A stretch of DNA of 59,595 bases, counting the filler, from Sphacelaria rigidula (taxonomy: Eukaryota), in the NCBI GenBank assembly GCA_964200075.2. It is 9 parts of 9 records of this genome, joined end to end, with 100 filler letters (N's around TTAATTAATTAA, not from the genome) between each part and the next. Parts side by side here need not be neighbours in the genome. Positions count along the whole stretch, not along the records: positions 53,064 to 59,595 come from CAXNAA020019514.1; 8 more parts are not named here. One strand, written 5' to 3'. This document shows positions 1-59,595 of this stretch, piece by piece. Under the pieces are notes generated by a model, which saw nothing but the letters and a program-made list of their open reading frames with translations, was not told where the DNA came from and made no database searches. The position numbers and the translations under genes are program-made. Each line of letters begins with the position of its first letter. Within the stretch, counting starts at the first letter, position 1.

Positions 1-163
1 CATCACCAAGCGATGCCAACCCCATCGGGGGTCCGCCCCTACAAAGCCGGGACGGAGCACGCCGGGTTCTCGCCGGACCAGGCTAAATCTTTCTGAATCT
101 ATCTTTTCTTTGCATGAGTGTTACGTACCTATATCAAGCTTATTCGAGCAACCGTTGCTGCTT

Positions 164-238
164 TCAAGGACGATTTGACTTGAAACTTCGTGCAAGAAGT
201 GGTCCAATACCCCCCCCCCCCGTTCGTAGGATGACTCG
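164..238. mobile_element. Right end of the TA-flanked MITE family seen complete at 2411-2576
   Basis: TCAAGGACGATTTGACTTGAAACTTCGTGCAA...(C)nGTTCGTAGGATGACTCG aligns as a direct repeat with 2499-2572. Confidence 0.6.
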
Positions 239-1559
239 AACAATGTTTTTGCTTCGGATCAAAATCGAACAAGTTGAAGACTGAATGGCCACTTGAGGAT
301 CGGGCCTTCTACGCTTTCTCGACAATGAAACTTTGAGGATACTTCTCTAATTTGAATCGATCCCACTTGCATTTGTGATACATTTAGAGAGGTCGATATC
401 TTCGATTTCAAACGTGTTGGTTGCGCTACACGCGCAGAAAAGGGTTTCGGGGGTCGTTAGTATGCATATCTCAGCCTAATAGCGTCTTATTTCCTTGTCT
501 GACACAACGACTACAGACAGGTTTTGTTTAGTTATTGCCTGATTGTTGCCAAGGTCTACCAAGCCTTGACCAGTTGGGTTGACATCACCAAAATTCGATG
601 GTGTTGAACCGAAAGTTTATGAATGGCCGACCTTCAGATGTTCAGCCCGTGGGTATGGTATGTGAAAATATTTATAGTCGAACGCAAAGGTTCATTGTCG
701 CGTGACTTACGGGTTTAGTTTTCCGCAATGTTTCCTCCTATCGCATGCACCATTTTTGTTTAAATAATTCATCGAAAGCAGAAAGAACAGATGGGTCGAT
801 CATAGCCGTTCTCGATCTCAAGCGTGTCCTTGATGTATGAGCTGCTAGTCAGCTACAGGCTTGTGTTTTGGTTGGTCAAAGACTAGCCTTAACTACAGAC
901 AGCAAAAAACGCAATGCTGTGCCGCAGAGACGACGCAAGGTGACCACAGGCCCGACCCGGTTATTCGTGGCGCCGGTTCATGCAGCTCTCAGGCTATGAC
1001 TAAACGGAATATATATGCAAGATTATGTGAAGGAACATGCCTCAGTCATGAACCCAATGCAGTACATACACATTGGACGGGTCATCAGTAACGAAGATTG
1101 CTCAATACTCTCGAAGATAAGCATTACGGCCATGTCTAGCGGGCACTGTTTATTGTGCGAATCTCGTCAAATGTCGAACCTCGCAAAGTGTCGGAGCGAA
1201 TGCCTCCTCCTTTATCACAACAAGCGATCCGGAAAGCGTTATCTGGTGAGGATTAGTGCGAAGGCTTGATGCCTTCGGAGTTTTACGGGTTGTGTGGGAG
1301 TTTGTGGGTTATTTTGGGAGTGCAAAAGTGCAAACGTGGGGAATTTGGCTCTCACGTTTAGTAGGATTTGACAGATGACGACATTTACACACAGGAGTGC
1401 TATTGGTTATGATCGTTAAAGCCACGACTCAAACAAATCCCTTTCCTCAACCTGCCAGATCTGCGCAGAATGACGAGTGACTGATCCCACGGTGAAGGAC
1501 GAGGAGGGAGTGTTTGAGCCAATAGTTTCATGAAGAAGCCACCTTGAAACGTCCCCGCA

Positions 1560-4260
1560 AGCACAAATATCTATATGAGTGCTCTTCCGCTGCTAATATC
1601 AAGTTCCTTTCCACACCACTCAGCAACGTTTCCATCCAAACATAAGTCTATTTCTAGTGTGTGAGGTCGTGTAGCACACTCTGGGCCCCATCTTCTTGTA
1701 CAACGTACCCCCCGCGCCCATCGTGGGATCAATCGAGTACCTGGCGATTCGATGGTAAAATCTGTTGTTTTTTGCTTGGGTCGACCGTCCCCTTTGACCA
1801 AGTATATCCACCGCATCCTCCCGCCATCATGTGCAAAACACGTGAAAACTCTGCATCGCCCCTTCACAGGGACCAAAATAGTGTATTCGTCGCAAGAAGA
1901 TGAGTATGTAGTGAGAGCAAAAGCTGCACCTAGTCACACCTCGGCTGCGATGGAGCAAGAAGCTGGGAACAGAGTGAATATCGCTTAATTTACACAACCA
2001 CAGGCAGATATTTTACTGCAGATAGTTCCACCGCATCACAAACATATTGATTGGTTTGATTGATAAGATGAATTGATCGATTGTTCGCTTGTCGCGCTTC
2101 AACTGAAATATGTGATTGTAAAATATCAAGCTTCTGTATACACACGAAAACCGTAACCAACGCTCGACAGTCTCGCACCGATGCACGTACACCCCAACAT
2201 GTCCTGTCGACACTGAGAGCATATGTTTTGTCCTCTCGTAACATTACTTTACTTACTTGTAACCACTCAAGATTGCATCAACATCTGTCTTGTGCCAACC
2301 AATTTTAATGTCTTCATATTTTCGTGAGTAGGTCCGCTCTCTGTCCGTAGAAACGTTCACCACGACAACCACGTCCTGTTTGACCAAATGACTGATATAG
2401 TGATACTTTACGCCGAGTCATCCTACGATAGGGGGGGGGTATTTGGTTGCACGAAAAAAGAGGCTCATAAGTGTGTCAGACATCCTTCACNNNNNNNNTC
2501 AACGACGATCTGACTCGAAATTTCGAGCAACAAATGCCCCAAAATACCCCCACCCCTATCGTAGGATGGCTCCGCCTATGTGCTTTGTCCGCGGGTGATG
2601 GCGATCTGGTGTTGCTAATTTGAGAGCTTCAGCGTTGTCCTCGCGAACTGTTGCTACCCGAACCGGGTTCGAGTCCAGCGGACGACACCAAGTCCCGTAA
2701 GTACACATACACACTCCTGTCCCGCTTTCGGCGGTGCTACATCCCCTGATCCCACCCTGAACAACGTAACATTTGTTTGTCTCGATCATTCCCAATCTCG
2801 AGGACCACCAGCTCAGTGGAACACGTCTTCGGTTGTCGAATAACCTTCATCCGGGTCTTCAGCGTGATCGACGTCTACGGATTCTATCAGCTTGTCATCG
2901 TTATCATCTCTACATTTCACGTACGCAATACGAAGCTCTGCAGTACCTTGTAGATACGTCAACGCTTTTTTCAGCGTTGTCATAGCACGCTCCCCTGGGG
3001 ATGACATGAACCTTGATAATATCATGATCGCGAATGTCAAGTCCGGTCTCGCTCAACGAGTCAAGTTCAGCAATGATCCCGTCGCAGCTTCTAATCAAGT
3101 TTTACTTGTCTGGTGTCAATATAATCCTTCTCCTTGATACTTAGTTGCTTTGCTTCGGCAGGAGGAGCCTTCATCGAGTGCGCATCTTTCATACCATAAA
3201 TGCCCAGGACTTCTCTCGCATATGTTTCCCGAGATAGCTCCATTATCCCCGTCGGGTCGTTTCGTTTAATACCCAGTTCGAGTAGAAACGTTGCAAGTCC
3301 CAGATTCACCACTTCGAGCCGATCCCGTAATCATCTTTCGGTTTCCTCGATTATTGTCGTACCTTTGCCTGATAAAAGGATATCATAAACACACAACAAT
3401 AACAGCACATCCCCGTCATGTCGAAGATATAGACACGCGTCGGCGGTACTGGAGATGAACCCCCGTGAGGGTAAGAAGGAGATGGTAGTCCCCCACCAGT
3501 CGCGCGGTGACATTCGAAGTGCGTAACGTCATGCTCGCGATTTCCATACTTACTCCGTTTGTCTGTCCGCGCATTCAAAACCTACCGGAGCGATCACGTT
3601 TACATCCGGGCCGTCGGCTCCCATTGTTGCTTGGAGAAATGCCGTCATCACGTTCAGTTGGTAATCGGGGAGGTTATCTCTGGCCGCCAGTGCGATCGCC
3701 AAACGCACAGATTCCAAATGAGAGACAGGGGCAGTCTTATCTTTCCCCCTTTCTGTCTCATGAAACTCTTGCACGATATCCCTCGACTTTTGCCTGACAG
3801 CCTCCCCTCCTCTGTCATCGCCTAGAGAGAAATTTTGGGGAGAATGGGCTTCACGTGTTTGTCCTCTGAAGGATCAACCCACTCGAACACGTCGTGATCC
3901 TACAGCGATCGGCACTCTCAGCGCAAGCCCTGATCCTAGCGCTTCTATTACTTCTCGCCGGTGCTTTCTGCAGGAACGGATGCAGGTTATTGCAGCTCAC
4001 GTAGTTGTGCGGGTGAATGATCGTCCTGGGATTGCGGGCGGTAGAAACCTTGTGTGAGACTTGGTACATCACCTCGTACCCCAGCTTCCTTCGGGCAGTC
4101 CCTACTTACCCTGTCTCGATACAATGGTTCCCCAAAGTTTGGGATTCGGGTCGGCTTAGTGGGTGCTATAAACGCCATGTACGGTTGTGACGGTTGTAGT
4201 TCACGAGATAATGCTTCTCCGCACGAGGTGCTAGAGTCCCACTCCGCTGGCAAAACTCAC
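1560..4260 (-). mobile_element. Highly degenerate Ty1/Copia pol remnant (integrase tail, RT, RNase H)
   Basis: Copia RT-like segments APVSHLESVRLAIALAA...QLNVMTAFLQ (3550-3774), STADACLYLR (3331-3513) and NLGLATFLLELGIKR...SRETYAREVL (3091-3312). Weak RNase H traces MMAGG...SKKQ and RKSTHIDI at about 1560-1830. Many stops and frameshifts. Confidence 0.7.
2411..2576. mobile_element. Tc1/mariner-type (Stowaway-like) MITE with TA target-site duplication; contains an 8-N gap
   Basis: TA|CGCCGAGTCATCCTACGATAGGGG...CCCCTATCGTAGGATGGCTCCGCC|TA: imperfect TIRs with TA on both sides. Confidence 0.7.
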
Positions 4261-4339
4261 AATGTTTCGACGTGTAACTGTCACTGTGACAGGCTGGATA
4301 CCTCTCTTGTACCCTACTCGCGCTGTCGCTGTGAATGGG

Positions 4340-4377
4340 TGTACTCATGATCATGCATGCCATAGTCATAAGACCAT
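4340..4377 (-). mobile_element. 38-bp 3'-terminal fragment of the C-run-targeting LINE (subfamily B), with a perfect 16-bp TSD
   Basis: TGTCGCTGTGAATGGG at 4324-4339 and 4378-4393 flanks TGTACTCATGATCATGCATGCCATAGTCATAAGACCAT. Confidence 0.85.
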
Positions 4378-6533
4378 TGTCGCTGTGAATGGGGCAGATC
4401 AATATCGAGTGTCAATCCACACTCTCCGTCCACGCAGCAGGTTCTCGTGCCTGTTGAATCAAATAGAAAGCTTGTTCTCACTATTATTAAGTTGACGATT
4501 CTCGCTCCTAGTTTTCACCCGTAATCACCGAAGGCAATGGAGCGGTTGATGCTGAACGTCCAAGCAGAGAATGGCAGAGGTGTACGGGGGACACCTCACC
4601 GAACGTCGATCTACAATCGGGAGGCGTTGCTGCCTCTGGGGAACTGGGAAAACACATGTCTGGTGTATACGTCAACCTACCCCGGGAACCTGAGAGGTTC
4701 TGTATATTTGTTTTCGTACAGGAATATCCTAGATCTGCACAGTTCTTGTGGCCTGCAGCTCTGGGCAGGAGATGCTGTATACGCCTCTCCACCTCGTGAC
4801 ACTAGCCCGTACAGACGAGCCTCCATTACACTTGCGATGAGGAATCTCAAAGCAACGAAACTTTGAGGCTTTTCTTCACTCGTGAAGTCATGAGTGGAAG
4901 AAAGGCGGACCAGAAGAGAGCCCTGAAAAACAAAAACACGCTCATAACCATCAACAGGGCCAAGGCCAACCCTTTGCCCGATCCTCCCACACCTCGAACA
5001 AGAAAAGCAAAAGTTGCTTCCAAGAAGCGCAATTGCGCAATTGGGCTTGAGTGCGTAGGAGCACACAATGCTGCTGTGGCTAGCGATCAAACGGAAGCGT
5101 ACACAATGGTATGACGCGCTAGCTAGAAAAAGTGGTAAACCGGGAAGGTACAGGGGTACGAGGGCTACGCAGGGAAGACCAGACTTTACGCCAAAAGGCG
5201 AACCACATTCAACGAATGCATGGTGGGATCCCAGCCGAAGGAAAACAGAAAACCAACAAATGAAAAACTCAAAATGGGTCTAGCGCCAGCCATACAAGTG
5301 GAAGGGATGAATACGAAGACTCCAGTAGGCGTGGGGGAAGGTGCTCCAGGTAAGCCCCGGTCGTGGCCCGCTGGTGGCGCTTCAAGTTAGCTCCGTTATA
5401 AGGGTGTTGACAGTAGTGGTAGCGTGAAGAGGGTCATACCTGAGCAGTGAAGGCGACTGAATGTTCCAAATATCAAAATGGGAGGGAGAATAAACGTGGC
5501 AGGGAGTTGAGTAAAAACTTGAGGTGTTGCGTTGACGTCGTGGGTGCGATCGACATTGCGCTGGATGCCTCGACGGAGGCCGTTGGGCTTGAGCCGTTGT
5601 AGGCACCAGGAACCACGTGGCGCTGATGAGCTGATGGTGTATGATGCTGGGCGGAGATCGATCCGCACGTGCCCAGGGTCATTGATGAAGCATACGATGT
5701 AGGTATTCACCGCGAGGAGATCGAGTGAGTGGATCTGACCCAACCACCAGAGGCTACTGCTGCCTTTGTACCAAATAGGTACCTTTAGGGAGCACGGCCT
5801 GCTTTGCGCGGATCTGTTCATCCTATTTGTTTGGTGGGTACTGATTTGTAAACGTCGGTAACAAAGCGTAAGCTTTTGTCATGATACAGTTCACGGGCTA
5901 CAACGCCGCGGCGCATATTGCGATTTTTTGTTGTTGTCAACAAGATGTTGTAGTACGGGTTGCGCCCAATAAAGGATAATTGCACAGCGGTGCAACTGAA
6001 CGTCGAACTCGCGTTCCCAAGACGCGCCCCGAAGGCCTTGCCAGTGGGTCTTGTACATGACAGCGATTTTGCCTCCTCGTCCGCGAGTAATCTAGTGGTA
6101 CAATAATGCAGATGGCAACCAGAACAAGTGAAAGGCGAGTCTTCACCCAGGCTAGGATCTCCAAGCTTGACGTTGATCGAGTGATGATCATATTGGTGCT
6201 TCCGCTACTCGCGCGTGTGCCACGCAGCGTTTCTGTATTGATGTGAGTGTTCCACTCACCGTAACTAGTGTGCAACGGATCCAGCCGTGGTCGTTATTCA
6301 CGAGGTAGACGCACCCAAGGTATGTGAACGAAAACACTCACCGAAGGAAACTCGACAAAAAGGATGCCACATAAAAGAAGGAGAAACAGCATGTGCATTT
6401 GTCGCACAGCATTCCCCCTCGTGGTTCATTCTGATATCTTCCAGTATGATAATCTGCCGTACCAATGCTACTCTAGCGTGTAGACCTCGGTGGTCTCCAT
6501 CGTACAATTCAAAGCGACTAGGGGGGGGGGGGG

Positions 6534-6633
6534 NNNNNNNNNNNNNNNNNNNNNNNNNNNNNNNNNNNNNNNNNNNNTTAATTAATTAANNNNNNNNNNN
6601 NNNNNNNNNNNNNNNNNNNNNNNNNNNNNNNNN
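6534..6633. other. Artificial contig spacer N44-TTAATTAATTAA-N44; the same spacer is at 13167-13266, 19800-19899, 26433-26532, 33066-33165, 39699-39798, 46332-46431 and 52964-53063
   Basis: Eight identical 100-bp spacers with a six-frame stop linker. The segments between them are 6533 bp (seven) and then 6532 bp (two). Confidence 0.97.
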
Positions 6634-8059
6634 GGGGGGGGGGGTGCGAAGTGTTGACCAGCCACGCAGGGGAGGGGTCAACAGTTGTGGACAAAAACTT
6701 CTTGGGATCGCTCGATAATCTGCAATGGTGACACTGGGGGTCGGAGTCAGTTGTGTCGCCCCCTCTCCTTTCCTTCTTCTGTCTCCCCGGGCCTCCCTGA
6801 GGCTCCGCTTTCCTTGATAATCCATGACTCGTGCGCTGAAAGCAAAATGTCACCATTGGCGGCGGCTCCCGCAAACCGAGAAGAGTGGCTCGGCTGTAGT
6901 GTCGGCGATTGACTGTATTGTTTAAAAGGTTTTTCAAGAGGACAGTTTCAGCTTGGTACATGTGACCCTTCGACCAAGGAGTCTCGTCTTGAAATAGTAG
7001 TTTGTCTCGTTGTTCCCTGCTGTTGCCCGTTGTTGTCTTCTTCGACCGCAACCTCGGAAGGGTCGGGTGTGATTGTGTTCCGTGCCATGTGTGTTGGGTG
7101 CAGTAATCTCCGCAAAGAAGATGAGGCAGATGGCCACGGCTACGGAAGAGCATCTACCTCCTACTGCACTAAATATGATCCTTTATCTACGTGCTCGAAT
7201 AACCCGTTGGTCGCTAGGGAAATGTAATATACGGCTCAGGGCATCACAAGACACTTTGGACAGGAATATATTTCTCGGCGTGATGGTTACCCAATCAATC
7301 CGCTTGTCCCCATCGTTCTCCAAGCGAACAGGGGTTTTGGCTACGGCAAAAACAATGCTTACGGACCTAACAAAATAATTCTCACCGGTCGTCGTTCTGA
7401 GGGGTTCTTGAAGTCAAAGAGCTATTTTTTATTTTTTGCTAGATGTCCGACTGTGAAGACTTCGGGATAACTTCCACAGGAACACTCGCGCATCAAGATC
7501 ACAAACGTCCGCAAATGTCGACTCAAAGCGAGTCGTTCGCACTCGGGGGGATAAGAAAACAAATCCAGCCGTAGACGTGATTTTTGTCAGTCGAGACGTC
7601 TCACATTTATCGATGAACTCGTGACGTCTCATATTTAGGAACGACTGCTGTCCTTGTTCCTCTCTGGTTTCTGAGGCAACTCCACAACCAGTCTAGTGCG
7701 CGTCCTTAGGACTTAAAAGAGGTACCCGAATTCTTGCGCTGAAGTACGCAGTGGACGAGTTTTGACCCCGAGTTATTGAAGTTGCTCGTACTCCAAGCAG
7801 AGCACATTGTCAAGGTTCGGTCGTTCACAACTTGAGTTTTATACGTGCATGTTAGTAGCGATCAGTCGAAGTTTGACTTTTGCACGGGGGTATCGTTCGT
7901 CTGCTGTCGACGCCAGCACAACGTCGCGTTTATGGTATCTTCGCACACCCTCACGGTATCACGACGCCGAGGGCATGCTGACGCACTTGAAAGCCAGGAT
8001 GCAGTAAAGCAGTTCAAAACGTATATACCTTAGCACGATCTTGGATTATCGTGCAGACT

Positions 8060-8295
8060 CCATCGCGGATATGAACGTTCATCTGGGATATCCATCTGAG
8101 ATATGGACATCCACCTGAAAAATGGACACCCGTGATGGATCCCCTGGATGGACGTCCATACCCCAGACGGACGTCCATGTCCCCGATGGGCATCCTGATG
8201 GATCTGATATTCCAGATGGACATCCCAGATGGACATCCCAGATAGATCTGATATCTTAGATGGACATCCCGGGTGGATATGTGATCTCAGATAGG
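8060..8295. repeat. Degenerate tandem array of a GATGGACATCCC-like unit of about 13-19 bp
   Basis: More than ten variants such as GATGGACATCCCA, GATGGATCTGATAT and GATGGACGTCC. Confidence 0.75.
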
Positions 8296-9223
8296 GAGGG
8301 CACGCTAATGCAAGGCTCCGTAGCTTGGGATACTCAGTGATCGTGGTGAGCGTACGCCATAACAAAGTCAACTCAACGTTTCTCATCGGCAGGTGAACCC
8401 AACCCGCTGGACAAAGAACCGACAGAGTGTCGGAGCAAGAGAGGGTTGGCCTACGGCTTCACAGATGTCAAAGACCTGTACACACTGAGGGCCGGCCTAT
8501 CGTGGTGGTGAGCACGGGAAAATGCGGGCACGTTAAAGCAAAGCAGCACCTCTCCGAGCAAACGCTGGAGTCTATCGAATTAGAAAGAGAGACATGAAAC
8601 ATAAATTTAATCCTTCAGAGATGATCAATGTTCGCTGCACCGTGTGCGATGGCGAGCGTCGCGGTGGAATCACCCCACGAGAAGCAAGCACTCTGCCCAA
8701 GTAGCGCCAGCGCACTTCAGTACGTACACATGAACCCTGAATCGGGTGGCCGGAGTATTTATAAGTGCTTGCACTTACTGCATGTACTTCGTTCAATGTT
8801 TTCATGGTAACTGTTCAAAAATACTTGCGGCGAACATTCGAACCCGGCAGGTTTGGTACTAGATATAATGCATTATGGCTTGAAGAATGGTCAAGAGTGG
8901 ACCCATACTTTTGTTTCAACCAACCGTTGGAAATCATTCAAGGTTTTACGGACGAAGTACACTCGGCCGCATACGAATATTGCACGCGCAACGAGAACTC
9001 CTCGACTTGGTCAGCACTGGGGCCTGCTTGACAAGAGTTGACGTCCCGCACCATGTGCATGGTGTTGGCATTTTCACCACCCTATTATTACACCGACTCC
9101 TCAAATACTGACACGTCGGACTAGGTTCAGTAGCGACTACTTCGATGTACACATTCCGCATGCGTCAGGTATTGATTCTTTTTAGCTATTCAATACTTTC
9201 GTATATTATTGCAATATGGATAG

Positions 9224-9410
9224 GTACGATTGGTCTCCAGGCAATCTGGAGGATGGCATTTTCGAAGCGTCCCTCAGTCAGGGGTCCGAGTATGTGCCCA
9301 TGATTTGGGGCGAAGGCGATCTCACGCAAGATCGTCTTGAGAAGTTGGAATGGGTCGGAGATTCATCCAAGTTTCTCCTCGGCTTCAACGAGCCGAACTA
9401 CGAGCATCAG
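9224..9410 (+). CDS. Internal exon of a GH128 (Glyco_hydro_cc) beta-1,3-glucanase
   Basis: Translates as (W)YDW...EYVPMIWG...FLLGFNEPN, the GH128 signature motifs including the NEP acid/base Glu. Acceptor TAG| at 9221-9223 and donor |GTGACC at 9411. Confidence 0.85.
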
Positions 9411-10244
9411 GTGACCGCAATGCATCATGGAGAGACGACCGCTGTATACGAAAAAGGGGCACCCGTGTGATACCTAACCTCCGTAATAGTTCCGTTCACA
9501 ACCATCATGTAAAGCGTTATGAACAATAGGTGTTCGGGGGATACGTACATGTAACGGGCACTTATGGTGCTCACGAATATGGGAAGAAGTTCCCACTTCG
9601 AAGGCCGTGTGAACGTGTGGAGCAGCATAGGTATTCCCTGTACGTTATGCAGCCGAACGCTAGAGGAAGGTCGAAATCATCTGGTGCACCTGCGCTGCAT
9701 CGGGAGGACGTCAGGGTGCTTCATGGACCCTAACGAACCTCACAACCAGCATCACATAAAAAAAGTGCAGGAGAATAGTGCAGTGCTGTGGTTTGCTCGG
9801 TACAAGGAGCAGCTGCATTTCTGAAAAAACGCAAAATAAAAAACACTATTCATGTAACGTCTGTACGAAAGTAACATTTCCGGTCGATTTCCAAGATTAT
9901 GTCTCCAGCAGTTGAACCTACGGGGCTCACCTGAGAGCTGTTGTTGTTCCCTGTATCCACGAATGCGCCTTCTCTGATCCATGTACGAGTAGGGATAGGG
10001 CGACGGCACGGGGGTGTAACGAAGTCGTGACACGTTCAATATATATATATATACAGTATGCATATATGCTGGGCACGTTCATCTTGTAACAACGGTGAGA
10101 TCTCACCCCCTTTACAATATATTACATTGCCAAAACGTGTGCTGTGTACAGTATCGACTACATAGCACACGTTTTGCAAACGTTTCGACATATAATCTAT
10201 TGTTCAGGGTGTGAAGGTTCTACAATCAAGCAATCAATCAACTG

Positions 10245-10623
10245 TGACGATTTATAGGCAACCGGTTAGACTACCGTACAGTCAGCGCTGACTGTACGGT
10301 AGTCTAACAGGTTGCTTATAAATCGTCAAAAAAGTTAGTCGTGGGGGTTCGATCCTCGTCACTTTCACTCCGAGGAGGGCGACTCCCCTTTCCAGCGCTG
10401 TTCAACTGTTCGCGCTCACGGTATCGGTCTAATGTTGCCACACGTATTCATTCGGAGTTACTCGTCTCCCCCACTCATTTCCTAAGGTGTGTGCACTGGG
10501 GTCCCTAGCAGTAAACTCGGGGATTGGACTCTCCCCCATTACACTCTTTTTTACCGGAGGTAGGGTTTTCCTCTTTTTTTTCAAAGAAATGTGACGATAT
10601 ATAGGCAACCGATTAGACTACCG
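10245..10623. mobile_element. MITE-like TIR cluster: an 84-bp loop-less palindrome (10245-10328) plus a third TIR copy (10592-10623), enclosing a tRNA B-box-like segment
   Basis: TGACGATTTATAGGCAACCGGTTAGACTACCG occurs three times, twice forward and once reverse. GTCGTGGGGGTTCGATCC lies at about 10338-10355. Confidence 0.6.
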
Positions 10624-13272
10624 AGCAATCAATATCATGCTTTGACGTAGAGATAACAGTTGCTGGTCCCAGGCTCTGCTGTGGTCAAGACTGTGTGGTC
10701 ATTGCTACGACCAGGAAATATGGCATGAAACTAGTACGAAAGGTACCTATGTCGAAGAGAACGGCGCACGCGGTGTATCGAAATGGCATCCTATACTTAC
10801 GAAACAAGAACGGTATCATTCAGTACCATCTGAGAACATAGAAAGAAGAATTGGTAGGCAATGTGCAAGTATTGTCGATGAGATTTTACTGAGAAAACGG
10901 GGTCTGTTCTCTGCGGTGTATATAAACCTTGTTGTCCAGGATATCATTTCTATATACACGCGAGTACATGGCAGAGGCTTTCGTAGCAGCACAATACCAT
11001 ATACTATATCCTTACACTCATGCGTTGGGCCCATCTATCGTCAACGCAAACAGGATGCCGATCGGACGAGAAACATAGGGCGCGTTGGAATTGTACATGT
11101 ATATGGAAACACTCCCTGTATTTACGATAGAAGTGATACCGTAGCTCAAATTCATACGGCTATAACGCAACGTAACTGCAGTGGGTACCAGAGAAAATCC
11201 TTGTACGAAAACACATCTGCTCACATGCGGCATGACATCACCCCTCCATGTGTTCCCGAGATATTGCTTTCAATGAATAGTCCTTCAACTCGGATCTTTG
11301 TCCATTTTATCACCGGAGAAGAGCCACATCCCGAGGAGAGGCTCAGGTTACCGGGTTGCCTTTTCCCTTACTTCTCATCCGAGTCGATATCTACCCCTAC
11401 ACCTACAAGAAGAAACACGTAGTCTAGTTCTAGCCGCTTACCCCCGTGACATACGAGGCTACCACTCAATTGCATTGGGGTGATATCGTCATCTTTGCGT
11501 CGATGGTAGGACCTACAGTTCATCGGCACAGATTCGTTGGATCCGTTTGTGGTTGTGTGCGGCGTATCGCCAGCACGTCCATGGCCGCCATCGACAACTG
11601 TGATCAACACGGGACTACCGTGGATGAACACGGCAAGGATCCAGTCGGACAACAATAAATAGAGGAGGTCGAACTACGAGTCACGAACGCCTGCCGATCG
11701 CGGTCTTATAACCGCGATCACTCCCAGGAGATAGTCGCTGTTCTCGCCGTCGACCTTCCCCAGCAGCCGAAACAGCGCCAACAATCACCGCGGCCCAACT
11801 AGCTCCCATCACACATGACCGCCGCAGCAGCGACGCCGAGGTCCACACACCCTCACGTGACGCTGTTTTCAACCACACCTTCCCAAACCATCGAGAGCGA
11901 GCCATCATTCGGAGCTCTCTTCCCCCCCAAAGGGGTCTACGTTCGCATCACCTGTCCAGTCGCTCTCGCCGACTCCGGTAACCGCATAGTCTTCCTCCAC
12001 TGTTACGGCATCCTCCCATCACATGAAGTCGTTCCGCTTGTAGGCTGTATACTACCAGCCCTCCTGCGTTCACCTACGTCTCCAATCCCCGCGCCGTCGA
12101 AAACGTCCAAGGATCATTAGCGCGGAGAATTTTGGCGTGTCCCACAGTCATCGCCCGAAGCGATCACGCGGAAGAACTCCAATAATGTTGAAGGCATTTG
12201 CCCACGTCCGTATTGGATGCGTCAGTGTGGAGAGCTATCAGCGTCAACTGTCTCTGTATGGCTCTGTGATTTTTGCGTTACGTCATTGCGATACGAGATC
12301 ACCGAAAGGGGTTCGAAGTGTCGCCGGTCCAACGCTTCTTGAATCCATCGTGCAACGCCACTGAAGATCGTCAAGAGCGTATTGACGTACGGCTAGTTGG
12401 AGCATCCTGGGATCTATCGTGTGACATGCATCCATCTGTGAACGGGGCTAATAAAATTTTGGTGGAGCTGTACGCATATCATATTGTCACCCGGCTTTGT
12501 CGCTAGCTCGGTGCACAGAACCTCGTGTCGTCATTCGTCTCCGTCGTTTGTCCAGCGCATAGGAGTAGCCCAATTATGTCTTTCTCGAAGAATACGTGAA
12601 ACACAGACGAGATCCCACCACGAGTATTAGCACACTTCGTCCCCACTCTGTCCTCCACCATGTATGGAAACTTCCGTCTCCTCAAAAATCACTCAACACA
12701 GAACCATACCTGATCATCACCATCACCGGCTGATATTAATGTTTATGGTCATGGTATCCCAACGCCTCCATGCATTCGAATTAATGCGAGCAAAGCGTGG
12801 AAGCTGTCCTCATCACCGTCCGCACTTTTACGCCAGAAAATTCGAATATAATCTGGTTCGGAACGGCACACATGAACCTGGCCATTGGTATTGACGGCTC
12901 ATACTTCTATAAATAATAACTTCCTGGTGCATTTATTCTGTTCGTTTTTATTCATCCGCTCGTTCAACACGTATATCCAGAGCACACATGTTTGTTGGAT
13001 ACTTGTTGAACGTAATTTTCTGGGCATACTTCTCGCACCTACAAGATGTACGTTCACGCGCTATCTTATATTTGATGGAGTAGCCGGCGGAACACCATCA
13101 TACCTGGGGGGGGGGGGGGGGGGGCCCCTTTTTGTTTTTTGCTTAGGTGTCGCCCCCTTCACCACCNNNNNNNNNNNNNNNNNNNNNNNNNNNNNNNNNN
13201 NNNNNNNNNNTTAATTAATTAANNNNNNNNNNNNNNNNNNNNNNNNNNNNNNNNNNNNNNNNNNNNGGGGGG

Positions 13273-13316
13273 CGTACTCATTTGTTGCTTGCCTTAGTCG
13301 TTTGACCATTGACCAG
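13273..13316 (-). mobile_element. 3'-terminal fragment of the C-run-targeting LINE (subfamily A)
   Basis: (G)n-CGTACTCATTTGTTGCTTGCCTTAGTCGTTTGACCATTGACCA, the same end as the copies at 44148-44213 and 55175-55900. Confidence 0.8.
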
Positions 13317-13608
13317 GGCCGGGGGGGGGAGGGTATAAGCACGCGCCTGTACGCCGGTCGTTCACTTCAACAACCCTGGAGACTATTACCGAATACCCCT
13401 CCGAAGAAGAGGCTGAGCTCGAGTCGGATATCTCCGAGCAGGAGGACGAAGAATGACCCAACACAACGATCACCACGCCCACGATCGCAGCGGTACGCAA
13501 AGTGGCAAGCTAGCACACGGGCGAAACCCTAGCCATCCTACCGCGACGTACACGTGGAGGAGGGCTAAGCACGCTACCCAGTTCCGCGATGAAGGACACT
13601 TTCTATGT

Positions 13609-13935
13609 TAGCCCCCCCAAAAAAATAGCTTGCTCCGTCTCGAAAGGGATGCGTGGTCAATGGTCGAACTACCATGGCAAATAACAAATGAGTACGCCCC
13701 CAAAATCAGCCCAAACGTGTCACGAAAGAAAATGGTCATACAGCGCCCGATCTTTAGTTTTAGGCTGCATGAAGTGCCTCATATAGGCGACATTGACGAA
13801 AATCAACCCAAGCGTGGGAATTCCCAACTGCTCGTTGTGCTCGGCTTCTTTCATTTTGATTCACGTGTAGATTTTTCATCCCCAAACCAGCCACGTTTGT
13901 GGCGGACATGGAGACCAAAAGGGTGGGGGATGCTA
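13609..13935. mobile_element. Unclassified non-autonomous repeat inserted into the Copia element; homologous to 53150-53560
   Basis: It interrupts the Copia IN-RT linker. The shared blocks GACATTGACGAAAA..CCCAAGCGTG..TTCCCAACTGCTCG..GTAGATTTT..AACCAGCCAC recur at 53443-53540. Confidence 0.7.
13630..13696 (+). mobile_element. 3'-terminal fragment of the C-run-targeting LINE (subfamily A)
   Basis: TGCTCCGTCTCGAAAGGGATGCGTGGTCAATGG...AACAAATGAGTACG, flanked by an imperfect TSD CCCCCCCAAAAAAATAGC / CCCCCAAAATCAGC. Confidence 0.8.
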
Positions 13936-15603
13936 TGACCAAAGAAGCAGCAGCCATCGTCACACTACCAAACGCGCTACCAGAGGAACCAACAACACTG
14001 GGACAGGTACAAACATTCCCAGAATGGACCCAGTGGCGACGAGCCTCGCGACGTGAGATGGAGGGACAACTCTCTCGCGGGGTTTGGGAAACGGTAGACC
14101 GCCCCAAAGGCAAGACGGTTCTTGGCACGAGACTCGTCTTCAGGTCGAAGATCCACAAGGACGGGTAAAGCGAGAAGTACAAGTGCCGATTTGTCTCCCA
14201 AGGTTTTTGCCAGATACCCGGTATTCACTACCAGGAGTCCTCCTCTCCCATACCGGCGCAGTCCAGCATCCGGATGACGCTTGCGCTCATGGCAACACAA
14301 AAGTGGGAAGAACGCCAACTAGATGTAGACATGGCCACCTCGAGGCGAATATCGAGGAAGATATCTATATTGAACTACCCGACGGATACCGTCAGACCAA
14401 GAATCGAGTGGGACGACTCAACAAGGCTATTTACGGCCTGGTGCACGCTGGACTACTGTGGTCGAAGACGTTTGGCCAAGAAGTGCTCCGCAAGGGTTTC
14501 GAGAGATCGCAAGCCGGCCTCTACGTCTACCACAAGAAGCGAGAAGGCCGCGTGATAGTCATCATAGTCGTCTCCGTGGACGACCTTCTCCTGGTCAGCG
14601 CCACGAAGGAGGACGAAGAAAGAGCACTCGAAGATCTGCAATAGAGTTTCCCAATCAAGGACCTGGGGGAAATCTCATTCTACCTCGAGTGCCAAGTCTC
14701 TAGGGACGGCAAGGTTATAACGATGATTGTTGGCCAACGCCAGTACGCGAAGAAAGTGATCGAGCGCTCCAAGGTCGTCAAAACGAGCAAGATTCCGGTC
14801 GCTACTGGAGCAGCTGCACTCTCAAAGACAGACGGACCAGGAAACAAAGACGAGGTGAACGAAATGCGGGGTATCCCCTACCGAGAGGCGGTGGGAGCAC
14901 TGATGTGGATTGCCACCATGACAAGGCCCGATCTATCCTTCGCAGCACACAACGTCGCCAAGTTCAGCCATAACCCGGGACCGGCACCCTGGAAAGCCGG
15001 TATGAAGGTCATGCAGCACCTGAAGCGCACCACACACTGCGGGATCGTGTACGGAGGAACGTCCAGAAACGACTCCAAGCTTTCCGATTGAGTCAACGCA
15101 GACCATACGACCTGCCAGGATATCCGGCGCTCGGTGTCAGGAGCAGCGTTCATGCTGGTCGGAGGCGCCATCAGCTGGCTCTCCCGGGCACAGAAGCTCC
15201 CCGTTTCGGCTACGTCAGAGTCGGAGTACATCGTGCTCGCAGAAACAACCAACGAGCTGCGCTTCCTCAGACAAGCAAAATATTTCATGGCACCGCCCGC
15301 TGACACCAGGATCCCTCTTCACAAGGACAATCCCGGCGCTATGAGAATGGCAAACAACCAGTTCAGCAGTAGACGGAGAAGGCACATCGACATCAAACAC
15401 CACGTCGTTAGGGACGCCGTCGACAGCGGCATCACCCGTGCGGAACACGTGAACTCAGGAGAGCAACACGGGAACACCCTCACCAAAGCATTGCACGCGA
15501 AGACTTTAGAGAGACGTGCTCTTTTCTGACGAACGGTTCTTAGGATTCCGAAACTCCAGAGAGTATTTACTGGAGCGTGTCCGAATAGTTGAGGAGGCAG
15601 GGG

Positions 15604-15720
15604 TGTTGAGGAATACGTAGTAAACCCTGTACTCCGCCAATTAGGTAGATTCACCGGTAGGCACAGTTTGTGAAGTACCCTCCAGGAATAAAAGTTATTC
15701 GAGAAAAAGATACTTCAAGA
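15604..15720 (+). repeat. Copia 3' LTR (117 bp)
   Basis: Begins TGTTGA right after the PPT and ends TCAAGA (probably a mutated TCAACA). Contains AATAAA. Confidence 0.7.
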
Positions 15721-18700
15721 CTAGCACGGGTTATTTTCCTAGCGAGCGGGTGATTAGCACGGGTGATTTCCTTAGCAGGCGGGTGATCAGCACGGCTGGT
15801 TTCCCTAGCGATTTTCTAGACGTCGAGCGATAGGAAGAGTGAGGCAGGCAAACCAGCCCCCCTTTGCTCACTTCCTTCCGACTTCCTTCCGACAGCTAAC
15901 CTACTGCTGTCCACTTGCCTGGTCGCGTGAACTTGTCGGTGGATGCTTTTCAGGAAGCTGGGGGGCAGGTGACCGAGGAGCGGGATGCGGCGGTGGAACG
16001 CTCAGTAGAGTGCGGCGTGGATATGTTCATGGACCCGCCGGAAGCGGAGGCCGCTCGGAAGGTCGCGCTGGATGAGAGCGTGACGGATGCTGTGGCGAAA
16101 GGCCTCAGACCCCCAAAGCGGCACGCCTGCGCGGCATCTTGCATCGCCGCGTCAACGCGTTTCGTCGTGCGCTGCGGGGTGATCCCCCTGCGCGCGTGGA
16201 GCCCATGCGTGTTAAGCTGAGACCTGGGGCATCCGCGGTGAAGGGGAAGCCGCGGCGGTACAATCCGGTGAAGTGGAGCTGGTTGACATCGTCTACGGCG
16301 GCTCTTTTGGTGCTTGAGTGGGTAGTCCGGAACCTGCAGGCAGTATGGTCCGGTCCGGGGATGGCAGTTCCCAAGAAAGACTCGTTTTACCTGGTGAGGG
16401 ACTACAAGGCCGTAAATGATTACGTTGAGAAGTCGCCGGGTGTGATTCCCAACCAAGAGTCGGAAATGCGTGATCTCTTGAGTGCTCGTTTTTTTGGCAA
16501 GTTGGACCTCCTCCAAGGTTATTATCAGATACCGTTGGCGGAGGAGGCGCAGGAAAGTTTCACAGTCACAACCCCGTTTAGGCTTGTTCACCTCGAAGCG
16601 AGTGTAGCAAGGCGTGTTGAACGCCATGGCATATTTTCAAGGTATCATGACAGAACTGCTTGTCGGCTTGAAATCCAAGATATGGGTAGATAATGATTTG
16701 TTTTTCGCGGACACGGAAGACGAACTTTTAGACACGCTTGATGCTATCTTGGCCCCCTTAGAGAATGTTGGTTTGTTTGCGGCGGCGCACAAATGCACTT
16801 TCTTCGCTAGTGAACTCGTATGGTGTAAGGAATGTACTCACACGGACGCGCATCTCATGACCCTGTCAGAATACACAGCTTGTCTGACATGCGGCGCCCG
16901 GAGATGGCCGCGGAACTCATGCAATTCCTGCAGGCCGTGAATTGACTGCGTACTTCGTTGCCGCGTATGGCAGAAACTGTAGCTCCCCTGCGGTTTTTCC
17001 TCGAATAACTCATGGGGGGTGCTGCGAGGCGGACGAAGCGTGTAGCACAAAACCGCGCTATTCCGCCTGCATCGTGGACGGAGGGCAGGTTGCAGGCGTG
17101 GGCGGCAGCAAAGGATCTGGTAGCTCACGCCGTTGCGCTGTTTCATCCTCGTCCTGATCGCTAGGTGCTAATGTTTCCGGATGCATCTGAGTGCCATTGG
17201 GTTAGTTTTGTTACGCAGGTGCCTAAAGCGGAAATGCAAAGACGCCTGCCGGTTGAGGACATGACGCATGAACCGCTGGCTTTCCTCAGTGGTGATTTTA
17301 AGAGTTCGCAGTTGCGTTGGGACACAAGTGATAAGGAAGGTTTTGCTATCGTAAGCACTTTTCGTCGTTTGGAGCATCTTTTGTGGGATGGTGTGCACAT
17401 TTTCACGAATCACCGAAATCTCGTGTATATTTTCAACCCGAAAGCGTGCGTTACTTCTGTGTCGAAAACATTGGCAAAGCGTTTGGAGAGTTGAAAAGCT
17501 GTTCTTGGCCAGTACCGTTACTCGGTTTGCCATATCTCGGGTGACCGTAACGCGTGGGGTGACTTGCTTTCGCGTTGGGTGAATATTCCGGCTTGCCTGT
17601 GCGCGCTGTGGCTGTGTATGGTCCGTGTGAACCTGATGACTCGATGCCATCCAAATCAGCTGTCCGACAAGCGCAACGAAAAGACCTTGGGGCCGAACAT
17701 GCGGATGTGCAATCTTTTGAGTCGGACGTTGATACTGCTATCTTGGACAATGAAGATCTGTTTCGTGTGCATGTGCGTGGCCGAAACGTTTTGTGGATTC
17801 CGAGTTCTGGCAAGGAGTTGCAGGTACGTCTGATCATTTGCGCGCACATGCGCGACGCCGGGCATCGTGGTGTGGCTGCGACGCTCGTGCGCTTGCAAGA
17901 GTTTTGTGTCTGGCAGGGGATAGAAACTCATGTGCGCGAATTCGTACGCCAGTGCCTTCACTGTGTTGGCTCGAGGGCGGGCGATCTTGTTCTCCGCCCG
18001 CTCGGCGAAACGGTCCATGGGACCACGCCGAATGAGGTCGTTCGTTTTGATTTCTTGTACGTGGGCCAGAGTGGCCCGCTAGCTTCCCAAGGTTTGTCGG
18101 AGGATGCTGGGTTTCGATACATTTTGGTAATCATGGATGATTTGAGTAACTTTGTGGCTTTGGAACCAGTAGCAGTGTGTACTGCTGAATCGACCGCTGC
18201 ATCTTTTCTGAATTGGTGCAGACCTTTGGGGGTGCCGCAGGTGTAGGTGAGTGATACCGCCACGCGTTTCAAGAATGCGATCTTGGCCCGATTGCGAGAG
18301 ACTTTGCGCGTTGATCACCAGTTTGCGGTAGCGTATTCTCCGTGCTCTAACGGTACGTGCAAGGAAGTAGTTCGTACTCTTTGCTCTATTCTTCTCGAGC
18401 AGCGTCGAGCGGTTTTCCGAGTGAGTGGACGTGTTGCCCGCGGTGCAATGGGTGCTCAATACAGCGCATCGTCGTCTTTACGATAGTATGCCCTACCCTG
18501 TGATGTTTGGTCATGCCCCTCGGACGTCTTTCTCGGTGTTGGAGTCTTCGTCGGCAGGGGAATGGAAGTGTGATGTACTGGACGACGTTCAAACTAAGAG
18601 TGCATTGCAAGGAGTCTTGGACTTGCAAGAACGTTCCACGTTTAAGTGCAGGAACGTGTTGCTGCTGAACGTGCGCGTAGACGTGAGGGGTCCTCGTCGG

Positions 18701-19507
18701 GGCTGGAATTACCGAACTTTGAGGTAGGCAACTATGTCTTGTATGCGTGCGTGCGCCGTCCGGGTGTTACGCCCAAGTTGATGGTGACGTGGACTGGTCC
18801 AGGGAGAGTGGTTGGGGCTCACCACCCGCACGTGTTTGCGATTCAGAACATTGTTTCGGGTCGTGTTCAGACCGCCCATATAGCTCGTTTGCGTTTTTGT
18901 GCAGACTCGCAGCTTAATGTTACGGCTGACGTCGGACTTGTTCCATTATGCTTTCAATCAGGGGCAATTTCAGATGGCTGATATTGTCCGAGTGGCAGAA
19001 GCAGATGATCGTTCGTTGATCGTGTTGGTCGACTGGGTTGGTTTCGAAGTTGAGGAGCGCACGTGGGAGCCTTTCAAGGACATTTTTGACGCCGCTCCCG
19101 AATTTCTTACGGAGGAGTTGCGTAAATTGCGCATGACTCCTGCCTTTGCTGCTCATAATACGAGTGAGTTTGGTATTCAATTATGACCTACTCATCGTTT
19201 TGTCGTTTTCCATGTGTCAAGCTTGTTGATCGATTTTTGTCCAACGCGCTTTGGGGGTGCTGTGACGAAAATATGCCGTTACGTTGACTTGGTTGTGATG
19301 ATAAGGATAATAACCGTTGGTAGTGATGATCTGGATAATGACCGGGGACACTAGGTTGATACCCTGGCGTGTCAACGTGGGTGCCTTGGAAGGCGCTCCT
19401 GAATAATGAGAATGTTGTAAAGGCTGATAACTGAAACTGAGGCCAGTAAGACCAGGGAGTCCCTCAACAGAAGTGATTCAGCAGTTCTTCCCCTGGCTTG
19501 CGTCACA
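15721..19507 (+). mobile_element. Ty3/Gypsy LTR retrotransposon with a C-terminal chromodomain (RT, RNase H, integrase, chromo, PPT, 3' LTR); pseudogenised
   Basis: DYKAVN..KLDLLQGYYQIPL, IWVDNDLF, FPDASE..PLAFLSG..DKEGFAIV..FTNHRNL, HMRDAGH..CLHC (integrase HHCC), FDFLY..MDDLS, SDTATRF, TWTGP, and the chromodomain VLVDWVGFEVEERTWEP. Confidence 0.95.
19261..19507 (+). repeat. Gypsy 3' LTR (247 bp)
   Basis: TGTGACG...CGTCACA inverted termini, preceded by the G-rich tract TTGGGGGTGC. Confidence 0.85.
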
Positions 19508-19763
19508 GCCCCCAAAAAGGTGATGTCGCTTGGGTTGCCGCATCTTGACTGATGATATAATCGCGTCTTGTCTGTGGCGGCGACCAATGCAAAGATCGGT
19601 CTCTTTCTGCCTCTTCTTTAGGACAGGATGTGGCTTTGTGCGCCACTCAACACTTCGTCGAAGGGCAGAGCGATGTTCCTGTCACCGCTACTCTTCTCAC
19701 ATAAACACACACGTGCGAGAAAGGACGGTTGCGCCAAGATCCAATCCCATGTCGGGGGGGGGG

Positions 19764-19799
19764 CGTACTCATTTGTTGCTTGCCTTAGTCGCTCGACCA
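19764..19799 (-). mobile_element. 3' end of the C-run-targeting LINE at a contig end
   Basis: G10-CGTACTCATTTGTTGCTTGCCTTAGTCGCTCGACCA. Confidence 0.8.
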
Positions 19800-20074
19800 N
19801 NNNNNNNNNNNNNNNNNNNNNNNNNNNNNNNNNNNNNNNNNNNTTAATTAATTAANNNNNNNNNNNNNNNNNNNNNNNNNNNNNNNNNNNNNNNNNNNNT
19901 AACCCTGCAGTTACATACGCGGATTTTCAGCAACACTTCAGTGTTTCGTTTAGACGCCAGACACGTCATTCCTCACCAGCTTCATTGGTCGTTCGGAGGC
20001 CAGGTCCCAAAAGGGTTAACGTTCAACACACCCCAAAAAGACGTTTTCATACTAAAACCAAGCAGTTAGGAGTT

Positions 20075-20430
20075 TTCACTTTTCAAGCTCACGTCATCGC
20101 ACAAATGCGCAAAACTTCACGCCGTTTTCAGCGGTTAGACCCTGAAACTTGGTACAAATGTGCTATGGGTAATTACGCAACTTTCGATGGAAGAGTGTTT
20201 TTTACTCTTGGACTTCTCTGCCGTTTTTTGGGTGTCCAACGGAATTCAAGTTTCCCCCAAAACCTTGGGACCCCTAAAAAACAGTGAAATAATTAAAAAG
20301 GTAAAAAAAAACTCGACCTTCAAAAGTTGCGCAATAACTCATAGCAAAATTGTGCAATTTGTTTAGGGTGTAACTCCTAAAAACGGCGTGAAGCTTTGCG
20401 GATGAGGGTTTATTAGTTGAAAAGCGTGAA
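20075..20430. mobile_element. Old foldback/MITE-like long inverted repeat
   Basis: The arm CGCAAAACTTCACGCCGTTTT..CCCTGAA..TGCTATGGGT..CGCAACTTT pairs with AAAAGTTGCG..ACTCATAGCA..TTTAGGG..AAAAACGGCGTGAAGCTTTGCG. Confidence 0.7.
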
Positions 20431-21092
20431 CCAGTCTGTATTTCATCCCCTTGCTGATTCGCCGTCAGTGGCCACCAACTATCTCCTATAATAGTATGGC
20501 GGTCGTTTTCTCGCTACCGTCTAATGTATAAAACGATTTCATGCCACCTCCGTTTAGTTTCCACATTTCCCTCTCCATCACGTGCCGTTTCTCCCTGTTT
20601 ACTGTACCTGATTTTTGTCAAACCACAACGCTATCCCTCACCCAAATCCCAACCTGAAGGAAACCGAGAAATCTCGAGCAAGGTAGGTACACAAGGTGCT
20701 CTAGGTGAAGTGTGATCCGCGTTGACTCAAATCGACGCCATTGAAACCGACCTGAGCCAAATCGCGTGCTGCGCACGCGTGCTCACCCTGGGCAAGTCTG
20801 GGACTGTGAGCCAAGCCCTGTGAAGATTCGAATATGATGGTCTAGACTATATCCGAGTATATCTTCAATCAGTTCTTATTTCGCCGAACTCGGGTAAACT
20901 CTACTGCCTTGAGAGTAAACTTTGCTGATATGATGTGGCTTCAGGGAAGATCACTCAGTGCCTCGTTGAAGAAACTTGCAGTGAGCAGAAACATGATGAA
21001 GGAGGTTGTTAGTTCGCAGTACTAGTGCTCGCTGCACAACAGATGACAACAACGCTGACCGAGGTGGGAAGGGGGCAACAGGGGCGACTCAC

Positions 21093-21240
21093 CCTTGCTA
21101 TGATGTTCCACAATCTGGATAAGTATCCCGCAAAGATTCTGTCGAATATAGCATCAACATACCCCAAACTGGCAGATAGAGAGGACGCTTGACCAAATAG
21201 GAAGCCGACGTGAAGTTGTTCTTTCGAAAGACTGGTTCCT
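21093..21240 (-). CDS. Possible isolated host exon, product unknown
   Basis: Open frame ...KEQLHVGFLFGQASSLSASLGYVDAIFDRIFAGYLSRLWNIIAR ends at a strong |GTGAGT donor. The acceptor is uncertain. Confidence 0.3.
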
Positions 21241-21722
21241 TGGGACGTGTCTCACTGAGAGAAGAATTTTGATCCAAGTTTTGCCTTTGAACATGGTCGC
21301 GACTGTTCAGAACCCCATCATCAACAGAAATCACGCACCATTCGGGAAATTAGAGCGTGGCGTTTTGACAACACGCGAACAGACCAACGCGTCACACGCC
21401 CAAAAATAACCGTGCACCTCTGGTGTGTGCCTCAGTGCTCATTATGAGCCGAACGCCCCACCTACGGCAATCAATGTACGTTGCGTTCCGCGTCCTTCAC
21501 GGGTTGTTCCTCTGTGTTCAAAACAGTTAATTCCATGATGATTATTTTGTTTGAGCACTGTTTGAAAGGGCGTTGAGTATGTGGCATCAGCCTTTAATGA
21601 AGCAGAACGATAACGAACGCGAACAGTCACAACCATGAACATAATCAGAGCTCTTCCTTCAAAACACCCCTCTCGTTAAAACAGACGGGACCCTTATGCC
21701 ATTCTTGATCGTTCCGTCGATC

Positions 21723-21783
21723 CAACCCCAACCCCAACCCCAACCCTAACCATAACCCTAACCCTAACCCTAGCCCTAGCCCC
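21723..21783. repeat. Interstitial telomere-like (CCCTAA/CCCCAA/CCCTAG)n tract
   Basis: About ten hexamer units. A shorter (TAGGGT)n tract lies at about 49963-49977. Confidence 0.8.
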
Positions 21784-22943
21784 AGCAAACGGTAGATCAT
21801 GACCCCTCGGGCGCCTGGTAGTGTATTACTAGAGACAGCCATGGTGCCAAAGAATGTGTTTGATGTAATCACGTCGTTAATATGACGTCATCATGACGCG
21901 ACTTTGTTCGTTCTGAGCCAATGACATGCAAGTTTTACATGGTGAAGTCTGCTGTAAAATGCTACATGTGTGCCAAGACCAACTACTGTACGCCGTGCCC
22001 CACCGGCCGGCACCACTTTGCTGTATCAGCCGACAAACATACTCAGCTCTTGTGTCCAAAACTTCAATTCGTCACAATGAATATCAATTGTCATACTTCA
22101 AGTGATCGAGCCGTTCTCGAGAAAACAAATTGAGCTGCAAAGCATAGGAAAAAGTAAAATATTCGTGGAGTAAGAGACCAGTCTGTTCTTGAGGCGCGCG
22201 CGCGGAAAGTGTATCCACGAACCTACTCGCTTGATTCGAGTAGTAGATGATTCAGACAAAAGCTCTCAACTATTGAATCACGTGTCACGTATATACACTG
22301 GTTAATGGTGTCCGGTGAATCGATCGAACGCTATTGTATATGAACGTCAAATGATTCAAAATAGTGGCGCCGTTACGACTAGTCGATCTGCCCGCAAGAC
22401 GAATCCGATAAACTGACCTGAAAGACCGGCGAATGATGGGTAGGTTCAACATTTGCACCAGCGGGAAGCTCTGAGCCGGAACCTTTGTTTAAGCCGCTAC
22501 ACAAGGTCCTCCTACTCAGAGTCGATTCGCTAAGAAATCTACATCGTCGTGAATCATGACCTTTCGTTCCGCAAGAAAGCCTTGGTATCTCATTTCACGA
22601 ACGTCTTGGCAATTTACTACTAATTAGAACAAAATACAGAAGGTTGAGCAGCCTACTTTCCGTTTGGACCGTCCGCTGTGATGGACCAGGTAACGATACC
22701 AAACCCACAACCCAGGAGTCACTGACGTTACCCTGACAGCCACAAGGCATTGGTATCGTTCGGAATTCGTATGTAGCTTAATGCACATACTAAATTATCA
22801 TAGCTTTTGACACGACACTGTTACAAAGTAGTGCAAGGACACGGGGTGCCAGATATTGGAAGATAGCTTTATGCCAATCGGAGTACACACCATATGCTGA
22901 TGGAAACCCAGCGATCGAATGGACTTACCTCTCCCCACCCCCG

Positions 22944-23050
<107 letters not shown>

Positions 23051-24861
23051 CTATCGACGTTAGGGGGCTTGGCGGCCCTTGGTGTTCATTCTCAAAGTCA
23101 ACGGGCAACCTCGTGTCGTAGCACGTGTACCAACACACGCTCCGTTTCATTGCAATGCATGGTCATTATACAAACCCACACATGAAGTTGTTAACTATAG
23201 GCGGTCTGATGTGAGGATGCTGGTTTGTGGTGCAACGCGTGCTTCCCTGCCCCCTGCGTATTTCTAGGCGGTAGCGATACATTCTCATGCCTGTGCAATG
23301 TGAGCGCAATGCTCGATATACCCATCAATATAGCGGATGTGCTCTCACCAACTACCCTGAACGGGAATACAAATGCAGATGAGCGTTGCTGTATCGCCAC
23401 TCAGTAGTTTGCGCCTTGTTTAGCTCGTTTTTGTCTACGAGACTTGGGTCAATCTGCCCCCTTCCTTGGGACGAGCCCGTGATCTAGAGATATTAACCCA
23501 TCTCTCCCCTGGTACACGCCTTGCATTCTGGTATCGCGGATTGACTGGATCATGATTATTATCAACACTGCCGCACCGCGTCAACTGTCGTTAATAGACT
23601 CATCGGCACTCGTGTCCTCATGCCTCAACGATGGAACCAGATGCTGTCTAGAGGAGAACCTAAATGCATCTGCCAGGAATCAAACTCTCATTCTTCCCAC
23701 CTGATGCATTTCAGTTGTCCGTCCCATTATGCCACCGGGACACGGCTGCGTCGAGATAATGTTACAGTTTAGCTGGAGAAGGACATGCTCCCGAAATATA
23801 CGGTAGGGAAATTTCAACGGTGATCCCCATGCCTGAACCCTAAACTAGATAAGGTACGCGCAAAGAATATAGAAAATGCTCCCAGGCTATGAAGAGGTAT
23901 CGACAAGTTTTTTTCTTATAACAAGAAGGGTCTTCATGACCACGCTCCGAATGCGGTGACCTTGTCCCTCTCCTTCTTCTTGGCCTTGTACCTCACGTAA
24001 CAAAACAGCGAGGAGATTTCATGAGCGGTCAGCGTCTTATATCTTTGCATGTGTGTCATCAGGCTGTCAATGACGTAGGTGGACGCCGTGTGATAAGCCC
24101 CTATTCTTTATCATTGGATACGTCCGGTTGGCCGACACAAATGTGCAGGACGTGGAACAACAGGGACATGGTGGGCGCCTTCCTCCCAAAAATGTCATCA
24201 GCAGTAACAGAAACAACTTTTCCTCTTGTGACACCAACATCGGCCACGAATCACACGAGTTGGAGAATTCACCAGCACCCAACAGGAGACGAGAGACATC
24301 CCCCACCGAGCATGCACCCTTAACAGGGGATGCTCCCGCCAACTTACTCTCGAGACCTTTTGCTCAGGGAGTTGCATCGTTGGAAGCGTCGTCGCCCGAT
24401 TCCACGGAGCCTGTTCCAAGCGAACTGCGAAGCGCGCAGCACCACAGTGGTCGACCCGGGAATATTGGCGGTGATAGGTGCGACGATTCCCTGTCATACG
24501 GACTTGGTTGGCGAGCGACATAGTCCGTTGTTCATGGCAAGTCAAGAGAAGTAATCTGCATGACGTCGTCCATATTTCTGAAAATCTATCCTTGAGACTC
24601 CCGCGGCGTGCAAGTTTGTCGAACGGTTATCACTCCACGCAGCAGTCGGTACCGGCACCGTCTGCCACGCCTGGGCGAACGCGATGGCATCCTGAGCAAA
24701 ATATGAGAGTTCTGATTGGCGAAACTTTAACTCGGAAAAAGCTTGGTTCCCCTCTAGACTTTGGTCACTCTAACGTTCGTTCAACAATGAGCGCGCAAGG
24801 ATTGAGTACTTTGTGCTCTACTACCGACGTTATTTACTGTTTGCGTGGGATCATCTCCAGC

Positions 24862-24968
24862 TGATTGACTCGATTGATTGATTGATTGATTGATTGCTCC
24901 GCATTAACTCATCCCCGACGAATCTAGCCATGGTTGCAGAACATTGTACACGTCCGGTACCCAAGGTA
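24862..24968 (-). mobile_element. Diverged 3' end of the RTE LINE with an (ATCA)n tail
   Basis: The reverse complement CTTGGGTAC...ACCATGGCTAGA..GGGGATGAGTTAATGCG..CAATCAATCAATC matches the RTE 3' end. Confidence 0.6.
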
Positions 24969-25084
24969 TACAAAACTTAAACACTTGCGAAAGGAAACTC
25001 GTGAAGGGGGAAGGCGAAGAACGATGAAAGTCACCCGATAAACTGAACAACCAGTTCTCAAAAGAATTATCCGCTTTGTTCCAG

Positions 25085-26028
25085 GCATGAAGGCGACGAA
25101 GAAGCCTACGTTCGCGACACACGGGAAGGAATCACAGCGGACAGCAGACGTACTGCGGCGGATGGAATGCCTTTTCGTCGGAAACCCAGTTCTCTTCCTG
25201 AGATGCCACCGCAAGATCCGGATCAAGGGCTAGACGGGCCAGGACCACGCCGGAAGGACGATGAATTGCCTGAACGCACCAACCAGAGCGGCACTCTCGA
25301 GGAAAATGACCACACCGTTTGCAGGGAGGGTCATAGTGCACCCAGTGACGGCAACGCAATCGACCGCGGCGAGAATGAACAAATCGGCTGCAGTCATGAG
25401 GGCGTTCAAGAAAAAGGAATCCACATCCCCCCATCAACGATAGCAGCGGAACCTTCAGTTGCGGAGTCATCAGATCGTACGGAAGCCACCAGAAAGAAAT
25501 CTTCTCTCGATGGCGGTAGAAAAGCTGAAAGGTCTGCCGTTGAAGCCGAATCGTGTTCATCTCGCAACCTTTTCGACGATGGCTCAACTCATACCCAGCA
25601 CGTCCCACAGGAAGCAGCGGACGGATCTCCAGACAGACGCAGCAGTGGCAATTCGAGAAGGGAGAAGTTGGAAGGTATTCCAACGAGCATTGGTAGGAAA
25701 AAGGATACCGAACAGAACGGCGAAAACGACAGCACGTCCATAGAACATATGAACTGTGATCAACGGCGGGGCTCCGGCGGTGGAAAAAGATATTCTGAAA
25801 GTAGCGATGGACGCCCAGGTTCCGAAAATCAGCAGATGGCAGGAAAAGGACACGCGTCGTTCGAAGACACTGCCGAGAGACTTGACCTGACGCCGGAAGA
25901 CCGCCAACCGCAACGGAGGAGTCGGGACGGTTCTGTACATGCCGGCGATATCCATGCCACTTTGACTCAGTCACTCGTCGGGCGGGACAACCTACTGGAT
26001 CCCGATACCAACAGCAACATTAAACTAG
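25085..26028 (+). CDS. Large low-complexity exon (charged, Ser/Gly/Asp/Glu-rich) of an unknown host gene
   Basis: Open frame of more than 310 codons (HEGDEEAYVRD...SNIKL), with acceptor TTTGTTCCAG| and donor |GTGAAT. Confidence 0.6.
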
Positions 26029-26364
26029 GTGAATCATACATTCTGTAGGACTCGTCAGTTGATCAACAAGCCCTTTTGAGTTTCCTGCTTTTCCGGATTC
26101 CATCAGATGCTACCTAAACGCTGATACTGTACTGGCTATGCTCTGTAAGTCTGGGTGGTTATGTTGGTACGGGTCCTTCACCGTGTCCGATTTGATTTTG
26201 TCTTTTTGTCGCGTTCTTTGGCGTTTTGTTTTGGCAAAATTCAAATATCGTGTAAAATGCTAGTTCGTGCTTGAGCCATGCGGCCGAATGGCCGCTAAAC
26301 AATCAGTCCGCCCGAAATGGCCGTATTTCGCCCCTTATCCGAGGGCAAGGCCTTCCCCCCCCCC

Positions 26365-26432
26365 GATAGGGATGAAAGCATATTTGCAAGGCCCAATGGA
26401 CGCTGCGAAAAATATGAAATTGCGATTTCGGG
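26365..26432 (+). mobile_element. 5'-truncation junction of the C-run-targeting LINE, running into the contig end
   Basis: C10 is followed directly by IGMKAYLQGPMDAAKNMKLRFR, homologous to TYLHGAMD..KLKL*FR in the 55175-55900 copy. Confidence 0.75.
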
Positions 26433-26734
26433 NNNNNNNNNNNNNNNNNNNNNNNNNNNNNNNNNNNNNNNNNNNNTTAATTAATTAANNNNNNNNNNNN
26501 NNNNNNNNNNNNNNNNNNNNNNNNNNNNNNNNGGTTCGTTCTAGCCAATGTCGTCAATATGAGGCGCTCCATGCAGCCTGAACCCAAACATTAGGCGCTG
26601 TATGGCTATGTTTTTCGTGACATTTTGAGCTGGTTTTGATGTGGGGCTATCGTAGAAAGTGTCGCCAAATGCGGGATGTACTGCTGGCCCAGCTCGTACG
26701 AAACAGAACGAGCATTTTCAGGTGAGTGCTGCAT

Positions 26735-27245
26735 GGTTATCCGCCTGCTCGCGTTGAGCCCTTGAAGGTGAAATTCAAACCTATTGCTGTGGAGGCGAAG
26801 GCTTGGCCAAGGGGATACTTTCCGGTTCGGATGGCGTGGCGGCACGCTGCATCGCAATATTTGGTGGCGCTCGGGCTCGTATACTGTAGCTTGCAGGTAG
26901 TGCGGGCGAGAGCGGCGATTGCAACGCCCGAGAAGTTTTGTTTACGCTGGATGAGTGCGTACAAGGCGGGGGAGGAAGTTCCTCGTCCCCACAAGGAGGT
27001 GGTGCATGGTGCTCGCCCAGGGAAGGTGTTTCATTTCAATTTTCTCAGTGTTGGCAAGGGTGGTCCGCTGGGAGATAATAACTTGGGAAAAGGAGATCCG
27101 TTCAAATACAAATTAGTGAGGATGGATGACCCGAGTGACTTCGTACGGTTGGAGCCCGCGGACTCTTGTACAGCGGCGGCGACGATGAAGCATCTGTTGT
27201 CTGTGTATTGGTCCGCTTGTGCTTTCAGCGGTTTGGTTGTCAAAT
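26735..27245 (+). mobile_element. Internally deleted Gypsy relic: RT N-terminus fused in frame to the integrase core
   Basis: PPARVEPLKVK..SAYKA joins GEEVPRP..VHG..FHFNFL..MDDPSDFVRLEP..CTAA. Both halves are homologous to 16180-16410 and 17980-18200. Confidence 0.8.
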
Positions 27246-27471
27246 GAGCATCGGTGGGGTACCCTCCAACTCCCCCCTTCATACGGCACTAGAGTGGTAC
27301 GGAAATGGTCTACAAATAAAACCGCGGAGTCACGGTAGGTCAAGTCTCCCGTCCAATCCACGGACCGCCTTTTATACACTATAGTGTCCGCGTCTTTGGA
27401 TCCCAAAAGCTTGGCTAGATGGGAAAGCCTGTCGTGCTATTGATTTCTAGTGTTTGAGTATCGCGGACCAA

Positions 27472-27995
27472 CTACGGGCAAATAAATGGCTGGACAGGGA
27501 GCGCGGAAACACGGGGGTATATGGCTCCGGACGGCGTCACCCCACCCAACCTGTTTCGGGCAGCTGGGGTGTTACCGGCGGGATTAAGTGATCCATATTT
27601 CCTGTAGAGACCTACCGGGTGGGGAGCAACGATGTACCGGGAGCGGCGCTGCGGGGGCAATAGCGGCGGGGGCGGCATCTGGGAACGAACAAAATTCCCG
27701 GCAGCCGGCCCTTGCGGGGCCCACTGAGGCGCAGGGACTAGCATTGCCTGCTGAGGAAGCACAGGAACAGACGGCGGCATGCTTTGGTGCCGGGGGCCGA
27801 GGTGCCCTTGCTGTTGCTGATGGAGCATCTGTTGCTGATAGAGCGGTACAACAACCTGCTGCTGAGGGGGTGGGACAGCTTGCTGCTGCTGAAAAGGGGC
27901 GACCTGCTGCTGCTGAGGAAATTGTACAGTAGGCTGTTGGGCTGACCCCGGCGGGTAGAAGGGCTGAGCTTGTGGGTTCTAGGGGTTTCCATTCA
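27472..27995 (-). pseudogene. Gln/Pro-rich reading frame; host exon or retroelement gag linker, unresolved
   Basis: QQQQ..PPPQQQ..HQQQQGHLG..PPPPLLPP composition, with no recognisable domain. Confidence 0.3.
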
Positions 27996-30900
27996 TTTTC
28001 CGACGAGTTTGAGTTGGTATGTGGTACTTGGAACGTCAACCTGCGCACGTACCACACGGATGGAAAGAAACACCGATGAAACGCATACTGAACTATGAAT
28101 GACCATACCTTACATCCTCTGTGGGTACAGATGACGGGATGCGGTTGTAAACATTCTCCCGATCATCAACTGGCGGGCGGAGATAATGGAGCAAGTAACG
28201 TGGTGACGACGCTTTTTCGGCACACAAGCGAAAGCGGACATCAGAAAGGGGAAAGAGAGCGGAGGGAACAGCGATTTGACCGGACAGGTGGTTTATGCGT
28301 GTGTATTTTGGCCAAGGTTTTTCCCGTATCGAGGGACCGCCAAGAATAGTTTCCTGGACTCCCGTCGTGATGCCGACCTGTTCGGGCATGCATGGGAAAT
28401 ATAGTTCCCCTCAACCTATTCGGACAAGCACAGTCTTGACATCGTGAGCCCTTCCTCCTTGTCCATTTTCCTGCCTATTCGCTGAATGGTGCAAGCATAT
28501 TCAAATCTATGCAGCTTTTTACTTCCTCAACCGAATGTTTAGCTTATATAAGGGTAATGTGATTAGCATCAACGATAATTACACTCGTCGTTCACTACCA
28601 GCCAACAGCCAACAACCCTCGTCGGTTTTTTTCCAGTATACATCTTTGCCAAGGAATGTGTGGCACCCGTGGACCCTCAAGACCAGAAGAATGTAGCCTT
28701 GTTAAGGTGATGGTCATAGCACGCACAGTTGGACGGTCAACTTAGGATTCACTGTCGGGACGCGCGCGGCAGACGGTCACCGGTAGCTGGCGGAGCACTC
28801 GTCTGGTAGCCTCGTGCAGACCGACCTCTTGGCTCGCAATATTCCTCCGTAGTCGCCCAGTAGTGATGGAGTTAAGCTGAATATCCCGTTCATATGTGAC
28901 TACGGGGAAATTGGCAGACGGTCCTATTTTTAAGATCATCAACGACGCATGCAGCCTAGTGGGTGTTGACCTACCACTGCGGGTCAGAGTAATCCACGTA
29001 TGATACATTCAGCCGCGTACATGGAATTGTCCACACATGTATTAATAGTCGTTTTCCTCTTTTTTTTCGAGATGACTACGAGTACTGGGTTGAGTACATG
29101 ATCTCCATGATCAGAGCAAGGTCACATAGGTCTGAAGCTCTTCAAGCGTGCATGACTCGTGTATATCCGGTTCTTCATCCACCCCGGGCGTAACCGATCA
29201 CACGGGGGGGGCGTCCCGGGTTATAACTCCCTTATGCGTGACACTAAAACATTCTACGCATCGATGATGTGTTCCCCCCCCTGACTGGGTGGGGTCAGTA
29301 CCTCACACCGCGTTCATTCCGCCTCGTAATTTCCGTACCCGGCCAATCGACTTCACATGGTAGCCTGCAACGCTGTTACTCCTTGTCAGTAGCACACATG
29401 GTCCGGCATGAAATGCGGTAGTCGAAGGCCCCACTTAGAGACACCCCCTAGGAACACATGTGCTGTTTATTCAGCAATAAATTTAGCAGACCACATCTCG
29501 GGAAGTTTCACGTTTTGCTTCTCTTTGTCACGCGAAATCAGTGTATCTGAATCAGGCCAGCCTTTTCGATGCGGTGGTCAATATTCACCTTCCTCCGGTA
29601 TTGCGGTCATCACTCTATCTTGCGCCCTCGCAGATATACTCTCGACCTAACAGTTCACGGCCGAGGTGACCTCAGCATCTTCTGCTTCTGTAATCACCGT
29701 GCTGCTTGTTTTGTTCGAGCGTTGCTGCAAATTCACGTATGGCGAAGGTAGGAACCGTAAACTTGAGGGATGGCGGGGGCATGGCTTGCTCCTTCCAGCG
29801 TTATCGCGCGGCAGTAAACGGACGTACAGTAACTGTTACACGGAGGGGATACCACAAAGCTAACAGATCCGACCCTTGGTAGCGAAGGTTCCCTCTAGGC
29901 TAGTGCGGACAATTAACCCGCCCCGCACAGACTAGCATCTGCCCGCCTCGGATGGGATATGAATTGCAGCACGGCAGTGTGTAGCAGTGCAGTGTGGTGC
30001 CGCACCGCTCCTTGAATATCGTAGCATAACCCAGCGTCATCGACATAAGCACAGCCAACACAACGCAGGATTCATTTTCTTCTCTAAACAATTAATGAGT
30101 CAACTTGGCTTTGCAACGCCCAGAGATTATCTGACTGTGTCATATTGTGCTATATACAGGGGTGAGGGGATAGTTGGTGACCTGGCATAACCAGCACCTT
30201 CCATCGGATTACACGAAGATGAGTACAAGCGTAGCACGTGATGCAACCTGCCAGCTAGTCTATCTTCACGCAACCAGTCTAACGGCCACACACAGACAGT
30301 GTAGTGTATCCACACAGTCCGAGATGCAAACAAAATATTCTCGATTCGGTTCCACCCTTCAATATGATATGCCTGTACTCATTTTAGGGTTGCGACTGTA
30401 CCGGTTCGTTAGCAGTGGCCCCGATCTGAAAACAAGTCTTTCGTGCTATACCTGGATGCACGAGCATGACAACGCCCTGGTGGCCGTTTGGAAGCGGGTG
30501 TCAATGTGCTAACCTGGACCGATTTCGTTATTACGAGAGGACGAACATTTGTCACGGCATGCAACGCCTGGTTAACATTGCCATTCTTTCCAGCACAATG
30601 TCCCTAACCTTAGGTAACAATGGTGGCTAGAGTCTACAGCACCGCCAAACCTCTCTACTACCAACAAGTAGTTACATCAGAGCTTGACAAACTCAGACAT
30701 CATTGGTGCATGACAGTACCGTCGTTTTTCGCAAAGAATAGCAATCTCTTCCGCAGCTTTTGACAACAGCTCCATCCAAGCTTGCCTCACTTCCGAACAA
30801 CTAGCAAGAGATCCCAATAAAATATCGTCCATCATGAATATGCAATCACGCCACTTGCACCAATTCGAGTTACAAAGCGATAGCTTGCGCAAAGTTCTCA

Positions 30901-32340
30901 TATCTTCGCCCTGAACACGTTTCTTGACTCTTCATCGGCATGAAACCGGAAATGTCAAATCCCAGATACATTTATATATCTCGTTTGGATCTTGGACTGT
31001 CATATCCCATCCGTGTACCAGCCAAAATGTAGAAATAATGAATTCCTCGACACTCTTGCAGTCCACCTGTACCAGCTCTTCGAACAAATGGACGCATCAT
31101 CCACATGCACCTTCTAACATGAACGAAAGACCAACCACGAGCTCGTTCAAACACGTGACAAGCCATACAAAAACGTGCCACGGTCAAAACTCATTGAAGC
31201 ATGCCCGCATAATATCTTTATCTTCAACTACCGGAAGCACTCGCGTCATACCTGCTTACATACCGACGAGCCTACGCATTTCGTACCTTTAAGCTCATTT
31301 TCACGCGAACAGCAGGTGTCACCGTCTCCTACAGCCAGTACGAGCCCACGCATTTCGTATCTTTCAGCTCATTTTTATGCTTACAGCAGCAATCCATATA
31401 TCCTGCAGTCAGTGCGTGCAAACCGCACACATATGATTCGACTGTGTTCCTGCGCGAACAAGATTATACGAGATTCTCTTCAGTTAGCATATAGCAGTAC
31501 ATGGAAAACTGCCCCACCCTAGCTGGTCACCAGATACCATTCATATCAGTACCATTCGAGCAACAATTCGCACATGCATGCCAGCATTACACCCAGCATA
31601 TGCAATGCCACCTTCCTCGCAGCAAACACCATGCATCGTCTGCGCCAACAAGATCAGCACAACACACACATGCCAAGTGTCCACGTGTACGCCAGAGTTT
31701 TACCCTGCACACGCAATACGATCATACTCGCTCAACAACCATGTTTCGTGCGCAATCATGATCACGAACCACACAATAACAAGCTGCAACCATTCTCGAA
31801 ACGATTGGCGAATACCAGTCATAATGTGTTTCGTCATTCTCAACAAGCAATCAATCACCACAGCACTTGCTCCTCAACACCAGTACCCAACTCGGCGCTC
31901 ACCACAGCAGCAAACACCTCAGGTAATGCCTTCTTTGTAGTCCTCCAGCCCGCTCTTGAGAAACAGCAGCACTCGAACCACGACCCCTTGCACAGAGTGG
32001 AGCAGCGTTTCCACTCGAACCCTCGCTCCTACCGCCATGAGTCCAGCTACAGCTCCCACCCTCGTGGAGCCCCTCAGCTCACCACAAAACGGTGTATCCG
32101 CACCGCCAAACCAATGCGACAGATCATCTACCTCCACAGATACTTGCGCGCTCACGAACGCTTGTTCTTCAGTCGCTTTTTCAGAGGAAACAAGAGGCGA
32201 AACGGGAACATCCATACAGTCCCGCACAGCCATACCTCCCGATGGCATCACGCCATCCTCCTCCAGGACCTGATCGTACAGTGGCAAAGACATCGCAATC
32301 AACGCCGCCAAAGACGCCAAACCTGTCCATGCATACAGTC

Positions 32341-32394
32341 TGTGATGAGTGACCTCCATGACGAGTATGTGATGAGTGACCTCCATGACGAGTA
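32341..32394. repeat. Perfect 27-bp tandem duplication
   Basis: TGTGATGAGTGACCTCCATGACGAGTA occurs twice in tandem. Confidence 0.95.
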
Positions 32395-33237
32395 GGCTTG
32401 GTTTTGCTACTCTAGTGGAGAGAGGCTATGGTCCTGTTCTCCTGTAATATACTAAGGCTTAATGAATGAATAACCTAAGCTGCTGAAGTCCATGTGCCCG
32501 TGATGGGAGGAGTCCACATGGCGATCTGATCTTGAGTGACAGAAGTCTATAATGAACGTTCATTGAGTCCGCTAAAAAGGGAGACCTGCTGAAAAAGCAG
32601 CTGAAATTTCAAGATAGGGAAGTCTGCAGGCCTGATCTTTGCAGCAAACAAGACCAGCTCAAGGTGTGTTAACGTCACGAAAAGTTAGAGAAGAAGAGCC
32701 GAGAAGGTTCTGAGGTAGTGCTAGGGCGGGCTGTGGTATCGCTCGTGCGTGAGGTGCAGGGGGTTGATCGACAGGTGGCGCGCCCGTGAACGTTCCAATA
32801 ACCGCGGCGCAGTTACTATTTGAGACGGGAGAATTGCGAGAGGGCTGGTTCGAGGTTGGCCAGCCGTGTGCAAGAAGAAGAGTCCAAGGACTTCAAACAC
32901 GCACGGGTGGCCACTGTATTCTGTAACCTGGCCATTTTGGGACCTTATCCACATTTGGTGAGGTCCGCGGATTGGGTAGACAACTGAGGAGCATTCGCAC
33001 AGCATGGACAGGATCGAAACAAAACATGTCCCAGTCTATAGGCGGGTGACTCCCCTGTAGACTGGNNNNNNNNNNNNNNNNNNNNNNNNNNNNNNNNNNN
33101 NNNNNNNNNTTAATTAATTAANNNNNNNNNNNNNNNNNNNNNNNNNNNNNNNNNNNNNNNNNNNNCTTCCCTGCAATGGAGGGATGGGACTTCAACCTCA
33201 TATTACGTTTCAACCCCAAAAATTAGGATCGGCTGTT

Positions 33238-34608
33238 ACTTACCCCTTTCACAGCGTTTTTTTTGCCAATCGTGGTGTGCTCACAGGCAATTTTCGAGAG
33301 TTGGTTTTTGGATGCAAGCAAGCATAGACAATACATTAGTGCCACATTACAAGCACGAGCTGTACTCTGCAAGAACAAACAGTGCAGCAGCGCCAGGTTA
33401 CAAGCACGGGCTGTACTCGCGAGCACAGTAGGTCGCTGTGCTTTGCCAATACAGTACAGTGCTACACCGTCTTCACTGTAGGGTTCGAGGCCACATGTAG
33501 ATGCACGTACATGGCAGTGGTGGGTGCAGATGCAGAGGGTGTCACTACTGACTACGTGAAGGCTTCACTATGTTTGCGAACATCCGTGACGTGCCGCAGA
33601 TTAAAAAACGTGGGCTCTCGAATTGAAAAAATACGACGCGGGATCGCACAGTACAAGAGAAACGGTAAAAGCACGTAGAAGACGAAACGAAAAGATTGAG
33701 TGTATACAGCAGCGACAACACAAAGTGGACGAACGGAGTATCGAAGTCCAGCCAGCACGAGTAAATGTTGAGCACGACGGAAAACACCCACTTCGATCTT
33801 TCATCATCCGGTGGTGCCGTGGATGAGATTTGTTTTTCTCGAGATGATGGGCACAGTACATACTGTACTATGTAGAGTTTACGGTATAACAGTAGTACGA
33901 TGCAGTGCCAGGGTGTTGCAGCAGGGAAGAATTTTCACAAGTACAGGCCGTGGATTTTCCATACTTTCATGCTGATGGGTGCAAGCAGTACCCTGGCGGT
34001 GTAGTATATCCGCACTGTTCAAGCGAAACGGTAAGAACGTGGAAGACGTGCTGACCGATTCTGTTTGTACACACTTACCCCTTTCACAGCGTTTTTTTGC
34101 CAATCGTGGTGTGCTCACAGGCAATTTTCGAGAGTTGGTTTTTGGATGCAAGCAAGCATGGGCAATACATTAGTGCCACATTACAAGCACGAGCTGTACT
34201 CTGCAAGAACAAACAGTGCAGCAGCGCCAGGTTACAAGCACGGGCTGTACTCGCGAGCACAGCAGGTCGTTGTGCTTTGCCAGTACAGTACAGTACTACA
34301 CCGTCTTCACTGTAGGGTTCGAGGCCACATGCAGATGCACGTACATGGCAGTGGTGGGTGCAGATGCAGAGGGTGTCACAACTGACTACGTGAAGGCTTC
34401 ACTATGTTTGCGAACATCCGTAACGTGCCGCAGATTAAAAAACGTGGGCTCTCGAATTGAAAAAATACGACGCGGGACAGGTCATCATAAAAGGTAAATG
34501 TGGATCGTTATTTTGTCTTGTATAGGTTACAAGCACGGCGGGCTGTACTCGCGAGCACAGTATGTAGCTGTGCTTTGCCAATACAATACCGAAGTATAGC
34601 GTCTTCAC
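33238..34608. repeat. Direct repeat of about 405 bp (33238-33643 and 34073-34477) plus a third partial copy (34524-34608)
   Basis: Near-identical blocks offset by about 835 bp, with the internal subrepeat TACAAGCACG(A/G)GCTGTACTC. Confidence 0.9.
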
Positions 34609-34874
34609 GCTCGCGCCCTTGCGCACGTGGAAGGACGTCACTCGGACTAGAACGATCGTGTCTGGAATTTGCGTGGTGCGATGCGCGAAAGAATTGTCAT
34701 CGTCAATCTATGGTCCTTACTTTCTTTCCGCCCTTCTTCTGCTTGTATGCCGTTCTTGCTTTTCTTCATTGAGGGCGTCTGTCTCTTCTGTCCCTTTTCC
34801 ATTCCATTCCAATGTAAGAAAGGATATAGGAAAATTGGAAGTGCGATGCGAAGCAGAGCAATCTATTGGATATC

Positions 34875-37780
34875 GATTTGATTGATTTGATTTGATTGAT
34901 TGTCGCACTTTACCTGACCACCCATGGGTCCAGCCGTGGTCGCATGATGGACTTACCCAAGAAAAGCAAAACTGAACTCGCCCAAGAGAAGAGGGAACAG
35001 AAAAAAGTCGAACATAACGACCTAGTAGACTGAGACGTGTAACAAAATAAGGAGGGAAAATGAGCAAAAGCGAATCACGAAAAGATATGGCCGACCCAAA
35101 AAACGAAAAAGGAGCTAAAAATAAATAAATGGAATAAAATAATTGAAAAGAAAAAAGCCCGAGCGATTCAGGGCAGCAGAGAAGGTATAAACACACACAA
35201 GTGGCCACCGCAGAGCCACCGACTAAGGACAGGATTCTCCGATTGGCGACCCTCGACGCAGCAGCCTCTCGCTCGTGACGGCGGTCTGATTCTCGTTTGT
35301 CCGCGCGTCGCCACGTGTCGTCAAACTCTTCCGCTCCTTTTTCGACTCCGATATGCCATTTGCTCATGTTATTCGCCGCAGTGACCCAATCGTATGCATC
35401 GTTAACCTCTACACCGTAGACTAACCACTTCCGTCGGGCTCCTTCGTGTCGGACAGCCCCTAGTGCACCTAGGTTCTCCTTTAGGGTATCCTCCTATTGC
35501 TTGGGGAGGCGGCCGGCCTCCTTGGGTCCTCGTGTGGAAAGCTGACTGTTCATGACGCGTTTAGGCAGGCGTGTGTCCTTCTGCCGGACAAGGGCTGCCG
35601 CGAACCAGAGCTGGCGTTTTCGGATAGTCGTCTCGATACGTTCGCAGTGGGTCATGTCGAGTACCGCTCTGTACCAAAGAGTCTTGTAGCCATTTCGATC
35701 TTTCCTGCGGAATCCAACCACTCGCAGTAAGAGCTTGTGATGGGCAGTCCGCAGACTGTCGAAGTCCTCAGAATGTAGCGTCCATGTGGCACATGCATAC
35801 AGCAGAGCTTTTACCACCTCCGCTTTAAGCTGTCGAACTTTCAAGGATAGCTCGGCGTTGGGTCGGTCGTAGAGTTGGGAGCTACATTTTCGGATACGCG
35901 CCCACGCCGAGTTGATACGACGGTTGATTTCGATGGACATTTTCGCATCCGCGCTGATAGCTCCAAGGTAGATGAACTTTCCCGTCTGCTTATACCGTTG
36001 ACCGGCAGCTTTAATATCCAGGGCGGCCTCCTTGGGACTGGGTACTGACCAAAGGCGCACGGGCTCTTTGTTGCTCTCGGAGACCATCAGGCCGAATTCC
36101 TGGCAGGTCATCACTCGACCATCATTCGAGCAAGGCCTTCTGGGGTCTTCGAGGCTATGCCGGCGTCATCCGCATAAAGCATTGCCCGCACCGCGCGTCG
36201 CACCTTCTCCAGCGGTGTCTCTTCCACGGGCTCACCACCGCCACCTTTTGGCGCATCATCTAGAAAGACCAAGTCTGAGACGATGACTGGGTCCGCCGCA
36301 AACCGCTGGATGATCACTTCGACCAATCCTACTCCGAAGATGTTGAACAACAGCGGAGACGAAACGCAACCTTGTCTGAATCCCTGGCAGGCGTGGAACC
36401 ACGCTGATAGGTCGCCACTATCTAGCTGTACCCGAGCTCGCATGTCGTCGTGAAACATACGGATGATCGTGATCATTCGCGACAGGACTCCGAACCGAGC
36501 AAGCACTTCCCACAGGAGCGTGCGGTCTACAGAATCGTAGGCTTTCTGCAGATCGACAAAGCACATGTCCATTGGGACGTTGCTCGCCCGTCCCAACTCC
36601 TGGAGTCGGCGTACTACGAGCATCGCCGTTGAACGTACGCGAAGTGTTTCCCTTGGGGATGGAAAAAAACGTGTGGACCAGGGCAAGCCTGTTGCCGCCT
36701 GCAAATTGCACTAGAGATGTGCCGCTACTGTCGTTGGATCGGGAGTCTGGGCCGTATGCTCCTACAATTTTACGTTCCTCCTCGCCTGCTCGTACTTCAG
36801 TCCTCGCGTTAGCGTTTACTAAAATAAACAGGTGATGTTTGTGGGGGGTACGGTTCACAACGCCGTCTAACTCAGTCCAGAACACATCTCTCTCTTATCT
36901 TCACTGTGGTGTGTCTGTCGAGGCGTATGCAACCACAAACGTAGCATTTGATTTACCCGCTAGGTTGAAAGTCATCGACATGAGGCGTTCGCTGATGAGT
37001 GCTTGAGTCCACGTCGCCTTGCTGATGATGGTCTCTTTGACCACCAACCCAACCCCCTGTTGACCAGGCCTTCCCTTACCTCCCTCTGCCCAGCAGCAAA
37101 AAACACAAAATTCGGATCGACCTGGTCTCCTCGTTTTCTGTAGACCGATGACGTCACATCCGACGGCCTGAAATTTTTGCAGGACCACCTCAGCATGATC
37201 AGGTCTGTTCTTTCCTGTGAGGAACAGTGTACGGACGTTATAGGTAGCCACTTTGAGCTCCCCACTACGCGACCTAGCTTTAGCTTTATTTATATCCACG
37301 CGTCTTTCTCTTTGCTGTGCTCTCCTTCTTGGTCTGTTCCGCCTCCCAATTTTACGGGCGAGCTCTTTTTCCTGTTCTGATTTTCTTTGGCACATCATCA
37401 CGGTACCTGCCTTGCTTGTTGACCTTGCGGGGAGGGTGCAGCCTTCCCATCCGGCGTCGGCCGCTATCTCCAGTCCGCCGAACCTGATACTTACTCACAC
37501 GTGCCTCATCTTCATCAACGTGCTTTCCATGACAGTGTCTCAACCCCGGGTAAAATGCTGCTGCTGCGGGGTTCAATTTAGTTCTCACTCTAGGGTAGAA
37601 CTCCGAAGCTGCAGGGTTGAGCCTGGACGTTAGCACCGTCGACATGACCCACTACCTAGACTGTGTGTTGCATTACCAATTTCACGACAAGCAGGCAAGC
37701 CAGTAGGTCAATTTACCCTTCATTACTCACTGGTTGTTTTGTCAACGGGGTTAGCCTACCCCGACACAACCAACCCCAGA
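34875..37780 (-). mobile_element. RTE-clade LINE: N-terminal 2x PAM2, basic region, APE endonuclease, RT, 3' UTR stem-loop and (ATCA)n tail; internally deleted and pseudogenised
   Basis: LKVATYNVRTL, DVIGLQKTR, GVGL (APE); FVDLQKAYDSVDR, QGCVSSPLLFN, MLYADDA, FIYLG, LLYACATW, RLPKRVM (RTE RT). Start ATG at 37645. Confidence 0.92.
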
Positions 37781-40182
37781 CGAGTTGCGGTCGGGGAGAA
37801 GGGAAGGGAAGATATATGGCGTCAAAGTGCGGGATGTTGAAAGCCCCCAAGTGATCGATGAGGCAAGGCGGGGTATTCGGCGGTCGTTGCACGGTGGCAG
37901 CGGAGGGCATCTTTGTTCTGTGCTCGGCTGCTGCTCGGTCTGTTTGCTTCGAAGACAATTTTCGGGGTGACGTAGTTGAGGCAGGACCAACCTGTATGCA
38001 GTACGGATGGCGATGCCGCTCGCCTCGCCTCGTCTCTTGGTATTTTTGTTTTGTTGTAGACGTGATACTTTCACATGTACGAACATATCCATTTTGTTCT
38101 TGTCTTTCCGTCTTTTTAACCAAGTTCCCAAAATGTGATGACGATGACAGAACTACGAAACGGAAACTGGGGAGAGTGAGCTGACGAAAAATGACTTCGA
38201 AATTCTGTACGCTATGGATGATGACGATGATGCCGCTGCTGCTCCCGCAGAGGGAGGGGAGCCGCTGGTCGCTGGCACTGGACAGGCGACGTAGAAGTTT
38301 TTTTTTTTCCGTTGTTTTGCTGTGGAGGCAGCTTTACTTTGCCCTTACTTTTTATGTTCTGTTTTAATTTTGTTGAGGTTACACAGTTGTTTCAGCTTTG
38401 TAGTCTCGGAGCATGACGTATGTCTCTTGGCTGCTGTGAGAGTTGCGCAGTTGGGTTGAGGTTGTTCGGTTGTCAAGCTTTATTTGCTTTGAACTTGTCT
38501 TGTTTTGCGTTTCCCTTTTGTTTTTGTGTCTGTTCAGCTTTGTTTCGTCGTAGGGGTGTTGCGCAGTCGCTTGCTTGCACTCGTTGCTCATGACTGGCAC
38601 TAGGTGAAGATGAGCTGTGGTGATTTTGTAGTCTGTTGGGATGGAGCATTTCCTGTTGCTGTGCTGTGTGTTGTGGTGGGAAATGAGTACCACGTCGTAC
38701 GACTCTTGCGTCGACTCCTTCAGCCAATGCCCACCGTGCGGGTGTAGTTGTTGTCTCTGTCCGATCGTGAAGTCGACTCACGCGTGCTATTTCTTCGATT
38801 GTGTGGGGGTGAGATCCAGTATCTGAAGATAAAAGGACTAGATCGGGATCACGGACGGATACAATACCCTGAGTCGACTCGTACGATGAGTCCGGCGAAA
38901 AAAAGGGAAAATTTTGGGCGGAGGGAGTATCACGACCGGTATTATTTCGAGTCATGACTCACCTGACCGTAGCCTAGACTCCAAAGTTAGCCAGTGTTCG
39001 AAGCGTTGCTAGTTTGTTGTGTTGGCCGTCCGTCTCGAAGTTTGCGTCGTCGCTTGGGCTCTTGTTGTCTCTGGACTGCTCCGGTCCCGTTGTAGCTGCT
39101 GGAGCATATAGTGCTTGGATGCTCGTGTTTGCCGTGTCCGAATCTTGGATATTTTCTTGAATATTTTCCAAACCTATGTCTCGTCCATCTGCCTTGAGGC
39201 GAGTTGTACCGCATGATGAGCGGGGTATCCGCACTTGTCCCGCGATCGCGCGTTTGGGGCGCCTCTTGTACTTTCGCTACCTACTTTGCTGTCAATTCGC
39301 TCATGATGACCATTCCCCTTGTAGCTTTCCTGACACTAATCGACTATGTTGGGTTCTTGAAAGACATTGAAGTTCTCTTGTTGGAGCATCATTGACTGTG
39401 GCAACACTTTTAAATTTGACGTGGCTTGGCGTGTGAATCTGCGCTTGTAATATTTTCGTGTTGAACCGTCGACAGATGCAAAACGTGATATTCCGTCCCT
39501 CGATTTGACGCCATGCCTTGGCGCTTCAGGTGGGAGGAACCAACCCGGAAGATGTTCTGGGTGTAGACGAACCGGTCGACGCCGACGGAGTCCGGCTTTC
39601 CTACCAGGTCACTGTTTATCGCTACACCAGCATATACACCCTGTGACGAAATCACGCCGTCACGTTGAGTATATAGTGGATCCTGGATGATGACCAGGNN
39701 NNNNNNNNNNNNNNNNNNNNNNNNNNNNNNNNNNNNNNNNNNTTAATTAATTAANNNNNNNNNNNNNNNNNNNNNNNNNNNNNNNNNNNNNNNNNNNNCG
39801 AAGCCTACTGATTATCTTGAATTTGGATGACAGCCTACAATGAGTTGCTTTATTTTCTGGCATCGCTACTTCCAGAGATATCCATGGGTTATACACTCTC
39901 ATGGGTGTGTGGGGGGGCGAATAGGCACCACACCACGATATGGTACACAGTCAGTAATGACGGACACAGTGTAAAAAAACAGCTAAAAAGCCATCACTCG
40001 ATAGTGTTGTTCGCTGGGGGTGGGGATTGCTTTATTCATTGATGGTCGCACATATTAACGGACTCGCTACGAATTGGGCCATGTTCACGAGAGGATAAGC
40101 GTACCCAAGGCCAGTGCGGGAGGGAGGAGGGGCGGTATTACGGTGTATATCTCGGAAGACGTGCTCATCCCTGGATCCTCAC

Positions 40183-40477
40183 CGATTTGTCCGCTTTTCG
40201 TCCTTACTACCTCCGTCGCCCCCCGCGCCATCGCTGTCACCATCGGCGTCGGCGTTGGTGCCGGTGCCAGACTCTCCGTCCTCTAGCGAGCCTTTCGCCC
40301 TCGCCTTCCCCTTGCTTCTGGGAGTGGGGAGTTCTACGCGTGTGACGAGCTTGCGCCCAAACCTGGAGTTGGAAGTGGGGGGAAGCCGGAAACAGTCGAG
40401 TAAGAGCAGGATGAAGAATTCACAAAGGAAAGCATGGAGGAGGAGGGGTGGGGGGTGGAGGGCGCAACAACAATAAG

Positions 40478-40523
<46 letters not shown>

Positions 40524-43500
40524 GCAACAGCAACAACAACACACGACACACAACGACAACGATACAGGTGGTGAACAGAAAGAAAACAGTGAAGACGAAA
40601 AAGACAACACAAGAGAGAAAAAAAATCCGATCGGAATACACACGAAGTTTCATCACGGGAAAAGAAAAAAAACGGAGACCACCCCCAAACTTCGGTGACA
40701 AACCCACAGTGAATGGAGCACTACTTCTATGCACTGATTGTAGAGGCAAGATAAATTGGCACAGTCGACAGCGCGAACTGCAGGCACCGACCACCGGATT
40801 CCCCCCCAAACCGTACAATACAACGCAACACTCTGCACCTCCTGATCATTTTCCAGGACAGGCAATCAGCTCACCTGTTGGTCGTTACACTCTCTGCCGC
40901 CGGAGCCTCGGCAGATTCTTTCTCCACCGTCTCTCGGTCCTCGTAAGGGTCATCCTGGCCCACGATTCCTCTAGCCACCACGTTGCCAAGTTCGTCCGTC
41001 CGGATCCACTCCATAATTTCCTGCCGACGTCCGTGCGTGAATGAGAGAAACATCAGATCATCCGTCGAGTACCTTAGTCAGTTTTCCCGTGCATACAAAC
41101 AATAATACAGCGTGCGTCTATTTATTGACCAACGAAAAAAAAGATCGCCGCTGGAGAACAACCCCCCCCCCTCTCGGTTTTCCTGTATACTTTGCCGAGG
41201 CTCATCGCGAGAGAGCGTAACGATCGAGTCCTGTTTTCCTCTTTTTTTTTCTTATTCGTGTGTACATGTGCAAAGGCCAACGGTCCTCCGTTCTCCCCAG
41301 ATATACATGCTTCTGTTTGGGGTATAGATATTCTTCAGTAGCGGTGGTTTTGACAGAGGGTTTCGGTGGGCTCAACCCCCCCCCACTGCCTTGAGGACTA
41401 TGGCAAGCATGATCATGAGTACACCCCCCCACTGCCTTGAGCAAAGCTTTTCGAACGCCCGAGTAGCCTCCCCCCACATGACTGCCGTCAGGCGGCCTAG
41501 CCGAGCCTTGGGGTAATCGACACACGTATCCACTCGCGGGGTAAGTATTGGGTCAGGTTTTTTCCTCCCTTCAAAAAAGGAAAAAAAAAAGGGCAGTGGG
41601 GAAATTGTATGCTACTCATCGCAATTTTTAGCTGAGACCAAGCAATTTAGTTTACCGTTTTTTTTTCTTGTCTTCGCGGATGTGGTGGCTGAGAGTTCCT
41701 GCCCAGTAGTGTGATCTCTAAACACATCAGTCGCAACGTATTTCCTCGGCCTTGCTTCTTGTAGGGCCTCTTATGTGAAGCCCTGGTACGGCCCTATCTA
41801 CGCTAGTCCCGAGATGGTTTCCGGTCCTCAGGCTGGGGTCTCATGTCCGACCTGACTATTCTCGGTGTTTCTCTTCCTTTCTATTTTTTCCCTCTCTGCT
41901 CCCTTTTTTCGCTCGAGTTTTCTTGAAGCGAAGCGCATCCGTTTGTTTCATTGTTTACCTTGTGACCAACCACGACTGGGTGCTGGGATTACGTACGAGC
42001 GGAATCGGGTTGATTACGACACGATCTATCAACCTAACCGATCGACTAACTAACTAACCAACCAACCAACCGACGAAAAAAAACACACACACACACACAC
42101 ACCCTGGATAATGACAAACAGATTGCATTGAAAAAAACTGAGCTGCGTGCAGTGTATAATCTGTTGTCCGCAATAGTCGATACTGTGCGTAGGACACTTT
42201 TTTACAAATGCAATCCACTACCCAGGGTGTGAAAAAAAAATGGAACCACAACCACCGCCCGCCCTCCCGCCCGCCCACCTTCCGCTTCGCTTTGGTCGCC
42301 TTTTTTTTCGGACGCTTGGTGTACGTGTGCACGGGCTGCAGGCTCGGCGAATCTCGCCTGAACGTCTCGTCAAACCTTCATCCATGAAGTCAACGACAAC
42401 AACAACAAAAACAACAACACCGAAGGACAACGAGGGGCATTGGGTGAGAGGACGAGATGGAGGGCCGGGGGTGAGCGGGGTTGGGTGGGTGCGCGGGGAA
42501 GAGACGGGAACGAATTCATGACAGCGCATGTATGACGTACCATGTGTTACAGTGTATACGATCCCCCGGGGCTGATATTTGGGTGGGGGTGGTAAACCAC
42601 GTACGCTGGGACAGCACCGTGAGTACCGGTATGTGTTATAAATGGGGGGGGGGGGGGGTAGCGGTGAGGTCACATACGAGGGACGGGGCTCGGGCAGACC
42701 AAGGTTTTTACCCCCAGGGGAGGGGGTTCATCAATTNNNNNNNNNNGTGGGTTGTGGGGGGGGGGGGGGGAGATGTGGGGGCGGTGGGGTGGGGGGGGTT
42801 GGGGTTTATGGTGGGGGGGGGGGGGGGGGGGGGGGGGGTTAGCGGTGAGGTCACATACGAGGTACGGGTCTCGTGCAGACCAAGTTTTTCACCGCCAGGG
42901 AAGGGGGTTCATCAATTGAATCGGCGCGAATTCTTTATCGAATATGAGCTCAAGCCCCAGATGACGACCCACTCTACCGCTCCAAGGGATGTTAACCTGC
43001 TCTACCGTGGTGCCTTCATTTCTTGTAGCATTTGCATATGAAAATCCTTCGTATATGTCTATATATAGGCTGCTTGTATGTACTAAAGACACACGATACC
43101 AGACCTTCTTCGTCGGCCCAGAATGCTCTGTTTACAACTGCCCAGAATGGCGGTACTTCGGGGAAACTAACTTTTGTCCTCATTTAAGCGGGTGCGTGGG
43201 CCAGGCAACGTTTTTGACAGCAGCAGCCGGCGGCGATCATGCCAGGATTCACCTGCTCGGCAATATGATGGCGCAGGTCAAGTACAAACAGCTCAACATC
43301 CGTAAGTTGAATATCACCCCCCCTCAACAACAATCGCCTGGAGGTCAAGTCTGGACTGTTTCCTGGTGCCACAGTAGTGTTTGCAGTACTGCACAGGCGT
43401 ACGCTGTTTACCACTCCTGCTATTGGCAGCCCACGTGATGGGTTGTCAAACCCCCAACACTTGGAAAGCCCATCATCAACGGGTTTCGCTCTTTATAAAA

Positions 43501-44023
43501 TACGTATATATCGGTATAAGATAAGACGTGGTCAGGTGGTCGTCTCCCGCGTCGACATGTTTGTGTGCTGTTGACGGCTGGCGATCTACCCCCGGTACGA
43601 TAGCGGTGCTTTCAGGTCAAGATCTACATGCGGGTGATCATCAGCATCATGGAGTACAGCAACGCAGATCCTGGCTAAAGGACGGCATGCTGCTGTCTCG
43701 CATGGGGCCTAGGGAGTGAGCCCTGCTAGTCGTCGTATCCTTCACCCCAGAATATTTTTCTCAGAAAAGTGTTGTCTCGTGTATTCAGTTGCGTGCTCCA
43801 TCACGTAAGTTACATCGCCAACACAGGACTCGCCGCCATTCACACGCGATCCATCGCTTCCGTCTTGCAGTCGGTATAATAGTATAGCTTGGGGGGAGCG
43901 CTTTCCCACCAATATTTTGAAGGATTTTTTACTTGACAGGCGTGTCGTTTTGCACGTATCCTTTTTACGTGTCATTGTTCCTCAACCCTTACAGCGCCAG
44001 GAGCCTCAGATCGCTCCTAAATC

Positions 44024-44063
<40 letters not shown>

Positions 44064-45184
44064 AGACGAGACGCTGGGTGACAAGATAACACGCAATGAA
44101 AAAAAACAAATAACCCCCAGCCCAGAGACCANNNNNNNNNNCGAACATGCTCCGTCTCGAAAGGGATGCGTGGTCAATGGTCAAATGACTAAGGCAAGCA
44201 ACAAATGAGTACGCCCCCCGAACAATGGGCGAGAAACGGCGAATCCAGCCCTGTTGAAAACGTCAAACTACGCGCGTCAGGGGTAAGGGAATCTGAATTT
44301 CCGCGGAAGGGGGTGTTATCGGGGGTAAGTGAGTGAGATGGCCGTACACTTGAACCAAGATAGACCCAAATCGCTCTTTCACTTGCTATTTGAAGGGGGC
44401 GATCTGCCAGTTACGGAGGAGTCGGGCACAGTTTGCACATTTTTGCCATGTACGTCCAAGATCGCATTTGCGCCTCAGCTCATGTGCGAATGGTTGATGA
44501 CAGTCCCCAGTGCAACTTCAACTCAATGAGAGCGATAACGGAGAACCCCTCGCGATCTCTTGTCCTGTATTTTCCGAAAGACATCCTCAGTGGTTCACCA
44601 CAGGCAAACTATGGTCACTGGCCACCGGTTCTGGAGTCAACATCACTCATCATCTCTTTTGCACCGCCGGATGCCACCGCGGTGCCAGTATATATTTTCC
44701 TGAGACCGCTGTACTACTGTATGCAAACTGTCACCTACACTTTACTTTATGCATACAGCACAGGCAGTGCTGTAGTGTTCAAACTGCACGTTGTTCAAAA
44801 ATATTAACATCCTACTGTATGAAGGCGTATGAAGACAGTACAGACAGTCCAATCAGTCTGTACTAAATGGTATTGAACTTTTTTTTTTCAACTTATTCAT
44901 GAACTGAATGAAGACAGTACAGACAGTCCGTACCGTCCGTACTGCGCGTTGTTCAAACATGTTTCAACACCTTTCAGTATGCAGACAGTACAGACGGTCG
45001 TCTGCACTCTCTGTACTGCAACTTGTTCAAACCACTTTTTAGTATTGCACATGTTCGCACATATCCTGCAGGACTGCCAGAGGAAGAATTGCGCCGAAAT
45101 GAGGCCCAGCGATCACAGGGTTAAGCGCTCCAAACACGGTCGTATCAACGCCTGCCTTGCTAAGGCAAAGTGCTGTTCTCGCAC

Positions 45185-45230
<46 letters not shown>

Positions 45231-46161
45231 GGCGCGGGAGAATTTTTTTTTTTCTCGCGTGGTGTGACACCACAACAAAACAGGAGGTGGNNNNNNNNNN
45301 GTGACTGGAGTTCAGGCGGTCGCTCTCCCACCCCCCCCCCACCCCCCCCCCCCCCCCACGGCGCAACAGACCGGACGACGCGCGGTTTCAAGTATATCTT
45401 TAATCGCGCTGGTATCGAAATCCACAATCAATGGGCTGGTGTTATCAGGAGAGCCGCTCTTTTGACTTGTTCGGCCTACGAAACTCAGCAAGGAGGAAAG
45501 TCTCTTGCTCGCGAGGACCCCCATTCTACCCCTCGCGCATTTAGTGCTCCTCGATGTGATATATTGCCTTGTTTCTTGACAGGGTACCATGGAAAACAAA
45601 TAACAGGACAACCAGAAAACATCGCACCAGGACCCCCCAAAATAGGAAGCGCGTTCTGGAGGGGGGGGGGGGGGGGTTTTGGCGCCTCAACCCCCAAACC
45701 ATGAACTTGCTTGGGTCACATGGGGGCTTCCACATCAAAATGCCTTCGGGGGCTCCACCAAGTTGTGATGTGTGCGCGTATGTCTCAATCGTGAACACCT
45801 GCGACCGTCCTCGTGACTCACGAGCCCGCCCCCCACTGATCGCATGCGCTCACTTGCTAGGCCAGCCCTGGTAGTGAATCTGTATCAGGTCATCGGCGAT
45901 CCCTCGCCCATCTGCCTTTTGCCGTTTCTCTCCCTGCTGCCCCTCGCCATCCTCGGTCCCCACAGCCCCCGAGCCTTCCTCATCCTTCTCTAACGTGGCA
46001 CCGTTTCCGTCTCCTTCCTCTTTGTCCTCGAAACACAAGACTTTGGCCAAGTACCACTCCTGCTCCAGCGTGTTGAACACGTCCAATAGGTCTCCCATGG
46101 CCAGGGCTTGTCGCCAGGAGAATAGGGCGTCCCAGGCGCCGCGGAGCACATCGGCGGATAT
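40183..46161 (-). CDS. Four phase-compatible exons (46161-45854, 42375-42279, 41020-40875, 40362-40183) of a host gene with a Tudor-knot/chromo-barrel-like (Royal family) domain
   Basis: Spliced translation: WRQALAMGDLLDVF..EWYLAKV..IQIHYQGWPSK/FDETFRRDSPSLQPVHTYTKRPKKK..RK/EIMEWIRTD..NR/FGRK... All introns are GT-AG and the phases (2, 0, 2) match. Confidence 0.8.
40465..40540. repeat. (CAACAG)n/(CAA)n microsatellite inside an intron
   Basis: Read directly from the sequence. Confidence 0.9.
41396..41423 (+). mobile_element. 28-bp 3' fragment of the C-run-targeting LINE (subfamily B), with an 18-bp TSD
   Basis: CCCCCCCACTGCCTTGAG at 41378-41395 and 41424-41441 flanks GACTATGGCAAGCATGATCATGAGTACA. 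Confidence 0.85.
41860..42072 (+). mobile_element. Probable 3' end of a related LINE with an (ACTA)/(AACC)n tail
   Basis: Pyrimidine-rich UTR, then TTGTGACCAACCACGACTGG (compare GACCACGGCTGG in the RTE 3' end), then a tetranucleotide tail. Confidence 0.45.
44148..44213 (+). mobile_element. 3' fragment of the C-run-targeting LINE (subfamily A)
   Basis: Encodes APSRKGCVVNGQMTKASNK*, followed by GTACG-CCCCCCGAACA. CGAACA is also present on the left, next to the gap, consistent with a TSD. Confidence 0.85.
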
Positions 46162-46507
46162 CTGTCAGGAATGGGCATTGCGGTGTGATGCAATGCCAAG
46201 TCCATGCACGTGACGTAACGAAATGTATCCGAAGAAAAGGGAGAGGGGGGGGGGGGGGGGGGAGGCTGTTTTTTTTCTTGCTTTTGGTGTTTGACCGGGC
46301 GGGAAGGACACCCGTCTGAACCCCAGCCACGNNNNNNNNNNNNNNNNNNNNNNNNNNNNNNNNNNNNNNNNNNNNTTAATTAATTAANNNNNNNNNNNNN
46401 NNNNNNNNNNNNNNNNNNNNNNNNNNNNNNNTAATAATGATAATAATGGTGATGACAATCATAGAACTACGCAGTGTTATTCCTTTTCCATACTTCGGAG
46501 ACATTTA

Positions 46508-49447
46508 TGAATGATTGATTGGTTGATTGTCGCACTTCAACTGACCTCCCAGGGGTCCAGCTGTGGTCTCATGATAGACGTACCCAAGAAAAACGAAACT
46601 GAAACATGCTCTAAGGAATAACAAAAAAAAAGGAACAGGAAAAACAAAAAAAGAGGGGACGAACAGAACAACATAGCAGACTAAGTCGTGACAAAAAAAA
46701 AGTAATAAAAAGTCAACACAAGCAAGGCACAGACAGAAATGGCCGACCTAAAACAAGAAAAAGGAAAAGAAGAGGAAAGTACAAAGCAAATAAAATATAA
46801 TACAACGAAACGATGGAAAAAAAAAAGAAGAAGGAAAAGGCCGAAGGGATTCAGGGCAGCAGAGTAGATACAGACGCACACCAGTGAGTATCGCAGAGCC
46901 ACCGACTAAGGGCATAATCAACAACCGATATGAGAGGACAGGGGTTTCCGATTGGCAGCCCTCGACGCAGCAGCCTCTCGCTTGTGACGGCGATCTGATT
47001 CTCGCTTGTCCGCGCGTCGCCACGTGTCCTCAAACTATTCCGCTCCTTTTTCGACTTCAATATGCCATTTGCCCAGGTCCTTCGCCGCAGTGACCCAATC
47101 GTATGCATCGTTAACCTCTACACCATACGAACCACTTTCGTCGGGCTCCTTTGTGCGGAACAGCCCCTAGCGCACGTAGGTTCTCCTTTAGGGTATCCTC
47201 CCATTGCTTGGCGGGGCGGCCGACCTCCTTGGGTCCTCGTGTGGAAAGCCGACCGTTTATGACACGCTTGGGAAGGCGTGTGTCTTTCTGCCGGACAAGG
47301 GCTCCCGCGAAGCAGAGTTGACGTTTGCGGATAGTCGTCTCGATACGTTCACAGTTGGTCATCTCGAGCACCGCTCTGTAAGCAAGAATCTTGTAGCCAT
47401 TTCGATCGTTCCTGCGGAATCCAACCACTCGCAGCAAGAGCTTGTGATGGGCAGTGCGCAGACTGCCGAAGTCCTCGGGACGTAGCGTCCATGTGGCACA
47501 CCCATACAACAGAGCTTCCACCACCTCCGCTTTAAGTAGTCGAACTTTCAAGGATATCTCGGCGTTGGGTCGGTCGTAAAGTTGGGAGCTATATTTTCGG
47601 ATACGCGCCCACGCCGCGCTGATACGGCGGTTGATTTCGATGGACATTTTCGAATCCGCGCTGATAGCTCCAAGGTAGATGAACTTCCTCGTCTGCTTAT
47701 ACCGTTGACCAGCAGCTTTGATATCCAGGGTGGCCTCCGTGGGACTGGGTATTGACCGAAGGCGCATGGACTCTGTCTTGGTCTCGGAGACCTTCAGGCC
47801 GAATTCCTGGCAGGTCGGCACTATCACGGCCATCATTCGAGCAAGGCCTCCTGAGGTCTTTGAGGCTACGCCGGCGTCGTCCGCATAAAGCATTGCCCAC
47901 ACCGCGCGTCGCACCTTTTCCAGTGGTGTCTCTTCCACGGGTTCACCACCGACACCTTGTGGCGCATCATCTAGAAAGACCAAGTCTGAGACGATGAGTG
48001 GGTCCGCCGCAAACCGCTGGACGATCACTTCCGCCAAGCCTGCTCCGAACATGTTGAACAGCACCGGAGACGAAACGCAACCTTGTTTGAGTCCCTGGCA
48101 GACGTCGAACCACGCTGATAGTTCGCCACTATCTACCTGTACTCGAGCTCGCATGCGTCGTGAAACATGCGGATGATCGTGATCATTCGCGACGGGACTC
48201 CGAACCGAGCAAGCACTTCCCACAGAAGCGTGCGGTCTACAAAATCGTAGGCTTTCTGCAGATCGATGAAGCACATGTTTATTGGGATGTTGCTCACCCG
48301 TCGCAACTCCTGGAGTCGGCGTACTACAAACAGCATGTCTATGGTCGATCTTCGGCGCCTGAATCCACACTGCTCTTCCGGGAGGACATTTGTTTCCTCA
48401 CAAAAATCACCGAGCCTGTTGGCTACGACTTTGCGGAGAACTTTAGCAGTATGCGCCACAAGTGAAATGCCCCTGTATTGTAGTTACTACACTGGGTCCT
48501 ATCTTGTTTTTTGTGTAGCACTTTGATGGTGACATCTTTCCATTCCTGCGGCACTTCGCCAGATGTCCAAACCGCAGAGACGATGTCGTGGAAGTGGTAC
48601 AAAATGTTCGACGCCTCCCCGATGAGTCCAAGCTTCAGGATTTCAGCAGGAATACCATCCGGACCGGTTGCTTTGCCGTTCGACATGGCTCTCAGAGCCT
48701 CCACAGTTTCACTCGGGCTTGGTGGGTCTCCTAGTGGCAACGCTTTTGGTCGTTGAGTAATCTCCTCGATGATGGTGCGGTCGATACTTGCCGATACGGC
48801 GTTCAGCAATGTGGAAAAGTACCGTTCCTATCTCCCACTGATCAAACCACTGTCCCGCAGTAAATTGCCGTCCTCATCTCGTTTGTACTGTTCACTCTCG
48901 ATTGGTCGCCCAGACAATCTCCACCCTCCGTTGAGATGTCTGTACCATCCTCTCATGTCCCCCGCTCGTGTATGCTCCTCCAGTTCTCTAGCATACAAAT
49001 CCATATATTTGTCAACCCTAACTTGGATCACCTTTTTGATCTTTTTGCATGCTGTTCGCAATGTGCGCCATGCGCCTTTATGTCGAGATGACCCCAGTCT
49101 CACCGTTGATCTCGCTCCTTCTATCTCCATCCAAGCGAGTTCGAATTCCGTTCTGATTTCAGCATCCTCGAACCACCCCGGTATACGTGGCTTTCGGGTC
49201 AGACGGAGTACCACCTTCTCAGCGGCACTCAAGGGTACGTCGGCAAAGTTCGTAGCCAGTGAACTAACTGTATCACCAGGTATTCTCTGTTCGAGCTCGC
49301 TGATGATGAGCTGGGTGAGCTGCTCACGTCTGACGGGGTCAGATACTATTGCCCGTCTGTCGATCGGTGTACGCCCGGTTGGGATTCGTCCAGGTCTGAT
49401 GTGTGCGAAGCGACCAAGGAGCCGCACTGAGGCGCACACGATGATTT
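46508..49447 (-). mobile_element. RTE-clade LINE, 5'-truncated, with RT domain and (ATCA)n tail; frameshifted
   Basis: GKATGPDGIPAE, VPQEWKD, LPEEQCGFR, FIDLQKAYD, QGCVSSP, MLYADDAG, LLYGCATW. Closely similar to the 34875-37780 copy. Confidence 0.95.
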
Positions 49448-49663
49448 GCAACGCTCGTTGCAAATCGCCCCGGGGACAAAAAACGCATTGACAACATCAT
49501 CACACGGCAAGATCACCGTAGGCTCGTTCGCGATGTCACCGTCCACCTTCAACCCCCCAACTCGCCGGACTCTGACCACAACATCGTGTGCGCCTCAGTG
49601 CGGCTCCTTGGTCGCTTAGCACACAACAGACCTAGACCAATCCCAACTGGGCGTACACCAATC
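49448..49663 (+). mobile_element. Inverted piece of the same LINE (APE endonuclease C-terminus)
   Basis: The plus strand encodes KKRIDNIITRQDHRRLVRDVTVH..DSDHNIVCASVRLLGR. Its last ~80 bp are the reverse complement of 49363-49443. Confidence 0.8.
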
Positions 49664-49678
49664 TTTGGTTGGGCTTGA

Positions 49679-49795
49679 CCCTGTGGGGACGCATCGTCTA
49701 TTTTTTTTTTGTGAATCGGCATCATTTTGACTTGAAAATGACTGAAAATGATGCCGATTCACGAAAATAAAAATCGTCGATGGGTTCCAAGAAGG
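49679..49795. mobile_element. Short palindromic MITE, piggyBac-like
   Basis: TTGA|CCCT...GTGAATCGGCATCATTTT..AAAATGATGCCGATTCAC...AAGG|TTAA. Confidence 0.55.
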
Positions 49796-50374
49796 TTAAC
49801 AATCCTCCTGCGTGCTCCTAGCGTGCGCAAAACGTGTTTTCGTCGAAATCGGCGACATATAATGCCGATCTGAGGTCCACCAACGCCACACTTTGCCTAG
49901 GCAATCCGGTACACATTTTCCCTCCCTTGCCCCGAGGGCTCTCGGTGTGCTTAGGTTGCGTCTAGGGTTAGGGTTAGCGATAGTTGTAAAATGCGTCAAT
50001 CATGGATAGAATGTAACCAAACTCCGGTTAACGCACCTCCTTTCAAAGGTGGCGGTAAGCGAAGCCACTTGCGTTCTTTCGACCCTAATAATAGCGCCAG
50101 TAGTACCATTTTAATTTACACCGCCTGGGCGTGGCGACTATACATGTACTGAATGTGTGATGTAGGGAGCAATTTTGTGTAGAAGAGCTATTTTGTTACT
50201 GTACGGTGGTTGTTTTTTCTTGTGTTCTGTCGACATATCCGTCCGTCCTCCTTCTCGCCAAGAGCGACTTTTTGTGCTGTGCAGTGTATGATCTCTTCCT
50301 TTGTGTTGACTTTTTTTTTTTTGTCAGCCAGTTATTCGGAGAGAGCCACGTTCTCCCTCTTGGCATTTTCTAGT

Positions 50375-50465
50375 CGATTGATTTGATTGATATTTGCACA
50401 CATTTAAACATGTCTCCGAAGGGGTCCGGTCGTAGTCATCATCCACAAGATGAACGTACCCAAGG
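50375..50465 (-). mobile_element. Diverged RTE LINE 3' end
   Basis: GATTGATTTGATTG tail followed by GGGGTCC..CGTACCCAAG, as in the full-length copies. Confidence 0.55.
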
Positions 50466-51055
50466 AGAATGAGAAGGGTTAAATAAAGATTTGTTATAAT
50501 TAATTGATAGTTGAAGATTGTTTGAGGATGGGAAATGAGTTTTATTTATTTTTGGACAAGGGAGTATATATTTAATTTAATTTGAAATCAAACTGGGATG
50601 GATTATTTTTTTTTTAGGAGAAAGGGAAGGCAAAATCGGAGACACTCGCTACACAGGAAAACTTAAGACACAGAAAGGGAAGACGAAACAAAATAGAAAA
50701 TAGAAGATTATGATGAGAACGAAACGGAGTAAAACTGAAAGCAATACTGCAGCCTCTCCCCCAGAAAGACAAGGTTCAGTGTCAGATTTTGAGCTTGTCA
50801 CCCGTGATGTTTTTTTTTTTCCCACCTGCCAGGATTTCCACAAAAAAAAGTACAATGCAAATCGCGCGTGATTTTCCCACCTCCTATCATTCGAGATCAA
50901 CCAAGCCATCAAGGGTAGCCACTGCCTAGAGTGACGTCATGATAATGCACAAAAAACGGGTTACCCTTGTGTGCCCAAGCCCCCTCAAAGACGAGTCATG
51001 CTACGGTAGGGGTTGCACATTTGGGCCCAGCTCGTTCTCATCCAGGGGCTCCTAA

Positions 51056-51531
51056 GGCCGCTCCTTATAACAGACAATAATGAAAATCTGTGAAAGTGCC
51101 TTTTTTTAGCTTTTACGTCGTTTTATGCCCCAAAGGAGAGCTAGGCGGAGTTTGACGCCTTGGAATGTCTTGCTCTACTAGTTGAGGCGGCTCCAGGACA
51201 TCTTCCCGTTTTCCGGTGGCCGCAATTTTCATTTTGGGCGAACAAGAGTTTTTGTCCGAGAAAGGTAAAAAACACTCAAGTCCAGAGAGGAGTGTTTTTT
51301 TCTAGATTTGACTGTTTTTTACCTTTGTCGGACGAAAACTCTTGTTCGCCCAAAATGAAAACTGCGGCCACCGGAAAACGGGAAGATGTCCTGGAGCCGC
51401 CTCAACTAGTAGAGCAAGACATTCCAAGGTGTCAAACTCCGCCTAGCTCTCTTTTGGGGCGTAAAACGATGTAGAAGCTAAAAAAAGGCACTTTCCCAGA
51501 TCTTTGTTTTTGTCTGTTATAAGGAGCGGCC
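51056..51531. mobile_element. 476-bp foldback element, probably a PIF/Harbinger (Tourist-like) MITE
   Basis: Arms of about 230 bp are near-perfectly inverted. Termini are GGCCGCTCC...GGAGCGGCC and the flanks are TAA / CAA. Confidence 0.85.
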
Positions 51532-52267
51532 CAAGGTTAGGAGCTATTCAAGAATATGGGTCAGGATATTCCCGCTTTCAAATTCATTGGGGATATCCCT
51601 GGCCCATTGGAATGATAATGGTGGCGTGCTCTCACATACCTCATCATACGCCGTTTTTTGGATGAGATGGAGGGCTCCTGAGAATCCGAACATCGAGAAA
51701 TATTCGTGCACCCGTCTACCGTTGCACCACTCTACGTGGGAAGTATTGTGTCGTGGTGTGGCCGCTGAGGGGTTGTTGTAGCGCTTGTTTCGGAAACGAG
51801 CACGAGAAAAAACAGAGAATACATAACAAGACGGCAGTGAATATCTCTATAACAACAACCATCGTTCGCACGGGTGCCGCTCAAGGTCCGAATCTGATTC
51901 AAACAATTCACGGTTTGGACGAACCATCGCCGGTTCGAATCACTAAATCTACGATTTTTAAGGCTTGATTGCTCGAAAGAGAGAAAAACATTGACCGCTG
52001 GTCAAGAAGGTCCCCATGGAAGTTTTGTGCCATTCCACGTCCTCGGGCCGCGTGTACCTGGGTGTTGCGACGCTGAAATCAAAGTCCAAGGATTGATTCG
52101 TCCGGTACGAATCATTCACACTAAAATCAAGTAATTACCAGACGAATCATTGATTCGTCCGACCCTTGAAACAATCGCAGCATCCCGTGTGCCGTGGGGT
52201 ATACAGTACGGTACAGCGAATTAGTACAGCGCACAGCGCAGCGGAACACCATGTACAGGTATAATTC

Positions 52268-52560
52268 TCTGCCGCAATGCTTTGAATCCCTCGGGGGTTT
52301 TCCTCTCTCTTTTTTTATTTTTATAGATCGGCCAATTTTTTCTGTGCTTAGCTTCTGTTGACTTCTACTGGTTTTTTTTTCAACGTCGTAGTATACTATG
52401 TCGTTCTTCTGTTCAACCTTTTCTGTTCCTTTTTTTTCTTCAGCGAGTCTTCAATTTTTGTTTTTGTTGGGTACGACTCTCATGTGACCACGGCTGGATC
52501 ATGACTCCTGGGGGGTCAGTTAAAGTGCGACAATCAAATCAATCAAATCAATCAATCATT
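52268..52560 (+). mobile_element. 3'-only RTE LINE relic (UTR, stem-loop, (ATCA)n)
   Basis: GACCACGGCTGGA..CCTGGGGGGTCAGTTAAAGTGCGACAATCAAATCAATC. Confidence 0.85.
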
Positions 52561-53149
52561 CACAGCAGCAGTGCCGTAGTATAGTACACATAGTACGATA
52601 CAAGAAGCTGATGAGGAGCAGCGCTGCAAGGTTCTGCGACGTCGGTGATGCATTAATCTATGATTTTACTGACTGTATTTCACCCAAAAGACGACTGTGA
52701 CCGTGACCAGCCGTGAGTGTTGACAGTACAATGCATAGCACAGCCACTGGGCAGCAGAAGCAGGAGCAGCAGCAGTACAACAAGTGACGCGCATCACAGT
52801 CATGCATGATGTTATTATCTAGGCCAAAGGATATCGCGTGCTTTAATTTCCGTCACCTGTAGGCATGGGTTGACTGCCGCACATTTTCGTGCATTAACTG
52901 ACCTTCAAGGAGTGATTGATTCCTTCTCACTACCACCCTTGGCCCAGGCCGTGGTGTGGTACTNNNNNNNNNNNNNNNNNNNNNNNNNNNNNNNNNNNNN
53001 NNNNNNNTTAATTAATTAANNNNNNNNNNNNNNNNNNNNNNNNNNNNNNNNNNNNNNNNNNNNCCCCCCCCGACCGCCACGCAGGGGCCCGCCGGTCGCT
53101 CCGAGCGCCGGCCCCCCTCCCCAGCCCAACCCCCACCCCCCCCCCCCCC

Positions 53150-53560
53150 CCCCCCTCAAATGAGCCCAAAACCTGTCACGAACAAAACGGGCATGATTCG
53201 ATTGATTGATTGATTGACTGTCGCACTTAAAACTGACCCCCCAGGCGTCCAGCCGTGGTCCCATGATAAACATACCCAACAAAAACAAAACTGAAAACAC
53301 TCGTGGAGAAAAAACGGAACAGAAAAAAGTCGAACAGAACGACCAGTAGACTAAGACGTGAAAAACAAAACAAAAAAACAAAACGGGCAAACGCGCATGA
53401 TAGCTGATTTCAGACTCCATCCATAAAGTGCTACATATGGAGGACATTGACGAAAACGATCCCCAAGCGTGTCAGTTCCCAACTGCTCGGCCTTTACCAT
53501 TTTGATTTGCACGTAGATTTTGACCCCTCGAACCAGCCACTTTTCTGGGGCGGGCTGTCG
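53150..53560. mobile_element. Second copy of the unclassified repeat at 13609-13935, itself interrupted by an RTE 3' fragment
   Basis: Shared sequence blocks; it lacks the 13630-13696 insert. Confidence 0.65.
53199..53388 (-). mobile_element. 3'-only RTE LINE insertion with a TSD of about 13 bp
   Basis: Flanked by AAACGGGCATGAT / AAACGCGCATGAT; has a (GATT)n tail. Confidence 0.85.
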
Positions 53561-53629
53561 CGGCATTAGCCCGAGACATCATATTTCCGAGAATTCCTTG
53601 TCCGACCAAGCGGTCACCTGACCTCCACA

Positions 53630-53680
53630 TGACCACGGCTGGATCTTAGGGGATCAGTTAGTGTGCGACAATCAGTCATC
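53630..53680 (+). mobile_element. Tiny RTE 3' end relic
   Basis: TGACCACGGCTGGATCTTAGGGGATCAGTTAGTGTGCGACAATC. Confidence 0.7.
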
Positions 53681-54548
53681 AAAAAGAACCCTTTTGGAAC
53701 CGTTGATGGAAAAATGACGATTTACAATCGACGTTGTCTTTGGGCCAAATATCGTTGTTGTTTTTTTTCTGCAAGTGTTGATGATGCAGCCCACCGAAGC
53801 GGTGCCCACTCTGAGTTCAAGTGTACTAATGTGACAGATTCGTGCACCGAACTCGAAGTGACGTTTCCCCGGTGACGAAATGCTCGCATATGGGCGTTTG
53901 TACTGTTTTTCGCGAGTTCCTAAAGGGTCAAGCGGGGTAGAGATGGGTTGATAACTTGGAGGTCATAGATTCGTGCCGAGGACGGGGGCGGGGGATGCGA
54001 CGAGAAAAAAATATTTTCGATCGGTTTCAGCAGGGAAGAACGGCAAACGGATGATACTGGGGGGGGTCTTTTTTTTTAGCTTCAGCGCTAAAGACGCACG
54101 GTACTTCCCACAAAAAAAAAAACTGAATTTTCCAAAAATCGAGAGGGGACGACATGGTAAACTCTCACGACGATAGTCACCGACTGCTACCAACTTCCCG
54201 GTCACAACCATCTGCTACTGCTATCGCATCCCGTCGAGATACGTCATTCTCTAGACTTCGTCTATGTCCAGCAGTAAAAACAAAGAGCCTGCACTAGCGA
54301 AGGAAGGGGCAGGTGCATCGACAGACCACTCGACGATCTTCTCGATGATACACCCATCTACCGACGTCGTAAGCTCCGCTGCTGCTGCCGAATTAATCGA
54401 GTTCTGGCAATGATATCAAGGGATGATGCTGCCCCGGGGTTTACGGTAGAACCGCGATATATGGTGTGTACCACCCCCGGATGATGAGTCTTTGGGAACC
54501 AAGAACTTGCCAATGGAGGGTACTATCAATGGCGAGGGGAGGGCGGAG

Positions 54549-54587
54549 TGTACTCATGATCTTGCATGCCGTAGTCACATGACCATT
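54549..54587 (-). mobile_element. 3' fragment of the C-run-targeting LINE (subfamily B)
   Basis: TGTACTCATGATCTTGCATGCCGTAGTCACATGACCATT between G-rich flanks. Confidence 0.75.
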
Positions 54588-54749
54588 TACGGCCAAGGAG
54601 AGGGGGGGGGGGGGGGGGGGGTGGGGAGGGGGGGGGTAAAGAAGGTGGGCTGGTGTCCTTACAGGAATGTTGGGCCGGAAGACAAAGTTGGGTTTGGTGN
54701 NNNNNNNNNGGATGAGTGGGTGAGTGGAGGGTGTAGTGCTAAGGAGGAA

Positions 54750-54782
<33 letters not shown>

Positions 54783-55174
54783 GGTTGGAAAGGTGTTGGT
54801 GAAGAAGGTGGCCTCGTTGCCTTACATGATACTTGTGCGCGAAATCAACATGTGGTTTGATGACGTGCGATTTGATGCCTGCGAACCTTGTGGTGCAAGA
54901 TCTCTATGTACAAAACAGTACACTGAAGTACAGTTCGGTACAGGGACAATAAAATGACGCATTTTACAGTGCAACGTAGATTTATATATATATATATATT
55001 GCAGCACAGTAGAATATACTGTTTCCACATACATACGCTTAGAACTTCAACGCCATTTCTAGGAACAGCCTGCGTCTGAGAGACTTGACCCCGATCCGGC
55101 AAACTCGACGCTGAACTTGAAGCCGCAACAACGCTTACTGTATAGTCTGAACATGGGGGATGGCGGGGGGGGGG

Positions 55175-55900
55175 CGTACTCATTTGTTGCTCACGAAAGT
55201 CGTTTGACAATTGCCCACGCATTCCTTGCGAGGCGGACCACCGTTCCTACTCCTACAAGACACACTTCCAACATTCCGGCGCTCATTACGTTCCTTCCAT
55301 ACATTACACAAGAACCTTTTACATATCTTATCCCCGTCTTGTTCCGCGGTCTGTGGCTACCCTCTGTCTCCTAGTGTAGCGATCGTTTTTTCGCTACTGT
55401 TTAATCCGTCGAACGAATTCATGCCGCCTGCTTACGTCCCACATTTCCCCCTCTGACAAGCTCCGTTCCTGTGAACTGCCACTATGTTAGTTCAGCTCTC
55501 GATTGCTTCGCCACAGGGGCAATCCTGTGCATCTGCTTCCTCCTCTACTCAACTGCTAGTATGTTTCTACTTTTCTGGCAGGTCCAGGTCCCCCATCCGA
55601 AATCACAGTTTCAATTTTTTCGCAGTCCATTGCGCCGTGCAGATATGTTTTTCACTCCCGTCCTATCTCCCAACCCCCTATATGACTTCAGGTGCTCTGT
55701 CTCGTCTACTTTCCGCCCTAGTGTTCATTTTCCTATTGTTTCTATCATGTCTCTTACTTTTTTCTTGTACCCCCTGCATTCACCTGTGGACAAAATCTCG
55801 TCTTATTTTCTCCCATGTTCTTCCATTATTTCTCGACTACGCTATCTCACCTCATTCCAGCCTGCCCTTTCATTATTTTCTTCGGTACAGACCTATCAAC
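55175..55900 (-). mobile_element. 726-bp 5'-truncated copy of the C-run-targeting RTEX-like LINE (C-terminal region with a Cys knuckle relic)
   Basis: Degenerate frame EHLKSYRGL..TYLHGAMD..KLKL*FRMGDLDLPE..QDCPCGEAIES*TNIV..SSEKTIATLGDR..FLCNVWKERNER..SNK*, then GTACG-C10. The flanks TATAGTCTGAACATGGGGGATGGCGGG / TATGGCTAAAAATGGGGAAAGGGGGG resemble a decayed TSD. Confidence 0.8.
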
Positions 55901-56115
55901 TATGGCTAAAAATGGGGAAAGGGGGGGATGATAAATTACGCCCCTCTAGACGCTACGTTGAGTTTCTGGGATGGTGGTACGTCATGGAGTGGTATGCAAC
56001 CTACATGTCACATGTACTGTACAGTACGGGGCTGTTGTACGAGTCCCGCCACTGTACTGTTGCATTCCCGACCAACCTGCGTTGGTGTGGGCTGCCATAT
56101 TTTCCAAGCTCGTAG

Positions 56116-56311
56116 GAGTACCATCCTGCGCACATGACCAACGATCACGTCTATCGCCGCGCCAAGGCGGGCGGGGCCGGGAACCGGCAACGGTCGCGGG
56201 GGGGGGCGCGATCTCCTCCCGGTACCGCTAGAGGCAGTAGCAGCGGCAGAACCATGTTGCATAACTTAGGCAGCTTTGCCTATCCCTTTTCGCAAAAGAG
56301 GACGGCGGGAG
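56116..56311 (+). CDS. Possible host exon, product unknown
   Basis: Acceptor CTCGTAG|, open frame EYHPAHMTNDHVYRRAK..QKRTAG, possible donor GTTAGT. Confidence 0.3.
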
Positions 56312-57063
56312 GGTTAGTTGTAAGGATACCGTAGCGCGATACTCGTCTCATGGCGAAATAGATAGTCACGCTTAACTAACTGGGCAACACAAGGTAGCTC
56401 ATTTTGTAGTAAGTGCTTGATGCTGCCAACGACCACCAATTTTATGTAACGACGTCCCAGATACCCCCCCCCCACCTCTGATTTGATCGATCAATCGTGT
56501 GGTTGATTGTGTCGCGTTGCAGTAACTTGAACGAAAATGATTGCCCTTGCCGACTACTTCTGGATACGTCGCGAATCTGAAGTTGATTGGTCGGTTTTTC
56601 CTTACATTCATCAATCCATTTGAAGTGTGTTTGTACTGTTTATTATCATAATACAAGATGTCAATACGAAGGAACTATGGCCGTCGTCAGTATACAGCAC
56701 AGTACAGTACAGTACATAGAGGTAAACCACATGATAGTATTGGGTGATTCAGGTTATCATTGCAAAGGGACTGGCAGAAGCTGTGGAATACATGTGGCAA
56801 TCTTGATTCTGTGGTATAATCGAGTAGAAACCGAATGGTATGATAATATTTTTGGTATTTTCCCTGAACAGTACAGTCATTTTTTGTGTTCCGAAAATAG
56901 AAGCACATTATCCTGTGATGATAGTCGCACTGAACTCCGAACGCTGTAACTTGTACTCGTGCACTACTAGTGCAAGTGGTCGTAGACGGATTATACAGGA
57001 CGGCACAATTCGTCGAGACGGGCACACACAGGAGTCCTCCGTACAGTACTGTGGTACATCAGT

Positions 57064-57194
57064 TTTTTTTTTTCTTTTTTTCTCTCTCTTAAAGCGTGTT
57101 TGAATTTCGTTTTCCTTGGGTACGTCTATCATGAGACCACGGCTGGACCCCTGGGGGGTCAGTTAAAGTGCGACAATCAATCAATCAAATCAAT
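57064..57194 (+). mobile_element. 3'-only RTE LINE insertion with a short TSD
   Basis: CATCAGT on both sides; GACCACGGCTGGACCCCTGGGGGGTCAGTTAAAGTGCGACAATCAATC. Confidence 0.85.
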
Positions 57195-58417
57195 CATCAG
57201 TGCACAGAGCTACGCGTACGGAGCCATTACCGATACGGTGCAGTAACAGTAGAACAGGAAACGTCTAAGTACATCGAAACAAGTCTAGAGCACGGGTAGT
57301 AGAAGAAGACGTTCGAGTACTGCATGCCACCTGTTGTTCTCCCATATATACACAAGACCAGTACCGTGTCGCACAAGCACCGCAAGAGCGCCGCTGTCCG
57401 AGAGGATTAGTCCGCATGTACGCGAGGAGCGAACGGCGTTACTGGTTTGGCGATTTCTCTGCAAGATCGCGCGTATGCCTGCCTGCCGAGAGCGCAAGAC
57501 GGGTAAAGAAACAACTGGTGAACACAATGCGGCACGCTTTTCACGACAGTGCCTTCACGATATGCGCAGCAGAACCTGCGGATGAATGCAAGCCTGCTAA
57601 CGTATGCAGTAAAATACTACTGATACTGCCAACAACAGTTAACGGTCAGTACTCGACATACCACTACAGCACTGCATACTGCAGTAGATCTTGGAGAATC
57701 AATGAGAATTGTCATGATTTGGGCCATAGGTGCAGTAGGCACTCTCTACCCACTTCTGCGCGTTGAGCGGTATACGGTAGGACTTGATAGTGCCAACAAA
57801 CCCATGGCTAAACCGAGTATTCGCTTTCAACTCACCCTCCTCAACTGCGTTGCCGCTCCAGTTCGCAGAGGTATCTGTCACGAGCAGTACCCTAATATGC
57901 TACGGATATCAGACTGGACAATGGCAGTAAAGCGTGGTATAACACCCCTCATTCCACAAGCTGTCTAATCCTCATTCTTTTCGAGAACTACGACCCTGTT
58001 ACGGAAGCAAACTTGCGAATTTTGAAAGATAAGTATATTTTTCGGTCTGGACGCACTCTCCCTAGGCAAGACAAGACCTTCCCTTCAAAGAACATCAATA
58101 AACAATCTCAGGCCGACAGGGGTGCTATACTCCGTTCATCAATATACTGGCACTACTGTACTATCCAAAACGGTTGGGAATATCGAAATATCCGTAAAAG
58201 GATGGAAGACTCACTGAAGAATTGTCAGAGTTTAGAATGGGATACACGTGCATTTTGCCAAACTCAGGAGAGATGGAACGGGATATCATATCTACACAGT
58301 ACAAATCATCTCTCACCTTGGGGAAAACTTGCACAGCCAGAGATACAAAGATTTACACGGGCACCCTCGGGCGCGGCACCTACTGGCGACATCGCTTCTT
58401 CTCCTTGACCATGGAGT

Positions 58418-59005
58418 ATGACCAAATCGCCGGTAGTCAATCTTCGCCCACGAGTGATCTACATACAACTAGCAGCCATGAAGAGGCTCCCGCCGGTGCG
58501 CTCAGCATCAGCGAAATCAGCAATAGGTAGTCGTATAAGAGACACCACTTTCATGAACATGATGAAATTAATTTTGCCATGCACTATGCTATTGCTTGTT
58601 CGAGCTTCATCACCATCCGGTACAGCAGCAAATGCACCACCACATCACGATACCCGACCTTGTGTGTTCGGATCTGGTCGGCGGAGGGCCGTACCGGCGG
58701 CATTACTACAGGGAGGACGTGGTGCCATTAGCAGCAAAGCCATAACTCACATCGAAGATGAAAGACACTTCACGAGCTCAGAGGGAGGCATAGATGGCAC
58801 GGATAATAGCGCAGCGATGTTTGCGGATCCTTCATGGACGCCAGCTGCATTTCGGGCTTTTCATGAGATGCGAGCTGGGCCACCGGCATTATCACCACCG
58901 ATGGCTGCTGCAACCGAGGGTGGGGTAGCGGTAGATCTAGCTCCAGGCAATAGAAGCTTGCTTCAAGGTTTTCGAAGACGCTTCACTCCGTTCACAATGA
59001 GGTAA
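58418..59005 (+). CDS. Possible host exon or ORF, product unknown; contains a signal-peptide-like stretch
   Basis: 195-codon open frame including MKLILPCTMLLLVRASS; candidate donor AG|GTAAGA at 59002. Confidence 0.35.
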   Translation: MTKSPVVNLRPRVIYIQLAAMKRLPPVRSASAKSAIGSRIRDTTFMNMMKLILPCTMLLLVRASSPSGTAANAPPHHDTRPCVFGSGRRRAVPAALLQGGRGAISSKAITHIEDERHFTSSEGGIDGTDNSAAMFADPSWTPAAFRAFHEMRAGPPALSPPMAAATEGGVAVDLAPGNRSLLQGFRRRFTPFTMR

Positions 59006-59595
59006 GATAGTGTTGCGTTGATCGGGGGAAGAGGGCTTCAGAGCCTTCAACCTGGTGGCAGGTACTGCAGGTGATGATGAGGAATAACACCCCCTCCGTC
59101 GACTTTTTAAATCTCGAAAATCAAGACTTCGCGCTCCAACATCCTTCAGATTTCCGCAATGATTTTTCATCTGTCCGGCAGGAACATTTCCGACGTTGTG
59201 CCCGACGCATCGTCAATAAATATTTTGAAAAAGTTTCTCGCCGTCGGCGGGGGGCTGGGGGGCAGGGGTGTTATACTCCGTCACATGATGCTCACCACTG
59301 CGTAAGCGAGCATGAGAGTGGTGTGATGCTGGTGAACTGCGCTGTAGTCATGACCGGAAGTCACGACCATTGTCAAATTTCCCCTCCGAGCTGATGTTCA
59401 TGCTCGCGAGGGTCAATAACGTGGCTCGTTGCCTCCCCTTTGGCATTTAGACCCTCTTGTGGACAATGGCAGCATGCTCTACAGTTATGGGGGTGAAGGG
59501 GGCCCGATTTTGGGCACTACATATCTGTAAAATGGACCGATCACTATCCACTGCAGAAAAAGTGACCCATAATCGAGCCAATCGTATCAATCACA

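Follow-up and report, generated by a model that had tools for sequence, protein, structure and literature searches.

Copies of a LINE 3' end and the C-runs beside them

The window, by which we mean the whole stretch of DNA that was analysed, is 59,595 bases long and consists of nine pieces of 6532–6533 bp each, which are separated by spacers of the form N44-TTAATTAATTAA-N44 and contain a few N8–N10 scaffold gaps. It carries copia-like and gypsy-like open reading frames (ORFs) together with two different LINE families, and therefore its source is a repeat-rich eukaryote. One of these families, which we will refer to as the C-run LINE, is the subject of the present work. The second, unrelated LINE is found on the minus strand (34717–37494 and about 46500–49496) and its 3' end consists of CAAT/CAAAT-type repeats. 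A motif search of the whole window for the 3' ends of two subfamilies of the C-run LINE, allowing up to 3 mismatches, gave five matches (0.01 expected) for the subfamily A end (...CAACAAATGAGTACG) at 13273(-), 13677(+), 19764(-), 44194(+), and 55175(-), and three matches (0.00 expected) for the subfamily B end (...GATCATGAGTACA) at 4340(-), 41403(+), and 54549(-). These are all of the sites, in the same two subfamilies, which had been listed in an earlier account made from the DNA alone (the sequence-only reading), and no others were detected at this threshold. As the window is made up of separate pieces joined by spacers, the copies lie in unrelated stretches, as that account had maintained. 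The copies and the features associated with them are as follows.

4340..4377, minus strand: subfamily B copy, 38 bp; perfect 16-bp target-site duplication (TSD) CCCATTCACAGCGACA at 4324-4339 / 4378-4393; C4 upstream, C3 downstream
13273..13315, minus strand: subfamily A copy, 43-49 bp; six bases of the 3' flank are visible up to the piece start (GGGGGG on the plus strand)
13631..13696, plus strand: subfamily A copy, 66 bp; C7 and then A-rich sequence upstream, C5AAAA downstream; imperfect TSD
19764..19799, minus strand: subfamily A copy, at least 36 bp, running into the piece end; its 3' end adjoins G10 on the plus strand (19754-19763)
20439..20600, minus strand: internal fragment of the C-run LINE, without the 3' end (tblastn, P0153 residues 1263-1313)
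26365..26432, plus strand: internal fragment of the C-run LINE, cut by the piece end (tblastn, P0153 residues 1195-1216)
41396..41423, plus strand: subfamily B copy, 28 bp; perfect 18-bp TSD CCCCCCCACTGCCTTGAG at 41378-41395 / 41424-41441; C9 upstream, C7 downstream
44148..44213, plus strand: subfamily A copy, at least 66 bp, with an N10 gap interrupting its 5' side; C6 downstream; CGAACA on both sides
54549..54586, minus strand: subfamily B copy, about 38 bp and possibly slightly longer; interrupted C-rich stretch downstream, C20 upstream
55141..55174, minus strand: downstream flank of the longest copy, G10 on the plus strand (C10 on the element strand) and then the 3' copy of an imperfect TSD
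55175..55900, minus strand: longest copy, a decayed C-terminal 726 bp of the ORF, subfamily A, ending ...AACAAATGAGTACG
55901..55927, minus strand: upstream copy of the imperfect TSD of the longest copy, starting with C7 on the element strand

The lengths of the copies are 28, about 38, about 38, 43–49, 66, at least 36, at least 66, and 726 bp. The earlier claim that every copy is truncated at a different point on its 5' side goes slightly too far, as the two subfamily B copies of about 38 bp may start at nearly the same base; this subfamily is known from no more than 38 bp per copy. Of the two internal fragments, which were identified using the intact protein P0153 described below (tblastn matches at 26366-26431 and 20439-20596), the one at 26365..26432 begins directly after a C10 run (26355-26364), and the 5' junction that had been recognized at this place thus belongs to the same LINE. 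In the longest copy, one frame is maintained throughout 250 codons with 15 premature stops, and a tblastn search with residues 1103–1360 of P0153 gave a match at 55183–55936 (E = 1.2e-42). Just upstream of the 13273 copy, the element strand reads C9GGCCC.

On the element strand, the subfamily A end is followed by C6 at 13273 (where the piece ends), C5 at 13677, C10 at 19764, C6 at 44194, and C10 at 55175, and the subfamily B end by C3 at 4340, C7 at 41403 and an interrupted run, CTCCGCCCTCCCC, at 54549. The next base is C in all eight window copies, CCC follows in seven of them (p = 5.6e-12) and CCCCC in six (p = 1.5e-13), these being binomial values for which the base rates in the window are 0.018 (CCC) and 0.0042 (CCCCC). 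A C-run after every copy, interrupted only at 54549, is what the sequence-only reading had described. The last base before the run is variable (G, A, or none), and an A-run was present at none of 14 3' ends (eight in the window and six in external copies).

The TSDs begin with the C-run, again in agreement with the earlier account. They are perfect at 16 of 16 and 18 of 18 positions for the 4340 and 41396 copies, respectively, and imperfect pairs start at 13612, 44142, and 55141. The 13612 / 13697 pair is perfect over a core of 9 bp (CCCCCAAAA), after which the match is imperfect, 6 bp of the 44142 / 44214 pair are visible after the N gap, the 55141 / 55901 pair matches in 21 of 28 columns, and the TSD of the 54549 copy is a weak match. 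When the upstream and downstream runs are compared, the young pairs show C4 vs. C3, C9 vs. C7 and C7 vs. C5, and the old 726-bp copy shows C7 vs. C10; the downstream run is 1–2 C shorter than the upstream run in three of the four measurable pairs. In the target, the first base of the duplication lies one or two positions into the C-run.

As the upstream TSD copies themselves begin with C-runs, the C-run was present in the target prior to insertion. This observation bears directly upon the possibility that the element itself produces or carries the run as a tail, i.e., an oligo(C) analogue of poly(A), with targets that are otherwise random. Although such a tail would account for the C-run seen at every 3' junction, as well as for one external copy (L006) that has C9TC9 downstream and no C-run upstream, the runs at the start of the upstream copies of both perfect and imperfect TSDs must have existed beforehand, and we regard this explanation as highly improbable. 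A long templated C-tail is also disfavoured, because the downstream runs are shorter in the three young pairs and the base before the run is variable.

Two other explanations of the junction were considered. G/C runs are found at the ends of several pieces and N gaps, as might be expected if these runs were artefacts of sequencing or assembly (e.g., two-colour poly-G calls) and their association with the element were spurious. However, the run is always C on the element sense strand, regardless of the strand on which the copy is located; the runs occur within TSD pairs and in the interior of contigs, where the sequence on either side is unique; and the association was seen again in four sequencing runs, which belong to two studies, as well as in four independent contigs from public data. 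An artefact is thus extremely improbable. We attach an equally slight probability to the shared end being internal to a longer element or being the terminal repeat of a DNA transposon, for which no supporting point was found, and against which the flanks differ at every window copy beyond the C-run, TSDs bracket copies of only 28 and 38 bp, and the stop codon of an APE-RT ORF falls at this end. The sequence-only reading had named an internal or terminal-repeat origin as one of the outcomes that would overturn it, and these observations refute such an origin.

Encoded protein and classification

The read-through translation of the 55175–55900 copy was compared by phmmer with 1.84 billion representative sequences, giving 502 matches with E<=1e-3, including 117 with E<=1e-10. 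Most of the matches are ORF fragments of 70–230 aa, and in Pfam the read-through translation of this 726-bp copy had no match. A first search for longer proteins found none, and a later search using a profile of the fragments recovered full ORFs. The intact ORFs are single, 1360–1382 aa in length, and contain both APE endonuclease and reverse transcriptase (RT) domains, so that the recurring end does represent the extreme C-terminus of a non-LTR RT ORF, as had been recognized from the decayed copy. In P0153, which is 1360 aa long, the first about 170 aa have no Pfam match, the APE endonuclease occupies residues 170–414 (PF03372, E = 3.4e-12; PF14529, E = 3.3e-07), and the RT (PF00078) occupies residues 740–989 (E = 9.8e-31). 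No RNase H family was detected in this protein by Pfam at E<=1. The C-terminal region of intact copies reads LKLRFRVGDLDLPERR...CPCGKA.ESRTHIVGEC, which corresponds to a CX1CX8HX4C motif and bears out the knuckle relic CPCG..ES..(H)IV that had been noted in the 726-bp copy. The terminus of P0153 is ...VVNGQMTKASNK.

At the nucleotide level, external contig L001 contains an open frame of 1127 codons, and L009 an intact frame of 1382 codons ending KASNK-TGA-GTACG-C13; both of these end with AAC AAA TGA GTACG, followed by C10 and C13, respectively. In subfamily A, as exemplified by these two contigs, the TGA lies 5 nt before the end of the element, the 3' UTR is thus 5 nt long, and poly(A) is absent, which bears out the earlier observation on both counts. 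In view of the position of this stop codon, we propose that the sequence recognized at the 3' end also codes for protein. Subfamily B has one extra base within the last 20 nt, which puts the subfamily A stop out of frame there. The last 106 nt show no unusually stable RNA fold (z = -0.55), and the idea of a conserved 3' stem-loop was dropped on this predicted value.

In a search with the RT region, the closest proteins with a source name were entries described as "unnamed protein product [Ectocarpus sp. CCAP 1310/34]", with 66, 52, and 51% identity. The Ectocarpus relatives share the CX1CX8HX4C motif and an ORF end of the form ...VVNG..T.K with the C-run LINE, their own termini being ...VVNGLTAK(A). 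Among solved structures, the RT is similar to L1 ORF2p (E = 6.6e-21) and to R2 (E = 8.8e-20), two values that do not discriminate between L1 and R2, the endonuclease domain alone gave only chance-level matches to solved structures, and the ESM Atlas returned generic EN-RT clusters with no taxa. Because the similarity of the RT to L1 ORF2p is no better than that to R2, the C-run LINE is placed outside the L1 clade. Membership of the L1 clade is further at odds with the single ORF and with the lack of an A-run at the 14 3' ends. The RTE clade proper, which according to the Ectocarpus annotation has an end consisting of a short repeat such as (CAA)n, was set aside in view of the C-run end found here; the second LINE of the window, with its CAAT/CAAAT-type end, fits the RTE clade better than the C-run LINE does.

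What was found is in keeping with an APE-type non-LTR element, as the endonuclease is followed by the RT within one ORF in both P0153 and L009. The copies also show the hallmarks of target-primed reverse transcription (TPRT), as they range from 28 to 726 bp, have perfect TSDs of 16 and 18 bp or imperfect ones of up to 28 columns, and lack terminal repeats. Within this type, a single EN-RT ORF, no RNase H and a minimal 3' UTR are the features of RTE-X, and the C-run LINE shows all three. In the annotation of Ectocarpus (PMC12477816, supplement file 1), RTEX-1_Ec32 is described as "single EN-RT ORF; (C)n 3'", with a TSD that is "C-rich" and RTEX-4_NV as the best blastp match, RTEX-2_Ec32 as "(C)n termini/TSD", and RTEX-N1 as one that "can be present in tandem", the RTE families being listed there as "(CAA)n 3'". 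The (C)n-tailed, single-ORF Ectocarpus LINEs were classed by these curators as RTE-X based upon best blastp matches to RTEX-4_NV and RTEX-1_BF (PMC12477816, supplement). According to the accessible part of the main text of the same work, RTE-X is the most abundant LINE group in Ectocarpus, with seven families and 16,418 copies, and its non-autonomous partners, among them RTEX-N1 and RTEX-N2, carry the same 3' end; within that part, the term "C-rich" does not occur and the mechanism is not discussed (PMC12477816). The (C)n 3' ends and C-rich TSDs of brown-algal RTE-X are thus already on record, in an annotation table without a mechanistic study.

A (C)n 3' terminus with C-rich TSDs, like that of RTEX-1/2_Ec32, is seen here in eight of eight window copies, six of six external copies, and four sequencing runs. 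The C-run LINE resembles these two families in its single EN-RT ORF, (C)n 3' end and C-rich TSDs and in being the most abundant LINE group of its genome, although its multiplicity, at tens of thousands of contigs compared with 16,418 copies, is much higher. From the curators' annotation, the homology to Ectocarpus proteins and these matching hallmarks, the C-run LINE is likely to belong to RTE-X, the group that the sequence-only reading had expected, and it is filed here as a new, very high-copy relative of the recorded Ectocarpus kind. The protein P0156 is probably a copy of RTEX_Ec32. With the (CAA)n ends of Ectocarpus RTE families on one side and the CAAT/CAAAT LINE of the window on the other, the two LINE repertoires are parallel.

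Copies beyond the window

Two metagenome contigs, together with four contigs belonging to two records filed as bacterial genome bins, supplied the six external copies. The end of the element reads ...GAGTACG followed by C10 in L001, ...GACTACG followed by C11 G C5 in L002, ...GAGTACG followed by C13 in L004/L009, and ...GAGTAC followed by C9 T C9, without the G, in L003/L006; L007 and L008 are old copies with C-rich sequence downstream. A C-run or C-rich junction is present in all six. The L006 copy has neither a recognisable TSD nor an upstream C-run, and it is the sole such case among the external copies. A pattern scan of viral contigs gave no matches.

The searched stretch was present in eight public sequencing runs, and further sources are labelled as algae or protist metagenomes. 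For the 594-bp stretch 13267–13860, the numbers of contigs placed in four of these runs were 60627, 39888, 24254, and 2551, and these contigs lie overwhelmingly on the two element parts of the stretch. On the element the summed word depth reaches about 1e7, compared with about 1e3 on the flank; it does not measure copy number and is taken here as no more than an indication of very high multiplicity. The consensus of loose ends before the 3' end of the minus-strand copy is a G-run of roughly 13–20 nt in all four runs (agreement 0.40–0.47), and the consensus starting in the plus-strand copy (place 13669) continues to ...GAGTAC and then CCCC in three of the four (agreement 0.66–0.68). Based upon contig placement and the loose-end consensus, the C-run LINE is extremely abundant and the C-run junction is general. 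The sequence-only reading would have been undermined by copies that are usually followed by A-rich or random sequence; the C-runs and C-rich flanks of the six external copies and the G-run loose ends in four of four runs are the opposite of this.

The protein matches also extend across the junction. Among the best 150 of the 502 phmmer matches, nine end exactly at ...KASNK by a strict motif, and in this same set all 13 ORFs that run past the position of the stop go on into Pro-rich/C-rich sequence (e.g., RVRPPPP and CVPPPPPP). The strict motif scored 22 of these 150 matches, and the other 128 were outside its reach.

Insertion at G/C runs and the G/C tracts of the genome

Taken with the class assigned by the Ectocarpus curators, the results make it quite probable, in our view, that the copies are 5'-truncated derivatives of an autonomous, single-ORF, APE-type non-LTR element (RTE-X) that inserts by TPRT at G/C homopolymer runs. 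Targeting of such runs had been proposed in the sequence-only reading, and it gains support from the C-runs in the upstream TSD copies and from the Ectocarpus RTE-X annotation. In this process, the bottom strand would be nicked within the G-run or at its edge, the exposed ...GGG-3'OH would serve as the primer for a cDNA that starts at the extreme end of the element RNA (...AUGAGUAC and then G or A), and a second nick roughly 10–28 bp away would result in a TSD that begins with the C-run. The presence of the run in the target and the start of the TSD inside it point to the bottom-strand ...GGG-3'OH as the primer and to the last bases of the RNA as the place where the cDNA starts.

How the site is chosen is a separate matter. 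It may be that endonuclease specificity is sufficient, with the APE domain nicking G-runs and the RT starting at the exact end of an RNA that carries no C's, so that no pairing is involved. The 1–2 C by which the downstream run is shorter in three of the four measurable pairs, and the sharply defined end of the element (...GAGTAC followed by G or A), favour such a scheme. However, the copies with intact ORFs adjoin C10 and C13, and transcripts reading through them would hence carry C's; the Ectocarpus curators treat (C)n as the 3' terminus of the element (PMC12477816, supplement); and a correlation between tail and TSD has been reported for elements of RTE type (PMC6007223, accessible part). 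On balance, we consider endonuclease specificity by itself rather unlikely. Our preferred reading is that a preference of the endonuclease for G-runs would act together with pairing between C's at the RNA end and the G-run primer, the few C's in question being derived by read-through from the run (C10–C13) that flanks the donor copy. This suggestion is guided by the tail/TSD rule of RTE-type elements. Under this preferred reading the system would be self-renewing, since every new copy again has a target after it. Against the explanation as a whole, including TPRT at G/C runs, are the L006 copy, with no recognisable TSD or upstream C-run, and the ordinary 3' fold (z = -0.55).

Mammalian L1 combines a 5'-TTTT/AA nick with a poly(A) tail. 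The C-run LINE is like L1 in its APE-endonuclease TPRT, its frequent 5' truncation, TSDs of 10–20 bp that begin with the homopolymer of the element's own end, and a primer whose 3' end would be complementary to the 3' end of the RNA, but it differs in that the homopolymer is G/C rather than T/A, polyadenylation is absent, there is a single ORF, and the 3' UTR is 5 nt. Microsatellite-targeting LINEs are also known, viz. Dong at (TAA)n, Waldo at ACAY repeats, Mino at (AC)n, and Kibi at (TC)n; these are members of the R4 and R1 groups and insert with strict site specificity. These share with the C-run LINE the insertion into simple repeats and element ends that match the repeat, whereas the target here is any G/C run scattered through the genome.

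For LINEs and SINEs of the RTE clade, the accessible part of Nishiyama and Ohshima (2018; PMC6007223) reports that the first base of the TSD correlates with the microsatellite-like tail at the 3' end, which these authors take to mean that the RNA tail influences the nick site or the use of the primer. For RTE, the signature reported there is a TSD whose first base is T and which lies downstream of a stretch of T, at a distance of about 10 nt. The stringent-type elements of that clade, as described in this part of the source, have a very short 3' UTR and no poly(A), as does the C-run LINE, and they differ from it in that the "microsatellite" here is a mononucleotide C-run and in the Cys/His motif which follows the RT. 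By this analogy, and as far as the accessible part of the source describes the rule, the C-run may be regarded as its mononucleotide case. In the literature searched, no treatment of the site-choice mechanism for C-run LINEs was found, searches for non-LTR insertion with poly C TSDs or for TPRT at poly G homopolymers yielded nothing relevant, and a preprint on brown-algal genomics had no text on LINEs or homopolymers.

In 58.8 kb of the window, G/C runs of 12 or more number 14, compared with one A/T run. There are 44 runs with a length of 7 or more, and about a quarter of these lie directly beside copies of the C-run LINE. Each insertion would duplicate a run and thereby add to the G/C tracts of the genome. 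The excess of tracts is compatible with duplication of runs by the C-run LINE, its relatives or its dependants, a compatibility that does not in itself show the origin of the tracts. The C-run LINE nevertheless provides a specific way of explaining why long G/C homopolymers are in excess, and the same runs are seen at assembly breaks. A stronger form of this proposal is that RTE-X in this lineage is a true G/C mirror of L1, with an endonuclease that prefers G-runs, priming by C/G pairing and re-creation of the target, and that, at a multiplicity of tens of thousands of copies or more, it would be the main generator of long poly-G/C tracts; we put this forward tentatively, as a possibility to be taken seriously which still falls short of being probable. 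If it were true, the tracts would fragment short-read assemblies and could affect replication or chromatin.

The C-run LINE provides a natural second example, beside the T/A system of L1, of a LINE with a 3' end that corresponds to the homopolymer it targets, and it allows the contributions of endonuclease specificity and of primer-template pairing to TPRT to be tested with other bases. Annotation of transposable elements in brown-alga-like genomes should allow for LINE and SINE ends that lack a tail and adjoin C-runs, and also for LINE contigs that are misplaced in bacterial bins. Two further observations were made in the window: its pieces and gaps often end in G/C runs, and other, unrelated repeat ends also abut C-runs.

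Coding region of the C-run-inserting LINE

Ahead of its endonuclease, the main LINE carries a conserved N-terminal domain, which corresponds to residues 1-170 of P0153, a full-length relative of its ORF, and to about 3680-4189(-) of L009, an external contig with an intact copy of the ORF. No Pfam match was found for this domain (P0153 residues 1-170), which, as judged by eye, looks RRM-like. Near the 3' end, the subfamily B copies (at 4340, 41403, and 54549) contain one extra base, due to which the stop codon of subfamily A is out of frame and the reading frame would enter the flanking C-run. Subfamily B may form a lineage of its own or act as a non-autonomous partner. The decay of the old subfamily A copy at 55180-55929(-) is dominated by point substitutions; 15 premature stops (7 TAG, 6 TGA, and 2 TAA) are present in this region, and there is no frameshift over 250 codons.

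Occurrence of the LINE in public records

The contigs L003/L006 and L004/L005/L009 (genome_contigs), which contain this eukaryotic element, are filed as bacterial metagenome-assembled genomes, and one contig filed in this manner carries an intact main LINE ORF of 1382 codons. These are probably misbinned algal contigs. Additionally, in P0109, a public gene model of 598 aa, the last ~69 residues of the LINE ORF are fused to another protein, which by eye looks like an AAA protein of the ORC1/CDC6 type. An inserted copy of the LINE has probably led to this fusion being annotated in error.

Homopolymer runs and the sequences adjoining them

Long homopolymers are strongly skewed in the window, with 14 G/C runs of at least 12 nt vs. 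one A/T run, the longest G/C runs being C42 at 45187 and C39 at 44025. G/C runs are also found next to N gaps (42737, 44132, 45291, and 54700) and to the ends of pieces, as if assemblies break at them. Other sequences also adjoin C-runs:

42644-42719 and 42813-42917 (-): a different repeat end (...GTATGTGACCTCACCGCTA) that occurs twice, adjoining C15 and C26
210-221 (+) and 2431-2439 (-): C12 and C9 runs between two conserved segments

The GTATGTGACCTCACCGCTA copies, located in a C-rich stretch interrupted by an N10 gap, may represent a further retroposon family with the same kind of insertion site as the main LINE. At 210-221 and 2431-2439, the order is ...CGTGCAA..AATA, the C-run and then ..TCGTAGGATGACTCG, and in the external contig L001 (3390-3420) a C10 behind an intact LINE is followed by a similar motif, ATCGTAGGATG. 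This pattern could reflect a tandem arrangement or a repeat beginning directly after the run.

Other retrotransposons in the window

34717-37494 and about 46500-49496 (-): second LINE, unrelated to the main LINE, that has an RT-like ORF and matches APE weakly
14057-15529, 16076-18246, and 26726-27247 (+): ORFs resembling, by eye, copia-type polymerase and gypsy-type RT/integrase

The 3' ends of the second LINE consist of short repeats of the CAAT/CAAAT type (about 34875-34904 and 46506-46527), paralleling the "(CAA)n 3'" RTE families of Ectocarpus (PMC12477816, supplement). The ORFs on the plus strand appear, on visual inspection, to be ordinary LTR-retrotransposon remains.
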